In this document: one piece after another, positions 1 through 64,000 of the stretch | How the letters are laid out: each line of letters starts with the position of its first letter | Position numbering within the stretch: position 1 is the first letter of the stretch | NCBI GenBank assembly: GCA_963809485.1 | Contig: CAWEJX010000020.1 | Coordinates: 352,001-416,000, forward strand | Origin: an uncultured Acidobacteriota bacterium | GTDB taxonomy: Bacteria; Acidobacteriota; UBA6911 | Direction of reading: 5' to 3' | DNA: 64,000 nucleotides | The notes under the pieces: generated by a model | Told to the model about the DNA's origin: nothing | The model's database searches: none | What the model saw: only the letters and a program-made list of their open reading frames with translations | Program-made: the position numbers and the translations under genes

Positions 1-834
1 GTGGAAGAGGATGAATTCCGGCTGCGAGTGCGCGTGGTAGTCGGGGTTGGGAAATCTGTAGGGCGCACTGATGAGGCTTTCACACATGATCACCGTCGGG
101 AACAGCTTATTGTTGATTCCAGCCAGCGCTCCGCCGCTGTCATCTTTGCTTTCCGGATTCATATTCCCGGGCGTTTTCCGTATGAAGGCCGGGCGTACCA
201 TATTGCTTCTATATTTGGACACCATGCCTGCAATCCTGCCCGGGGCCTGACTTCCCGGTGCCGTAGTTTCCTTATATTCGCGGGCCAGCGAGATTTCGAT
301 GTAATAGAACCGTTTGGTCATCTTCCTCACGGTCAGAGGGAAATGGGGCATTCCACGAGGTATATACAGGGCGGTCGTGGAATTAATCTGCTGCACCTCT
401 CTGTCGTCACCCAGACACAGCTCCACCTCCGCGTTCAAATCGCCCATGCTATAGCAGTTTCCGCCGAGCAGGTAGATAACCTGGTCGTAGTCGTGCACGT
501 GCGCTCCATAAGGTTCCTTGCCGATCTTTCCGGCATAAACGACTGTCCCCATATCGACCGTCAGGTTTTCCCCTTCGAGGAACGTGCTGTCCATTCTGGC
601 CCACGGCCTGAGGGATCCCGATCCGGGGTCCCCGAAGTTGATGGGTTTGACATATTTTGCAAATTTCGCGTTTTTCGGCCCGATGATTCCGGGCGCGATT
701 TCAACGGCATGGGCCGACGGCACTTTCAGCCCGCTTACGGCTGCCAGGCCCGCCGCGCCACAGGCAACGTTTTTGACGAATTCTCTTCTGGTCGTGCTTT
801 TCTGCTTTCTGTAGGTGTCATTCATGGCTGTCAT
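1..834 (-). CDS. Tat-signal tandem cupin-fold protein (runs off the window edge)
   Basis: Not in the ORF track; translated by hand from ATG 834 (GAGAGAAAGGA upstream). It begins MTAMND...STTRREFVKNVACGAAGLAA (twin-arginine signal). Cupin motifs HVHDYDQ...AEVE...IPRGMPHFP follow, and a second HAHSQPE motif lies at the edge. It resembles the genes at 48542-49004 and 58142-58624. Confidence 0.75.
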   Translation of the reverse strand, partial: MTAMNDTYRKQKSTTRREFVKNVACGAAGLAAVSGLKVPSAHAVEIAPGIIGPKNAKFAKYVKPINFGDPGSGSLRPWARMDSTFLEGENLTVDMGTVVYAGKIGKEPYGAHVHDYDQVIYLLGGNCYSMGDLNAEVELCLGDDREVQQINSTTALYIPRGMPHFPLTVRKMTKRFYYIEISLAREYKETTAPGSQAPGRIAGMVSKYRSNMVRPAFIRKTPGNMNPESKDDSGGALAGINNKLFPTVIMCESLISAPYRFPNPDYHAHSQPEFILFH

Positions 835-1033
835 TCCTTTCTCTCAAAGTCCGCATACGGCCTCCCTGCAATCGTCCGGGAGAAAGCTGTCGTCCAACGC
901 TCCACTCCGAAGCGGTTTGGAAGCAATCCATCGCGGAGCGCCTTCCCCAATGATCGAACCACTGCTGCCCCGCGCCTCTGCCCTGCCGGTCCGGATACCG
1001 CGCTCCCGATGAAGGTGCCGGGAGTACCGAAAA

Positions 1034-1230
1034 CTATTCTACAAGCGCCTGATACAGCATCGTAATGAACTCATTATAGAAAATTCGATCGTCGGGAAAC
1101 TTCTGGGTGAGGAAAATCCCGACGATGCTTTTTTCAGGATCGACGATGAAGTGCGCGCTGGCGGCGCCGGACCAGCCGAACTCGCCCTTCGAGCCGAGAC
1201 TGCCGGGCAAAAACGCGAGAACATTGAGGT
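1034..1230 (-). pseudogene. C-terminal fragment of a beta-lactamase-family serine hydrolase
   Basis: GSKGEFGWSGAASAHFIVDPEKSIVGIFLTQ matches the C-terminus of the intact 45114-46406 protein (GSFGWSGAFGTHFWVDPKEKIVAVLMTQ). There is no SxxK-containing N-terminal part. Confidence 0.7.
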
Positions 1231-1545
1231 GACGCCGGGCGGCGGCAGGATCCGATATTTCATAGTTCCCCCTCTTCGGCTGTTTCAGGACGGTTCGCCG
1301 GAACAATCCCGGTGGAGATTGAGCCGGCCTGGCGCCACTATAGCACAAGGAAAATGCAAACAGGAACGGCCGTGACCGGCTACCCGCCTGTGGGAATGCC
1401 CGATTATCAATATTCCTATGATTAAGGGCGGGACAACAATTGGCGCAATAACGCGGGAAGGATAAAAAATCGGGAATGTGCGGGGTTGCCGGGATGACGC
1501 GTAAATATAAAAATATATCGGGCGAAAAGCTCGACCACCGATCCG

Positions 1546-2112
1546 CTATTGAAGGCGCTTATCGGAAGGATGCTGCTTGGCGTCCCGATCCGGCGGATGG
1601 AGATCCTTCTCCTTCGAGCGGGAAAACAGGCCCATTGCCAGCTTCTCAAGATAACTGACGCCCTCGCTAAAACGTTTTCTCCGTTTCCCGGAGACATTGG
1701 TATCGAGCAAAGCCTCGGCCAGGTCCGCGCCGCTCAAATCGGCGTCCGTCAGATCGGCGCCGATCAGGTTCGCTCCGTGCAATTTTGCATTGCGCAGGAT
1801 CGCGCCTTTCAGATCGGTGCGGTGAAAAACGGCGTAGCTCAGGTCTGCCTCGCTGAGGTCCGCCCCTTGAAGCCTTGCGGAGCTGAGATCCGCATAGCGC
1901 AGAGTTGCGTGGTGGAGATTGGTCCGGCTGAGGTCGGCGTGACTGAGGTCCGCGTAGCTCAGGTACGCGTAACTCAGATTTGTATCCGCCAGCTCCACTC
2001 CCAGGAGATCCGGACGGATACTGGGATTCTCTATTCTCCAGTGATTCCATGGCGCCATGCTCATCGACGCAATTGCCGCCATCAGCGTCTCAACATGCTC
2101 TTTATTTGGCAT
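1546..2112 (-). CDS. Pentapeptide repeat protein
   Basis: Long A(D/N)LSx repeat run (ADLSHADLSRTNLHHATLRYADLSSARLQGADLS...); GGAGG RBS before the ATG. Confidence 0.9.
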   Translation of the reverse strand: MPNKEHVETLMAAIASMSMAPWNHWRIENPSIRPDLLGVELADTNLSYAYLSYADLSHADLSRTNLHHATLRYADLSSARLQGADLSEADLSYAVFHRTDLKGAILRNAKLHGANLIGADLTDADLSGADLAEALLDTNVSGKRRKRFSEGVSYLEKLAMGLFSRSKEKDLHPPDRDAKQHPSDKRLQ

Positions 2113-2490
2113 ATCAACCTCCTAAATATGCAACCCGCAGACAGACTCCGCGCCCATCAGCCACAAAGACATGCCAATATCATCTCTCTATTTAAAGCAA
2201 TCGGTTGGCCACAACCCCGAATTATATGCAAAACCCGGCCCAAGTGAACGTGAAATAATTGTGAATAAATGGTTTAGGAAAATCACAGGCCATCATTCCT
2301 GGACAGTCCGGCTACGCCTGCGTTCGTTAACTGTAAATTCTTCCGACAGTCTGGGCGAAAAGGGATGCCTTACTATGGAGGTAAACGTAAGAATTAGTAA
2401 CTATTACGGTGCCTGGCGAACGATAAAATTCGGAATGTCGGTTTTTCTTACAGTTGCCCGGTTGCTTCAGGGCTGGATTCACAGGTATTT

Positions 2491-3171
2491 TTAGGGCTTA
2501 TGTTTTTGTTGGCCGCACCAGTCCATCGCGTCGCAATTTTGGGCTATGCCGGTATAATCCCGGTAACATGCCGCGTTGGAAGAAACAACCGTTTCCAGGG
2601 AAGGGGGGATGCCATCGAACAGATCGCCCCCGCACGTATAGTAATAGCGGGCATCCACACTCTCATTCCGGAAGCATGCCGCCACACTCAAAGCGTGGTA
2701 ATGGCTTGAAACGACATACAGCGTATCCTCTTTCCGGATCAGCGCTTCCCCACCCTGCTGGAGATCCCGGCTGTAACAGTAATTCTGCACCGTTGAGCCG
2801 GAATTTTCCTCCCTGAATAAACGAATCCCGAAAATGTCAGAACCGCAGGCGTCCCCCATTTGCCGTTGCATGTCGGAAGCTTCGCAGTTCTTTGCATCCG
2901 TGCCATGGGCGCCGCATCCACCGGAAAAGATAATTTTATCGAAGCGGATATTTTTGCCCTTGATCCGGATCATGTCACAGGCAAGCGCAACGCGTGTTGC
3001 GCGCGTTTTCGGGTCGCTGCTTCCCAGGATCAGCATGATTGCGGAATGAGCATCTGCCGCTTGAATTGCCGGATTCGCCGGTTCCCGGACCGCGACGCCG
3101 GTTTTCGGAGCATCGAGGACAAAAATCCCCGAGAGCAGCGCCAAATGAAAAACAAATTTCCTATTCTTCAT
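2491..3171 (-). CDS. Exported YdcF/DUF218-like protein
   Basis: N-terminal signal-like segment; motifs ILILGS, IIFSGG, EASDM, EENSGSTVQN and VVSSHYH are typical of DUF218. Confidence 0.7.
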   Translation of the reverse strand: MKNRKFVFHLALLSGIFVLDAPKTGVAVREPANPAIQAADAHSAIMLILGSSDPKTRATRVALACDMIRIKGKNIRFDKIIFSGGCGAHGTDAKNCEASDMQRQMGDACGSDIFGIRLFREENSGSTVQNYCYSRDLQQGGEALIRKEDTLYVVSSHYHALSVAACFRNESVDARYYYTCGGDLFDGIPPSLETVVSSNAACYRDYTGIAQNCDAMDWCGQQKHKP

Positions 3172-3438
3172 CCGATATCACCAGCGGCGGGATCGCCGAT
3201 CGCTGCAGCCGCGGCCATGAAAAGGAATTCTGCCTGGGTGCTCCAATATATAGAAATTCCCCTTCCGGGCAAAGACGAAACGTTGCGCCTCCATTGCATC
3301 GGGCTTCGAGCGTTTTCCGGAACTCCCGGGCGCCGCGGTGAAAAACGGCCTCAAAGACTCAGGGCCTCAAACCTTCCCCCAGACAGCCCGCAATCCGGCC
3401 GCCGCTTTCCGGGGCCGGAAAAGGACTCATTAAAACAG

Positions 3439-3491
3439 TTGACATGAAACGGCCTCATATATTAATGTGGGGCAACGTGGGTGATTGTGGG
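3439..3491 (+). promoter_or_regulatory. mraZ promoter with three MraZ boxes
   Basis: TTGACA at 3439-3444, AT-rich -10-like region at about 3458-3466, then GTGGG at 3467, 3477 and 3487. The 10-bp period is the established MraZ operator layout. Confidence 0.75.
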
Positions 3492-3512
3492 TAATCATAC
3501 GGATGAGCAATC

Positions 3513-3968
3513 ATGGCAAGATTCCGAGGCAGGTACGACTTCTCCATTGACGAAAAGGGGCGCATCAACATCCCGTCGAAGTTCCGGAAGCTGTTGTCGC
3601 CTGCAGCGGAAGAAACCCTTGTAATCTGTCGAGCGCCGGACGGCTGTCTTTGGGCCTACCCCAGGGACGAATGGGAAAAATTCGAGGATTCGCTCAACAG
3701 CAAACCGGTCAGCAGAGAATTCAACAAGTTCCAGCGCCTGATGCAGAGCAATCTGAGTGATTCCATACTCGACAGGCAGGGAAGGGTTTCGCTCACGCCT
3801 CTCCAGATGAAGATCGCGGGCATCACCAAAGATGTGAGCATTATCGGCCGAGGCGCCTATCTGGAGATTTGGGATACCAGACGGTTCGAGGAGTACACCG
3901 GCAGCGGCGAGGATTTTGATGAGGTGTACTACAAAACCATCCGGTCCGGAGTCTTTTCAGACGAGTAG
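3513..3968 (+). CDS. mraZ: Division/cell wall cluster transcriptional regulator MraZ
   Basis: FRGRY..SIDEKGRINIPSKFR and a second DRQGRV repeat (two AbrB-like units), ending in LEIWD. Confidence 0.95.
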   Translation: MARFRGRYDFSIDEKGRINIPSKFRKLLSPAAEETLVICRAPDGCLWAYPRDEWEKFEDSLNSKPVSREFNKFQRLMQSNLSDSILDRQGRVSLTPLQMKIAGITKDVSIIGRGAYLEIWDTRRFEEYTGSGEDFDEVYYKTIRSGVFSDE

Positions 3969-4026
3969 AAGCCACTCTTTTCTCATCCTTCGCTGACGTC
4001 ACGGTTTTCACGTTACAGCGGCGGGT

Positions 4027-4110
4027 GCAAGTTTCAGGTTGCAGGTTGCAGGGCGCGATCCATGGCCTCCGGATCGACTCCCGCAATCTGGAACCTGCAA
4101 TTTGGCACCG
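4027..4110 (+). repeat. Short 7-mer repeat with imperfect palindrome where rsmH normally lies
   Basis: caagtttcaggttgcaggttgcagg followed by a roughly complementary arm, caatctggaacctgcaatttg. Confidence 0.4.
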
Positions 4111-4189
4111 GCAGCCAGGAATTTGTGCCGCCCGTTCTGCGGGCATCTATCGTCTGTTTGAGTAAAGCCGAAAACCGAAGGAGAAAGCC

Positions 4190-4615
4190 ATGTTGGATTT
4201 GGCCGCCGGAATCGAAGCCAGGAATTATGGTCTCAGGACATCAGGCGATCCGAGAAGCGTGCTGGAATGCCTGAAAATCATCTGGCCCCTGTTTGTCATA
4301 GCAGGCGCTCTTGCTTTCCACGTGTGGGTGCATAGTCATAATATCCAGGTCGGGTACTGGAGCCAGGAGCTGAGCGCGCAGGAGCGGGAACTGTCACAGA
4401 CAGGCCAGCAACTTATGCTGCAGCAACGGACGCTTGAGGATCCCAAGTGGCTGGAGGCTATCGCCCGAAGAAGCCTCGGAATGATCATCCTCCAGCCGAA
4501 CCAGATCATCCCGGCACCTCCATCCATGAATTGGGATACAAGCAAATCCGAAACTCCCGGGTCCGGAAGGCTCTTACGTCCTTTCGAGCCAGGGAAACCG
4601 TCTGCATTCAATTAA
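4190..4615 (+). CDS. ftsL: FtsL-like cell division protein
   Basis: Single TM segment, then a coiled coil ending LEDPKWLEAIARRSLGM (FtsL-type); lies directly before the PBP gene; AGGAGA RBS. Confidence 0.7.
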   Translation: MLDLAAGIEARNYGLRTSGDPRSVLECLKIIWPLFVIAGALAFHVWVHSHNIQVGYWSQELSAQERELSQTGQQLMLQQRTLEDPKWLEAIARRSLGMIILQPNQIIPAPPSMNWDTSKSETPGSGRLLRPFEPGKPSAFN

Positions 4616-4617
4616 AT

Positions 4618-6363
4618 ATGTTCGAACGCACCGGATTCTTTGTTCCCGGCAGGTTTGTTGCCGTGATGGCATTCTTCGTCTTCTGGAGCCTTCTGGTCAT
4701 CGCGAGACTTGTTCAATTCCAGGTTTTTCAGCACGAGAGATATGCCAAACGGCCGGCCGGCGCATATTTTTTGGCCAAACCGGTATACGCGCCGCGAGGC
4801 GCCATCTATGACTGCCGCATGTCTGAGCTGGCCACCAATGTCATGGTCGATACCGTCGCAGTGGAGCCGGGAGCAATTCAGGATATTCCTGCCGTTTCAG
4901 AAAAACTTGCGTCGCTTCTGGAAATGGATCCCACGGTGCTGCGGAACAGGATGGGCGACCCTCTTCGCCAAAAGTATTTAAGAGTCAAGCGAAGGATTGA
5001 CCCGGGAGTGGCGGCACGCGTCAAATCTCTTGGACTCAGGGGCGTCCATCTGGAGGCCGAAAATCTGCGGGTATACCCCAACAGAGATCTGGCCAGCCAC
5101 ACCCTGGGTTTCGTAAACCTAGCCGGCAATGGGGCGGCAGGGCTGGAGATGCAGTACGAAAATCAGCTCAATGGAAGAAACGGCAAGGTCCTTTGCGAAG
5201 TCGATGCCCTCGGCCGATGCTTCCGTGAAAGCGAGTCGATCGCCCCGATCCCCGGGAGTTCGCTGGTCCTGAGCATTGACGGTTCCATCCAGCACATAGC
5301 CCAAAGAGAACTGTCCCTGGGAGTGGAACGGTCCCGTGCGGCAGCCGGTGTCGCCATTGTGATGGAGTCCGAAACGGGGAGGATCCTGGCGCTTGCCAAT
5401 TATCCCGATTTCAACTGCAACACCTATGGGGAGTACAACATGAAGCTGTGGCGGAACCGGGCCGTCCAGGACCAGTTTGAACCGGGATCGACACTGAAAG
5501 TGGTCGTGGCTGCAGCAGCCCTGGATGCAGGATTAACCAGGCCGGGCGAACTCATTGACTGCAGGATGGGGTCCATAACAATAGGCGGGCATGTCTTTCA
5601 CGATCACACTCCCTATGCCCTGCTGACCTTCCTGCAGGTTCTCGAGCACTCCTCCAACATCGGCGCCATAGTGCTGGGCATGCGCCTGGGAGAAGAGCGG
5701 CTCTATGAATCCCTCCGCAGCTTCGGATTCGGTTCCAGAACAGGGATCGACCTGCCGGCGGAAGCCGTCGGCAGGCTGAGGGAACCGGAGAAATGGTCGG
5801 CGCTCTCGATTGCTTCGATTTCATTCGGCCAGGAAATCGCCGTCACTTCAATGCAGATACTCGTTGCGATCAACGCTATCGCCAACGGCGGCTACAGAGT
5901 GTGCCCTTCGGTTGTGGACCGCGTCATCGACGGCCGGGGGGCATCTGTCCGGATGAAGGCACCGGAACGGATCCGAATGATGCGCCCTGAGACCGCGGCC
6001 GTGATAGGGAATGCCTTCGAGGGTGTGGTTTTGCGCGGGACGGGAAAGCGTGCGGCGCTGGAAGGATACCGTGCAGCGGGCAAAACCGGGACCGCACAGA
6101 AAGCGGAGCGCGGACGCTTTTCGAAAAGCAGGTATATGGCCTCCTTTATCGGCTTTGCGCCCTTGCCGCGGCCCCACGTGACCATTCTTGTGCAAATTGA
6201 CGAGCCCAAAGGGGCTATCTATGGCGGCGAAGTAGCGGCTCCTGTGTTTCAAAAAATCGCCCAGGAGACTCTGCTCAATCTTCGTATACCGCCGGATAGG
6301 AGTCTTCTTTCACTGAATAGCAGTTCGGCGCTTCCCGCTCGGAATTCGAGACCGCCGGAATAG
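4618..6363 (+). CDS. ftsI: Class B penicillin-binding protein (FtsI/PBP3 type)
   Basis: N-terminal TM; RGAIYD, RVYP and GLE motifs; catalytic STLK, SSN and KTGT. Start moved to ATG 4618, just after the ftsL stop. Confidence 0.9.
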   Translation: MFERTGFFVPGRFVAVMAFFVFWSLLVIARLVQFQVFQHERYAKRPAGAYFLAKPVYAPRGAIYDCRMSELATNVMVDTVAVEPGAIQDIPAVSEKLASLLEMDPTVLRNRMGDPLRQKYLRVKRRIDPGVAARVKSLGLRGVHLEAENLRVYPNRDLASHTLGFVNLAGNGAAGLEMQYENQLNGRNGKVLCEVDALGRCFRESESIAPIPGSSLVLSIDGSIQHIAQRELSLGVERSRAAAGVAIVMESETGRILALANYPDFNCNTYGEYNMKLWRNRAVQDQFEPGSTLKVVVAAAALDAGLTRPGELIDCRMGSITIGGHVFHDHTPYALLTFLQVLEHSSNIGAIVLGMRLGEERLYESLRSFGFGSRTGIDLPAEAVGRLREPEKWSALSIASISFGQEIAVTSMQILVAINAIANGGYRVCPSVVDRVIDGRGASVRMKAPERIRMMRPETAAVIGNAFEGVVLRGTGKRAALEGYRAAGKTGTAQKAERGRFSKSRYMASFIGFAPLPRPHVTILVQIDEPKGAIYGGEVAAPVFQKIAQETLLNLRIPPDRSLLSLNSSSALPARNSRPPE

Positions 6364-6389
6364 GCATTCCTCAGCCTGGATGAAAAGCC

Positions 6390-7529
6390 ATGGTATCCAA
6401 AGCAGGCAATGATCGGTTTCTGTTTATGGGAATCAGCATCCTGACGCTGTTCGGGCTGCTAATGGTCTACAGCGCCTCTATGGTCGTCGCCGCTGAAAGA
6501 GCAGGGAGTCCATCCTATTATTTTATTCGACAGTCTCTCCACGCCGTTGCCGGCTACCTTCTCATGATCGTGCTGATGTTCGTCGACTACCACAAGTGGC
6601 TCAGGCTAAGAACTATCCTCTATTGGGCGGCGCTCAGCCTGACGGCTTTGCTGCTTGTTTTCCATCATGCCCCCATCAAAGGCGCTCATCGGGCATTGAG
6701 AATTGAGCTTGTTTCCTTCCAGCCATCGGAATTGGCCAAGCTGGTGATTCTTTTCTACGTTGCGTATTTTCTGCAAAAGCACCAGCAGGAGATCGAGCAT
6801 CCCGGCTTGCGGCTGTTCCCCTGCGTTTTGTTCGTGGGACTGTTCACCGGACTGATCGCTATGGAGCCGGACCTCGGCCAGGTCCTTTGCATTCTCTTCA
6901 TCGTCACGCTGCTGTTTTTCATTGCCGGCCTGGATTGGAAATACATCGCGATCGCCGCGCTTCCACTGCTGCCGCTGTTTTACTTTTTCACCTGGAAAGT
7001 TCCTTTCCGTCGCGCCCGCATCCTTGCCTGGCTGGCTGCCTTGCGCGACCCTCTCAACGCCGATTATCACACACGGCAGACAGCGATCGCCCTGGGGCGC
7101 GGCGGCTTCCTGGGAGTTGGGTTCGGACAAAGCCGGCAGAAATTCTTTTTTCTCCCCGAGGTCATCGGCGATTCCATCTTTGCCCTGATCGGCGAAGAAC
7201 TTGGGTTGGTCGGCGCGGTTTTGGTTCTTGCGGCCTACCTGGGCTATCTGATTTTGGGCGCCAAAATCTCGATAAAAGCCCCCGACCGCGGCGGCTTCTA
7301 CCTGGGACTGGGCATCACCCTGATGCTGGCGCTGCAGGCTTTTGTCAACATGTCCACAGCCCTGGCCATCGTGCCGAACAAGGGGCTTACGCTGCCCTTC
7401 ATCAGCCAGGGAGGCAGTTCGCTCGTGATCAGCCTGATGGCAACGGGCATTTTGCTGAACATCTCTTCGCAGCGGAAAACAGTCGCTGATAACGAGGAAC
7501 AGCCGCCGGGCGCAAAGGAACAGATCTAA
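6390..7529 (+). CDS. ftsW: SEDS-family peptidoglycan glycosyltransferase FtsW
   Basis: GLLMVYSAS, FQPSELAK, EPDLG, PEVIGDSIF, IGEELG and LPFISQGGSS; about 10 TM segments. Confidence 0.92.
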   Translation: MVSKAGNDRFLFMGISILTLFGLLMVYSASMVVAAERAGSPSYYFIRQSLHAVAGYLLMIVLMFVDYHKWLRLRTILYWAALSLTALLLVFHHAPIKGAHRALRIELVSFQPSELAKLVILFYVAYFLQKHQQEIEHPGLRLFPCVLFVGLFTGLIAMEPDLGQVLCILFIVTLLFFIAGLDWKYIAIAALPLLPLFYFFTWKVPFRRARILAWLAALRDPLNADYHTRQTAIALGRGGFLGVGFGQSRQKFFFLPEVIGDSIFALIGEELGLVGAVLVLAAYLGYLILGAKISIKAPDRGGFYLGLGITLMLALQAFVNMSTALAIVPNKGLTLPFISQGGSSLVISLMATGILLNISSQRKTVADNEEQPPGAKEQI

Positions 7530-7572
7530 AAATGGTGTCATTTTGTTGGCCTGACTGCTTACAGAGTCGATC

Positions 7573-8799
7573 ATGAAAAAGAGAGAGCGGATTATCTGCG
7601 CATTGGATGCAGGCACCTGCAAAACGTGCCTGATCATTGCCCGTTTGCGTCCTGACGGCGGGCTGGAAGTGCTCGCCAGCGGCTTCGCCGGTTCCTGCGG
7701 CCTGGCCAAGGGCATTGTTATGAACGCGGAGGAGGTGGCGGCCTCCATTCGCCAGGCCGCGAATGAAGCGGAATCCAGGTCGAATATATCCGCAAATCGG
7801 GTTGTCGCCGGGATTTCCGGCAAACACATTCAGAGCCACAATTTCCGGGGCAGCGTCGAGGTCCGGGGCAGCCACTGCCAGGTGACGGCAGGCGATGTGC
7901 ACAATGCCGTGCGGGCTGCGCAATCGGTTCCCCTTTCCCCTGATCGCGAGATCATCCACCTGCTCGCGCGCGAATTTTACGTCAACAGCCGCGGCGGCAT
8001 CAAAAATCCGGTGGGTTTAAGCGGATCGCAGCTGGATGCCGATCTTCACGTGGTTTCCTGCGACGGAGCATTGAGCCAGAGCCTTATCAATGCAGCCAAC
8101 CAGGCTGAGATCGAGGTGAAGAGGCTGATCCTGCAGTCCCTGGCCAGCGGCGAAGCAGTTCTTACCCCCGAGGAAAAGGAGCTCGGCGCAGTGGTCATCG
8201 ACATCGGCGGCGGAACAACCGATATCGCGGTATTTCTGGAGAACTCGATATGCTTTTCATCGGTCATCGCGGCGGGAGGAGCGAATTTTACCCGTGACCT
8301 CATCGAGGGAATTAAAATATCCCGTGAAGAAGCGGAACGCATCAAGGTCGATTTCGGCAGCGTCCTGCCGGATCAGGTTGATCCCGACGAGCTTGTGGAA
8401 ATCCAGGGCCTGGGGATGCGCGGAGCCTGCAACATCCCGCGCAGGGTCCTATGTGAAAATCTGGGGGACCGCGGCGCGGAACTTCTGGAACTGATCCGCG
8501 AGGACATTCTCCGCTCCGGGGTGCGGCACAAGCTGACCGCGGGAGCCGTCATCACAGGCGGCGGAAGCATGTTGAGGGGCATCCTGGAACTGGCGGAAAG
8601 CGTTCTCGACATGCCGGTCCGTCAAGGGATTCCCAGGGGATTCACCGGGCTGGAGAAGGAATTGGCGCATCCCATTTATGCCTGCGTGGTCGGCCTGGCT
8701 CTGCTGGAGGCGCAGCAGGCTTCCGTGCAGGATTTCCAATACAGGCCGCCCCCCATACCGTCCCTGACTCAAAGGATCCTGTCGTGGTTTGAGCATTGA
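7573..8799 (+). CDS. ftsA: Cell division protein FtsA
   Basis: ALDAGTCKT, VIDIGGGTTD and ITGGGS actin-like motifs; amphipathic C-terminus LTQRILSWF. Confidence 0.95.
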   Translation: MKKRERIICALDAGTCKTCLIIARLRPDGGLEVLASGFAGSCGLAKGIVMNAEEVAASIRQAANEAESRSNISANRVVAGISGKHIQSHNFRGSVEVRGSHCQVTAGDVHNAVRAAQSVPLSPDREIIHLLAREFYVNSRGGIKNPVGLSGSQLDADLHVVSCDGALSQSLINAANQAEIEVKRLILQSLASGEAVLTPEEKELGAVVIDIGGGTTDIAVFLENSICFSSVIAAGGANFTRDLIEGIKISREEAERIKVDFGSVLPDQVDPDELVEIQGLGMRGACNIPRRVLCENLGDRGAELLELIREDILRSGVRHKLTAGAVITGGGSMLRGILELAESVLDMPVRQGIPRGFTGLEKELAHPIYACVVGLALLEAQQASVQDFQYRPPPIPSLTQRILSWFEH

Positions 8800-8841
8800 A
8801 ATGGAAAGTGCGGTGAATTCATTATAGAAGCTGATTCCCGG

Positions 8842-9062
8842 AGTCAGGCACCACCGGCAAAGCCGGAGGCGTGAAAGATTGGAACCCCTCAAAGCGGTTG
8901 GAGGAGTTACGCTGGTCTTGAACGCTGACTTACGCGGGCAAAAGCCGACCCTCGCCGAACAAATCGGCGTTTGTCAGCGCGTTTGTCAGCGTATTTCAGC
9001 GTTTCAAAATACGGAGCTGTCAAGCTCTATGAATCCCCCGGCAGAGCCGTGGGTTTGCCAAT
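8842..9062. mobile_element. Non-autonomous IS200/IS605-like palindromic element (PATE/MITE-like), copy 1
   Basis: Terminal hairpins ccggcaaagccgg and ccggcagagccg, with shared aaagcggttggaggagtta and cagcgtttcaaaatacggagctgtcaa segments. Closely similar copies lie at 31245 and 46585. No transposase ORF. Confidence 0.7.
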
Positions 9063-9088
9063 AGAATCAGGGATCTCCCGCCTGAATT

Positions 9089-10999
9089 TCATCCAATGAA
9101 CCGGGCGATGATTCTCTCGCATTCGGGGTGAGTCTTCAGTGCATTGGATATGAAATGAAGCCGGCTGAGCCTTTCTGCCATGCCTTCAGGCAGAACTTCA
9201 AGCGGCAGGGCCAGAATCCGTTTTGATCTCCGGGCGGCGAACTCCTGAACAGCCGGCGACGGCTCCCAACAGGGGCCGCTGACGGCGAGGACATTTTTTA
9301 TCGCGTATTTAAGCGCCCATGCAAGACTTCGGTCCAACGACTTGAAGCTCTTCAGATCGGGATCGCTTCCGGGCCCCATCCGGCTTTGGTGTTCCATCTG
9401 CAGTCCCGTGATCGCTGCATACCGTTCAATTCCCATGCCTCTCCCCGAGAAGAGAAGCGTCAGGGAGGCGATCCACTCTCTCTCGATGTGCCCTTCAAAC
9501 AAGTGCTCGAGCGCCCGCGTTCTTGCATACAAGGAATAAACGCTATCCGGCGCACCTTTTGCCCTGGGCGGGATGCGCCCCGGGTCTCGCAGCTCCATCT
9601 CTTTCAAGATTGGATTGCTGTCGTGGACCAGGGTCACTTTCCACGGTTCCTCATTATCGCTTTGGAACACAAACATCACCGGAGTGTGCCATCCGAGTTC
9701 TTCTCCCCCCAGGTCCGCATCTTCTGCCCGCATGGCGGCCTCTCGCACAAGCGAACAGGCTTGAGTATGCAGGGCATAGTCAGCCGCCACAGCCCATCTG
9801 GCATCGCTCGTTTTGGGGCCAAGCTTCTTTGCCTCCTGTCGGGTCAGGACCGGGTGGCTAAAGCTCAACCAGCAATCCCGGCCAAACTCTTCGCCGACTG
9901 GGGCAGCCATTTCAGAACCGGCGGGCTCCCCGAAGGGCCGGGCATGGAATACGTCGACCAAATCAAACGATTGATCGCACGGGAAAATGCCCTCACCGGC
10001 GATCCTAAAAAATTCAGGAGGATTCTTCGCCGCGTCGGCCACTGTTGGAACCGGGTATTCATAAAGCAGACGACCCAGCTCATTCGTCTCCGCTGTTCTC
10101 AATCCGGCTGTGTCCGTATAACGCCGGATGAATGAGGTCAGGGGATCCGCTGAAGCAGGTTGCCTGTTTGCAGCGCTTTCCCACCTCGAATGCCCGGCCA
10201 GCAGCCCGGACAGTACCGAGAACTTGTCGAAAGCTGCTGCATTGCCCGACTCGAGGCTTTCATGAAACTTCCGGTTCACTGCAAGGTAGTCATCGAACAG
10301 CCCGGACGCCCACAAGAGATAGGGATCCTCCAAAAATACCGCGCAGCGGAGAGGTTGCTCTCCGGCAGCCTTAGCCTGCCGGAGGAGCGGCAGTTCCAGC
10401 GCCTTGCGCACGGCCCACCAGAGGCGATACTCGCACACGAACAGCATCGCCCGGCCGGCAACCAGTCTTTCGGAGATCCTGCTTCCCACCGATTCCCCAT
10501 GGGCAACGAGATCCTTCATTTCAGCATCCGGAGAGTTTTGCCATCGCGCATCCAACTCCTGCCATGCGGAATCGTAACAGGAGATGAGGTTTTTGCGAGA
10601 GACCAGTTGTTCGTTTTCAAGCGGCGGCATCGGTACCGAAGGGAATCCGCAAGGATTGCCCGCAATGAGGGGGCCGACACATTCAAAATCAATGGACCTG
10701 CTTCTTGCCAACCAGGCAGCCGCGCAGGCGGCATCGGTCGGCACGAGCGGGTAGAGGGAGCAAACCTCGCTGTCTCCTTTTACCAGCACCGAGCTGGGGA
10801 GCGGGAAAGAATTGAGCCGTGGGTCCAGCCATCCCGGCTGGTTCATGAAGCAGGGCAGATCAATCAGCACTTTGTCAAACTTCTTCTCCTGCAATGCTCT
10901 GGCTGCCATTGCCGCGAAAACAAGGCGTCCACGGACATAGGGCGTCACGTACAAAGAGGCATGGGATCTGGAATGGATTAAAGCCCTTTCGCGGGTCAT
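9089..10999 (-). CDS. Uncharacterised ~636-aa protein, paralogue of 29261-31153; possible degenerate TraB/Tiki-like N-terminal domain
   Basis: GGAGG RBS before ATG 10999. Shares PYVxGRLxFA, DLP, LFVCE, EDPxxLWxxGxxDD, TPVxF, RYAA, AWA and HPE blocks with 29261-31153. Confidence 0.7.
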   Translation of the reverse strand: MTRERALIHSRSHASLYVTPYVRGRLVFAAMAARALQEKKFDKVLIDLPCFMNQPGWLDPRLNSFPLPSSVLVKGDSEVCSLYPLVPTDAACAAAWLARSRSIDFECVGPLIAGNPCGFPSVPMPPLENEQLVSRKNLISCYDSAWQELDARWQNSPDAEMKDLVAHGESVGSRISERLVAGRAMLFVCEYRLWWAVRKALELPLLRQAKAAGEQPLRCAVFLEDPYLLWASGLFDDYLAVNRKFHESLESGNAAAFDKFSVLSGLLAGHSRWESAANRQPASADPLTSFIRRYTDTAGLRTAETNELGRLLYEYPVPTVADAAKNPPEFFRIAGEGIFPCDQSFDLVDVFHARPFGEPAGSEMAAPVGEEFGRDCWLSFSHPVLTRQEAKKLGPKTSDARWAVAADYALHTQACSLVREAAMRAEDADLGGEELGWHTPVMFVFQSDNEEPWKVTLVHDSNPILKEMELRDPGRIPPRAKGAPDSVYSLYARTRALEHLFEGHIEREWIASLTLLFSGRGMGIERYAAITGLQMEHQSRMGPGSDPDLKSFKSLDRSLAWALKYAIKNVLAVSGPCWEPSPAVQEFAARRSKRILALPLEVLPEGMAERLSRLHFISNALKTHPECERIIARFIG

Positions 11000-11208
11000 T
11001 GAAACCTCCATCCAATGGTAGATATGGCGCATCAATAATGCCGACTTACGCCGACACTCGCTGAGGAACACTGAAAAATCCTTAAAAGTTTGGAGTCAAT
11101 ATATGTCGGATTTTTCGGTGTTCATCAGCATTAAAAGGCCCGTCTCGGACTGATGCATCCGGATTTCATCCGAAGGGTCTCCAGAACCGTGATCTTGCTT
11201 ATCCCGCA

Positions 11209-12819
11209 TCACGGTGTGAATAAATCCCTCAGGACCGGTGTTGGATCCAGGGGAACTGTCTCACTGGCGCCTGCCTCCGTCTTTTCTCGTTCACGAATCG
11301 GCACCCATTGTTCTTCAGTGGCAAATGGATTGGAGAGATCGAGACAAAGTCTTTTCTCCATGTCAAAAGCAGTCGACCAGTCGCAATGATATCTGTTCCT
11401 GATGCCGGCAACCCTGCGCACGAACTCGCCCCGGACCCTGGCACGGCCTGCAGCCGGAGGATTGGCAACCGCGTGCTCGATATTGTCGACCCCGTCCATG
11501 TGGTGCTGCAGAAGGCCCGCGGCGTCCAGGGTGTGAAACACACCTTTCTCTCCCAGTTGCCCGAATCGGGTGTCGATCTCCAGCAACTCCCGCCGCAGCT
11601 GCAAAAACATTTCCAGTTCGTCCCACCTCAGGCCGCTCTCCCGGACATAGGGGGTCAGCTGTGCGACTTCCTCGAGGATGGGGCTGTTGGGGCCGATGAT
11701 GGAATCCAGGCGGGACGGCCAACGGCGCCGGGTGCGGTCCAGGGCTGCTTTGAGTCGGCCAACCACGTGGTTCCACCGGCCCAGCGTTTCCCACTCCATT
11801 CCCCGGTTTCTGGCATGATGGGCATAGAGCGCTTCTTTTATGGGCCAGTCGAGCATTTTGCGTGCCCGTTCCGGGCACTCGCCGAGCAGGTCGAGAGTTT
11901 GTTTCCAGCGCGCACACACCTGTCCCGCCCAGGAGGGCATGAACGGGTCTCCAAGATGAGATTCCGCCAGAGACAGGTAGTGATGCTGGATTTGCAGAGC
12001 GTTGGCTGCGGACCCATCCGCGAGCCGCACCTTGGATTGGCAGCGCGTGTCCGATGCAATCGTTCGAAGCGCAGCGAGGGGAGCCCTGAGCTCAAAGCCG
12101 GAACCGGGTTTCAGGCCGGCTTCAATCATTGCCACTACCAGAGCTGTCGTGCCGACCTTCAACCATTCCGCCCATTCCGAGCAGAGGCTCTCGCCGCAGA
12201 TAATGTGCAGACGGTGATACCCGCTCGAGCTTAAGGACTCGTCTTTCGTATGGAATAGCGGACGGCTGCTTGTGGAGCCCGACGATATCACCTGGTCAAT
12301 ATAGGCACTGCGAGGCGAAAGGGTGAATTGAATTCCCGCCGAGAACGGATCGAATCCGCCGGCCCCCGTGTAGATAGTCCGGGAAACCAGGTGCGGGATA
12401 ATCTGCCGGGGCAGCGCCAGAGGATCACAGCAATTCAGGAACGACTCATGACAGCCCCATGTAACCTGTCTTAAATAGTCCACATTGCAGAGGAAACAGA
12501 AAATCTCGGCGCCGGTCTCCGAACTCATCCGGCTGACGATCCCGTCCATGATCCGTTCGCCGGCTTTGATGTACCGGACGGCATCCCAGGGATTTGTACA
12601 CTCCGGCGTGCAAAGCTCCGGATGGCATCCCTGGTCGATATACAGCCGGGACCCATTCGTCAGGAACATGCCGCTGGTACGGGCGTCCGGCAGATGAGGG
12701 AGGTGTTTCCTCGCAAGCTGCATCAGGCGATCGACGAGCAGTCCCCGGTCCATGGACTCGTCTCCCTGCATCCCCGTAATACCGTACTCAGTCTCAAAAC
12801 CAAACATACGTTCCGACAT
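11209..12819 (-). CDS. PafA/Dop-family (Pup ligase-like) protein, paralogue 2
   Basis: GFETEYG, FLTNGSRLYIDQGCHPE, GCHES, RLHIICGES, LKVGTT, LDW and DLSNPF are PafA-family motifs. Start set at MSERMFG. Confidence 0.88.
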   Translation of the reverse strand: MSERMFGFETEYGITGMQGDESMDRGLLVDRLMQLARKHLPHLPDARTSGMFLTNGSRLYIDQGCHPELCTPECTNPWDAVRYIKAGERIMDGIVSRMSSETGAEIFCFLCNVDYLRQVTWGCHESFLNCCDPLALPRQIIPHLVSRTIYTGAGGFDPFSAGIQFTLSPRSAYIDQVISSGSTSSRPLFHTKDESLSSSGYHRLHIICGESLCSEWAEWLKVGTTALVVAMIEAGLKPGSGFELRAPLAALRTIASDTRCQSKVRLADGSAANALQIQHHYLSLAESHLGDPFMPSWAGQVCARWKQTLDLLGECPERARKMLDWPIKEALYAHHARNRGMEWETLGRWNHVVGRLKAALDRTRRRWPSRLDSIIGPNSPILEEVAQLTPYVRESGLRWDELEMFLQLRRELLEIDTRFGQLGEKGVFHTLDAAGLLQHHMDGVDNIEHAVANPPAAGRARVRGEFVRRVAGIRNRYHCDWSTAFDMEKRLCLDLSNPFATEEQWVPIREREKTEAGASETVPLDPTPVLRDLFTP

Positions 12820-12995
12820 TCCCGTTACCATCCCGGCCAATGGGATTACACCATTATGAAATGCACGGCTGTTCTCCGGTGCCCGCCATTCTGAACCCAA
12901 ATTGCCTGCTTGATGCAGGCAACCGCCCAATTACGGCGCCGTGCAAATACAAAACACGCCAGTCCATGAGGTTCGCCCCAGGGAAATTAGTTCGG

Positions 12996-13020
12996 TCACC
13001 GTCAATGACAGCTATTCACA
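12996..13020. promoter_or_regulatory. 10-bp-periodic TCACA-like triple direct repeat (site A)
   Basis: TCACC-gtcaa-TGACA-gctat-TCACA, about 177 nt upstream of the 12819 start. Confidence 0.45.
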
Positions 13021-13820
13021 GGCAGATTCGTGGGATTCATCATGGGATCCAAACCCTGTGCCGCCTCATCCGGTAAAGGCGCCGGCCCGTCTTCGGCGGC
13101 CGATTCGAAGGACACCTCTTCCAGTTCCTTCCTGTAGACTGCAAGAAACGCTACGGCGGCGACCAGGAGAAGCAACAGAACTATAAGGTTAAAATACCAG
13201 CCCGCATCCCAGGCAAAATAGGCCAGCGGGATGCCGACCGTTAACGATACTGAAAGGGTGATCCAATCCGACCAGGCGGAACCGAGACGAATCCATTTCA
13301 GAAAAAAATTAAGGATCTGTCCCCCGTCGAGAGGCCATATGGGAAGCAGATTGAAAGACCCCATTATCAGGTTGATCACGGCGATCAGTTCGAGCAATTT
13401 GCGGAGGATGCGGATGTCCGAAAAATGGGCGAGGCCCAGGGCAATGGCGCAACAGATGAAGTTCGAGGCCGGGCCGGCTGAGAGGATGGCCATTTTTTTC
13501 GGGTGCGTCAGAGCCCTTGCCGCCGGATCCGTCGCCAGCGCCAGCCCGCCAAAGATATGCAGGTAAATCCCCTGCGTCCTTATCCCCCAGATCCCTGCCA
13601 CCAGCGCATGAGCCAGTTCGTGCATCAGCACGGCTGCAGGGATGGCGGCGATTACGAAAAGTTCCAGCAGCCTTTGCAGGAAAGTCACTGCAAAGGTCCT
13701 GCCGCTCGGCTCCAGCCATAAGACAACGATCAGGATTAATGGACCCAGCGGAGCCGACCAGTGGGCCCGGATCGGAATCCCCCGGATGCGACCCAGAGAG
13801 AAAGATGCAAGAAAAAACAT
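13002..13820 (-). CDS. Site-2 protease (M50 family) membrane zinc metalloprotease
   Basis: HELAH, AGPASN and FNLLPIWPLDGG; several TM segments; typical N-terminal GRIRGIPIRAHWS. Confidence 0.92.
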   Translation of the reverse strand: MFFLASFSLGRIRGIPIRAHWSAPLGPLILIVVLWLEPSGRTFAVTFLQRLLELFVIAAIPAAVLMHELAHALVAGIWGIRTQGIYLHIFGGLALATDPAARALTHPKKMAILSAGPASNFICCAIALGLAHFSDIRILRKLLELIAVINLIMGSFNLLPIWPLDGGQILNFFLKWIRLGSAWSDWITLSVSLTVGIPLAYFAWDAGWYFNLIVLLLLLVAAVAFLAVYRKELEEVSFESAAEDGPAPLPDEAAQGLDPMMNPTNLPVNSCH

Positions 13821-13999
13821 GTGAGTGAACCTCGTTCCGCTGAAGCCGACATAATCGGAGAGGTCAGGCGCTTCTCCGGGATACGTCGCAGAACCTAACA
13901 CAGGAAGGAGGCCCTTCCCGGCAAAACAACGCAATCACACTGTCGTGTTGCCGCAAGCCGCTGCAGCAATCTCATTTGCATCGATGCAGAAAAAATTGA

Positions 14000-14024
14000 T
14001 TACACACGGTCACAGTTTTTAACA
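14000..14024. promoter_or_regulatory. 10-bp-periodic TCACA-like triple direct repeat (site B)
   Basis: TTACA-cacgg-TCACA-gtttt-TAACA-tacgg, about 180 nt upstream of the M50 start. Confidence 0.5.
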
Positions 14025-14225
14025 TACGGCTGAAGGATGAGGGGAGGAGGACCTACCTCGCCTCCCCACTCGCCGCGCCGCCGCCGCAGAACATACCGTT
14101 GTAGGCGCCTCATCCAATCTTTGGTGCTGAGTGTTCCATTAATGGTCCGCGTCAGTCGGCACCTTTTCAGGGTGCATGATCATTGCCTCATCCCGTTGCT
14201 GTCAAAAGCGATGAGCCCGGACACA

Positions 14226-14822
14226 CTATCCGCCGGCCGCAGCAGACTGCTGTCCCGACCCCACTAATCCGCCGCCGGGGGTTGAGAGCCCGCATCCAAG
14301 CGCGCAAATTTTTTTGCGGCGCAGCCTGATTCGATAGTCCCCCGTTCGTTGATTCGTCTGCAGCACTTCGCGGCAATCACACGATTCCAATATATCGCGC
14401 AACCTATGGATTGCCTGTCTAAGCGCCCCTTTGGTATATTTCCTCTCCAGGGATGCCTGCATGTAAGCAATTATTTTGCCGGTGCTTTTATAGGGCACAT
14501 AGGGATCATTTTCGTCGTTCGGACCTGCCTCGCCTTCCTCCGCGGCAAGACAGAGAGCCAGCCATCCCAAGACCGGTGGCACGACGAACGGATCCTTTTC
14601 CTCGATCCCTAGAGTTGCGTTCCCGTCCGAGTCCATCGAAACATCGAACCGGCAAACCTGTGAGCGCTGCAAGCGTGGCTTGATGGGAATAAATTCTGTG
14701 GAAATTCCACCATTGACCAGCAAATATTCCAATTTCTCCATGGTTCCAGTGACTATGTCCTGATGGGTCAATGCCTTTCTGAACATATGCCTTACTCTTT
14801 CCTTTTTTGCCTTCTCTTTCAT
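14226..14822 (-). CDS. Putative winged-helix DNA-binding protein
   Basis: The C-terminal ALRQAIHRLRDIL...LQTNQRTGDYRIRL resembles the OmpR/PhoB-type recognition helix and wing. No receiver domain is visible, and the start is uncertain. Confidence 0.5.
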   Translation of the reverse strand: MKEKAKKERVRHMFRKALTHQDIVTGTMEKLEYLLVNGGISTEFIPIKPRLQRSQVCRFDVSMDSDGNATLGIEEKDPFVVPPVLGWLALCLAAEEGEAGPNDENDPYVPYKSTGKIIAYMQASLERKYTKGALRQAIHRLRDILESCDCREVLQTNQRTGDYRIRLRRKKICALGCGLSTPGGGLVGSGQQSAAAGG

Positions 14823-15483
14823 TGTCTTTGCCTTTCTCTGGCCGTCCGCAGCCTGCCCCACACCTCCCCGAAGGTGTAGGCCGGCGCCCCCTCGACACGG
14901 TTTCGCTTCAAAAACACAAGGCGGAAAAATCGGCGGAAGATAGAAATGTGGGATAGCGGATCCATTTTCTGTTACCATGAGGCCGAAATATGAAAAGCAA
15001 CCGGAGTGATAAGGCGGAAACACCACCGCCGATGGTGTCCATCTGCTGGTCCGGGAAACGGCCTCGCGGCTATCCATGTGGGCCCCTCACAGTTTGACCT
15101 GATCCGACTTCCGTGCTACCCTCTATTCATGCATGGTCTGTTTGCAATGGCAAGCGCCGCGGCATTGTCTGAAAAGCAAATTTGCTCAGTTATCGTGCTG
15201 TTTACAGTAAGTGTTTTGGCGGTTGCACACTTTGGAGTTTGATGGTTCATTCTGTTGCCCCCTCAGGCTCACGGTATCGCATTCTGGCAGCAGGTCTTAG
15301 TGCCCTCGGACCTGAAGATGCGGCTTGCAGATCAACCGGCTCGATCGCATATCTCGGTCGCGCCGTTATGCGCAGGCTGGACTCAAAGCAACGCGCGAAG
15401 AGGCGACTGATTCTTACGGTTCAAGACTCCGCGCATCTTGCACGATTTAAATGAAATGTCCATATAGGGGAGGTTCCAATCTC

Positions 15484-16591
15484 ATGTCCAAAACACCAAC
15501 CGACCGTGAGAAAATTCGCCGGCAGGTTGCGGAAGATCCGGAAACATTTACAAACGACGAGCTTATTGCTGCGGTCTGCAAGTATTTCTGCCGCGGCATG
15601 CCCGTAGCCGAAATCAGGAAAAATATTAACGGAGAAGCTGGGCATCTCGCTCAGCCGCGAGCAGCCCCACCGGCTCCTTTCTTTGGCCGCCCAGAGGAAT
15701 CTGCTCAGCTTTAAAGCGCCGCTCGCAACCGAGCTTGAAAGCCAGATCGCCAGAGAATACAGCTGGCTGAAGCACGTGAAGGTGGTGCGCACAGCGGTAT
15801 CAGATGATGTTTCCTACCGGGTTGCCGAAGCGCTTCTCGATCATGTTTGCGCCTTGAGCAAAACCCGGTCCGCAGATAAGGCGGTACATATCGGTTTCGC
15901 GGGAGGGAAAGCACTCAGAAAGACTGCTAGGATTTTTTCAGAGATGCTGCGCGAGCCCAGAATGGACCTTCCGCAAACAATTATATTTCACGCCATTGTC
16001 GCCGGTTTTCAGGTCACGGACCCATCCACCGATCCGAACGGATTTTTTAACTATTTTGCGGGAGAAACGGATCTGCAGGTGCAGGCATCGTTTATTGGCC
16101 TGCCGGCGCCGATGATTCTCAAATCCGGGGAGATCGAGAAATTGCGCACCATCTCCTACCTGAGCGAGGCTTTCGATTCCGTTAGGGACATCGACATCAT
16201 CGTCACCTCGGCGGGAGGGCATTGGCAACAGGGACATAGCAGCTACTACAGCATGTTGAGCAAGGCATCCCCGCAGACAGTCGAACAACTCACAAAGGCC
16301 GGTTGCATTGGAGACTTGATGTGGCGCCCGCTGGGAAAAGCAGGTCCCCTCAAGGTCGACACAGATATGCGCACCGTAACGCTGATAGAGCCCAGCGCTT
16401 TGCCGGAATTCATCAAGCGGGGCAAGTCGGTGATACTGCTGGTGGGGCCATGCGGCACCTGCGGCCGTCCGAAGGGCGATGTGCTTGGGGCGATCCTTGC
16501 CAAACGCAATCTAATTACCCATCTGGTGGTCGACAGCCGTTCGGCAAGAGCCTTGCTGGCCGGGAAGGAAAAGAAACCGGCCACAGATTGA
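15484..16591 (+). CDS. SorC/LsrR/CggR-type sugar-binding transcriptional regulator (frameshift at about 15620)
   Basis: GGAGG RBS. Removing one A from the A5 run at 15619-15623 joins the 15484 ORF to an HTH (LGISLSREQPHRLLSLA) and the sugar-binding domain (IGFAGG, LPAP, IDIIVTSAG, GCIGD, K...LGA, ITHLVVD). Confidence 0.75.
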
Positions 16592-16653
16592 CATGCTGTC
16601 GGAATACTGAGATGTTGCTGTTTCGAAAGAAGCCGGGGCTGCAGGCACAATTT

Positions 16654-18330
16654 TCAGAACGGGACATCATCGGGTGGGATAGTTGCCGGGTCCACCGCCT
16701 GGAAAAGATCCGATTCCAGTATCCTGTGGACCCGGCTGAGGCGCCGCAACTCCAGCAACCCGGGATCCCGTCTCCATCCCGCCTCCTCTTTCGTAAAATC
16801 GCGCCATTTCTCCTCGGCGGCAAAAGGATCGGAAAGGTCCAGGACACGCTTGCTGCGACCGTCCCAGATCCCCCGCCAATCACAATGTATGCGTCCGCCC
16901 TGACCGGCATTCCGGCGCACAAATTCGCCCCGCAGCCTTGCGCGCCCAAAAGAGGGAGGATGGGCCATGGCAGACCGTATTTCCCGGCTGGTAATGCGGC
17001 GATGGGATAAAACCCCCGCTCTGTCCAAGGCCGCAAAAATGCCTTTACTGCCCAGTTGGGAAAAACGCATGTCGATCTCGAACAGTTCCCCCCTGAGATC
17101 CACAAAGCGGGCAAAATCGCCCCAGTTCAACCCCATGTCGGCAAGATACGGCGAGATGATCTTCACCTCGTTCTTTACCGGGCTGTCGGGGCCCAACACC
17201 AGTTCAGCCGTGACAGGCATTGCATGGAATTCAGTGGCGGTCAACGCTCCCCTGAGCCAGTTCATGACGCGGTTCCAGTGCGGCAGCGATTCCCAGGCCA
17301 TGCCGCGGCGCCGGGCCTGGTCCCTGAACATGGAATGCTTGACTGCCCAGTCCAGGGTTGTATCGAGAGCTCCGGGATCTCGTTCCAGTTGATCCAGGAT
17401 GCGGCGCCATTCGGCGCACACGCTCTCCGCCCAATCCGGCATGAAGCTGCCGCCCAGGCTGGTTTCCGCCTGGCGAAGGTAGTGGCGCTGGATTTCGACG
17501 GCAGTGGCAGACTTGCCGTTGTTAAGCGCTGCAGCGGCGGTGCACTCAGGATCCGCCGAAAAAGCCCGCATGGCGCTCAACGGAAATTTCAGCTGAACTC
17601 CTTCCGTCGGACAGGCATCCGCTTCAATCATGGCGACGACCAGCGAGGTGGCGCCGATTTTTAAAAGACTTGACACCTGCGAGCACAGGCTCTCGCCGCA
17701 CAAAATGTGCAGTCGGCTGCAACCCTCGCGGGCCAGTGTCTCATTCTTGGAATGAAAGATGCCCCGGCCGCGCGTGGATTCGTCCGACATAATCCTCTCC
17801 AGATGAGCCACTCGCGGTGAAAGGCTGAAGGCGAGTCCTTCGGAAAGCGGATTGAAGCCGCCCGCTCCCGTGTAGACGACTCTCGAAACCAGGTGCGGGA
17901 TTATCCCGGCGGAGATCGCCGAGGGATTCATCCACGTCAAATACGATTCATGGCAGCCCCAGCTCGACTCGGTCCCGCCGTAATCGACATTCGTGCGGAA
18001 AAGCTGAATTTCGCTGATCTCCGGGAAACGGTTTTCCAGGGCATCAATGATTTTGCGGAGAATGGCCTCTCCCGCTGCTACGTGGATTACGGCCTCCAGG
18101 GGGTTCGCACATTCAGGAGTGGCAAACTCCGGGTGCAGGCCGGAATCCACATAGAAGCGGGACCCGTTTTGCAGGAACATACCATTGCCGAAATCCCGGA
18201 TATGAGGCATCTGTTCCCGGGCAACCCGAAGGAGGGTCTGGACCAGGATATGCCGGTTGAGGCTCTTCCCCTTCCGGGATACGGCCGAGATCGCGTACTC
18301 GGTCTCGACGCCCATCAAACGCTCGCGCAC
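16654..18330 (-). CDS. pafA: Pup--protein ligase PafA-like, directly downstream of pup
   Basis: RLMGVETEYA, FLQNGSRFYVDSGLHPEFATPEC, GCHESYL, RLHILCGES, LDW and DLSDPF; GTG start 2 nt after the pup stop. Confidence 0.88.
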   Translation of the reverse strand: MRERLMGVETEYAISAVSRKGKSLNRHILVQTLLRVAREQMPHIRDFGNGMFLQNGSRFYVDSGLHPEFATPECANPLEAVIHVAAGEAILRKIIDALENRFPEISEIQLFRTNVDYGGTESSWGCHESYLTWMNPSAISAGIIPHLVSRVVYTGAGGFNPLSEGLAFSLSPRVAHLERIMSDESTRGRGIFHSKNETLAREGCSRLHILCGESLCSQVSSLLKIGATSLVVAMIEADACPTEGVQLKFPLSAMRAFSADPECTAAAALNNGKSATAVEIQRHYLRQAETSLGGSFMPDWAESVCAEWRRILDQLERDPGALDTTLDWAVKHSMFRDQARRRGMAWESLPHWNRVMNWLRGALTATEFHAMPVTAELVLGPDSPVKNEVKIISPYLADMGLNWGDFARFVDLRGELFEIDMRFSQLGSKGIFAALDRAGVLSHRRITSREIRSAMAHPPSFGRARLRGEFVRRNAGQGGRIHCDWRGIWDGRSKRVLDLSDPFAAEEKWRDFTKEEAGWRRDPGLLELRRLSRVHRILESDLFQAVDPATIPPDDVPF

Positions 18331-18332
18331 GC

Positions 18333-18533
18333 TTACTGCCCGCCCTCCTGCCTGTTTGCAGACAGAAAAGCCTCGGAATCTCCCGACAAAGCACGCCGGA
18401 TAGCCTCATCCGCGGCCGCCAGCAGGTCCGAACCCGCCTGCCTCTGATCCGAAAGGCTTTGATTCGAAGACGCCGTCCCCGGCGATTCGTGTTCGCTTCT
18501 ACGCCCTTCCCTGTTCCTCTCACGCGGTTCCAT
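18333..18533 (-). CDS. pup: Prokaryotic ubiquitin-like protein Pup-like, 66 aa
   Basis: Charged, disordered N-half; helical C-half DLLAAADEAIRRALSGDSEAFLSANRQEGGQ parallels the Pup pattern (DLL...F....Q.GGQ); AGGAG RBS; lies between dop and pafA. Confidence 0.85.
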   Translation of the reverse strand: MEPRERNREGRRSEHESPGTASSNQSLSDQRQAGSDLLAAADEAIRRALSGDSEAFLSANRQEGGQ

Positions 18534-18639
18534 AATCCTCTCCTGAATTGAAATTGTTTTAATTGAGTGCGGCTCCCCGGAGCCGTCCGATGAATGTTAA
18601 AAAATCCTTGTCCGGCGCATACCCGAATGCTCGCCCCGT

Positions 18640-20278
18640 TCACATGATTTGCCCGGAAGGCAGCGAGCAGTCCTCGTCCCTGCGTTCGCCCGCCGAATCG
18701 TCAGCCGGATTCGAAGCCAGGCATTCCAGGATATCTTCCAGTGCGGATTCCTCGCGGAACACGTGGCCCACCGCCTCCTTGGTAAAGCCGGTGGGATCCG
18801 ACATATCCAGCTCCGCGTAGCGCGACCAGTTCCCCTTCCGGCGCGTCTTAATTCGAATGGAATCCCAATCCAGCGAATCCAGGGATTCCGGCAAAACGCG
18901 CCGGAGGATCATGGCTCTAGTCCAGGCCCGTGTGTCTTCGGGGGGATTGTGAACAAACCAGTCGATCCGCGATTCATCCACGATCCTCTCCATAAAGCCG
19001 TTTTGCGCATAGGCCCAGAACAGTCCCTCGGATGGATCCAGGCTGGAATAAATATGATCCAGGTGCTTGATCTGAGGCGATCTCCAGTTAAGACGGGGCT
19101 GGCTCTCCAGGACTCTCTTGAGAATCGTCATCTTCAGCACCCAATCCAGCCGCCGGGCCAGCGCGGGAAAATCCCGGGCGCGGAGCTTATCCAGCGTATC
19201 CGCCCATAGCGTCAAAATCTCTCCCGCTCTTGGGACCCACCGGGAACAGTCCGTGGAATCCATGAAGCGCTTGGCTTCGTCCAGAAACAGGAACTGGAGC
19301 TCCACCGCCGTCAGGCGCTGCCCGGACGCCATTTGTGCCTTTGCGCGAAGGGAGGGATCGTGGCTCCATGAGACAACGGCTTCCAAGGGATCGTCCAGAA
19401 GAAGGTTCGGGTTCATCCGGCCGTGCTCGAGCATGCACAGGATGATCTGAGTCACTCCCACCCGGAGAAGGTTTGCCGTCATAAGCGTGGTGTTGTCGAA
19501 AAATATGACATGAAGCCGTGCCATCCGTTCCGCAACGGTCTCCGCCGGAGTCCCGTTTGCGGGCGGATCCGCATAAAGCCTGATCCCGTCCGTTTACCAA
19601 AGGGCGATTGAAGGTTGTCTGAACGCCCGTGAGCTGCTCAAAAAAATCGGCCCGCTGAGATATCTGAAAGTCGGAATGCGGCATTCCATTCTCGCTGCCT
19701 GCTTTCCCAAGGCCGGTGAAGATGATGCTCGAAACCTGGTAGGCAGCCAGATACAGCATGTAGTGGAGCTTGCGGTTGAAGATATTCTCCCACGTCTCCC
19801 TCGTTATCAGGAAATTCAGGTGGCTTCCATAGGAGTGGCCGAGCCCGTCACTGTTGTTGACCAGAGCCTGGATCCTGACGTTGCGGCCGAGCCTGGCGTT
19901 TGCGGACAGAAGCGCGCCCTGCGCGATTCGCAGCATTGCATTCCAGCAGGCGACGTGATCGAAGGCGCTGATGACCTCGGGAGTGCAGAGCTCCAGATGG
20001 TTCAGATCGATATAAGCGCAACCCCCGTTGCCCTGCAGATATTTCCGTCCCCAGTCCTGGGACAGATGGCCGGATCCGCTCTGTTCCTCCGAACTGCGGC
20101 AGTGAGAGCTCCAGCACCCATCCTCGTCCGTTCTCCCGAAGGTTGAAGGGGAAATCCCCTGGATTTCCCTCAGAAGCATGCGCGATGCGATGTCACAGGT
20201 GCCGCCCCATTTGTCAACGCCAAGGACAAAATTTCCCAATTCAATATCCGTTCCGCAAAGCTTGGGTAAGGGATCCAT
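18640..20278 (-). CDS. dop: Pup deamidase/depupylase Dop-like (frameshift between about 19525 and 19580)
   Basis: The 5' frame gives GTDIELG, NGGCAYIDLNHLE, NNSDGLGHSYGSHLNFL, FQISQRADFF and TTFNRPLVNGRD. The 3' frame continues RLHVIFFD, LDWVLK, PPEDTRAW and DWDSI. The two halves lie in different frames. Confidence 0.82.
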
Positions 20279-20355
20279 CTTTTTCACCTCTTTCTGCCCA
20301 TCAGGCATACGGCTGTGTTCTTTGCCTCCCTGTATCCACGATTGATCCACAAAGA

Positions 20356-22047
20356 TCAGGCGGCGTTTATATATCGGTGGGACCGGGGGACCTTTTTCCT
20401 GACCGGTTCGACGCGGACCGCGTCAATATCCTGCGGCAGATCCTGCAGGTGGTTTCGGCAGTTTGCCGGCGTGAGCGTTTTGGCCATGGCCTCAAATTCG
20501 TCCGCAATCGCATGAAGGATGTCTTCCAGTCGCAATCCCGGAGACCCCGCCTCTATGTCGCGCAGGCACGCCCGCTCGAGCGCCACGCGGGAAATGTTTG
20601 CAATGCTGGCGCCATTCATCAGGTCGCCGGCTTTGACTTTGCGCTGTTTCCCGTCACGGAAAGTTATCTGGGCAAGCTCGCTGTCGCCGTTGGGCGCATA
20701 GATCCGCGAGACCGCCGAGTCGATAATGAACTGTCTCGCTTCCCCCGCGCCGCAACCGTTCTCGGCGTATGGAACATCCTCGGGAAGATGTTTCGCGAAT
20801 ATCTCGGAGGCAGCTTTCATATTGGGTCTGGGAACCTCGATGATGACATCGCCCAGGCGGCCGGGACGCAACAGGCCGGGATCGAGAACGTCCCGGCGAT
20901 TGGTGCTGGCGATCACCAGGATGTTGCCCCGGGATTCCAGCCCGTCCAGTTCGGCCATGAATGCAGTCAGCACCTTGTCGTCAACCCGCGTCAGGGAGTT
21001 CCCGCGCGCGGTCCCGATCGAATCAATTTCATCGTAGAAGGCCACCACGGGAGTTTCGGGTTCCGCGTCGCCCGCCTCGCGCAGGGCCCGGAAATTTTCG
21101 CGCAGGATTCTCTCGGACTCGCCCCACCACATGCTGCAGAACTCCAGGGGCTTGAAGTGCGCGAAGCGCGATCTGCCGGACTTCGACAGTCCCGCCATCC
21201 AGTTTGCCATGGCGCGCGCAAGCATGGTTTTGCCCGTGCCGGGAGGCCCGGTGAGCAGCACCGAACGCGCGCGCGGGAGCCTGTATTTGCCCGCGGTCTC
21301 GGCATTGAAGAACTGGATACGGATGGGCCGCTGCATCTGCTCGATCTGCCGGTCCAGGCCCCCAATGTGTTCAAAGGTCTCATCCGGAGTACGTTCCAGG
21401 AAAAGCGCGTCGGCCGTCATGCGGTCGATCTTTTCCAGAGCCATGCAGGCGCTCCGCTCCCATCGGATCTGATCTCCGCTTTTCAGACCCTGGTCCTTCA
21501 GCGCACCTCCGACATCCACAACAATTTCCTCGTCGCGCTCTTTCAGCACGATCCGGCCATCCGGCGTGTGGCGATCGTAGATTGCGGTGTGACCGCAGCG
21601 AAGCATGCCGAAAGGCGAACGGTCCACGATGAAATTCATTTCGTTGGAGAGCAGGACCTCGTCGCCGGGCTGCAGAGAGTGCACATCCAGCTCGTCCGAG
21701 CAGGCGACAATCCTTCTTGAATTGCCACACATCACCATTGCCGACATGCCGTGCCCGGCCTCTTTGACTTCCAGGAATATCGCTGGGTAAAAAGGCGGGC
21801 TGGTCAGGCGCCGGTGTATGGCTTTCAATTCATTTTGCGCGGTCACGGCGTCCTGAAGGTTGGACCGGAGCATGCAGATCCTGTCGACCAGTTGGCGGTC
21901 AAGATGGCGCGACGTGTCGACGGAGCGGCCGCGAATCAGTTCAAGCATCTGGACCTTTTGATCCGTCGTCGGGCTGCCTTCGCCAAAAGCAGTCAGCTGA
22001 TCGAACAGACCGGCGAATTCGGATGTTTCTCTCGGGGGTCTTGGCAT
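20356..22047 (-). CDS. arc: ARC/Mpa-type proteasome-associated AAA+ ATPase
   Basis: N-terminal coiled coil and OB region (LTSPP, LQPGDEVLL), FEHIGGLDRQIEQ, Walker A GPPGTGKT, Walker B FYDEID, LRPGRL, GASIANI; lies directly upstream of dop. Confidence 0.9.
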   Translation of the reverse strand: MPRPPRETSEFAGLFDQLTAFGEGSPTTDQKVQMLELIRGRSVDTSRHLDRQLVDRICMLRSNLQDAVTAQNELKAIHRRLTSPPFYPAIFLEVKEAGHGMSAMVMCGNSRRIVACSDELDVHSLQPGDEVLLSNEMNFIVDRSPFGMLRCGHTAIYDRHTPDGRIVLKERDEEIVVDVGGALKDQGLKSGDQIRWERSACMALEKIDRMTADALFLERTPDETFEHIGGLDRQIEQMQRPIRIQFFNAETAGKYRLPRARSVLLTGPPGTGKTMLARAMANWMAGLSKSGRSRFAHFKPLEFCSMWWGESERILRENFRALREAGDAEPETPVVAFYDEIDSIGTARGNSLTRVDDKVLTAFMAELDGLESRGNILVIASTNRRDVLDPGLLRPGRLGDVIIEVPRPNMKAASEIFAKHLPEDVPYAENGCGAGEARQFIIDSAVSRIYAPNGDSELAQITFRDGKQRKVKAGDLMNGASIANISRVALERACLRDIEAGSPGLRLEDILHAIADEFEAMAKTLTPANCRNHLQDLPQDIDAVRVEPVRKKVPRSHRYINAA

Positions 22048-22050
22048 TTG

Positions 22051-23211
22051 TCATTCCTCCTGTGGATGCAAATTCATGGTGCCGGCAGTCAGGCTGCCCG
22101 GCCGTACCGAAACCGTGTCACCGGATCCTTTCAGATCATCGCAACAGATAGCGTCTGCCGCTCCCGGAAATTCATTGAGTCCCTGAGGCGCAGAATCCAG
22201 GACGTAAAAACCTCGCGCTTCGAGCATCCCCTTGTTCCAGCCAAAAACAGCTATTCTTGGATCGCCGTAGGCGACATCGCTCACAACCATGGCAATACAC
22301 CATGCCCGCGAAAAAACAGCCCGATGCAGGGCCTGGTCCTGTTCACTGAGAAAGCCTCGCGTCAACTGGCACACTTTTTGCTTCTCGGGCGGGCATTCCC
22401 TGCAGTTCCAGTGCTTTACGGGATGACTGTGCCACCACCCCAGAAGCATTTCTTCCCTGCGGCGCAACCGCAGGGCGCTCCGGACGGCTGTCCAGGATTC
22501 GGATGTGAACCTGAGCTTCGACTGTTCCCCGACCGTGCCCGTAGCCGGCACCTGAGCCGTGACCTCCGCGAAAACATCCGCCGAGGCCGAGTCGTGGTGC
22601 AGATGCCCGATTAAAAAGCCCCCCGTTTCGATCTCTTGAGCCTGTTGTGTGATCAGGGAAACTTCAGTCAGGACGCGGCCGGGAATAAAAATGGGGAGGA
22701 GTTCGGTATCGGCGCAGTCCCGGGCGGCTGCGAAGCGCATAAATTGAGTGAAAACGCTTTCCCGAACGGGAATATCCGGATCAATATCCCGGATCTCCAA
22801 ACCGCCGCCGCTTCCCTCCCCTGTCCTGGCTTCTTCAGGATAGGCCGTAACAAGGTAAAAGAAGCGATCGTTCAGACGCATCTTCCCGGCCTCCACGAGG
22901 AGGGCTGCGGCCCGGGTGGCCAGTCCCTTAAAATATGTCGCCGCAAAATCGCAGAAGAAACCCTCCGTCTCATCCGGATCCAGCTGAATCCTAAATCCCT
23001 GCAGATAGGGCCGGGACAACCTGAGGTGCCATAAAGGCATTACCGAGGCAGGCCTATCGTAGTCGCCGAAGTTGAGACGCCTGCTCCGGACGCTGGACAG
23101 GCGGGTCCATTCGAGGGCGGGAGCAAAATCCACATCCACTGCGGCCTGACCGAGCGGCGAGCCCGTTTCGGAGTGGATTTCAATAATGTATCGATGCAGG
23201 TCTTCGGGCAT
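22051..23211 (-). CDS. JAB/MPN+ (JAMM) metallopeptidase with N-terminal extension
   Basis: ETGGFLIG ... LLGWWHSHP ... FLSEQD is an intact JAMM motif with a CxxC-x7-C insertion. The start could be 23211 or 23241. Confidence 0.88.
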   Translation of the reverse strand: MPEDLHRYIIEIHSETGSPLGQAAVDVDFAPALEWTRLSSVRSRRLNFGDYDRPASVMPLWHLRLSRPYLQGFRIQLDPDETEGFFCDFAATYFKGLATRAAALLVEAGKMRLNDRFFYLVTAYPEEARTGEGSGGGLEIRDIDPDIPVRESVFTQFMRFAAARDCADTELLPIFIPGRVLTEVSLITQQAQEIETGGFLIGHLHHDSASADVFAEVTAQVPATGTVGEQSKLRFTSESWTAVRSALRLRRREEMLLGWWHSHPVKHWNCRECPPEKQKVCQLTRGFLSEQDQALHRAVFSRAWCIAMVVSDVAYGDPRIAVFGWNKGMLEARGFYVLDSAPQGLNEFPGAADAICCDDLKGSGDTVSVRPGSLTAGTMNLHPQEE

Positions 23212-23332
23212 GGGACGCACCTTTCCCGGTTCTTCGATCAAGGTGAAAGATGAAGCGAACCTTTTTCAGATCTTCGAGCCTCAGGATCCGATGACCGACG
23301 CCGAGGCCCGAAGATTTGACGCTGCAAATGAT

Positions 23333-23617
23333 TTAGCCCGCATCGATGTTCGGCTGCAGCACCACGCGGTCGCCGGTTTTCACGGCATCCCCAACCTTTT
23401 CCCAACTCTGGAGGTGACGCCCCTCCCGCTCGAGTACAGCCTGATAGGCAACGGGCCGCCCCTCAGAATCGTTCTGCGGCAAGTTCATTGCCGCCAGAAG
23501 CGAGTCCGTCAGTTCCCTCACGGTGATCTCGACCCCTATATTGCTTACTCGACGCATCTTCTGCTGTGAAACATCCATAGCATCGATCGTCAAACCCACT
23601 GCTCCTGCACTTCCCAT
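23333..23617 (-). CDS. Ubiquitin-like (beta-grasp, YukD/EsaB-like) protein ending in -AG
   Basis: 94 aa with a beta-grasp pattern (ITVREL...MNLP...YQAVLEREGRHL...VGDAVKTGDRVVLQP) and a C-terminal Gly; AAGGAG RBS; lies among E1, E2 and JAB genes. Confidence 0.8.
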   Translation of the reverse strand: MGSAGAVGLTIDAMDVSQQKMRRVSNIGVEITVRELTDSLLAAMNLPQNDSEGRPVAYQAVLEREGRHLQSWEKVGDAVKTGDRVVLQPNIDAG

Positions 23618-23653
23618 GGCTATCTCCTTTTTTGATTGTTTATGGATTCACTT

Positions 23654-24547
23654 CTATGGAACACATGCATGGCCGTTTGCCATCCGATAAATTTCCGCAA
23701 CCTGTTTGTTCTCAAAACACTGCGCTTCCCGGCCGAAAAGGTTCGCGGAAACCGACAATGCCGCTAAAGCGTGGTCAAGCTCAGAGGGGCTCGGCGCCGC
23801 AAACCGGACTTCAAACCGGACGACAGCGGTTGACTCCGTCTCCACAACCGAGGCACGGACCATCCGGACGGCTCCGCATACCGCCAGCAGGAAGCTTCCC
23901 AGGGCCGCACGCTGCGCATCGGACAGGGATTCGAACCGGGCTGCCTCCAGGCGCGAAACGACCTCGCCGTCCTGGTTCTCCATCAGCGCCTGGGCGAAGC
24001 TGCCCTGGACTTCCAGATCCACCGCGAATCTCGACGGCGACCGCTCAACAAAAGGCCAGCTCATCCCCTTGAGCTGTTCTGCAAGATTCAGGGCATCCTC
24101 GGACCCCGGATGCGTTTTCCCGGGCATCCGCACCCCCGCCGGGTCTGCGGATTGCGGGAAACCTCGAAGCCCTTCCCAGGCTGCCCCGAGGCCTTCCAGT
24201 GTTTCGGCAATTCGCCGCGGAAGCTTGGCATAACTGTCCTCGGGGTCCAGGGGCAAGTCTGCGCGAAGCTGCCGGGCACCGGGACCGGGGCTCTGTACAA
24301 ACTTGCAGAGGCCTGCCAGGTCCGCGTTGCGGCTTAAAAGGCTCCACTCATCTGCAGGGAGGATTGTGTCAGCCAGGGGCAGGCCCAGTACGAGCCAATC
24401 ATCCTCGACAGCGGCAAAGGCCCCGGCCCGTCCCCTGCTTTTAATGTTAAGGTCCCATCGGCCGCAGCCCGACTGCCTGGCGCCGGATGCCGATTGAGCC
24501 AACCATCCTGAAATCATTTTGTCTCGTTCAACAATCGGGATTGTCAT
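23654..24547 (-). CDS. Hypothetical protein, possibly two tandem YbjN/CesT-like chaperone-fold domains
   Basis: Two ~130-aa alpha/beta units (e.g. DDWLVLGLPL...LLSRNADL...LRADLPL); 4-nt overlap with the E2 stop. The fold assignment is inference. Confidence 0.55.
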   Translation of the reverse strand: MTIPIVERDKMISGWLAQSASGARQSGCGRWDLNIKSRGRAGAFAAVEDDWLVLGLPLADTILPADEWSLLSRNADLAGLCKFVQSPGPGARQLRADLPLDPEDSYAKLPRRIAETLEGLGAAWEGLRGFPQSADPAGVRMPGKTHPGSEDALNLAEQLKGMSWPFVERSPSRFAVDLEVQGSFAQALMENQDGEVVSRLEAARFESLSDAQRAALGSFLLAVCGAVRMVRASVVETESTAVVRFEVRFAAPSPSELDHALAALSVSANLFGREAQCFENKQVAEIYRMANGHACVP

Positions 24548-25059
24548 GTCTCATCCACCTTATCGATGACCTCGAATTCCAGATCGAGGGCCCTTCGCTT
24601 CAAAGGGCGGTTGTCTATGGGAAACCGGTGCCGGTTTTCTCTGGCCCAGGCGCTGGCCTGCAGGTTTAGCGAATCGTGCATGGCAACGGTCTGATAGGCC
24701 ACGATCCTGAATACGCGGAAGATGATATCGACCAGCGGAGTGGCGGGAACGAGACGCCCGATGCATATCAACGGAGCCATGATATTGGGGTGATAGACAT
24801 TGGACGGTTGAAGCCATGTCACCACCTCAAACGGATTTGCCCGCCGCAGATAGTCGCTGGGGAACCATATGCCGACCCTGAACAAGTCAGCCGTCGTCAC
24901 CCCTTCCCCGGCCTTGTAGATGAGCCCCTTGCAGTGCAGGTCCACAGCGAAAGCCTGAGGAGCAACGGGATGGATTTCCATAAGACCGCTTGCCCGCGCC
25001 AGGGCTTTCCCCTCTTCAGCCTGGCGCATCAGGAATGCCGCATATATTTTGTCGTTCAT
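24544..25059 (-). CDS. E2 (UBC-fold) ubiquitin-conjugating enzyme-like protein
   Basis: FPSDY, YHPNI-x5-C(IG) catalytic signature and SLNLQAS (cf. PLNxEAA of E2s). Confidence 0.82.
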   Translation of the reverse strand: MNDKIYAAFLMRQAEEGKALARASGLMEIHPVAPQAFAVDLHCKGLIYKAGEGVTTADLFRVGIWFPSDYLRRANPFEVVTWLQPSNVYHPNIMAPLICIGRLVPATPLVDIIFRVFRIVAYQTVAMHDSLNLQASAWARENRHRFPIDNRPLKRRALDLEFEVIDKVDET

Positions 25060-25149
25060 CTTCTACTCCGCCCCAAAAGAGTCGACGCCCCGTAGTGGAT
25101 CATATTTCTGCGTCGTTCCGGCGTCTCTGCCGTCGATAACATCCCGCGC

Positions 25150-26289
25150 TCATCTCAAATCCATCTCCCCACAAGATTTATTTTTCACAATATTTTTTGG
25201 ATCACCGGCGGTCACTGTAATTTCAAAGTGGCGCTCGCATTCAGGGCTGCCGATGGTGAACACTTCGCCGTTGCGCAGGCCGAGACTCGCAAGAGACTGG
25301 GAGAGAACCCGCCTGGGCAAATGAGTCATGAGTTTCTCCGTCAGGTCCCAGCCGCTGGCCAGCATGGTTCCCCCGCAAATCGGGCACTGCTTTGCTTTCC
25401 GGGTCAGGGATTCCCGAAGCCTCAAACCATGTTTTGCGTGGCCGCAGTTCGTGCAGGTCCGTCTTTTCACAAAAGACTTCCCTTCAACTCGCAGCCAGGA
25501 TTCGTCGCGCTGCTGCCCCGAACCGATCCGTCCCAGGGCATCCTGCAGCGTAATTTCTTCCGGCCCGCACTCCAGCTTTTCGATCTCCCAGATCCCGTGA
25601 TCGAACCGGCAGCGGGGATTGCGGCGATAGGATGTTTGATAGCATTTGTGGTGCATGCCGTCGATCAGGACCTGACGCCCGAAGGGGACAAGGTCCCAAT
25701 GACCATCGATGCAATTTTGCGCGGCGATTATCTGCAGGCCGGCCGCGAGCGCGCCCAGTCCCGAAGGGGCATTGGTAGGCTTTGGCGATCCCCCTCCCGC
25801 ATCACAGGGGTAGACGGTCTCCAGCGCGAGGTAGTCCGGATCCGACCAGGCGCATTCGTAGCACGGACGGTCTTCACCCGGGAGATAGGCATTGATCCGC
25901 GCAAGCCGTCCCTCCGGATCGACCCCGGCGTCGATCCACGGGACTTTGCCCAGGCGCCAGACAGCCTGCCCCAGCCGCATTCTTGCCAGTTTGGTATCCA
26001 GCCCGCTCATCATCAGGTCGCACCACAGAAATCCAAGGGGAAGGTTCTCGACAAGGTCTACGACCGCCTTAACAGTCAGGTCCGGCCTGATGCGGCGGAG
26101 CCTCTCTGCCTGGACACGGCTTTTCGGCTTGCCGATGTCCGCGGCATTGATATCCTGGCTCGCAAGGTTCTTCCTCTCATAGGACTGCCCGTCTACCAGG
26201 GTTACCTTATGGATTCCGGGAAGCCTGGCAAGATGAGGGATCAGGTGAGACCCGATGTTGCCGCATCCCACAACCATCACATGAGACAT
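25150..26289 (-). CDS. E1-like (ThiF/MoeB family) activating enzyme with C-terminal Zn-ribbon and possible ubiquitin-fold domain
   Basis: VVGCGNIG, NLASQ, GKPK, PCYEC, candidate catalytic Cys in YPC, RNPRC, then CTNC...CPIC and SLASLGL...GEVF. The start at MSHVMV is 1 nt from the upstream stop. Confidence 0.9.
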   Translation of the reverse strand: MSHVMVVGCGNIGSHLIPHLARLPGIHKVTLVDGQSYERKNLASQDINAADIGKPKSRVQAERLRRIRPDLTVKAVVDLVENLPLGFLWCDLMMSGLDTKLARMRLGQAVWRLGKVPWIDAGVDPEGRLARINAYLPGEDRPCYECAWSDPDYLALETVYPCDAGGGSPKPTNAPSGLGALAAGLQIIAAQNCIDGHWDLVPFGRQVLIDGMHHKCYQTSYRRNPRCRFDHGIWEIEKLECGPEEITLQDALGRIGSGQQRDESWLRVEGKSFVKRRTCTNCGHAKHGLRLRESLTRKAKQCPICGGTMLASGWDLTEKLMTHLPRRVLSQSLASLGLRNGEVFTIGSPECERHFEITVTAGDPKNIVKNKSCGEMDLR

Positions 26290-26290
26290 C

Positions 26291-26818
26291 TCATATCTCC
26301 TCGGGCGCCCAGCGGTAGCCCGCATCCATGTCTGTGACCTGCGGACACAACGCGCAAGTTTCCGCATAGGTCCAGCATGGGAAATCCTCCGACTGGTGAT
26401 ACCCCACGCCGCAGGCGGGGCACTTCACCGACGGATGTCCGGGGTTCATCGCCTGTTTGCATCGTGGACAGTATGAATCCGTGGAGGACCCCGCGAAGGA
26501 TTCCAGGACCGCCAGGCTCTCGGTTGAGTAGTAAAAAAGCCCGGCGCCGGCGACCCGTATCTCATCGCGATCGCGCAGCGACCTGATCCCGGGGGTCAGT
26601 CGGATGCCGTTGATCCGGACGTCGGCCTGGGCGCCTGCAATAAGAATCCACGACTCGCCGGATGGGCCGCCGGGGCGTACCAGCATGATTTCCTTTTCCC
26701 AGGCGGGACTCAGCCCGGACGGATGCGACAGCGCCTTCCGTCGCTGCAGGCTGAAGAGTGCGCAGTTCAGCGGAAGGACCGCCCACTGAGAATCTTCGCG
26801 AACCCAGATATGAGCCAT
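26291..26818 (-). CDS. FHA-like plus RING-type (C4HC3) zinc-finger protein, candidate E3
   Basis: VRINGIRL...LRDRDEIRV (FHA-like strands), then CPRC-x11-CPAC-x4-H-x6-CW-x5-CALC; GGAGG RBS; first gene of the operon. Confidence 0.72.
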   Translation of the reverse strand: MAHIWVREDSQWAVLPLNCALFSLQRRKALSHPSGLSPAWEKEIMLVRPGGPSGESWILIAGAQADVRINGIRLTPGIRSLRDRDEIRVAGAGLFYYSTESLAVLESFAGSSTDSYCPRCKQAMNPGHPSVKCPACGVGYHQSEDFPCWTYAETCALCPQVTDMDAGYRWAPEEI

Positions 26819-26980
26819 ATGAACCTCCCAGGCTATCTTCTGCGCGAAAGTATATGTCCGGGCGATACGGCCAATTCAGGGTCACAGGAATTTCAGCTGT
26901 GGCGGCTGGATGCAAACTAGAGGAAAATAAAGCGGCGATTCATGATAGCGTTCGGAGCGGCGCCAATATTTTTTTCGATG

Positions 26981-27005
26981 TCACTGTTGTTCACAGGCAA
27001 TCACA
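26981..27005. promoter_or_regulatory. 10-bp-periodic TCACA triple direct repeat (site C)
   Basis: TCACT-gttgt-TCACA-ggcaa-TCACA, about 163 nt upstream of the RING gene start and preceded by a T-tract. Confidence 0.55.
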
Positions 27006-27029
27006 GGCTTTTCCGTGTTTTCTGTATAA

Positions 27030-27265
27030 AATCCGACCTCGTGATGGGTACGCCGGTCCGTTACGGGCTGCGATTTGGTTTGAACTGCCCGGAGACGCCG
27101 GTAGGCCCCAACCCGCGCGCCTTCGCCTGGGGAGGGTGGGGCGGCTCGAACATGGTTGTTCACCTCGATGCCAGACTCAGCTGGGGTTACGCGATGAACA
27201 ATAGGTCCGCCTCTCTTTCGGACAATCGCGCCTTTGGAGGCGCAAAGGCGCTGTACGTCGGCTAA
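27030..27265 (+). pseudogene. C-terminal fragment of an EstA-like serine hydrolase
   Basis: DLVMGTPVRYGLRFG...PNPRAFAWGGWGGS...DARLSWGYAMN; no N-terminal part. Confidence 0.6.
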
Positions 27266-27314
27266 CATACGGTGGAATTGCCGCCGAATGCCCACAATCC
27301 CATGCCGGGATCCG

Positions 27315-27716
27315 CTAACCGCCAATAGGGGAACCCAGTTCAATGATCGAGCCCTCGATGGCTCTCACATAAGCGACAACCTGGCCCCACGGCTTCTGCT
27401 CCGGCTCTTTGACCGGGACGGCCCCGGCCGCTACCGCTATCTTATAGGCGGCTTCCACGTCCTCCGCAATAAACGACAGTTCCATTCCTAAAGGATTTTC
27501 CTGGGGATTCGCACTTATGTACCTGCCGCCGAGGTTAGCGTCGCCCAATTTATGCGAGGCAAAAGCCAGGATAGTTTCGCCCGTTGCCAGCTCTCCATAG
27601 TCTCCGGACTCGAGGATCAGTTTCACATCGAGGCCAAAGGCTCTTTTGTAGAATTCCAGTGTTTCCGCCACCGACGAGACATAAACAATCGTATATCCGT
27701 ATTTCATTTTTGCCAT
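27315..27716 (-). CDS. VOC/glyoxalase family protein
   Basis: YTIVYVSSV..TLEFYKRAFG, YGELATGET and EPEQKPWGQVVAYV. Confidence 0.88.
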   Translation of the reverse strand: MAKMKYGYTIVYVSSVAETLEFYKRAFGLDVKLILESGDYGELATGETILAFASHKLGDANLGGRYISANPQENPLGMELSFIAEDVEAAYKIAVAAGAVPVKEPEQKPWGQVVAYVRAIEGSIIELGSPIGG

Positions 27717-28014
27717 CCGGTTCAGGATCAGACTGATTTGCACGCCCGCGCCCTGAAGGTCCGCCCTCATCAGCGTGTGACAGCATTGCCAAACAATGGA
27801 GCTATCATACACCATGAGCTCCTCGCCAAGGCCGCAAGTTTGCCGGTCTGTCATGCGCCCGGTGTTTCTTGGAATATCGTGCCTTGCAGATTATTCTTGT
27901 TGTCCGGGATTTGAGTGCCTATAAATGGAATAGGAGCCGTTCAGGAGCCCGCCGGCCAGGCGGAGCTTCAGGTTGCAGATGTAATCCGTCCTTCTTCCGG
28001 GGGGGAAATCCATT

Positions 28015-28923
28015 ATGTCCCAACTGTTCATTGGCTATGCCGAAAAGGATCGCCCATTTGTTCTTCACCTGGTCCATGACCTGGAATATCTCAGTAAAGA
28101 CCTGACGATCGACTTCGTCATGATAAAGAGGGAGGACTCGATCATCGAGAAGGTCAAAGAGAGAATGGACGACGCAGACTTCGTAGCGGCCGTAGTCTCA
28201 AGCAATTCCGTTCGCCTGCCTCTTTTCGGCCGCGACCTTGCTACCATGACGAACCAGGAGATATTCGGAAGACCGGTGAGGATCCTGCCGATCCTGCTGG
28301 GCAAGTGCCAAGTTCCGCAATATCTCTCGGACAAGTATCATGCGGATTTTCGGGCTTGCGATTTCTACCTCCAAAGCCTTGCGGGACTGGCGCAGCAATT
28401 GAACATCGATTTCGAACCGTCACGGCCTCCATGGATTCCCGGCGATTCAGAGTATTTCTCAAAATTGCATGATGCCAACAGGGCACGGGGCGAGTTATAC
28501 AACCGGCTCGGCATGAAAATCATGGATTGGGCGGGCAACTATTACAGTAAGCCCCACTACGAGCTTTTTCCTGAAGACTGGCGCAGAGCAGATGACGGAG
28601 CCACCTACGCATGCGACACCGGCAACTATAAATTGTATCAGGACTCAATGAACAACTTGGACAGGATAGAAGCTCGATATTCGGATTTTATGCATCTTTT
28701 TACGCCACGCGGCGTTTTGCAGCGCGAAGCGGTCCGGCTCTTTAGCGAAGCTGCCGGTCTTGGAGACCTCGAGGCCGTATGGAACCTCGGATGGAGATAC
28801 GAGCTGGGCGAGGGAGTCGGGAAAAATCACGATCGTGCAGTGCTGCTGTGGCAGAGGGCTGCGCATTGCAGCCACCGGGCATCAGCCGCCAAGCTAAGAG
28901 AGCTCGGATTGCCCGTGGAATGA
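28015..28923 (+). CDS. TIR domain plus Sel1-like repeat protein
   Basis: N-terminal LFIGYAEKD...ADFVAAVVSSNS...ILPILL...ADF (TIR_2-like); C-terminal AAGLGDLEAVWNLGWRYELGEGVGKNHDRAVLLWQRAA (Sel1). Confidence 0.78.
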   Translation: MSQLFIGYAEKDRPFVLHLVHDLEYLSKDLTIDFVMIKREDSIIEKVKERMDDADFVAAVVSSNSVRLPLFGRDLATMTNQEIFGRPVRILPILLGKCQVPQYLSDKYHADFRACDFYLQSLAGLAQQLNIDFEPSRPPWIPGDSEYFSKLHDANRARGELYNRLGMKIMDWAGNYYSKPHYELFPEDWRRADDGATYACDTGNYKLYQDSMNNLDRIEARYSDFMHLFTPRGVLQREAVRLFSEAAGLGDLEAVWNLGWRYELGEGVGKNHDRAVLLWQRAAHCSHRASAAKLRELGLPVE

Positions 28924-29084
28924 TATGGCGCGGCGCCATCAAGGAGTGCCCTGCGCAGGATCGGGTATCCTCCGGCAGAGCCGGAAGCCTTTCGTTTGAT
29001 GGTTCCTCAAGGGCGCCTGCCCAAAATCGATAAAAGCTTCAAGAGTTATGCGGGCAATAAATGCCTTCAAGGCTTTTTGAGCCG

Positions 29085-29155
29085 CAGAATATCGAATAAA
29101 GAATTATGAATTTCGAAGTCCTTCTGCAGTTCGACATTCAAAATTCGATATTCAG
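29085..29155. repeat. Imperfect intergenic palindrome (REP-like)
   Basis: gaatatcgaat...gaatttcgaa can pair with ttcgacattc...attcgatattc; lies between convergent genes. Confidence 0.5.
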
Positions 29156-29260
29156 CATTTCGCTGTCGAATCCCGTGGAAAAAACATGCTCCGGTATCAG
29201 TCAAACGAATGCCGCCCCACCGGCAGAGTCGGTGGATCTCCCTTTGGATTAGGGCTATGG

Positions 29261-31153
29261 CTAAATGCGCCACTGAGCCAGTCGCGTCATCAGGGTTTCG
29301 CCCTCCGGATGAAAGCGCACCGTTTTGCTTACAAATACACGCCTTCGCAGTCGCGTTATGAACTCCCGGGGAATGACGGAGAGCGGCTGAAGGATGATTC
29401 TCACGGACTTCTTCTCCGCCAGTTTCAGAAGATCCTGTGAAGGTTCCCAGCCGTCACAGGCGGCGATGAGGACAATCCCGGCAGGTGCCCAGCGCACAGC
29501 CCAGGCGGCGCATACCTGAAGCGGGGGGAAAGGGCGCAGTTCAGAATCGCACCCGGGAAGCGTCCGGTTCATTTGATCGCGTTGAAGCCTCCGAGCCACC
29601 GCAGCGTATCGATCCGGGCCGGGCTCCTCAGGGCCGGAGTATAACAGCGCAATCGAGGATGCGTCGTCATAGCAGGCATCCGGTGGGCCATAAGGAACTA
29701 CCGCCCTTCTCGTTGCCAGAAGGGTGTGAATGACGTCGGGTTTCGGGTCTTCATTGTGATCCCATTCCAATCCCAGTTGCTGCCTTCTCGCCGTGGCATT
29801 GGTTTCCTCCACGCTCCGGACATCATGATCGCTTTCCAGCCGCAATATGAAGACCACGGGCGTGAACTCATCGAGCAAGCCTTCCAACGGCGGATCCAGT
29901 GTGGCTTGGCGAACGCTTTGCCGAAATATTTCGCCAACCCGGGCATAAAAGGCAAAATTCTGCGGTATCGACCAGCGGCAATCCATAAAGGACGGCGATG
30001 GAATTTTGGCCTCCATCCGGCTGATCCACGGTGCGGAATCAGGCCCCCAGAACTTGCGCTGCTCGAGTTCAGGTCCCGCATAGAAAGATTCTTTCTCGGC
30101 TGCAGCAAGCGGGTAATACGGAATTGCATGGGCCGAGTCCGGCAGGGTGAATGCGGATGCCGGTTCTTCTTCGATGTGATCATCTTTTATGGCGCTGAAT
30201 GCAGGCAGATAGCCGGTGGCGTGGTCCAGAGCTGGCATCGGATAATCCAGCAATGATTTTGCAAGCCCGGTGACCCTCTCATGTCCATATAGGGCTTCCG
30301 ATCTTTCCAGGACATCCATCGCGGCCCGCGGCGTTCCGGATGGCAGCTTGGTACCCGCACAACCATGTCTTCGAAGAAGGGCCAACAGCTGCGATCGTTT
30401 ATGGAACTTTTCCGTTTTCCCCGCCTGAACATGTCCGAAAAACCGGAGATTCAGGGCCGGGAAATCGTCCATAAACCCGCAACTCCATAGCTGCTGCGGA
30501 TCCTCAAAAATCAGGGCAATGGGGGTCTGCAAGGGATCCGGATTCTCAAACGGTTCTTCCGAACCCAGCATTTTTTTCACCCAACGCCATCGTTTCCATT
30601 CGCACACAAATAAAATCCGTCGGCACCCATCCATCAAATGCTGCAAACGGTACGCAATCCTCGCGGCAGATGCCGGATTATTTTGCCGCGCGCCCGAATC
30701 CGGCCCCCGCTCATCCCATACTCCATTAAAATATGAATCCAAAGATATATGGCTCAGTTCCCAATCATCCAGTAACCCGGCGTCGCCGGCGCATAGCAGC
30801 GGCTCCGGATCAAAGCCCTCGTCAATGCATTCAAAGGGAATATTTCGGGCCCTTGCCTGATGCGCTGCAAGCATCGGAGCGTCGGTCACAACAAACGGCA
30901 GAAAGCGGATTCCATGCGACGGGTGGCTGATAAAAAGGGCTGTGGCCAATGGAAAGGATTGGAGCGCGGCATCAAGCAGCCGGCTTTTATTGAGGTAAAG
31001 CGGCAAATCGACCGCCAGAATATCGGGCTGAAGCGTCTGGACCGCGTGCGCCGCAGCCTGCGCGAACATTAAACGGCCATGGACATAGGGGACCACAAAC
31101 AGTTTCGGGAAGTCTGGAAACGTCAATGGACGCGGAATTGCACACTTGCGCAT
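29261..31153 (-). CDS. Uncharacterised 630-aa protein, paralogue of 9089-10999
   Basis: PYVHGRLMFA, PDILAVDLP, ILFVCEW, EDPQQLWSCGFMDD, TPVVF, RYAA, AWA and HPE blocks are shared with 9089-10999. Confidence 0.72.
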   Translation of the reverse strand: MRKCAIPRPLTFPDFPKLFVVPYVHGRLMFAQAAAHAVQTLQPDILAVDLPLYLNKSRLLDAALQSFPLATALFISHPSHGIRFLPFVVTDAPMLAAHQARARNIPFECIDEGFDPEPLLCAGDAGLLDDWELSHISLDSYFNGVWDERGPDSGARQNNPASAARIAYRLQHLMDGCRRILFVCEWKRWRWVKKMLGSEEPFENPDPLQTPIALIFEDPQQLWSCGFMDDFPALNLRFFGHVQAGKTEKFHKRSQLLALLRRHGCAGTKLPSGTPRAAMDVLERSEALYGHERVTGLAKSLLDYPMPALDHATGYLPAFSAIKDDHIEEEPASAFTLPDSAHAIPYYPLAAAEKESFYAGPELEQRKFWGPDSAPWISRMEAKIPSPSFMDCRWSIPQNFAFYARVGEIFRQSVRQATLDPPLEGLLDEFTPVVFILRLESDHDVRSVEETNATARRQQLGLEWDHNEDPKPDVIHTLLATRRAVVPYGPPDACYDDASSIALLYSGPEEPGPDRYAAVARRLQRDQMNRTLPGCDSELRPFPPLQVCAAWAVRWAPAGIVLIAACDGWEPSQDLLKLAEKKSVRIILQPLSVIPREFITRLRRRVFVSKTVRFHPEGETLMTRLAQWRI

Positions 31154-31244
31154 GGCTGTACCTCTTTGTTAAATGCATTGAGTCGCACTCCCCTCAATAA
31201 TCAGCATTGATCAGCACTGTCGTCATCCCACACCACCGTCGCCA

Positions 31245-31443
31245 AGTCAGGCACCTCCGGCAAAGCCGGAGGCAATATTTGAACCGCTCTGAGCCGTTGG
31301 AGGAGTTATGCCGATCTTGAACGCTGACATACGCGAGCAAAAGCCGATGAGGCGCTTCCGATCCCCGCCGGACAAATCGGCGTTTGTCAGCGTTTTTTGT
31401 CAGCGTATCTCAGCGTTTCAAAATACGGAGCTGTCAAACTCTG
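31245..31443. mobile_element. Non-autonomous IS200/IS605-like palindromic element, copy 2 (one end truncated)
   Basis: agtcaggcacctccggcaaagccggaggc...cagcgtttcaaaatacggagctgtcaaact, as in copies 1 and 3. It supplies the stop codon of 31434-33059. Confidence 0.7.
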
Positions 31444-33059
31444 TGCGGCTGCCCGCCTGCCGCAACCTCCTCCATGATAGAATCAAAATGCGCATTGCGG
31501 TCCGATTCCGCCCTGGTTTCCGCTGACACCCACCTTTCAGCCGCACAGAACGGATCCGAGAGATCGATATAGCGCCGGTTTTCCGGATCCCGGACCGATT
31601 GCCAGGAACAGGTTACCCCCGGATGATTGTGCAGCTTTTGTACAGCCTTTCCGCGAATTGCCGCGCGGCCGCTGGCCGGGGGCTCGGTCATTGCGGTTTC
31701 AATCTCACTTGGGGCAAGGATCCTGTGCTCCAGCATCCCAGTCTGATCGAGCTGCTGATATAAGCCGCGGGGGCCTATCTGGGCGAGGCGCAGGTCCACT
31801 TCCAGCAGTTTATGACGCATTGAATCCGGAGTCTGGAGATCGCCCCAGGTCATGCCGGTCCTGCGCAATTCCGCAGTCAGCATAGCCGCGGTTTCCAGGA
31901 CAGGACTTCCGGGGCCGATGAGGAATTTCAAGTCCGGCAAATGATTGACATAGGAAGTTCCTTCAAGGGCTTCGTATAACCGGTGCTCAATCCCATTTGC
32001 TATGAACAGCGGAACGGCGTGAATGCCGCTGTCTTTATGCAGTTTTTCGAACAACTGGGCTTTGAACGGCCAATCGAGCACTCGTGCCAGTTTCTCCGGA
32101 CCGGCCCGGAGTCCATCCAGAGTCCTGCGCCATGTCTCACAGACCTGTGGGGCAAAGGAAGGCATGTATTCATGATGCTGGTGACGCTCGGCGAGTTCTA
32201 GATAGTGCGCCTGGAGATCGACTGCCGTGATCGTGCGGCCATCGGCCAAAGACAGCGGATGTTGCAGATCCCCTGAAACGCGGTGAAGGGCCTGAACAGG
32301 ATCCTGCAGTTGAACCTTCCGGCCGGGTTCAAGACCCGCTTCGGCCATGGCCACCACCAGCGAGGTTGCACCGAGCTTCAAATAAAGCGCTGTCTCGCTA
32401 TGTAAAGATTCCCCGCATATGACATGAAGCCGCCAGTAGCCGGGGCCGGCCAGGCTCTCGTCGCGCGTGTGAAAAATTCCACGGTAACAGCCGGTTGAAT
32501 CATCACTGATGGGCTTCGAAAAGAAGAGAGAGCGAGGCGATAGGCAGAATGCCAGCCGGTTCGGTGAAAATGGACTGAAGCCGCCCGCTCCTGTGTAGAT
32601 GATTCTTGTTACCAGATGCGGGATGAGGTCCGGGGCCAGGGAGTCGGGCCGGGTCCGGGTCAGGTAGGATTCATGCTGCCCCCATGTGCTGGGCACTCCG
32701 CCGTTCAAACCTACATTCGACCGGAAAAGACTGATCTCGCAGTCGCCGTCCCGTTCCTCGAGCGCGGTCGCCAATTCGTTCAGCAGGTTCTCTCCAGCTT
32801 TCACCTGGGCGACCGCCTCACGCAAATCGGGGGTTTCGGCTGCACACCATTCGGGGTGCCCGCCGGTATCGACATAAAATCGAGCGCCGGAGGTTGTAAA
32901 GATCCCCTTGCCGCATGTTGCGGGCAGAAACCGCCAGCGTTCTATCGCCAGAGCGGTGAGCCGCTGGAGAATGGTCTGGCGGTCCATCGGAACGCCCTCC
33001 TTTGATGTTGCGGACACTGCAAATTCCGTTTCTATCCCCATGATTCGGTCCGTCGGCAT
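31434..33059 (-). CDS. PafA/Dop-family (Pup ligase-like) protein, paralogue 3
   Basis: RIMGIETEFA, SGARFYVDTGGHPE, GQHESYL, HTRDE, RLHVICGES, LDW and DLSDPF. Confidence 0.88.
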   Translation of the reverse strand: MPTDRIMGIETEFAVSATSKEGVPMDRQTILQRLTALAIERWRFLPATCGKGIFTTSGARFYVDTGGHPEWCAAETPDLREAVAQVKAGENLLNELATALEERDGDCEISLFRSNVGLNGGVPSTWGQHESYLTRTRPDSLAPDLIPHLVTRIIYTGAGGFSPFSPNRLAFCLSPRSLFFSKPISDDSTGCYRGIFHTRDESLAGPGYWRLHVICGESLHSETALYLKLGATSLVVAMAEAGLEPGRKVQLQDPVQALHRVSGDLQHPLSLADGRTITAVDLQAHYLELAERHQHHEYMPSFAPQVCETWRRTLDGLRAGPEKLARVLDWPFKAQLFEKLHKDSGIHAVPLFIANGIEHRLYEALEGTSYVNHLPDLKFLIGPGSPVLETAAMLTAELRRTGMTWGDLQTPDSMRHKLLEVDLRLAQIGPRGLYQQLDQTGMLEHRILAPSEIETAMTEPPASGRAAIRGKAVQKLHNHPGVTCSWQSVRDPENRRYIDLSDPFCAAERWVSAETRAESDRNAHFDSIMEEVAAGGQPHRV

Positions 33060-33228
33060 GATTATGGGCCTCTCCTTGTTGCCTCGACAGGGTCCCCGAA
33101 GTCCGTGCTCAGCAAAGGGTGCATGAGAACCTCAGAAAGCTGTTTTTCTATCGGCTCAACCTTCCACATTCCTGAATGCATCAAGTGCCCGGCGCGAGGT
33201 TGCCGCTAAAGCCTCAGTTGACAAACCG

Positions 33229-34326
33229 CTATAGAAGCCGCCGCCGCTCGTCTTCGGAAACCGGGGGACCTTCCATAACTTCAATGATCCGGCAGCCACG
33301 ACGGCTGGCGGCATCGATCAGGTCTATATAGTGCAACTCCCCGATCTCCTGCAGAGCGCTCTTGACCATGCCCTTGTATTTCCGGGTGATCCCGGCCGTT
33401 TCCGAGTCCAGGTAAATATTCAACGCCGCTCTGGCAATCATTGATTCTTCCTTGCTGGACTTGGCTTCCTGGAGGTCGTCAATATCATCCCGAATCCATG
33501 TCTCAACCAGGCGGCGGTGTTTTGAGGTCGCGTCCACCCATGTGTTCTGCGGGTTAAGCTCGAAAATGGACCTCTGAACAGGGATGCAGTCGTCGCAAAT
33601 GCCGTCGAAAAACTCGAAGCGCGTGTCGAGCATGACCATTACGGGCACTCCCTCATCCAGGATGACCTCCCGGGCAGCCTGAAACCATTCCGCCTCGATT
33701 TCGGGATACACAATTTCATCCTTCTCTATCAGCATCGTTCCCAGGGACAGGGAGTCCCATGGGTCCCCCCCGGTCCACATACCGATCGTGCGGCCGTCCG
33801 GCAATAGCATGAAATCAGGTATCAGGCAAAACGCACCTAGATTCCTGCTGATGACCTCCTCCCTGTTAAATTTGAACATGGTGAGTTCTGTCGCCCGCGC
33901 GACGCGAGCTTGCGGCTGATGCAACACAAATGCCAGGGATGCATCCATCCGCAGCAGGTCGTGGATCCGGGTGCCCTGGGGCAGAAGCCTGTGAATCCGA
34001 GCCATTTGATCTGCCGAGGGCTCGGCATCGCTGCCATGCTTGTACAGGCTTGAGACAGTAGAAAAACCCGACGGTATGGAGCATTCCGGTTTATGGAATC
34101 CTTCGGGGGACGTTTTGTTTTGAGGCTGTGAGGCATCCGGAGCAGCGGCACTCGTCTCCGCGCGGTCCCGGCGTCCTTCAATGGACCCGATGATGAAGAA
34201 TAAACATAAGGTCGCTACCAAAACGGCGAATGACAGCAACAATTTGGGGCCGTCAATCACTATAGTTAGGTCGTCGTCGGGCGTTTTGCTTTTTGCATTC
34301 GGCGGTTTCATAAAGGCCCCTTTCAC
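33229..34326 (-). CDS. Membrane-anchored hypothetical protein
   Basis: Single N-terminal TM (LLLSFAVLVATLCLFFIIG) and a low-complexity linker; overlaps the stop of the upstream gene (GTGA). Confidence 0.6.
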   Translation of the reverse strand: MKGAFMKPPNAKSKTPDDDLTIVIDGPKLLLSFAVLVATLCLFFIIGSIEGRRDRAETSAAAPDASQPQNKTSPEGFHKPECSIPSGFSTVSSLYKHGSDAEPSADQMARIHRLLPQGTRIHDLLRMDASLAFVLHQPQARVARATELTMFKFNREEVISRNLGAFCLIPDFMLLPDGRTIGMWTGGDPWDSLSLGTMLIEKDEIVYPEIEAEWFQAAREVILDEGVPVMVMLDTRFEFFDGICDDCIPVQRSIFELNPQNTWVDATSKHRRLVETWIRDDIDDLQEAKSSKEESMIARAALNIYLDSETAGITRKYKGMVKSALQEIGELHYIDLIDAASRRGCRIIEVMEGPPVSEDERRRLL

Positions 34327-37300
34327 AGAGTGATCACGGCGCGAAATCCATGCGCCCGGCCCCTTCCATCATCATCCGCGTCGATCCAATCCACGGATTG
34401 AAGCTTGTCCGCCCCGTTGTTGCCCCTGCTTCCGACAAGAGCACGCTGACCGCCGGGATTCCGGTCGCGCGTCCATTCCCCGGATGCGGAGACCGCCCAA
34501 TCAGGGACAGACTCACCCAGACGGCGCCGGTAATGAATCAGGTTCCCCATAAGGTTCCACTCGAGGGCGGATGGCAGTCCCACAACCGTGCAATCCAGTC
34601 CAAGCAGCTTCGCGGTTTCCGGAAGAGCATTTCTCTGAAGGACATTCCACGAAACCAATTTGGGCCGGTTGCACAGCCGTTCGGAAGGCTTCTCCACATA
34701 TCTGTGTTCGGTCGATCTCCGGCCATGGGTCCGCAACTCGACCGCCACCCAACGCCCTGTCATCCTGGAGGATCCATTGGGGCCCGATGCCCGGCAGGGA
34801 TTTTCCAGCGGGTAATGCCATTCGGGATATTTCCGGAAGGGCTCCATCCCCTCCAAATCAAGTGAGGGGAGATAGAAAATATCAAAATCCAGCGACCTCA
34901 GTTGCTCGTATTTTTCAATGGATACATCTTCGGGCACGGGATGCATCTCACAGGACCGGCCCAAAAATCCGCCGAGCCATTGAAACATTCTGTATCGGAT
35001 GATTTGGCGCAACAACCAGCCGGGAGTGTGGTCAAAAAGCCCGGCGATATCCGAAACTTCACCACGCTCGGCCAACCACTTCGCCAGTGTTTGAAGCTTT
35101 TTCCGAACGGGCCAGTGTCCGCGGTAATTCAAATGGTGCGCATTCTGACGGGCTTTCTCCGATTCGAGGGCCAGGCGGGCAATGCGCACAAATCTTTCAT
35201 CATCGGGATAGAACTCTGCCGGCGTGCTTTCCCCGAGATGCACCTTTCGCCCCTCCGATACATCCTTCACCAGACGCGCTGCAACCTGCCGTATCGAGTC
35301 CTCGAGCGACAGGCCAATATCGGTGTTCTTCACAACCTTGTATTGGGAGGCATGCTGTTCCAGCCTCCCGTAGAAAGCATCTGCTTTTTGTCGGATATGG
35401 GAAAGCTCTCCGCCGGTTGCGGCTTCCTGCATCATCCGGAGCCAGGCATCATTGCTCTGGGACAGGCTGAGAATTTCTTTGTAGCCGCGCAATTCCCCCA
35501 GCGCTTCAGTCTCGCCCAACAGGGCTCCCATGGAGGGGCGGACTTGCGAATAATACGGCTCCTTTAGCCTCAGGCCCGACAGTTCCTGCTCCAGTAATCC
35601 CTCGGTGACCTTGAAGATGCTGTAAGCCGCTCCCATGAAGGCGTTCATTTCGACAAACGACCGTACCCAGAGCAGAAACGCGTCGGGATTCAGGGTGAAG
35701 CTGTTGCAGCTTTCCAGATAGCTCTGCACGGCAGCCAGCCGTTCTCCGTGTAACGCTTCCAACTGCTCCAGCGTCATTGCGCGAATTTTGAGTCGCCACT
35801 GCCAGATATCATGGAAATCGACCCAATGGATTGCGTCCCGTATTTCGGCCCGGACAGGCGCAGCAATGCGTTTGCCGAAATGAGCATGGCACTCGCGGTA
35901 AATTTCCTGCATGAATATGCCGACGGGGTGCTTCGGCTTCCCGATCCAGCGGCGTCCATCCGGTCCGGCGCATGTCTGTCCCGTCCTTGCAGCCTCATCC
36001 CAGGATTCGTCCTCTGATTCGCTGTCAACGGTCCCGTAGGAAGGCTGCAGGTTCCGGACCTGGAAAAGCCAATCCTTCGGAACCTGGCCGAGAAATACAA
36101 ACCTCTGGGTTGCATCCAGGGTAACCAGCTGGTTCTCGTAAGCCCTGAGGATGCCGGTGGCGCCGGATGCTCCCGTAATGGCCGCCTTGCCCTGTTCACG
36201 CATGACAATAGCGGTGTGACATCCCGGGCTGCCGATTTCCGTAATGGCCCCGGCGCAGCGACCGAGAACCCGTTCCCACAGGTTGGTGGTATTGGGAACA
36301 ACCAGAATGTCGCCCGGCCACACCTTCTGTTCAGCCTCATCCAGGGATCCTGCGACACACAATCTTCCGTCGGCGACGCCGGGGGATGCCGTAAAGCCTC
36401 CAAGGAACCAGCGCGACCGGCTGCAAGCGCGATCCAGACTCACTGCGACAAGACTGCACGTTTCCTCTCCCCACGCGGTCTCGGGCCTCACCTGCAATAT
36501 GGCGATTCTCCCATCGGCCTCGACGGCGAACTCCACATCCACATACTTCACCTGCTGATTGCCGCCAAAATAGTCCCCGATATAGCGGACCCGATGAGCC
36601 AGGCCCCTCACCTCGGTGGAACTCAATGCGAAATTGGCTCGTTCTTCAAACTCCGTCACGCAGGCGACGGTTGTGCCGAGCAAACCATCGAAGAATATCT
36701 TTTCGGATTTCTCGCCGAGAGTGCGTTTCACGATAGTCAAATCTACCGGATCGACAATCCATACGTCGGGTGTCGCAGATCCGCGGACCTCCCCCTCGCC
36801 CAGTCCATAATTGGCATGAATGCGGATCATGGGGGCTCCGGTCTCGAGATCCACCGTGAAGGCGGTGCCCGCCGCCCGCGCGTCTACCATTCTTTGCAGT
36901 ATGACGGCCATTTCCGTTCCGGCATGTTTGATGCCGCGGGAGTTGCGATAATGGACCGCGTTGATCCCGAACGCGGATATCCAAACCCTGCGCACAGATT
37001 CGATCACGGATTGAAGGCTTCCCTGATTCAGGCAAGTTTCATACTGGCCGGCAAAGGACGCCACCTGACCGTCTTCTGCCTTGGCCGAACTGCGCACGCT
37101 CACGCGGAAATGATCCCCGGCAAACCCGGCCCTCAGGGCATCATAGCCAGCTTTGATGCTTGCGGCAGTGCTTTCGGGAATGCCGGCAGCCTTCATCGCC
37201 TGCCGGATTTTCTCCGCCTGGCCATGGACCTGCTCTTCATCCCTCAGGCCATCCAGGTCGGCGATCAAGCAGGTCAGCTCTGGATTTTCGTTGAAAAAGC

Positions 37301-37475
37301 AGCGATAGGCTTCCGTGGTAATGACGAAAGCAGGAGGTATCCGAACACCGGGAAGAGGCAGTAGTTTCGCAAGATTTGCCGCTTTGCCGCCGACAAGGGA
37401 AAAATCTCTTGCCGCCTCGTCATAAAGCGTCACAACCAGCGGTTTGTTTGAGAATGTTTTGGAGGGATCGGACAT
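34323..37475 (-). CDS. PEP synthase/PPDK-like protein (ATP-grasp plus His swivel domain) with a non-canonical C-terminal half
   Basis: VGGKAANL, VRSSAKAED..ASFAGQYET, YGLGE, DVEFA, LQVRPET and the phospho-His motif GSPGCHTAI. No PEP-binding barrel motifs follow. Confidence 0.8.
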   Translation of the reverse strand: MSDPSKTFSNKPLVVTLYDEAARDFSLVGGKAANLAKLLPLPGVRIPPAFVITTEAYRCFFNENPELTCLIADLDGLRDEEQVHGQAEKIRQAMKAAGIPESTAASIKAGYDALRAGFAGDHFRVSVRSSAKAEDGQVASFAGQYETCLNQGSLQSVIESVRRVWISAFGINAVHYRNSRGIKHAGTEMAVILQRMVDARAAGTAFTVDLETGAPMIRIHANYGLGEGEVRGSATPDVWIVDPVDLTIVKRTLGEKSEKIFFDGLLGTTVACVTEFEERANFALSSTEVRGLAHRVRYIGDYFGGNQQVKYVDVEFAVEADGRIAILQVRPETAWGEETCSLVAVSLDRACSRSRWFLGGFTASPGVADGRLCVAGSLDEAEQKVWPGDILVVPNTTNLWERVLGRCAGAITEIGSPGCHTAIVMREQGKAAITGASGATGILRAYENQLVTLDATQRFVFLGQVPKDWLFQVRNLQPSYGTVDSESEDESWDEAARTGQTCAGPDGRRWIGKPKHPVGIFMQEIYRECHAHFGKRIAAPVRAEIRDAIHWVDFHDIWQWRLKIRAMTLEQLEALHGERLAAVQSYLESCNSFTLNPDAFLLWVRSFVEMNAFMGAAYSIFKVTEGLLEQELSGLRLKEPYYSQVRPSMGALLGETEALGELRGYKEILSLSQSNDAWLRMMQEAATGGELSHIRQKADAFYGRLEQHASQYKVVKNTDIGLSLEDSIRQVAARLVKDVSEGRKVHLGESTPAEFYPDDERFVRIARLALESEKARQNAHHLNYRGHWPVRKKLQTLAKWLAERGEVSDIAGLFDHTPGWLLRQIIRYRMFQWLGGFLGRSCEMHPVPEDVSIEKYEQLRSLDFDIFYLPSLDLEGMEPFRKYPEWHYPLENPCRASGPNGSSRMTGRWVAVELRTHGRRSTEHRYVEKPSERLCNRPKLVSWNVLQRNALPETAKLLGLDCTVVGLPSALEWNLMGNLIHYRRRLGESVPDWAVSASGEWTRDRNPGGQRALVGSRGNNGADKLQSVDWIDADDDGRGRAHGFRAVITL

Positions 37476-37708
37476 ATTTCAAGCCCCGTTAAATCAAGCT
37501 GCTTTCAAGCCTGAGCACAGCATTGGGATTCCTTCCAGGCGCCAAATAGATTTCTTCGCTCCGGCCCGCATCGCATCTCTTATGCCGCCTCTGACCCCTT
37601 TAGCTTAAAACAGCCATCGCAGCCAACCTGCAGAAGCGGGCAAGTCACACAACAATGCTATGCAACCCGCTCAAGTTCATGGGCATAGAGCAGCGACAAA
37701 TTTTCAGA

Positions 37709-37733
37709 TAACATGAAATCACAGGGGATCACA
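37709..37733. promoter_or_regulatory. 10-bp-periodic TCACA triple direct repeat (site D)
   Basis: TAACA-tgaaa-TCACA-gggga-TCACA-tacgg, about 234 nt upstream of the 37475 start. Confidence 0.5.
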
Positions 37734-37887
37734 TACGGTGGATAGATGGAGTATGGCGTGATGGCAAAAGTGGACCGTAGATAGTTTAAATGTGTGGCCT
37801 CCATAAGTCCTCTTTCCTAACAATTACACTTTCGAAAACCCCGTGTTCTTTGCCATACTCTGGGACCTGTTCGCATGGAGGGCCTCG

Positions 37888-39384
37888 ATGAATCTGGCAC
37901 ATAACCTTGAATCTTCGGCGCTGTTTTATCCAAACCACCCGGCTGTCCGGGAACCGGGCGGGGAGACGACCTATGGACAGCTCAACGAAATGGCAAGCCG
38001 CGTCGCATCCGGTCTTGTTCAGAAAGGCATCGTCCCCGGCGACCTGGTAGCCCTTTGTGCCCCGAATACCGCTGAGTGGCTTGCCGTTTACTTCGGCATC
38101 CTCAAAGCCGGGGCAGTTGCCACGACGATCTCCTGCCTGCTGACGGACCACGAATTCTCGAACTTGATTCTCCACTCCAGGCCGCGAGTCGTTTACGCAG
38201 ATGAATCCAGGCTTGAAACACTGAAGCGCATCCGTTCCTCGGCAGGGATTGAAATGATACTTTGTCGCAACGGAGATATCGATCTTGGGGGTTTTATGGC
38301 TCAGGGCACCCCTGCTTTCCGCAGCATTGAACGAGAGCGGCGCGACCCGATCGCAGTTCTTTACACAGGTGGCACGACCGGCTTTCCCAAGGGGGTCATG
38401 CTCACTCAGGAAGGAATGGATTTCTCCTGCCAGTCCAATCTGCTCTACGAGCGTTACACGCATGCGGACACGAGCCTTTGCTTCCTCCCTTTCAACCACG
38501 TCTTCGGGCAGATCTATATCATGCACCCGACAATTCTCAGCGCCGGCTGCCTGGAGCTCATGCCGAGTTTCGACATGGATCGCGTGCTTTGGCTTCTGGA
38601 GAATGACCGTCTGACCCGCTTTTATGCAGTGCCCACTATATTCACGCGGTTTATCGACATCCCCGACATCGGCAATAAATTCCGGAAGGTTCGATACTGT
38701 TTTTCCGGCGGGGCTGCGATGTCTTCCGGCCTTCTTAAATATTGGAAAGAACGAACCGGCATCACCATTGCTGACGGCTATGGGCTGACCGAATTCATGC
38801 CCATTACGTACAACAACTATCACCTTGAGCACCATGTATCCGGATCTGTAGGACGGTCCGTATCGGGTGTGGAACTGGAAATAAGGGATGAAAAAGGAAG
38901 GCAGGTGGCCGACGGGGAGAAAGGGGAAATATCAGTCCGTGGAATCAGCGCAATGAAGGGGTACCTGCGCGATCCTGAAGCCACCCGCGAAACCTTCTGG
39001 CCCGACGGCTGGCTTCGGACGGGCGATATCGGCGTGGTGGATTCGAGAGGCTTTGTTTACATCGTGGACCGGCTCAAGGACATGGTGATAACCGGGGGCG
39101 AGAATGTCTATCCGCGGGAAATCGAGGAAGCTATCTACTTGATGCCCGAAATTGAGGACTGTGCGGTCATAGGCGTACCGGACAAGCAGTGGGGAGAACG
39201 CGTTGTCGCCTATCTGGTGTTCAGGAAAGGCCAGCGTATTGAAATTGGCGAATTGAAAGACTCGCTAAAAGTCCGGCTATCGGCCTTCAAGCTGCCCAAG
39301 GAATATTTCATCGTGAAAGAGCTGCCGAAAAGTCCTCAGGGGAAAATACTCAGAAAAGAAGTACGCAAGCTGTACGCGCCGTAG
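37888..39384 (+). CDS. Long-chain fatty acid--CoA ligase (ANL family)
   Basis: YTGGTTGFPKG, GYGLTE, TGDIG, DRLKD..GGENVYP and LPKSPQGK; GGAGG RBS before ATG 37888. Confidence 0.92.
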   Translation: MNLAHNLESSALFYPNHPAVREPGGETTYGQLNEMASRVASGLVQKGIVPGDLVALCAPNTAEWLAVYFGILKAGAVATTISCLLTDHEFSNLILHSRPRVVYADESRLETLKRIRSSAGIEMILCRNGDIDLGGFMAQGTPAFRSIERERRDPIAVLYTGGTTGFPKGVMLTQEGMDFSCQSNLLYERYTHADTSLCFLPFNHVFGQIYIMHPTILSAGCLELMPSFDMDRVLWLLENDRLTRFYAVPTIFTRFIDIPDIGNKFRKVRYCFSGGAAMSSGLLKYWKERTGITIADGYGLTEFMPITYNNYHLEHHVSGSVGRSVSGVELEIRDEKGRQVADGEKGEISVRGISAMKGYLRDPEATRETFWPDGWLRTGDIGVVDSRGFVYIVDRLKDMVITGGENVYPREIEEAIYLMPEIEDCAVIGVPDKQWGERVVAYLVFRKGQRIEIGELKDSLKVRLSAFKLPKEYFIVKELPKSPQGKILRKEVRKLYAP

Positions 39385-39524
39385 TATCCATTGTTTCATT
39401 CTCTGGCGAAGGCATTTTCTGCTGTTTGGCGACACCTGCACGAATGAACTCACCCAATCGCTTTGAGCTATTTGCGAGTAAGCGTCCGGCTTTTCCCGAG
39501 GTTTTGACCAGCTCCCGATTGCGC

Positions 39525-39956
39525 CTAATCATGCCCTGATCCCTTCTCCTGCCTCACAGTGACCGTCAGGTCGACTGTTTTCGTATTTCCCTTGTTGTCT
39601 TCGGCAATCAAACTGTAGACAGTATCCGTTTGGGGCATGGTGGCAACACAGCGGGAAATCGACGGCCAGACACTTTCGACCGGCGCTGGTTCAATGCGAA
39701 CGCTCTCGGCGTTGGTTACGCTGTAGCAGAGCTGGGCGGTTTCGCCCCGGAGGATGGTCGAAGGCACCGCATAAAAGGACAATATTCTGATGCCGCCGCC
39801 ATAGGCTTCGGCAAATGCTCGGTCACGCGCCTCGACAGGTGCCTTCAAGCGCTGGATCAGCGCTTGATTATTTGTCCATCGAAAATAATAAACGAAACCC
39901 AGATAAATCAAGGCCACGGCAACAGTCAGGCAAGCAAAAATCCAAGTTTTGCGCAT
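39525..39956 (-). CDS. Membrane-anchored protein with a small Ig-like domain
   Basis: N-terminal TM; ILSFYAVP...GETAQLCYSV...YSLIAED beta-sandwich pattern. Confidence 0.6.
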   Translation of the reverse strand: MRKTWIFACLTVAVALIYLGFVYYFRWTNNQALIQRLKAPVEARDRAFAEAYGGGIRILSFYAVPSTILRGETAQLCYSVTNAESVRIEPAPVESVWPSISRCVATMPQTDTVYSLIAEDNKGNTKTVDLTVTVRQEKGSGHD

Positions 39957-40301
39957 GTCGAAATTCTCCGACAAAACCATCTTCAATTTGCAGATTCGGC
40001 ATTATAAGACCAAACCGACAGCTTTGCGGATCAGTCAAAATATAGATCCATTCTCAAACCTCTCGGCTTCGCCTGCGCCAGGCGCTGGTGGTATTGGGGC
40101 GGTTCTGCTGCTGATCGGTGCTGTCAATTCATTTGCCGTGCCCATCACTTAGGGCTATCTGCCTGCATCGTTTCCGTGGATCCTGGCATCTCCGTTCATG
40201 CTGCATGTTACAAGTCACAGGTCAAAAGGTGATCCTGAGCCGATCCTATGCATGCCGGTCCGCAACTCTTCCCGTTTGGCCAAAAAGATCCTGCTATCCG
40301 C

Positions 40302-43073
40302 TCATACCATGGTTTCGCGCCCGAATCGCCGACGAAGCGCAAATTTCCAGATCTCTATGATGAAGAGCACAAGCAGAGCGGCTCCCGCGGCCAGCCCCAG
40401 GTCGGGCCATGGCATCGGCACTGTTCCAAATATCCGATTGCCTATCGGAGTGTAGATTACGGCCAACTGCAGGGCCGTGGTGAGCAGGATAGCCCCAACC
40501 AGCGGCCGGTTCCCTAGAAGCTTCATCCTGAAGATCGATTCTTCCTCCGAACGCGATTCCAGGGCTACCGCCAGCTGCGTCAATACTAGCACCGTGAAAA
40601 CCGTGGTCTGCCAGGCGGGATCTCCCAGGCGCCAGAGTTCCCAAGCTGTCGTGATTGCAGTCAGGCTCATAAGGATGCCGATCACGAGGATGAACAGAGT
40701 CATCTCGCGGCCGAACACTCCCGCGGACCGCGAGCGGGGAGGCCGCCTCATCACGTTTCGTTCCGCAGGTTCGACGCCCAGGGCCAGCGCCGGCGGCCCG
40801 TCTGTGACCAGGTTCATCCAGAGGATCTGAAGCGGAAGCAGCGGCAGTGGCATGCCAAGCAGCGGCCCAAACAACATCACCGCGATTTCGCTGGCATTGC
40901 AGGTCAAAAGGTACCGTATGAAGCGGCGGATGTTGTCATAAATGATCCGGCCCTCTTCGACGGCGGAGACAATGGTGGCGAAATTGTCGTCCAACAGAAC
41001 CATGTCGGAAGCGCTCTTTGCGACATCCGTGCCGGTGACCCCCATCGCGACGCCGATATCCGCTTTTTTGAGGGCAGGCGCATCGTTGACACCGTCGCCG
41101 GTCATGGAGACCACATCTCCCTGTTTCTGGTATGCGTCGATGAGCTTGAGCTTGTGTTCGGGCGAGACCCGGGCGAATACGGAAATCTCGCGCGTGGCTT
41201 CCACAAGCTCTTCCACCGGCATCTGCTCGATCTCCTGGCCGGTCAGGAACCGGTCGTTACGGGAAATGCCGATCTGCCGCGCGATGTGCTGTGCGGTCAG
41301 GGGGTGATCTCCGGTGATCATTGCAGTGCGGATGCCGGCGTTGTGGCAGCTCTCCACGGCCATCCGGACTTCCGGGCGGGGAGGGTCGATCATTCCAAAA
41401 AGCCCGAGCAACGTAATGCCTCGCTCCAGTGCTTTTTCTGCAGTCTCGTCAGGCGGCAGTTCCCACGTGCGAATGCCGACGCCGAGAACGCGCATGCCTT
41501 TCTGCGCCATACTGTCGTGCGCGGCCATGATTCTCGATTCCCAGGTTGCGTCGAGTTTTTCGCGCCTCCCATTCACCCAGACGTGGCTTGTAATGGAGAG
41601 GAGCCCGTCGATGGCTCCTTTGGTGAAAGCGATGTACGGAGGAACCGCTACAGTGTCCCTGCGCTCCCAGAACGGCCTCAAACCCGGCGGAAGCTCGCTG
41701 TCCGCCTGCGGTGTGCGGTGCAGCGTGGTCATCCGTTTGCGCACAGAATCAAACGGGACTTCCGCGATGCGCGGAAACGCGCGGTCCAGGTCCGGCTTCA
41801 TAAGGCCCACGCAGGCCGCGGTCAGGACCAGGGCTCCCTCGGTGGGATCGCCCACTGCACGGTAGCGTTCCTGTTGTGTCTGGTCCTTCGATAGAGCGGC
41901 ATCGTTGCAGAGCGCTCCGGCAATCAGGAGCAGATCGAGGGTGGGCTGCACATTGGCATGCGGGACATCGGCTTGCGGATCAAGCGTAAAGCACGCTTCA
42001 TTCGGAGGCTGGCTGAGCTCAATCGAGTGGTTCGCGATGTCCAGGGCCACAACGGTCATCCGGTTCAGGGTAAGGGTTCCCGTTTTGTCGGAGCATATGA
42101 CCGTTACGGAGCCGAGGGTTTCAACGGCCGGAAGCTTACGGATCAACGATTTCCGCTTCAGCATGCGCTGCGCCCCGAGAGAGAGGGCGATGGTCACCAC
42201 GGCCGTAAGAGCTTCCGGCACGGCGGCTACGGCGAGGCTCACGGCCGTCAGCAGCAGTTCCTCGATTTTGCTCTGACCACGGATCCACCCCAAAACAAAA
42301 ACAACTGCAACCAGGCCGAGCGCAGCCTGGGCAAGCAGCTTGCCGAGCTTGTTCAAACGCTGCTGCAGGGGAGTCGATTCCCGGGTAACAGACTGCATCA
42401 TGCTGGCGATATGGCCGAGTTCGGTACGCATGCCGGTTTCGGTGACAACGAACTCGCCCCGGCCATAGGTGACGACCGTCCCGCTGTAAATCATGTTTCG
42501 GCGGTCCCCCAGGGCTTTCTCGCTCTCGAACAGAAGTCCACCGTCCTTTTCCACAGGCTCGGATTCCCCGGTCAAAGCCGACTCGTCTACGCGCAGGTTG
42601 ATTCCCTCGAGAACCCGTCCGTCGGCAGGTACGATATTTCCGGTTTCCAGCACGATGATGTCCCCCGGAACCACCTCTCGTGCGGATATTTCTCTGATGC
42701 TGCCCTCGCGGCGCGCGCGCACCGTTGGAACAGCCATCCGTTTCAGCGCCGCCATGGATTGTTCGGCTTTGAATTCCTGAATATAGCCAAAGACGGCATT
42801 CAGAATGACGATGACCAGGATGACGATAGCCTCCAGCCAGTCCCCCAGCAGGGCTGAAACAAGGGCTGCAATCAGCAGCAATATGGTTAAAACCCCCGTC
42901 AGCTGCTCGGCAAGTATCTGCCAGCGCGTCCGGCCGTCCTTACCGACCAGTTCGTTGAATCCTTGCTCATGGAAACGCTTTTCAACTGCCGCTTCCGATA
43001 GCCCCTGCAGCGGATCGCTGTCGAGCCGCCGCAAAACGTCGGAAGCTGTAAGCCTGTACCATTCAGTCCGCAT
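40302..43073 (-). CDS. Cation-transporting P-type ATPase (type IIA, Ca2+-like)
   Basis: TGES, PEAL, DKTGT, KGA, MITGD, GDGVND and LWMNLVTD. Confidence 0.95.
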
Positions 43074-43109
43074 ATCTGCTCCAGTGAGGGGGGACAGTCA
43101 CGGTCGAAT

Positions 43110-43480
43110 CTAATCTTGTCGTCCAAAGAGGCCGAGACTCTTGACCACCTTCGTCTCGATCGGGAAACCCGCGTTCAGGTGCTCCACGCGGTATCGCACC
43201 AGCGGATAATAGAGCTTTGCCAGCGCTTTCACCGCAGGGTTGGTTGCCTTGTATGTAAAATTCGTTCCCATGAACATCAAAGGGAAATCCAGCCCGGAGA
43301 TGAGTTCCTTGGTCTTCTCCGGAATCCAGGGAGCATCTTTCGGCACATACCGATAATTCAGCGGCGCCCAATCCTCAAGGCTTTTCGGCTCCTTCAGGCC
43401 CAGACTCACGGCAAGCCGGTAGAGTTCAGTCCCCGGATAGGGTGTATAGATATTAAAGCCATTCGCCTGCCTTTCAGGAT
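43110..43480 (-). pseudogene. C-terminal fragment of a B12-binding radical SAM protein
   Basis: FNIYTPYPGTELY...PKSLEDW is a typical C-terminal segment; there is no CxxxCxxC. Confidence 0.6.
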
Positions 43481-43714
43481 CCCGAAGGTTGAGCAAAAAT
43501 CTCTCCGGGATAACGCTGTCTGTTCTGCCGAGTGTCCGGACGAGGGCGGCTTCAGGATATGGAAATTCCAGGCTCCGGGTCAACATTTTCCGGGCGTCCG
43601 GTTCTAGACGCAATCTGTGACTGCGTAGATCGGATATTGCTGAATGCTTATAGCGGCTTGTGCTATTCCCTAAGAGCCCATCCCGAAAGGCCGACTTCAC
43701 GCTAACGGCATTCC

Positions 43715-43890
43715 ACCGGACACACGATTTCCTGGGCTATGGCATCTTCGAATTGCCTTTCGGTCCGAACAGATTGCTGGGCAAAAACACGCATGGTGTC
43801 TTTGCGCGGCTGATTGAAGGCTGGCAGCTTGGCGCCATGTTCGACGTCAGTACTGGAGCCCCGCTGAATGTTATTGGCCGAACTTCCATC
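43715..43890 (+). pseudogene. Fragment of a TonB-dependent-receptor-like protein
   Basis: YGIFELPFGPNRLL...ARLIEGWQLG....STGAPL. Confidence 0.55.
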
Positions 43891-43959
43891 AGCAATATCC
43901 AACCCGTCACCGTCGTCACGGCTGGTGCCCCCGGATACTCCCCCGGATACTGCGGACAA

Positions 43960-44065
43960 CCTGCAGCGTCTGTTCCGCGAAAACGGCTGGACCGACGGGC
44001 TTCCGGTTATCCTTCCTAAGAAAGCGCGCGTGGCCGAAATGCCCAAGGGAACCAGCCACAAGCCC
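43960..44065 (+). pseudogene. Fragment of a GWTDGLP-motif (UGSC-associated) protein
   Basis: FRENGWTDGLPVILP...RVAEM; no full-length gene is present. Confidence 0.45.
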
Positions 44066-44075
44066 GCAATTTCAG

Positions 44076-44270
44076 ATGACGGAATTGGAGCTGGATCCGC
44101 CGAAATACAATGAAGTTCTGGTCAAAGTATCGGTCTGCGGCGTCTGCCAAACCGATGAGGTCGCGCGCCAGCAGATCATCCCTGTCCCGCTGCCCTCCGT
44201 CTTCGGCCACGCGGGCTTCGGCGGCGTCGAGGATACCGGGCCCGGCGTGACCGATTTTAAAAAGGGGACT
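44076..44270 (+). pseudogene. N-terminal fragment of a Zn-dependent alcohol dehydrogenase
   Basis: ELELDPPKYNEVLVKVSVCGVCQTD...FGHAG...GPGVTDFKKG (GHE degraded to GHA), truncated. Confidence 0.65.
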
Positions 44271-44362
44271 GCGTCGGCTTTTCTTAAGGCTGCTGCGGCG
44301 CCTGCGAGGCTTGCCGGACCGGCCGCCCGTGGTCGTTGAAACGGAAGCTTGCCCCTCATTCT

Positions 44363-44530
44363 TCATCGTTTCAGGAAAAGCCGCGGTGCAAAGTCCTTCA
44401 GATCGCGACGCCATGTCTGCCACTCATGATCGGTTCCGGGGGATTCGTAGTAGACGTGTTGAATATTCGCCTTCAAAAGCGATTGATGCAGCCGCTGGAT
44501 TCCGGTGCCATACCCAAATGCTTCATCTCT
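44363..44530 (-). pseudogene. C-terminal fragment of an alpha/beta esterase
   Basis: YYESPGTDHEWQTWRRDLKDFAPRLF. Confidence 0.65.
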
Positions 44531-44673
44531 TGCCTCCTTGTTTACGCTCAATTTTTAAGGCAGCGGCGCCTTGAACTCCTCACTTATGAAGGAGAGCGGA
44601 GTTCCACAAATTTCACGATTAGCCCGACGTTTTCGGCTGATCTGTTCCTCGCATTTTGCTCCCCCTGCGCCGG

Positions 44674-44748
44674 TCAATATCTGCCGTATTCCTTCGTAAA
44701 TTCAATCATAGCTTTCAGGTTTTCCGGTTTCACCTCGTCCGTGGAACT
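44674..44748 (-). pseudogene. C-terminal fragment of a uroporphyrinogen-decarboxylase-family protein
   Basis: Hand translation gives SSTDEVKPENLKAMIEFTKEYGRY*, a typical URO-D-family C-terminus. Confidence 0.5.
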
Positions 44749-45113
44749 CCTCTGCCTCATCCCGACTCAGCCTCAAAACTGAATGGAGCTTCTCAAATCC
44801 TGGCAATCGGCAAGGGTGACAGCAGCGTTGCAGCGGCCACGATTTAAAATAGTCTCCCCAGTCCAGCCTCCGGGGAATGGCTTTCGACCTCAGAGGTTTG
44901 ATGAAGGCCATTCTCTCCTTTTTTATCCCTATTATTCTATGAAATCTTCGGTTCAGGCACCTTCATTTCCGAAGGAGGCACATCGGGATTATGAGGAGCT
45001 TCCAAGATCCTTTTATCAAAGTCTCAAAAATATCCTCAAATGGATTCAGGGGACTGATGTAAAATTCCACCACAGGAAAATTCATCCATTTGCATTAACG
45101 CCTGGAGATCACT

Positions 45114-46406
45114 ATGAGCCGAGTTGTGAGATTATCTTCTGCGCTGCTGTTCATTCTCTTGTTCGGTATATCGTCCATGGTATCCGCGGCAACGATGCCC
45201 ACGGCGAAACCGGAGGAGATGGGATTTTCCTCGGATCGCCTGCAAAGGATCCATGAGCTGATGCAGCGAAATATGGACGCAGGAAACTTTGCCGGCGCCG
45301 TCACACTGGTTGCGCGGCAGGGCCGCATTGTGCATTTTGAAACGCACGGCCTGATGGATCTGGATGCGAAAAAGCCAATGGCAAAGAATGCCATTTTTCG
45401 GATCATGTCGATGACAAAGCCCGTGGTCGGGGTCTCAATCCTGATGCTTCTGGAAGAGGGCAAAGTCAGGCTCAACGATCCGGTGTCGAAGTACATTCCT
45501 CAATTCAAAGACATAAAGGTGGCCGTTCCCTTGCCAAGCCCGCCTCCATCCGCCTATGGGCCGTCTTCGCAGACACCTCAGGATCCCAGGTTCTACTCAG
45601 TGCCGGCTGACCGCGAAATTACGATTCGTGACCTGTTGACTCACACATCGGGGCTCGTCAGCGGTCCGATCAGCATGAGCCAGAATTCAAAAATCAGCTA
45701 TAAGCAGGGCGAGACCCTGGCGGATTACATCCCCCGGCTCGGCGGCATACCCCTCGAGTTTCAGCCTGGCACGAAGTGGGCATACAGTGCGCAGGCAGGA
45801 ATCGATACTCTGGCTCGCATCGTGGAGATCGTCTCAGGGCAAACCTTCGATCAGTTCCTGCGCCGCCGCATCTTCGAACCTCTCGAAATGGCTGACACCT
45901 GCTTCTTTCCTGCCGAAGCACTCACGCCTCGAATCGCGACCCTTTATAGAAAAACCCAAAATGGTTTGCAGAAGCAGGACAATCCGGCCTTTATGAACGG
46001 CACCTATTTCTCCGGCGGAGGCGGATTGTTCAGCACCGCCCCGGACTATTTAAGGTTCGGCCAGATGCTGGCCAATGGAGGAGAACTCGAAGGCAGGCGG
46101 GTGCTGGGTCGCCGGACGGTTGAGATGATGGCGTCCCTTCATATACCGGACACGCTTCCGGGCAGGACGCCCGGCGAAGGCTATGGCCTGACGGTGCGCG
46201 TGATCAGCAACTCAGGCGCGGCCGCAACGGCGTTGTCCGTCGGCAGCTTCGGCTGGAGTGGCGCTTTCGGTACGCACTTCTGGGTGGATCCGAAAGAAAA
46301 AATCGTGGCGGTTCTAATGACTCAGGGAGGCAGTATGGAATCGGCTGCCGATTTTGAAACGGCCGTCATGCAAGCCGTCATTGACCAGCCAATAGTGTGC
46401 CGGTGA
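45114..46406 (+). CDS. Exported beta-lactamase-family serine hydrolase
   Basis: Signal peptide, FRIMSMTK (SxxK), LLTHTSG, WAYS, GGGLFST and FGWSG. Confidence 0.92.
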   Translation: MSRVVRLSSALLFILLFGISSMVSAATMPTAKPEEMGFSSDRLQRIHELMQRNMDAGNFAGAVTLVARQGRIVHFETHGLMDLDAKKPMAKNAIFRIMSMTKPVVGVSILMLLEEGKVRLNDPVSKYIPQFKDIKVAVPLPSPPPSAYGPSSQTPQDPRFYSVPADREITIRDLLTHTSGLVSGPISMSQNSKISYKQGETLADYIPRLGGIPLEFQPGTKWAYSAQAGIDTLARIVEIVSGQTFDQFLRRRIFEPLEMADTCFFPAEALTPRIATLYRKTQNGLQKQDNPAFMNGTYFSGGGGLFSTAPDYLRFGQMLANGGELEGRRVLGRRTVEMMASLHIPDTLPGRTPGEGYGLTVRVISNSGAAATALSVGSFGWSGAFGTHFWVDPKEKIVAVLMTQGGSMESAADFETAVMQAVIDQPIVCR

Positions 46407-46584
46407 AAACACTCCTATCTGCGCAAAGGAGAATCCATGAACCCGGAAGCCGCTCTCTTTTTGTTGATCGCGCCGGTTCTAGCCTGCGTCATTGTGCGTC
46501 CGTTCATGCACTCCTAATCAGCCGCGAAGTCGATTAGCGAGAAGCCGATTAGGTTGTTATATCCCAACAAATTTGGTTATAACC

Positions 46585-46980
46585 AGTCAGGTGCCTCCGG
46601 CAAAGCCGGAGGCTTGAAAGATTTGTACCGCTCAAAGCGGTTGGAGGAGTTACGCCGGTCTTGAACGCTGACTTACGCGGGCAAAAGCCGATGAGGCGAT
46701 TCCGATCCCCGCAGGGGCCAGCGCTCCGCGCTGGACAGTTTTCTGCGGCGGCACCGTGGCAAACGCCGTGCGGCAAGGAGATGAAGGGTATGAGAAACCG
46801 GGCGTTTGCCACAGTGCCGCCGCAGAAAACTCCATCGGAAGCGCCTCATCGGCTTTTGCTCGCCGACCCTCGCCGAACAAATCGGCGTTTGTCAGCGCTT
46901 TTATCAGCGTTTCTCAGCGTTTCAAAATACGGAGCTGTCAAACTCCTTGAGTCCACCGGCAGAGCCGGGGGTTTACCAAT
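46585..46980. mobile_element. Non-autonomous IS200/IS605-like palindromic element, copy 3 (longest, nested hairpins)
   Basis: Both hairpin ends are present (cctccggcaaagccggagg; ccggcagagccgg). Internal inverted arms: gcaaaagccgatgaggcg/cgcctcatcggcttttgc and gttttctgcggcggcac/gtgccgccgcagaaaac. Confidence 0.75.
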
Positions 46981-47013
46981 GTAAATACGGACTACCGGGC
47001 TGCGGCGCCGGGT

Positions 47014-48267
47014 TTAGAGTTTCTTGATACCGCTGTTTGACAACAGAAACGCCATGGCAGTCGCTGCCAGCACGCAGGCCAATGCGAACAGCGTATGAGA
47101 GGGAGAAAATTTCGAAGCGAAGTATCCGGCCACCAGATTACCCACCGGCATCCCGCCTCGGAATGCCAGCATGAAGATGCTCATCACCCGGCCGCGCATC
47201 TCCTCCGTGACGGTTAGCTGCACCAGCGAATTGATCGCAGAAAACATCGTAATCAGGCACATCCCGCAAAGAAACAGGCAAAGGCAGCTGAGCGGCAGGA
47301 ATCGCGTCATTGCGAAGATCCCGAGCAGTGCGGCAAAGATCAACTGCACGCGCAGCGCCAGCAGTCCGTGATTCTTGCGCTGAGCCAGACTCGCATATAT
47401 CAACGCGCCGAGGATCGACCCGACCCCGGAGATAGAGAGCAGGTAGGAATATCCTTTGGCATCGAGGTGAAACGTGTCCTTCGCGATCACCGGCAGCAGC
47501 GTCAACAGCGGGATGCCGCAAAAAGTGCCGACGAAGCCGAGCGCGGAAAGCTGCCAGAGCGCCCCGCGCTTGCGGACAAAAGAAAACCCGCTCCGGATGC
47601 CCGCGAGCACCGATTCGTTTGTCTTCTGCGGCAGAAACGTGGCCCGGATCAAATACAGCCCCAGAATTACGGCCATAAACGACAAGCCATTCAGGAAAAA
47701 ACACGTGGCTGCGCCGAACGCAGCCATCGTTACGCCTGCGACTATCGGACCCACCACCCGCGCCAGATTGAATTGAATCGAATTCAACGCCACCGCGTTG
47801 GGAACCACCTTTCGCTCCACCAATCCCGGAATCAATGCCTGATAGGCCGGCCCTCCAAACGACATGGCCGTGCCCGCCACAAGCACCAAAATCATCATGT
47901 GCCCTATGCGCACCACCTTGACATACACCAGCAGCGTCAGGATGAAGGCGCACGTCATCTGCACGTATTGCGATCCCAGCAGAATCCGGCGGCGGTCGAT
48001 GCGGTCGGCCACCACGCCGCCGATGAGCGAAAACAGCATGAACGGCAGATCCTGGAGGAATCCGAGCAGGCCCAAAAAAAACGCAGATTTCGGGCCGGCC
48101 ATCTCCAGCACCAGCCAGGACTGAGCCACGCTCTGCATCCACGTTCCGGTTGTGGACGTGAATGCGCCCGCCCACATCAGACGAAAATCGCGGTAGTAGA
48201 ATGCCTGGAACGTACGCTTAAAGAATCCTGACTCCGATGTCTCTCCTGCCTCTTCCATCATATCCAT
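47014..48267 (-). CDS. MFS transporter (DHA3/DUF894-like)
   Basis: FRLMWAG, GTWMQ, GGVVADRIDRRRIL, NLARVVGP and MRGRVMS; about 12 TM segments. The start is uncertain. Confidence 0.9.
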   Translation of the reverse strand: MDMMEEAGETSESGFFKRTFQAFYYRDFRLMWAGAFTSTTGTWMQSVAQSWLVLEMAGPKSAFFLGLLGFLQDLPFMLFSLIGGVVADRIDRRRILLGSQYVQMTCAFILTLLVYVKVVRIGHMMILVLVAGTAMSFGGPAYQALIPGLVERKVVPNAVALNSIQFNLARVVGPIVAGVTMAAFGAATCFFLNGLSFMAVILGLYLIRATFLPQKTNESVLAGIRSGFSFVRKRGALWQLSALGFVGTFCGIPLLTLLPVIAKDTFHLDAKGYSYLLSISGVGSILGALIYASLAQRKNHGLLALRVQLIFAALLGIFAMTRFLPLSCLCLFLCGMCLITMFSAINSLVQLTVTEEMRGRVMSIFMLAFRGGMPVGNLVAGYFASKFSPSHTLFALACVLAATAMAFLLSNSGIKKL

Positions 48268-48541
48268 ATATTTGACCGCGGATTTCCGCGGATCAACACG
48301 CATCTTGGATCCGCCAGAACCCTGAGGCGAAATCTTTTTTGACTGGATGTTTGGCCGTAACGCCGCACATTTCATCGACATCGCGTGCCGACAGCATGCT
48401 ACATGCCCGCCCAATACGGGTTCCCTCATCCGTCATCATTTTTCGCGACCAGGGCGCATCCGCCGCGTTGCCGGGCAACGCACCGACATTAAGGCGTTGG
48501 CGGTTGCCCCCCAATCGACCAATGTCGCACGGGAATAATCC

Positions 48542-49004
48542 TTATGTGGGCGGGACACTGGAAAAGGCGGGCATTCTTGACATGGCGATCTGAAATACCG
48601 GCCTGTCGATTTTTCTGAAAGCAGAGCCCGCCATGTTTGACTCCGGCAGGCACATGAATAAAGCAGGTTTTGGTAATCGTCATCTTTTTGCCGTCGACGA
48701 CTAAATCGATTTCCGCTCCCAGATTGTTCGGATCGTCCATATTACTGCCGACAAAGCCGAGTATCTCATCGTGGTCAGGGTGGCTGTGTTCAGGATGAAC
48801 CTTGGGTACCGAGCCTACCACCCATACGGCTTCAACGTAGAACGATCCCGGGATAATTCTGTCGTCAATGTAGATCACTCGCCTGAGGGGATCTTCATTC
48901 GGCGTCTTGGGCGTATCATCGTCAGTTTCGAAATCGTGGACTCCCTTAGGCACTTCAAGATTGGTGCAAACAACCGCTTGGGGTTTAGCCTCAGCCTTTA
49001 CCAT
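48542..49004 (-). CDS. Cupin-fold protein (frameshift in the A5 run at 48610-48614)
   Basis: HSHPDHDEILGFVGSN...LGAEI...VPAGVKHG. Removing one A gives KIDRPVFQIAMSR, matching the 58142 paralogue, with a stop at 48542. Confidence 0.7.
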
Positions 49005-49380
49005 ACGCAACTCCTTTATTGAATCAGATGCGGCGATTATTTAACCACGGATTTCTGCGGATATTGACAGATTTTCACGAATTAATATTGGAGCCGGTCT
49101 GATCCGCAAAAATCTCAAGCAGGCTTCGGCCGGTCATTTTGATGAATGCACCGATATGCTTCAGGAAGTGACAGGGCCTTTTGCTATAAAGGGAGTCGGC
49201 CCAAAGCTCCTTGGCTTTTTTTCGAGAGCCCATAGGGACCGGTGTGGGGCGCCGTGCCGGCAGCACAATCATGATGTACCGCCGACCGATCTGGGTGAAT
49301 CGCATACTGTGTCAAACCCCTGGTCAGCATGCCTTTGTCCACCACGGCATCCGCCTTTTCAGGTGGACGCACCTATGTAT

Positions 49381-49447
49381 GCCGGCGTTCCATGATCCTG
49401 GAACTGTCAAACCCTTTGAGTCGCCCAGCAGATCCGGCGGATTAAGA
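49381..49447. repeat. Degenerate end of the palindromic element family
   Basis: gcgttccatgatcctggaactgtcaaaccctttgagtc resembles the sequences at 52480 and 63030. Confidence 0.5.
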
Positions 49448-49460
49448 GTATGTTTGGCTT

Positions 49461-51851
49461 TTACCCTTTGCCCAGAGCTTGAAGGACTTTGTCCGGAGTT
49501 GCCGGCGATTCGATCCACTTGCCGATCGCGTTGTGGATAGCCATGATGACGAGGTGCGTGTTCGCCAGGGAATGGCTGATGCCGCTGCCTCCGTAACAGG
49601 CGTTGCTGGCGCGCGTTTCCAGAAGCTCCAGGTCCACTCGAGGCATGTCCAGCATGCCGACCTTCTTGTACTCAAACATATTCGTGCTGAGTTTCACTCC
49701 GGTCTTCGGGTCGTAGACATACTCTTCCAGAAGCTGGCATCCTTTGGAGAAATCCATCACCTGGTCGATCTGGCTCTCCAGCGACGTCCGTCGCAAAATC
49801 TTCCCTGGATCCGCAACCACGCCGAACCGGAGGATTTCCACCTCCCCGGTTTCCGTGTCTACGGCAACCTCGCAGGTGGCGACATCCATGACATCCAACC
49901 CCTTGCCGCGTTGGGCCCAGATGGAGGCAGGAGGTTTGCCTGAGTAAGTCGCGAACAAGTTCGCCCGGACGGCTTGCGCAAGCGGAAGTCCCTTGCTTGG
50001 GTCGGCCTTGACGACGACTTTGCCATCCTTCATATCCAGGTCTTCGGGCTTCAGCCCCTTCAGTGGATTGGGCTCGGCCTGCTTTTGGGGGCCTCTCCCC
50101 ATTCCGCCAGCCATCGGAGGATTGTTGGCTTCCTCGACCGCCGTTTCCAGGATCAGCTTTTTCAATTTATTCGCGCATTCTTTAATCGCCCAGGAGGATG
50201 CGGTCGACCCGTCGCTGCCGCCTCCATAAGGCCTATATATTTCATGGGAATCAAGGTCAATGCGGATATCCTTGTACTCGAGGCCCAGCTCTTCGGCTAT
50301 GACCATCGCGTTGCATTCCAGGCCATAGTGGCCGATATTGGGGCCTTTGGACGGCAGATGCACGATGCCGTTTCGCAGCTCAAGTTTGGTGTTATAGACC
50401 ATCCCCGCGTGGCGCGGGCACTGGTTGTAACGGAAGCTTGCTCCGTGCAAACGGCCGTCGGGCAGCTTTTTGGCGCCGGCTTTATGCCAGCTCCAGTTCG
50501 TCATCTTTTTGACGGCCGCGACACACTCTTCATAGCTGGGCACCGGATTGGGGTCGGTCTGAGATTCAGGTCCGTGGAGATTCAGTGTCGCGATGTCTAT
50601 CGGATCCTTGCCCAGCTTGTCGGCAATCCAATAAAGCCCCACCATCAGGGAATCCCAGCCCATTGGATTATGCTGGCCGCTGACGTACATTCTTCCGCAA
50701 TTGCTGTCGACAATATCCATGTTCTGTTTGACGTTCTGGCACCGCGTAGTGAAATAGGGGCCATACGTCTGATCAATTGTGTTGCCGAAACTGGAACTGC
50801 CCCGGACGCCGCCGTCCGCAACGGATAAATCGTCGATGGCCGTAATCAGGCCGTTGCTTTTGAAGCCGATCTTCAGATGTACGTAGCGCTGGCACAGATT
50901 GAAGTCGTACATCTCGTAACGGTTATTGACGCAACGCACGGGGCGGCCGGTCCTTCTGGCAAGCAGAGGTGTCACCAGCTGGGTTTTGCGATTCCCCCAA
51001 TCGCAATATCTGCCTCCCAGGAAATTGCCTTCCCGAAAAATTTTTTCCGGGGGTATACCGTACATGTCTGCGATCGAATCTTCGGTCCAGGCAGGGATAC
51101 CTTCAGCGCGCAGACTCTTTCCTTCGCCGTGATAGGCATCATCGAACCACCAGGCGACAGAACCCGTTGGATTGGGAATATGGCCGGAAAAGGCGGCCGT
51201 GTTGACGTCATATTCGATGATATGGTCCGCTTCGCGGAATCCGGCTTCGATATCTCCCTCGCTGACATTCGAATAGGAAACGTTGCCCTTCTTAGGGGGA
51301 TTTTTGCTGCCGCCGGGTGTTTTAAAACCGCCGCCTCCTCCGCTGTCTTTGGCGTAAGGAGGAGCCGGCCGGATCACGGGCGCGTCCGGTTCCCGTCCTT
51401 TGCGCAGGTCCACAACATGGGGCAGCACTTCCCACTCCACCTTAAGCGCGCGCAAAGCCTCTTCGCAGATGTCCGCATTTTCGGCTACGACGATGACGCC
51501 GACTTCGGCCCCTTCCTGATCCGCGATGTTGTCCAGAAAAGCCTGGCGAGGTCCTCTGGTCATTCCGCCGCCATCGCCGCCGCTCAGCTTCTTGACGTCC
51601 TCATCTTCCCAGGTGAGGACGTCGACGACTCCCGGAATTGCCCTGGCTTTCGCGGTATCGATCGACTTCACGTAAGCGTTCGCGTAAGGGCTTTTGAGAA
51701 ACTTGGCCTCAAGCATGTCGGGAACGACATAATCGATGCCGAATTTTGCGACACCGGATGCTTGCGACCAGGACAATACTCCCGGAAGATTCGGTTTCCC
51801 GACGACTTTGAATTCTTTTCTGGTTCCGTTTATTCCTGCTAAGTCCGCCAT
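49461..51851 (-). CDS. Xanthine dehydrogenase-family molybdopterin-binding subunit
   Basis: LKSPYANA..SIDT..A..IPGV, FLGG, GGGSDGS, EVAVDTETGEV..LR and AIHNAIG...PATP.KVL.AL. Confidence 0.88.
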   Translation of the reverse strand: MADLAGINGTRKEFKVVGKPNLPGVLSWSQASGVAKFGIDYVVPDMLEAKFLKSPYANAYVKSIDTAKARAIPGVVDVLTWEDEDVKKLSGGDGGGMTRGPRQAFLDNIADQEGAEVGVIVVAENADICEEALRALKVEWEVLPHVVDLRKGREPDAPVIRPAPPYAKDSGGGGGFKTPGGSKNPPKKGNVSYSNVSEGDIEAGFREADHIIEYDVNTAAFSGHIPNPTGSVAWWFDDAYHGEGKSLRAEGIPAWTEDSIADMYGIPPEKIFREGNFLGGRYCDWGNRKTQLVTPLLARRTGRPVRCVNNRYEMYDFNLCQRYVHLKIGFKSNGLITAIDDLSVADGGVRGSSSFGNTIDQTYGPYFTTRCQNVKQNMDIVDSNCGRMYVSGQHNPMGWDSLMVGLYWIADKLGKDPIDIATLNLHGPESQTDPNPVPSYEECVAAVKKMTNWSWHKAGAKKLPDGRLHGASFRYNQCPRHAGMVYNTKLELRNGIVHLPSKGPNIGHYGLECNAMVIAEELGLEYKDIRIDLDSHEIYRPYGGGSDGSTASSWAIKECANKLKKLILETAVEEANNPPMAGGMGRGPQKQAEPNPLKGLKPEDLDMKDGKVVVKADPSKGLPLAQAVRANLFATYSGKPPASIWAQRGKGLDVMDVATCEVAVDTETGEVEILRFGVVADPGKILRRTSLESQIDQVMDFSKGCQLLEEYVYDPKTGVKLSTNMFEYKKVGMLDMPRVDLELLETRASNACYGGSGISHSLANTHLVIMAIHNAIGKWIESPATPDKVLQALGKG

Positions 51852-52332
51852 AGTATGCACTTCCTTTCATTTGCCTGGAAGGATCGCGGGATTTTTATCG
51901 ATGCAGATCTCCGCTTCATATCCGGATTCATTTTAGAGCAGTATTCCACCGCGTTTGTGTCCGTGCCCCCTGCGCTACGCAGCGCAAACAGGACCATATC
52001 TTAAAGCCCCCGGACCAATGGCATTATATAACCATGGTGCAAAGCCATGCTCGCAAAATCATCCATTGGGAGCCGTGAACGGCAGTCATGGAGTTCTGAC
52101 GACCGGGGAGGATTTTGGGTTTTCACGGTTTTCCGGATGTTCCCGGATAATGGATATCCAGCCGTATAAGCGTTTATGGCTGCCCGGATTTTTGTCCAGA
52201 GGTTGCCAAATTTGTCAGATGTTTGCTTTCACTGCCGTATCCATGATTTCAGCCGGGAAAGCCTCCGGTTTTCGGAAAGCATGCAGAGGATGAAAAACGC
52301 GCAAGAAAGGCTGCCACATGGAAGCAATCCAA

Positions 52333-52530
52333 CGACCTCCGGCAGGGCCGCGGGCTTGATGGGGCATAGCTCAAGCCGGCCGGATGAACTGCACTGCCTC
52401 CAGCCGCTGGCATGCGCAGGTGAGTCGACCGTTGCCCTATTGATCAGCGTTCCTCAACGTTTTATCTGTGTATGTCGGCGTTCCAGGACCCTGGAACTGT
52501 CAAACTCCGTGGGTCCCCCGGCAGAGCGGA
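52333..52530. mobile_element. Degenerate copy of the palindromic element
   Basis: cctccggcagggccg at one end and gaactgtcaaactccgtgggtcccccggcagagc at the other. Confidence 0.5.
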
Positions 52531-52624
52531 TTGTTTTGCGGCAGAATCCTGTCGCCGGATATGGCTCTAAAACGCACGGCACCTGATGCAAACTGGAAAT
52601 CGACAAGGCATCGGGGCCTTAATC

Positions 52625-52653
52625 TTGACATCGGGTTGAAATCGCTATACCTT
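52625..52653 (+). promoter_or_regulatory. Sigma70-type promoter of fur-katG
   Basis: TTGACA at 52625-52630, a 17-bp spacer, then TACCTT at 52648-52653. Confidence 0.55.
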
Positions 52654-52690
52654 CCCTATTCAGGATTCAGTTCCGATTTAGGATTTAGCC

Positions 52691-55386
<2,696 letters not shown>

Positions 55387-55412
55387 TCCCGGCAACAGAA
55401 CCTCTGAGTACA

Positions 55413-55446
55413 GGGGGGCGTTTCAAAACAGCGTGAAACGCCCCCC
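55413..55446 (+). terminator. GC-rich hairpin after katG
   Basis: ggggggcgtttc pairs with gaaacgcccccc 27 nt after the stop; no clear U-tract. Confidence 0.5.
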
Positions 55447-55465
55447 GCAACAAGCAAATCCCCCT

Positions 55466-55558
55466 AAACGCTGACGTACGCTGACCTTCGCCGACGAACG
55501 CTGAAAAAATATATTTTTTGTCAGCGTTTATCTGCGTTTGTCGGCGTGTGTCAGCGTT
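55466..55558. repeat. Stand-alone palindrome built from the aacgctga/tcagcgtt module
   Basis: aacgctgacgtacgctgacc...gtcagcgtt...gtcagcgtt; the same module lies inside element copies 1-3. Confidence 0.6.
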
Positions 55559-55663
55559 AAAAGGAGTGTATGAAAATCAGGACCTTGGCTCCTATACATT
55601 TATGTTTATCCGCTATGCGGAGCCGGCGGATTCACGCAGGGCAAAGGACAGGGCCGGCAAGGC

Positions 55664-57697
55664 TCAAGGTTTGCCGTCAGACGCATTCTCTTTTTTTGTA
55701 AGGGTGACCGAATTCGGGTCCACAGTGATTTCCTTGAGCTGCGTCATGACCTCCGGCGTTCCGCCCTCCTGGTAGCGGGCGCCCAGGTGTTTGGCAAGAA
55801 ACTTTTCCGCCGCCGCATACAGCGCCATGCTGTTCAGCGGCCGCGCAAAGCCGTGCCCTTCATCGGGCGCGACAATATACTCAACCGGAAACTTCCTGTC
55901 GCGCAGGGCTATTACAATCTGGTCGGATTCGCGCTTGTTTACCCGGGGATCGTTGGCTCCCTGAACAACCAGCAGAGGCGTTTTGATCCTCCCGGCGGAG
56001 TTCAGCGGAGACTGACGTTCCAGCCGGGCTTTGCCTGCCGGTGTGTTCGGATCTCCCATTCGTTTATAAAACATCATTCGAATTTGTTCCCAATATGGAG
56101 GAATGGATTCGAGCAGAGTTATGAGATTGGACGGCGCAACGTAGGCGACCGCCGCGGCGTAAAGGTCCGGTGTAAAGGCAACACCCGCAAGCGTGGCGTA
56201 GCCTCCATAGGATCCGCCCATGATCCCGATTCGTTTCGGGTTTGCAATACCCTTTTCAATGAGATACCTGGCTCCCCAGGTAACATCATCCTGCATTTTC
56301 TCGCCCCACTGGAGATTTCCGGCGTTCAGGAATTTTTTGCCATACCCGGCCGATCCGCGGAAATTCGGCTGCAAAACGGCATAGCCGCGGTTGGCAAGAA
56401 ACTGGACCAGACCGTCATATCCCCAACTGTCGCGCGCCCACGGACCGCCATGAGGCAAAAGAATGGCGGGCAATCCTTTTGGCGGCAAACCCTTGGGAAC
56501 CGTCAAATAGGCCGGAACTTCCAGACCGTCGGAGGACCTGTATCGAACCGGCTGCATGGATGAGAGATACTGACGGTCCAGTTTTTCGCGTATGCGGAAT
56601 TGCAGCGTCAATTGCTTTGTCTGGCGGTCGAACAGGTAGGTTTCGCCCGGTTCCATATCGCTGGAAGCCTCTATCAGCCAGAGACGCTCATCATTGGTAT
56701 GTGAACCAAAACCAATTTGTTTGCCGCCCAGTTTTTTCTGAAGAAGTTTGTAATCGGCCTCGAACGATTTGTTTTTCCAATAAAACCTGGTTTTGTCGTC
56801 GACATACGTGGTGGCGATGAGCTCGTCGGTCAGTTCCGATACAACTGCGCCGCCGAAATCCACGCGCTTCAAGGGATCGGATTCGAATACCTGAGCCTCT
56901 CCCGTATGCGGATCCATCGATTCCAGCCTTGTAAGGTCCACGGTATCTCCCCGATTGGAGGCAATATAGACGCGCTGGTTGTTCCTGTCGAAAACGACAG
57001 GATCGCAGGATTCGAAAACGTTGCATGAATATATCTTCTTGAATTCTCCCGGATCGACACGAAGGATTTCCGTATCTCCGGCGTCAGTGGATCGGGTGGC
57101 CAGACGAAGCTGATCCTTGTGGTCGAAGATCCAATTCGTGATGCGATCGGTGTTCTGCCGGAGGAGTGTCCGTTCACCCGTGGAAATCCTGATTTTGTAA
57201 AGGTCGTGCCACGCCTTGTCGCGATCGTTCAGTCCTGCATAGAGGATGTCCGGTTCGGTCCGGGGAACCGCATAGAGGGCAGCACGTATACCGGCCGCCG
57301 CGGTTATGTTTCGGGACAAAGGCGCGGCGTCGCCTGGCTGAGGAACATCGGAAGGATTTACGGCAAAAATGTTATAGTTCTCGTCGCCTGCTTTATCCTG
57401 AACGAAAAGGATAAACTTCCCGTCGCGGCTCCACAGGTATCCGGGTATCGGCCTCTTTGTATCGGCGCTTACTAACTTGGCTTTGTCGAACGGATCTTCG
57501 GTTTTCTTTACCCAGATGTTCCGCGTACCGTTCCACGGTTTGATGAAGGCAATGAACTTGCCGTCGGGCGATATTTGGGCATTTGTGATTTCGGGGTCAC
57601 CGAAGAACAACTCACGATCAATGATTGGCGGCTGTTGGGCGGCGAGAGGCGAAAACAAAACAACTATCCATAGTAAGGCTAAAGATACACGTTTCAT
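55664..57697 (-). CDS. S9 family (prolyl oligopeptidase-like) peptidase, exported
   Basis: Signal peptide, HGGP, NFRGS.GYG, GGSYGG, NDPRV and EGHG; AGGAGG RBS before ATG 57697. Confidence 0.94.
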   Translation of the reverse strand: MKRVSLALLWIVVLFSPLAAQQPPIIDRELFFGDPEITNAQISPDGKFIAFIKPWNGTRNIWVKKTEDPFDKAKLVSADTKRPIPGYLWSRDGKFILFVQDKAGDENYNIFAVNPSDVPQPGDAAPLSRNITAAAGIRAALYAVPRTEPDILYAGLNDRDKAWHDLYKIRISTGERTLLRQNTDRITNWIFDHKDQLRLATRSTDAGDTEILRVDPGEFKKIYSCNVFESCDPVVFDRNNQRVYIASNRGDTVDLTRLESMDPHTGEAQVFESDPLKRVDFGGAVVSELTDELIATTYVDDKTRFYWKNKSFEADYKLLQKKLGGKQIGFGSHTNDERLWLIEASSDMEPGETYLFDRQTKQLTLQFRIREKLDRQYLSSMQPVRYRSSDGLEVPAYLTVPKGLPPKGLPAILLPHGGPWARDSWGYDGLVQFLANRGYAVLQPNFRGSAGYGKKFLNAGNLQWGEKMQDDVTWGARYLIEKGIANPKRIGIMGGSYGGYATLAGVAFTPDLYAAAVAYVAPSNLITLLESIPPYWEQIRMMFYKRMGDPNTPAGKARLERQSPLNSAGRIKTPLLVVQGANDPRVNKRESDQIVIALRDRKFPVEYIVAPDEGHGFARPLNSMALYAAAEKFLAKHLGARYQEGGTPEVMTQLKEITVDPNSVTLTKKENASDGKP

Positions 57698-58141
57698 GGG
57701 CATCCTCCTGTTATACTGCTGAAACGATTTCCGGCCGCATTGGGTTCCTGGCTTCAAAGACTTTCGAATCAGACTCTCATAATCAAGATACAGTTCCCGA
57801 ACCGGCGATCGGCCGCGCCCTTCTGCAGAATCACCGGCAGTTCCCGGAGGCGGCGTGCCGGAACCGTGTCCAAGGTGAATGATCGAAGCCTGGCGCACTC
57901 GCAAATCAGAATCGCCTGGTTTTACTCCCAAGCGGAAAACCGAAAGTCGGGCGAAAGCCGGAGCACACAAAAATGTCCGCTTGTCCCTGAAGGTGCGTGT
58001 GTAGCAATATTGGTATACCTAAACGCCCCGCCAGTCAATAAACGAAGCGGCAGGCCGTGACGGGCATCGGCAATCAGGATGTGGAGCCTGAATATATCAA
58101 AGCGACCTATGGCAAAATCATCATTTCCAGGAGGCAAGGAT

Positions 58142-58624
58142 ATGGCATCCAAGAAAAAATATGCGAAATGCATCTTATCGAAAAAATTGATCAGGGAAAT
58201 TCCGTACTATACAGGGAAATCCATCGTGGCCCATGACGGAGAACTGAATGCGGATTGCAGCATGGCCTATCACTGCATTTCAAAGCCTATTTCCTTTGAC
58301 GAACCCCATTCGCACAATTTCGTGGAGATGCTTTGCTTCATCGGGGGAAATCCCAGGAATGTCATGGATTTGGGAGCCGAAGTCGTTTTCTACCTGGGCG
58401 GCGAAAAACACGTCATTACCAAATCGGCCGTGGTGGCCATACCTAAAGGATTGGTCCATTGCCCCATAATTATCAGGAAAGTCAAAAAGCCGATTGTGTT
58501 CCTGGAAGTCTCTCTAACCCGCATATGGAAACCGGCGGGAGCCCCGAAGAAAAGAAGCATACCGGGCAGGATTTTGGAAAGCGGGAAAAGCGGCAAAACA
58601 AATTTGAAGCGATCCGCAAAATAG
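58142..58624 (+). CDS. Cupin-fold protein
   Basis: PHSHNFVEMLCFIGGNP...LGAEV...IPKGLVHCP. Confidence 0.75.
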   Translation: MASKKKYAKCILSKKLIREIPYYTGKSIVAHDGELNADCSMAYHCISKPISFDEPHSHNFVEMLCFIGGNPRNVMDLGAEVVFYLGGEKHVITKSAVVAIPKGLVHCPIIIRKVKKPIVFLEVSLTRIWKPAGAPKKRSIPGRILESGKSGKTNLKRSAK

Positions 58625-58648
58625 GCCTGAGGATCGAACTCTTTCTAT

Positions 58649-58728
58649 GTCAAAACCTCCGGCAAAGCTGGAGGCCTGATTGAATATTGGGCAAAGCGGC
58701 TGAAGGCGATCCTTCGGCTTCAGCCGCA
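58649..58728. repeat. Element-end hairpin plus a second palindrome
   Basis: cctccggcaaagctggagg and gcggctgaag...cttcagccgc. Confidence 0.5.
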
Positions 58729-59194
58729 GACACACGCTTAGTGTTTTTAAATCATCGAAATCGGAAATGCCAGGATTCACAGCAGCAAGATTCCTGGAAG
58801 CGAAGTGGATTGGGCACCAGTTCTTGAAGTGCAAGCCGTCCTTGTCTGCCCTTTATCGCAATAATGCCAAAGATTCTGATCTTCATCACAAACACTCCCC
58901 TGCCGGAATCAACCCCTTGATAAGCCTTGTTTTATGTGCAGTTTAGCTGGCTCCCCTCACAATCTGGATTGACCCGGGCAATTGCCGGGATTTCTCCCCC
59001 GAAGAAAACCAAAGGCCGCAATCAAAACGGCCGATAAGGGAAAGAGGCAGGTTTAAGCAGCCTGCCTGTTGTGCTCTATCGGCTGAACAGCTGTGATCTG
59101 TCCAGGATGGTTGCGCGGATCCCTCCTTTAAGGGCTGGCACGTCAAAGCAAAATCCGCGGAGCAACAGGTTCGCGACTTCGGAGGAGGCCATCA

Positions 59195-59818
59195 GTGAAC
59201 ACATCTTCATTTGTTGATTATTACGATCTCATGCAAATCAGCCCTAATGCGGACGACGATACCATCCAGCAGATCTTCCGCCACCTCGCAAAAAAATGGC
59301 ATCCCGACGTTAGTCAAGGCGATCCGGAGCGGTTCAAACTCCTTGTTGAAGCCCACAAGACACTGACAAATCCTGAAAGACGCGCGGCCTATGACCTCAG
59401 ATATCAGAGGTTCTGGGAGGCCAAGTGGAATCTGGCGTCCGATGCCTCCAACAGCCGTTCATTTGTGGACGACAGCGAGGTGCGCGAAGGCCTGCTATCC
59501 TTATATTACGTGCAGCGCAGGAGCAAGATGAACGATCCCGGCCTCGGAGAAATGGAAGTTGCCCGTCTTCTGAGGATACCGATCCACCTTGTCGAGTTTC
59601 ACATCTGGTATTTGAGGGAAAAGGCCTGGATCGAGCGGCTCGAAAACGGCCAACTCGCTATTACGGCGCTTGGCGTCGATGAGGTCGAGAAAGGCCGCTT
59701 GCGGCTCAGCCCGGATCGTCTCCTGACCGCTCATGGTTCCGAGCTTGAAAAAGATGGGTGGAAAGAAAATCCGGATCCGATCCGATCTTTTCCGGTCCAC
59801 AGCGAGAATTGGCGGTGA
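59195..59818 (+). CDS. J-domain (DnaJ-like) protein with a possible C-terminal winged helix
   Basis: DYYDLMQIS..A, KWHPD and L..PERRAAYD; C-terminal FHIWYLREKAWI...AITALG; GGAGG RBS. Confidence 0.85.
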   Translation: MNTSSFVDYYDLMQISPNADDDTIQQIFRHLAKKWHPDVSQGDPERFKLLVEAHKTLTNPERRAAYDLRYQRFWEAKWNLASDASNSRSFVDDSEVREGLLSLYYVQRRSKMNDPGLGEMEVARLLRIPIHLVEFHIWYLREKAWIERLENGQLAITALGVDEVEKGRLRLSPDRLLTAHGSELEKDGWKENPDPIRSFPVHSENWR

Positions 59819-60248
59819 GCAGGGGACGGGCCAAATAATTCCCAAGTTTTGCTCAGAGGTTCAGGGATTTTGAAAACTCCTGCATCAGCGAATACCGACA
59901 CACTCCGAAAAGGCGCTGATATACCTTAACCATTGAGGTAATGGTCAGCATGTCAGTGGCTAAGGCGAGTGCTGTCGCTCATCCGACGGCTTTGAATGTC
60001 CTGCCATCACACTTCCGGCTTCTCCGCAGGTTGTTGACCTAATTGCGCGAAATCAATCAGGCAACCGCTTTCGGACAAATATGCGAATTACGCGGTCCGT
60101 CCCCCTGATTTCACCCCCTGATTTCAGGAACGTGGGCATGATATGCTATGTTCCTAAAGGAGTAGCGAAGCCATTTTCAATAGCGATATTGAGATGCAAC
60201 AGACAGGAAAATCCTTCGCCGGAGATTGGCAACCACGGGAGGTATCCG

Positions 60249-62405
60249 ATGCTCGATCGAAAGGCATCCTGGGTCATAGTCTTCACAATCCTTCTCTTCA
60301 CCATCCAGTCATCGGCCGGAGCCTTGACTGCAGAGGGACAGACGGCCTTGGTCGATAATCCATTTTTCAAACCGTACACCACGCCCTTCGACGTCCCTCC
60401 GTTCGACGCCATCCGGAACGCTCATTATCTACCGGCCTTCGCCGAAGGGATGAAGCGGCAGCTCGCGGAGGTCGAGGCAATCGTCAACGCTCCCGCACCC
60501 CCGGACTACACAAACACGTTCGAGCGGCTGGACAAGACGGGCAAGCTCCTGTCGGACGTCAGCGCCGTGTTCTTCAGCCTGCAGTCGGCCAACACCAACG
60601 ACGAGATGCAGGCGATCGCCCAGGAAATTGCCCCGAAGCTGGCCGCCCACCGCGACAGCATCAACCAGAACCAGAAACTGTTCAAGAGAATCGAGGCTGT
60701 GTACGAAGCGCGTGAGAAGCTGAAGCTGAACCCTGAGCAGAAATACCTGCTCGAGGCGCTTTACAAAGATTTTGTCCGCGCCGGCGCCAAACTGGATGAG
60801 ACACAGAAGGCCAGGCTCAGGGAGATCAACCAGGAGCTCTCGGTGCTCCGTGTCAAGTTCAGCAATAACGTGCTCGCCGATACCAACGCCTTCAAACTCG
60901 TAATCGACAATCCCGCGGACCTGACCGGACTGCCGCCCGCAGTGATCGCCGGAGCCCAGGCCGATGCCCGGCAAGCAGGGCTCGAAGGAAAGTGGATCTT
61001 CACGACCCAGAAACCCAGCATGATCCCCTTCCTGCAATATTCCGAAAACCGCCCGCTCCGGGAAAAGCTCTACACCGCCTACTTCATGCGCTGCAATCAC
61101 AGTGACGACAGGGACAACAAGGAAATCCTCCGGAAAATCATCAATCTGCGGCTCGAGCGCTCGAAACTGCTCGGCTATTCCAACTATGCCGCTTACGCTC
61201 TTGAAACCAACATGGCCAAAAATCCGGAGACTGTAAACAAGTTCCTGAAGCAGCTGTGGGACGGAGCCCTGCCGATGGCGAAGAAGGAAGCCGCAGAACT
61301 GCAGGCTCTCAGCCGCAAGGAGGGCGGAGATTTCGCGCTCGAGCCCTGGGACTGGTGGTTCTACGCAGAGAAGCTCCGGAAGGCCAGGTACGAGTTCGAT
61401 GAATCTGTTCTGCGCCCCTATTTTATGCTCAACAACGTCAGGGACGGCATTTTCGCGCTCTGCGAGAAGCTCTACGGAATCAGGTTCGTCCCGCAGAACG
61501 ACCTGCCCAAGTATCACCCGGACGTGCAGACGTTCGAGGCACAGGAGGCCAACGGGAGCCACATCGGCATTCTGTACATGGACTTCTTCCCGAGAAGCGG
61601 TAAACGCGCTGGCGCCTGGTCCGGAAGCTTGCGGGACCAGCACAGAGTCCAAGGGAAGAACGTTCCGCCGATCGCCACTCTGGTCGGCAATTTCTCGAAG
61701 CCGACGCCCGACGAGCCGTCCCTTCTGAGCCTCGACGATGTCAATACGTTCTTCCACGAGTTCGGGCATGCATTGAATACCCTCTTCTCCAACTGCGACT
61801 CCGTTTACCGGGCCGAATCTCTGGATTCGGTGGAGCTGCCCTCGCAGATCATGGAAAATTGGGCGCTGGAGCCGGACCTGCTCCGGGTGTACGCAAAGCA
61901 CTACAAGACGGGCGAGATCATCCCTCAGAAGCTGATCGACAAGCTCAATCAGAGCCGGCTGTTCAACCAGGGATTCGAAACCGTCGAATACCTCGCGGCC
62001 TCCATACTCGACATGGACTGGCATACGGTCCCAGAGCCAGTGAATGCCGATGTGAACGCGTTCGAATCCGCGTCGATGAAGCGGATCGGCTTGATCCATG
62101 AGATTTTACCGCGCTACCGGAGTCCATATTTTTCGCACATCGTCGGGGGGTATTCGGCAGGGTATTACAGCTACATTTGGGCCGAGGTTCTCGACGCCGA
62201 TGCGTTCCAGGCATTCAAGGAGAAGGGATTGTTCGACCGCGCCACGGCGATGGCTTTCCGCAAGAGCATCCTCGAAAAGAGCGGCACCGATGACGCCGCC
62301 GCGCTCTACCGGAAGTTCCGCGGCACGGATCCCAAAATCGAGCCGCTGCTGAAGCGTCGCGGGCTGCTGCCGGAGAAGGCCGCCGCCGATCCTCAGTCAA
62401 AATAG
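60249..62405 (+). CDS. dcp: M3 family metallopeptidase (peptidyl-dipeptidase Dcp-like)
   Basis: NPF, PPFD, FHEFGH, VELPSQIMENW, YSAGYYSYIWAEVL and FRG.DP.I.PLL. Confidence 0.9.
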   Translation: MLDRKASWVIVFTILLFTIQSSAGALTAEGQTALVDNPFFKPYTTPFDVPPFDAIRNAHYLPAFAEGMKRQLAEVEAIVNAPAPPDYTNTFERLDKTGKLLSDVSAVFFSLQSANTNDEMQAIAQEIAPKLAAHRDSINQNQKLFKRIEAVYEAREKLKLNPEQKYLLEALYKDFVRAGAKLDETQKARLREINQELSVLRVKFSNNVLADTNAFKLVIDNPADLTGLPPAVIAGAQADARQAGLEGKWIFTTQKPSMIPFLQYSENRPLREKLYTAYFMRCNHSDDRDNKEILRKIINLRLERSKLLGYSNYAAYALETNMAKNPETVNKFLKQLWDGALPMAKKEAAELQALSRKEGGDFALEPWDWWFYAEKLRKARYEFDESVLRPYFMLNNVRDGIFALCEKLYGIRFVPQNDLPKYHPDVQTFEAQEANGSHIGILYMDFFPRSGKRAGAWSGSLRDQHRVQGKNVPPIATLVGNFSKPTPDEPSLLSLDDVNTFFHEFGHALNTLFSNCDSVYRAESLDSVELPSQIMENWALEPDLLRVYAKHYKTGEIIPQKLIDKLNQSRLFNQGFETVEYLAASILDMDWHTVPEPVNADVNAFESASMKRIGLIHEILPRYRSPYFSHIVGGYSAGYYSYIWAEVLDADAFQAFKEKGLFDRATAMAFRKSILEKSGTDDAAALYRKFRGTDPKIEPLLKRRGLLPEKAAADPQSK

Positions 62406-62516
62406 GTTGCTTTAGTCCGCTGTGCAGAGTGAATGCCCTTCAGCATTGCTGCTGCGGATGGACAAAGGCAGATAGTGCTCGGATTTCCCGCGATAAAGAA
62501 ACCTATTGGGGTAGCT

Positions 62517-62804
62517 TCAGTTTAGTTTTTGGAGCTTTTCGCCGATTGTGACGACACGGTAGTGTTCCTTGGGCTTGTCCTCCTGGTATACCCAGATATC
62601 GCCGGTCTTGGGATTGAAGAAGAAAAAGCTTTCATCAACATGGTCATCCTTCCTGTGTTGAGGTGTGAACTGAAAGCCTTCCAGTGCCGATGTTGCCTGA
62701 GCTTCTGTCGCGGACGGATGGAAAACCATACGCTCGACAAGCAGGGTTGCCGCGCTCGTTCCCAGAGCGAGCGCAAAAAGCACTATCCAAGAAATATTCT
62801 TCAT
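62517..62804 (-). CDS. Small exported hypothetical protein
   Basis: GGAGG RBS, signal-like N-terminus and FFFFNPKTGDIWVY. Confidence 0.55.
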   Translation of the reverse strand: MKNISWIVLFALALGTSAATLLVERMVFHPSATEAQATSALEGFQFTPQHRKDDHVDESFFFFNPKTGDIWVYQEDKPKEHYRVVTIGEKLQKLN

Positions 62805-62949
62805 GCATTTCCTCCGCAGAGATGACAGGCTGTCTGGATCACGTGGTTCCTGAGCCGTCTCAACATTCGAATCGCGAATAATGGATACTTTCCCAACCAA
62901 TTCTGCTTCCCATTATAAAAATAAACGGATCTGAACAGCATGTGAAGTG

Positions 62950-63088
62950 ACGGCTTACGCCGGCAAGAGCCGATGACCTTGGCCTTGGGCATCATTGACT
63001 TTTGTCAGCGCGCTTTTCAGCGTCTATCAGCGTTCCATGATTCCGGAATTGTCAAACTCTGTGAGTCCCAGGCAAAGCCGGAGGCTGA
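62950..63088. mobile_element. Partial copy of the palindromic element
   Basis: ttacgccggcaagagccgatga, gtcagcg repeats and tgtcaaactctgtgagtcccaggcaaagccggagg; overlaps the 3' end of the next gene. Confidence 0.55.
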
Positions 63089-64000
63089 TCGATGGATACG
63101 CTTCTCGCGCCCGGACTGCGTTGCCATCATCTTTTCGAGTGCAGCCACACGGGCGTCCAGTGCCGCGTTCTGGGCTTGAAGCGCCGCGATCGTTGAGTCT
63201 TTCTGCTCAAGCACAGCTTTTTGATCCTCAATCGATTGTGCCTGTTGAACCGTGTAAAGCGTCAACTCCTCGATCTTTTCAAGCATCTTCATCTGAAATC
63301 CGCTTACATTCAGTCCCCGGTCCCGGATCTCGGCGGCGGCTGGGATGTTTGGCAGGTGCTTTTCCCTGGCGATGAATTCCTTAAGCTCATCGATACCCAT
63401 CAGGTTGTAGTTCGGATCGAAAACGTAGTCCGGCACGGAAGCCCCGGGATCTGTCCAGATAAGGTCTCCGTCGATCCGCACATTGCCTACAACGTGGAGT
63501 CGTTCCAGCGGCTCAGTCGTATTGATACCGACATTGCCCGTATTCAGGATGGACACTCTTTCAGTCGTAATATCACGATCCAGGAATGCGAAGCGGCCGT
63601 TCTGGCTGGCGTCAGCGGCGACGAAGGCCATTGCGCCATACTCGATGGCGGTGCCGCCCACCAGTCCCCGGAACTGCACTTTGCCGAGATAGTCGCCGGC
63701 CTGGATGTCTTCCGGAACCGCCTGGGTTCCCCTAGACCGTTCAAGCAGAAACGTCGGAGCGAAAGTGCGGGTGAAGGGATCCTCGGTGCCATAATACCGC
63801 CTCAACCTTGCTACCGCCTGTGTTCCTTCAACGGTCAGCTGCCTGTCCGGATTTGTGACTCCGATTCCGACATTTGTTTCCGCGATAGCTCCATTGATGC
63901 CATTGACGCCTCCCAGGATCAGGCTGTTGCTCCGGGTGACCTTGGCCTGATAGCCCAGCGCGGTTGCGTTTGTGATACCGGCAGATCCGTCGGAATTGGA
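63017..64000 (-). CDS. Fibre/adhesin-like protein with a C-terminal intramolecular-chaperone (S74-like) domain; 5' end outside the window
   Basis: The frame stays open to 64000 (NATALGYQAKV..SNSLILGG, NVGIG/GNVGI repeats), then PDYVF...KHLPNIP...LEKIEELTLY and a coiled coil. Confidence 0.75.
   Translation of the reverse strand, partial: SNSDGSAGITNATALGYQAKVTRSNSLILGGVNGINGAIAETNVGIGVTNPDRQLTVEGTQAVARLRRYYGTEDPFTRTFAPTFLLERSRGTQAVPEDIQAGDYLGKVQFRGLVGGTAIEYGAMAFVAADASQNGRFAFLDRDITTERVSILNTGNVGINTTEPLERLHVVGNVRIDGDLIWTDPGASVPDYVFDPNYNLMGIDELKEFIAREKHLPNIPAAAEIRDRGLNVSGFQMKMLEKIEELTLYTVQQAQSIEDQKAVLEQKDSTIAALQAQNAALDARVAALEKMMATQSGREKRIHRSASGFAWDSQSLTIPESWNADRR

What the first reader, a model, noticed from the sequence alone, without database searches (positions are those of the whole stretch)
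16654..26818. One operon joins a ubiquitin-like E1-E2-RING-Ubl-JAB cascade to a Pup system (ARC-Dop-Pup-PafA)
Seen: ten co-oriented genes with gaps from a 4-nt overlap to about 120 nt: FHA/RING, E1 (GCGNIG, PCYEC), E2 (HPNI..C), CesT-like, Ubl (-AG), JAB (HSH..S..D), ARC ATPase, Dop, Pup (-GGQ) and PafA. JAB and arc are 3 nt apart, and pup and pafA 2 nt apart. Established: pupylation (carboxylate-amine ligase PafA, Dop, Mpa/ARC) and bacterial Ubl conjugation (E1/E2/JAB, as in Bil or CBASS Cap2/Cap3) are chemically unrelated tagging systems, normally encoded separately. Inference: here they work as one pathway. Options include a two-tag relay (Ubl marks a target, then Pup delivers it to the unfoldase), pupylation of the Ubl machinery, or a stress/anti-phage response. 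I do not recall a characterised system with this architecture.
Basis: partly seen in the sequence, partly recalled or inferred. Interest (0 to 1): 0.95.

Follow-up and report, generated by a model that had tools for sequence, protein, structure and literature searches.

The report
Ubiquitin-like and Pup tagging operon
A soil/wetland Acidobacteriota genome carries one conserved ten-gene operon that joins a ubiquitin-like E1-E2-RING-JAB cascade to a Pup tagging system around a shared unfolding ATPase, without a proteasome; the combination has been mentioned once in print but never studied.

Summary
On the minus strand, 26818 to 16654, ten co-oriented genes encode a RING E3, E1, E2, a tandem YbjN/type-III-chaperone-like protein, a beta-grasp Ubl ending in AG, a JAB peptidase, an ARC-type AAA ATPase, Dop, Pup (ending GGQ) and a PafA2-family ligase. 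Caveats: Dop here is split by one extra base at 19544 that three close relatives lack, and the 'FHA' label is only a lead.

The linkage is not chance or misassembly. I found 19 orthologous loci (Acidobacteriota, one Bryobacterales MAG, one Opitutaceae MAG, metagenomes). All 14 that reach beyond JAB have ARC next, and all 12 that reach further have Dop, Pup and a PafA-like gene. A version only 24-30% identical keeps the same order. Within the genus, both halves occur together in 4 genomes and in none of the others.

No host has a 20S proteasome. The best reading is one pathway in which two reversible lysine tags converge on the ARC unfoldase. The mechanism is inferred.

Kaur et al. (eLife 2020) noted a Ubl system coupled to Pup conjugation in one sentence, so the linkage is not unseen, but it is uncharacterised. 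The marker protein family has 1551 representatives at 50% identity.

The parts
26291..26818 (-). RING-type E3 (175 aa). The C-terminal half is a C4HC3 binuclear finger. The N-terminal ~110 aa is a possibly FHA-like domain.
   Evidence: Prok-RING_1 scores 26.4 bits, below the 29.1 cut-off, and matches 9 of 10 orthologues. Invariant ligands are C117, C120, C133, C136, H141, C148, C155 and C158. FHA is only an Atlas lead at 0.87; Pfam finds FHA in 0 of 10.
25150..26289 (-). E1 adenylating enzyme: ThiF domain, 4-Cys ribbon and a C-terminal domain. The ORF is open to 26367. Orthologues start at M27, which leaves a 1-nt gap after the RING stop codon.
   Evidence: ThiF scores 82.9 bits. GNIGS, D33, K56, D98, R103, PC143xxC146, YPC162, and C279xxC282...C302xxC305 are invariant in 11 sequences.
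24544..25059 (-). E2 (171 aa) with an HPN motif and catalytic Cys99.
   Evidence: H90, P91, N92 and C99 are invariant. A PDB profile search gives 12 of 14 hits to UBC E2s, best E 0.024. The L062 orthologue passes UQ_con.
23654..24547 (-). 297-aa tandem YbjN / type-III-secretion-chaperone-like protein. Its start overlaps the E2 stop codon by 4 nt.
   Evidence: No Pfam, NCBIfam or PADLOC hit. AF2 pLDDT is 81.6 and pTM 0.82. Foldseek matches YbjN, AmyR, SicP, ExsC, CesT and SpcU, each over one half. The family has 1551 representatives.
23333..23617 (-). Ubiquitin-like beta-grasp protein (94 aa) that ends in ...NIDAG.
   Evidence: AF2 pLDDT is 82 with b-b-a-b-b-h-b topology. Foldseek gives SUMO, ubiquitin, NEDD8 and Caldiarchaeum ubiquitin at TM 0.6-0.74. 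The terminal AG is invariant. 6 of 18 orthologues stop there and 12 of 18 carry 2 or more further variable residues.
22051..23241 (-). JAB/JAMM metallopeptidase (396 aa) with a conserved ~180-aa N-terminal domain of unknown family.
   Evidence: Prok-JAB scores 22.5 bits here and matches 9 of 9 orthologues, best E 1e-8. E205, H271, H273, S299 and D302 are invariant, as are C283 and C291. For the N-domain there is an Atlas lead to fvmJAB_N at 0.76 only.
20356..22047 (-). ARC/Mpa-type AAA+ ATPase (563 aa). It starts 3 nt after the JAB stop codon.
   Evidence: TIGR03689 scores 303.6 bits (cut-off 504.75). AAA scores 95 bits. Prot_ATP_ID_OB_N and _C are both found. The C-terminal tail ..RY[IL]N[AV]A is conserved.
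18640..20350 (-). Dop-type depupylase/deamidase. In this assembly it is split into two frames by one extra base at 19544.
   Evidence: Pup_ligase scores 114 and 178 bits on the two pieces, and TIGR03688 is the best NCBIfam hit for both. The extra base is absent from L014 and L022 and from a contig of run X2. Dop is intact in L014, L015, L016 and L022.
18333..18533 (-). Pup (66 aa) that ends in ...QEGGQ. It has no lysine.
   Evidence: The C-terminus ANRQxGGQ (or GGE in the Opitutaceae-type loci) is conserved. It is the only ORF in the window with such an end. 9 of 11 orthologues have no Lys.
16654..18330 (-). Pup-ligase homologue (558 aa) of the 'PafA2 family'. It starts 2 nt after the pup stop codon.
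   Evidence: Pup_ligase scores 305 bits. TIGR03686 scores 243.9 and TIGR03688 235.0, both below their cut-offs. NCBI names homologues 'proteasome accessory factor PafA2 family protein'.

Best explanation
The ten genes form one co-inherited operon. I read it as a proteasome-independent, two-tag pathway built around the ARC unfoldase.

Shown:
- There is a complete Ubl conjugation set: E1, E2, a RING E3, and a beta-grasp Ubl with a conserved C-terminal Ala-Gly that many orthologues make as a precursor with a short tail.
- There is a complete Pup set: Pup-GGQ, a Dop-type deamidase/depupylase and a PafA2-family ligase.
- The two sets flank one ARC-type AAA+ ATPase.
- The two tag-removing enzymes (JAB and Dop) are the ATPase's immediate neighbours.

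Inferred:
- The RING E3, helped by the tandem chaperone-like protein that is translationally coupled to the E2, selects targets for Ubl attachment.
- JAB matures the Ubl and recycles it.
- Pup is deamidated by Dop and ligated by PafA. It supplies the disordered handle that the ARC coiled coil needs to start unfolding.
- JAB and Dop strip the tags at the ATPase, much as Rpn11 does on the eukaryotic proteasome base.
- Because no 20S proteasome exists in these hosts, the outcome is either unfolding and disassembly, or hand-over to another protease.

In this particular genome the Pup arm may be disabled by the Dop frameshift, if that base is real.
For: Gene identities.

Conserved order:
- Of 19 orthologous loci besides the window, 14 of 14 that reach beyond JAB have ARC next.
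- 12 of 12 that reach further have Dop, Pup and a PafA-like gene.
- The loci come from Acidobacteriota MAGs, a Bryobacterales MAG and an Opitutaceae MAG (record titles), and from metagenome contigs.
- A version with only 24-30% identity (L062) keeps the same ten genes in the same order. Its Ubl ends in AAG and its Pup ends in GAQ.

Phyletic pattern in the genus:
- E2 is found in G000, G001, G006 and G023 only, of 25 genomes searched.
- Pup-ligase-family genes are found in the same four, of 30 genomes searched.
- None of the 25 genomes searched with both queries is discordant.

Other support:
- Trees of the two halves share all clades with support of 0.95 or more that involve close kin.
- Junctions are tight: JAB to arc is 3 nt here. 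Across the 10 loci it ranges from an overlap to about 114 nt, with start codons chosen by my script.
- The ARC-type ATPase is also coupled to E1-E2-Ubl-JAB in loci that lack any Pup ligase (L063, L064). This fits ARC being the hub.
- No 20S proteasome: G000 has one PF00227 hit, which is HslV next to HslU. Five other hosts have one hit each. G429 has none.
Against: - No experiment or transcript data exist. No RNA run held the stretch, and the promoter/terminator scans were no better than shuffles.
- Co-inheritance shows functional linkage. It does not show shared substrates.
- The ligase, Dop and ARC all score far below the NCBIfam equivalog cut-offs, so their activities may differ from the actinobacterial enzymes.
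- Dop is frameshifted in this genome, and PafA is reduced to its last 88 codons in G006. The Pup arm is therefore dispensable or decaying in at least some carriers.
- One deep branch differs between the half-trees: L051+L054 at 0.97 in the Ubl half against L054+L028 at 0.81 in the Pup half.
- The FHA assignment is unconfirmed, and so is any role for the 297-aa protein.
Confidence: 0.6

Rival explanations
1. The operon is an anti-phage or conflict system. Infection triggers Ubl and/or Pup tagging of phage or host proteins, and ARC unfolds them, in the manner of Bil or CBASS Cap2/Cap3. This concerns the biological role and does not exclude the mechanism given as best.
For: - Distribution is sporadic and looks like horizontal transfer: strong E2 orthologues in 6 of 401 Acidobacteriota genomes, the 297-aa marker in 1 of 401 Verrucomicrobiota genomes, and 4 of 30 genomes in the genus.
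- PADLOC gives weak matches of the E1 to CBASS E1-E2 models (up to 40.9 bits), of JAB to Cap3-type models (31.7 bits), and of ARC to TRIP13/IetA models.
- Kaur et al. treat the related Ubl systems as conflict systems.
- A TIR_2+Sel1 gene lies 1.2 kb upstream on the other strand.
Against: - No effector (nuclease, pore or NADase) lies inside the conserved ten genes.
- The TIR gene and the other flanks are not conserved among loci.
- The window's neighbours include housekeeping genes (ftsW, ftsA, a P-type ATPase).
- No member passes as a known defence family in PADLOC.
Confidence: 0.25
2. These are two independent tagging systems that merely travel and are regulated together as a 'protein-tagging island'. 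Each has its own substrates, and ARC serves Pup only.
For: - The chemistries are unrelated and each half is complete on its own.
- E1-E2-Ubl-JAB sets without any Pup genes exist in the same phylum (L055-L060).
- PafA2-family ligases occur outside the operon in the same window (11209-12930 and 31434-33059).
Against: - The gene order is invariant, with ARC between JAB and Dop, in 14 of 14 loci and in a version 24-30% identical.
- No genome was found with this E2/297-aa clade but without the Pup half, and the reverse was not found within the genus either.
- ARC-like ATPases follow JAB even where Pup is absent (L063, L064).
Confidence: 0.2
3. In this genome the cluster is a decaying relic. The Dop frameshift is real, Pup-GGQ cannot be deamidated, and the Pup arm is dead.
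For: - There is one extra base at 19544 relative to L014, L022 and a contig of run X2.
- G006 has lost most of PafA.
- Pup ends in Gln, which by established knowledge of actinobacterial Pup needs Dop before ligation.
Against: - A single-base insertion in a MAG may be an assembly error.
- No run held more than 0.23 of the sampled words, so the source reads could not be inspected.
- All other nine genes are intact, and they are 81-100% identical to those of L014 and L022.
Confidence: 0.3

Closest known systems
[quoted passage not shown]
   Same: It joins an E1/E2/RING/JAB Ubl system with Pup conjugation in one neighbourhood, and is read by those authors as linking Ubl conjugation to target degradation.
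   Different: That paper reports it for Thermofonsia and Planctomycetes only. I could not test whether it is the same clade. The related FtsH-ternary systems in that paper have a Ubl-E2 fusion and an EAD1 domain, whereas here Ubl and E2 are separate genes.
Actinobacterial Pup system (Pup, Dop, PafA, Mpa/ARC, 20S), in particular the proteasome-less form of corynebacteria (recalled, not from a call)
   Same: It has Pup with a GG[QE] end, a Dop-type and a PafA-type Pup_ligase-family enzyme, an ARC ATPase with OB domains, and pup adjacent to a ligase gene (as Iyer et al. 2008 describe).
   Different: There is no 20S proteasome in any host checked. All three enzymes fall well below the NCBIfam equivalog cut-offs. 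The ligase belongs to the 'PafA2 family', with three paralogues in the window. The system is embedded in a Ubl operon.
Caldiarchaeum subterraneum-type E1/E2/RING/Ub/Rpn11 operon and bacterial Prok-RING_1 operons (Burroughs et al. 2011; that paper was not held, so this is recalled, supported by the Pfam Prok-RING_1 match)
   Same: It has separate E1, E2, small RING E3, beta-grasp Ubl and JAB genes. The predicted Ubl matches Caldiarchaeum ubiquitin at TM 0.71-0.74.
   Different: The Ubl ends in Ala-Gly rather than Gly-Gly. There is an extra tandem YbjN-like protein. The RING has an N-terminal globular domain rather than TM helices. The operon is fused with ARC-Dop-Pup-PafA.
Bil and type II CBASS (Cap2/Cap3) bacterial conjugation systems
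   Same: E1, E2 and JAB chemistry. There are weak PADLOC and NCBIfam matches to Cap2/Cap3-type models.
   Different: There is no E1-E2 fusion, no CD-NTase and no known effector. A RING E3, an AAA+ unfoldase and Pup are present.
Eukaryotic 26S proteasome base and lid (Rpt ring with Rpn11)
   Same: A JAMM deubiquitinase gene is directly coupled to a proteasomal-type AAA+ ATPase with OB domains. This is a working analogy only.
   Different: There is no 20S core. A physical JAB-ARC contact was not tested. A second tag, Pup, is present.

Membership tests
Pupylation system | Small Pup protein with a C-terminal GG[QE] | tested here: met
   The 66-aa ORF ends in QEGGQ. ANRQxGG[QE] is conserved in orthologues. 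There is no Pfam Pup hit.
Pupylation system | PafA ligase (NCBIfam TIGR03686 equivalog) | tested here: inconclusive
   Pup_ligase Pfam scores 305 bits. TIGR03686 scores 243.9 against a cut-off of 551.3, nearly tied with Dop's model at 235.0. NCBI names homologues 'PafA2 family'.
Pupylation system | Dop deamidase/depupylase, intact | tested here: not met
   TIGR03688 is the best model for both pieces but scores below its cut-off. The gene is split by one extra base at 19544 in this genome. It is intact in L014, L015, L016 and L022.
Pupylation system | Mpa/ARC ATPase | tested here: inconclusive
   TIGR03689 scores 303.6 against a cut-off of 504.75. AAA and both proteasomal OB domains are present.
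Pupylation system | 20S proteasome alpha and beta subunits | tested here: not met
   G000 (95.67% complete) has one PF00227 hit, which is HslV beside HslU. G001, G006, G023, G117 and G242 have one hit each. G429 has none.
Prokaryotic E1/E2/RING/JAB Ubl-conjugation operon | E1 with ThiF adenylation domain | tested here: met
   ThiF scores 82.9 bits, and the nucleotide-binding and Cys motifs are invariant.
Prokaryotic E1/E2/RING/JAB Ubl-conjugation operon | UBC-fold E2 with HPN and catalytic Cys | tested here: met
   The motif is invariant. 12 of 14 weak PDB hits are E2s. UQ_con passes its cut-off in the L062 orthologue only. No structure was predicted for the E2.
Prokaryotic E1/E2/RING/JAB Ubl-conjugation operon | RING finger (Prok-RING_1) | tested here: inconclusive
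   The score is 26.4 bits against a cut-off of 29.1. 9 of 10 orthologues match at E<=0.1. Eight ligands are invariant.
Prokaryotic E1/E2/RING/JAB Ubl-conjugation operon | Beta-grasp Ubl with a conjugatable C-terminal Gly | tested here: met
   AF2 and Foldseek. AG is invariant, followed by variable tails in 12 of 18 orthologues.
Prokaryotic E1/E2/RING/JAB Ubl-conjugation operon | JAMM motif E...HxH...S..D | tested here: met
   E205, H271, H273, S299 and D302 are invariant in 9 sequences.
FtsH-vWA-MoxR ternary system Ubl module (Kaur et al. 2020) | Ubl fused to E2 and to EAD1; vWA, MoxR and FtsH genes in the operon | tested here: not met
   Ubl and E2 are separate genes. None of the ten products, nor the flanking ORFs scanned, hits vWA, MoxR or FtsH. 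The fvmJAB_N lead is only 0.76, and Pfam finds it in 0 of 9 JAB orthologues.
CBASS type II / Bil defence systems | Cap2 E1-E2 fusion with CD-NTase, or the BilABCD set; a match to PADLOC models | tested here: not met
   There are only partial weak matches to the E1 portion (<=40.9 bits) and to JAB (<=31.7 bits). E2, Ubl, the 297-aa protein and PafA have no PADLOC hit.

The most novel reading that the evidence does not exclude
The two tags are joined into a hybrid degron. After the E1-E2-RING cascade attaches the folded Ubl to a target, PafA ligates the lysine-free, disordered Pup onto the Ubl's single invariant lysine (K20). This gives the ARC ring the unstructured handle that a beta-grasp tag lacks. 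JAB and Dop then dismantle the hybrid tag at the ATPase. It would be a bacterial solution, without a 20S proteasome, to the initiation-region problem of ubiquitin-dependent unfolding.

Clues:
- Pup has no Lys in 9 of 11 orthologues.
- K20 is invariant in 11 of 11 Pup-linked Ubls, and is the only Lys in three of them.
- At that position, of 7 alignable Ubls from Pup-less E1-E2-JAB loci, 4 have E, 2 have Q and 1 has K. These represent about three independent lineages.
Probability: 0.15. Interest if true: 0.92.

Novelty: new variant of a known kind. Interest (0 to 1): 0.72.

Why it matters
Ubiquitin-like conjugation and pupylation are textbook examples of convergent, chemically unrelated tagging systems that have been studied in separate organisms. 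Here both sit in one strictly conserved operon around one unfoldase, in hosts with no proteasome.

That makes three questions directly testable:
- How a bacterial Ubl conjugate is read out.
- What ARC and Pup do without a 20S core.
- Whether a JAMM peptidase-AAA+ pairing like Rpn11-Rpt exists in bacteria.

The marker protein family has 1551 representatives at 50% identity, so this is a widespread environmental system and not a curiosity of one MAG. It has no entry in Pfam for four of its parts and none in PADLOC.

Tried and rejected
Interpretations I rejected:
- I first placed the Dop frameshift in a TTT run near 19575. The DNA alignment showed it is an extra base at 19544.
- Chimeric assembly is rejected. 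Independent assemblies from at least 14 other records show JAB next to ARC.
- 20S partner: the single proteasome-family hit is HslV.
- No second Pup gene exists in the window.

Tests that gave nothing usable:
- Complex prediction of the E2 with the 297-aa protein returned no verdict (score 0.00, controls not run). This is no evidence either way.
- PDB sequence searches with the 297-aa profile gave 0 hits. With the Ubl profile they gave no meaningful hits.
- Promoter and terminator scans gave 0 promoter-like and 15 terminator-like sites, against 4.7 and 13.9 expected. This is uninformative.
- Rfam found nothing in the window.
- Sequencing runs: no RNA holder was listed, and the best DNA holder had 0.23 of the sampled words. 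The laid contigs are short pieces of relatives. None listed bridges the JAB-arc junction.
- Pairwise-identity correlations between the halves (Spearman 0.44-0.66) were no lower than within halves (0.46-0.53). With 11 related loci this is weak.

Searches for taxonomy and names that failed:
- The word-indexed search with the 297-aa profile found only 13 proteins and no names.
- The listing of cluster members gave no taxon names.

Literature:
- I ran nine full-text searches. They found no paper that characterises a joint Ubl-Pup operon, only the one sentence in PMC7159879.
- Burroughs et al. 2011 (PMC5938088) is not held. It and the eLife supplements, which were closed and which I did not request, may list such operons.

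Full report
WHAT IS THERE

The window is G000:C20:352001-416000 of a 6.0-Mb assembly in 21 contigs, 95.67% complete and 7.32% contaminated. Record titles of near-identical loci name uncultured Acidobacteriota MAGs.

On the minus strand between 26818 and 16654 lie ten co-oriented ORFs. The cluster is bounded upstream by a 496-nt gap after a glyoxalase-family gene. Downstream it is bounded by a convergent gene for a sugar-binding-domain protein.

Profile searches give these assignments:
- ThiF for the E1 (82.9 bits).
- Prok-RING_1 for the first gene (26.4 bits, just under the cut-off).
- Prok-JAB/JAB for the sixth gene (22.5 and 20.6 bits, under the cut-offs).
- The proteasome-ATPase model TIGR03689 plus AAA and both proteasomal OB domains for the seventh gene.
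- Pup_ligase for the eighth gene (in two pieces) and for the tenth gene (305 bits).

The window's own E2, 297-aa protein, Ubl and Pup hit nothing in Pfam or NCBIfam. I tested those four by comparison with orthologues and by fold prediction.

THE FOUR UNASSIGNED PROTEINS

E2:
- H90-P91-N92 and C99 are invariant in six orthologues down to 42% identity.
- A profile of them finds 14 PDB sequences at E<=10, and 12 of these are ubiquitin-conjugating enzymes (best E 0.024).
- The orthologue in the distant locus L062 passes Pfam UQ_con (28 bits against a cut-off of 27).

Ubl:
- AlphaFold2 on 11 sequences gives pLDDT 82 and the beta-beta-alpha-beta-beta-helix-beta order of a beta-grasp.
- Foldseek against the PDB returns 90 matches at E<=0.001. 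SUMO, ubiquitin, NEDD8, ISG15 and Caldiarchaeum subterraneum ubiquitin lead the list (TM 0.6-0.74).
- The C-terminus ...P-x-I-x-A-G is invariant.
- In 6 of 18 orthologues the protein stops right after the Gly. In 12 of 18 it continues for two or more unconserved residues. This is the pattern of a precursor trimmed to expose the conjugated glycine.

297-aa protein:
- The AF2 model has pLDDT 81.6 and pTM 0.82.
- Each of its two halves matches YbjN/AmyR and type III secretion chaperones such as SicP, ExsC, CesT, SpcU and SycE.

Pup:
- The 66-aa ORF ends in QEGGQ.
- The motif ANRQxGGQ is conserved, and becomes GGE in the Opitutaceae-type loci.
- It is the only ORF in the window with such an end.

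OTHER DETAILS OF THE GENE PRODUCTS

- RING protein: eight ligands are invariant in a C4HC3 pattern. Its N-terminal 110 residues look FHA-like to a language-model search (0.87, a lead only). Pfam finds FHA in none of 10 orthologues.
- JAB protein: the full JAMM set (E205, H271, H273, S299, D302) is present, together with two invariant cysteines in an insert and a conserved 180-residue N-domain of unknown family. The Atlas lead to fvmJAB_N scores 0.76 and is not backed by Pfam.
- E1: the nucleotide-binding motif, PCxxC, an invariant YPC, and a C-terminal four-cysteine ribbon followed by a further domain are all present. Orthologues show that it starts at M27.
- Ligase: NCBI names homologues 'proteasome accessory factor PafA2 family protein'. 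It scores about equally on the PafA and Dop equivalog models, and far below both cut-offs.

- Dop is in two frames: 19187-20350 and 18640-19524.
- Alignment with L014 (96% identical DNA) and L022 shows one extra base at 19544 in the window.
- A contig of run X2 also lacks that base (table 4).
- Dop is in one frame in L014, L015, L016 and L022.
- No public run held more than 0.23 of the stretch's sampled words. I therefore cannot say whether the base is an assembly error or a real lesion.

IS THE LINKAGE REAL?

I searched with the E2 in several collections:
- 41 relatives.
- One genome per species of GTDB.
- JGI metagenomes.
- 401 Acidobacteriota genomes.

I then fetched flanks and mapped all ten proteins by tblastn.

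Besides the window there are 19 orthologous loci:
- Five of them (L023, L024, L026, L029, L052) end before or within JAB.
- All 14 others have ARC directly after JAB.
- All 12 of those that reach further have Dop, Pup and a PafA-like gene, always in the order RING, E1, E2, 297-aa, Ubl, JAB, ARC, Dop, Pup, PafA. L025 and L027 end inside ARC.

Three qualifications apply:
- In G006 (L014) only the last 88 codons of PafA remain.
- L019 is riddled with frameshifts.
- L030 duplicates L021.

Identities to the window range from about 95% down to about 36%. The carriers include several Acidobacteriota families, a Bryobacterales MAG and an Opitutaceae (Verrucomicrobiota) MAG.

A much more distant locus, L062 in G231, keeps the same ten genes in the same order at 24-30% identity:
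- Its E2 profile score is only 38 bits.
- Its Ubl ends in AAG and its Pup-like ORF ends in GAQ.
- It is followed by a ClpA/B-type ATPase.

PHYLETIC PATTERN

- In the genus, the E2 is present in G000, G001, G006 and G023 of 25 genomes searched.
- A Dop query that also detects PafA paralogues hits the same four genomes of 30 searched.
- No genome searched with both queries is discordant.
- In the phylum sample, strong orthologues occur in 6 of 401 genomes.
- In a Verrucomicrobiota sample, the 297-aa marker occurs in 1 of 401 genomes, the known carrier.

The cluster is therefore a sporadic accessory unit that is gained and lost whole. Trees of the concatenated Ubl half (E1+E2+JAB) and Pup half (ARC+Dop C-part) agree on every strongly supported clade of close kin. 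They differ in one deep, short branch.

RELATIVES THAT HELP TO READ THE OPERON

- Seven genomes of one Acidobacteriota family carry E1, E2, Ubl and JAB only (L055-L060 fetched). Their Ubls also end in AG.
- Two genomes of another family (L063, L064) carry E1, E2, Ubl, JAB and then an ARC-like ATPase with proteasomal OB domains. They have no Pup-ligase gene within 20 kb. Downstream sit a small protein, a 279-aa protein and a second Prok-JAB protein.
- So an ARC-type ATPase is coupled to the Ubl/JAB set in its own right. The module on its far side can differ.

NO PROTEASOME

- G000 has a single PF00227 match, and it is HslV beside HslU.
- G001, G006, G023, G117 and G242 each have a single match of about 90 bits.
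- G429 has none.
- The ARC C-terminus is conserved (..RY[IL]N[AV]A). From recall, this is not a penultimate-tyrosine HbYX tail.

HOW IT MOST LIKELY WORKS

What is shown: there are two complete, reversible lysine-tagging toolkits on either side of one unfoldase gene. The two tag-removing enzymes (JAB and Dop) are the unfoldase's immediate neighbours, and the whole is inherited as a unit.

What I infer, using the established roles of the families:
- E1 adenylates the Ubl glycine.
- E2 and the RING E3 transfer the Ubl to target lysines.
- JAB trims precursors and removes conjugates.
- Dop deamidates Pup-Gln and removes Pup.
- PafA ligates Pup-Glu to lysines.
- The ARC coiled coil captures Pup and threads the substrate.

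On this reading both tags converge on ARC. The 297-aa chaperone-like protein acts with the E2, perhaps holding an extended substrate or tag. Its start overlaps the E2 stop codon in all 10 loci that hold both genes, although the start codons were chosen by my script. With no 20S core, the end point would be disassembly and remodelling, or hand-over to another protease. A ClpA/B-like ATPase follows PafA in 3 of 11 loci. PafA carries C-terminal TPR repeats in the Opitutaceae-type loci.

One bolder reading is not excluded:
- Pup has no lysine in 9 of 11 orthologues.
- The Ubl has one invariant lysine, K20, which is its only lysine in three orthologues.
- At that position, 7 alignable Ubls from Pup-less loci have E (four), Q (two) or K (one).
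- If the tags are joined, the direction must therefore be Pup onto the Ubl.
- These counts come from about three independent lineages and are only a hint.

COMPARISON WITH WHAT IS KNOWN

- Iyer, Burroughs and Aravind (2008, PMC2588565; passages read) described Pup outside Actinobacteria, including proteasome-less neighbourhoods. The passages that one search returned for my search terms, which included JAB and E1-like, mention no Ubl genes.
- Kaur et al. [quoted passage not shown] They take this to support a link to degradation.
- Nine full-text searches found nothing further.
- PADLOC gives only weak generic matches.

The linkage has therefore been seen before, in other phyla. Its anatomy, conservation, lack of a proteasome and extent have not been described in anything I could read, and no experiment exists.

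EXTENT AND VERDICT

A profile of the 297-aa protein finds 1551 representatives at E<=0.001 among 1.84 billion clusters at 50% identity, of which 1256 are at 1e-10 and 620 at 1e-30. I could not fetch their contexts.

Two of them share their longest-contig length with PafA2-family hits: 45658 for P0012 and P0241, and 84964 for P0040 and P0203. This is a weak sign of co-location.

The finding is real, conserved and uncharacterised. Its novelty is reduced by the earlier one-line mention, and the mechanism is inference.

Noticed in passing
window 11209-12930 (-) and 31434-33059 (-), with 9089-11071 (-) and 29261-31153 (-): There are two further PafA2-family Pup-ligase paralogues (Pup_ligase 300.6 and 296.7 bits). 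Each is followed by a 630-660-aa soluble protein with no Pfam hit, and these two proteins are 30% identical to each other. The window has only one Pup gene, so three ligases may share one Pup. In L016 the operon's own ligase is of the 11209-type and is followed by a homologue of the 660-aa protein.
   Followed up: partly
window 19544: One extra base splits Dop into two frames. It is absent from L014, from L022 and from a contig of run X2. It could not be checked against source reads.
   Followed up: yes
L014 2816-3082 (G006): In this 92%-identical relative the operon's PafA is reduced to its last 88 codons directly after pup, while the other nine genes are intact.
   Followed up: no
L063 3638-11798 and L064 1947-11837 (G349, G421): A related operon has E1, E2, Ubl (ending HLG), JAB and an ARC-like ATPase with OB domains. 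It has no Pup ligase. Downstream are a small protein, a 279-aa protein and a second Prok-JAB protein. In L064 a DDE transposase sits between JAB and the ATPase.
   Followed up: partly
L062 1780-14000 (G231): A very distant version (24-30% identity) of the same ten-gene operon is followed by a ClpA/B-type double AAA ATPase. ClpA/B-like genes also follow PafA in L019 and L054.
   Followed up: partly
window 28015-28923 (+): A TIR_2 domain protein with a Sel1 repeat lies 1.2 kb upstream of the operon on the other strand. It is not conserved next to the operon in other loci.
   Followed up: partly
window 15683-16591 (+): A gene for a protein with a Sugar-bind (SorC-type) domain is convergent with the operon's end. 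Homologues lie next to the operon in the same-genus loci L015 and L016, and on the other side in L016. Iyer et al. 2008 noted a DeoR-family regulator beside actinobacterial Pup loci.
   Followed up: no
window 33229-37475 (-) and 13002-13934 (-): A 1050-aa PPDK_N/PEP-utilizers protein and a 365-aa protein with one predicted TM segment lie upstream of the 31434-type ligase. An M50 peptidase lies upstream of the 11209-type ligase.
   Followed up: no
L021 9646-12132 and L031 16495-18975: In the Opitutaceae-type loci the operon's PafA is about 826 aa long and carries C-terminal TPR repeats, and Pup ends in GGE instead of GGQ.
   Followed up: no
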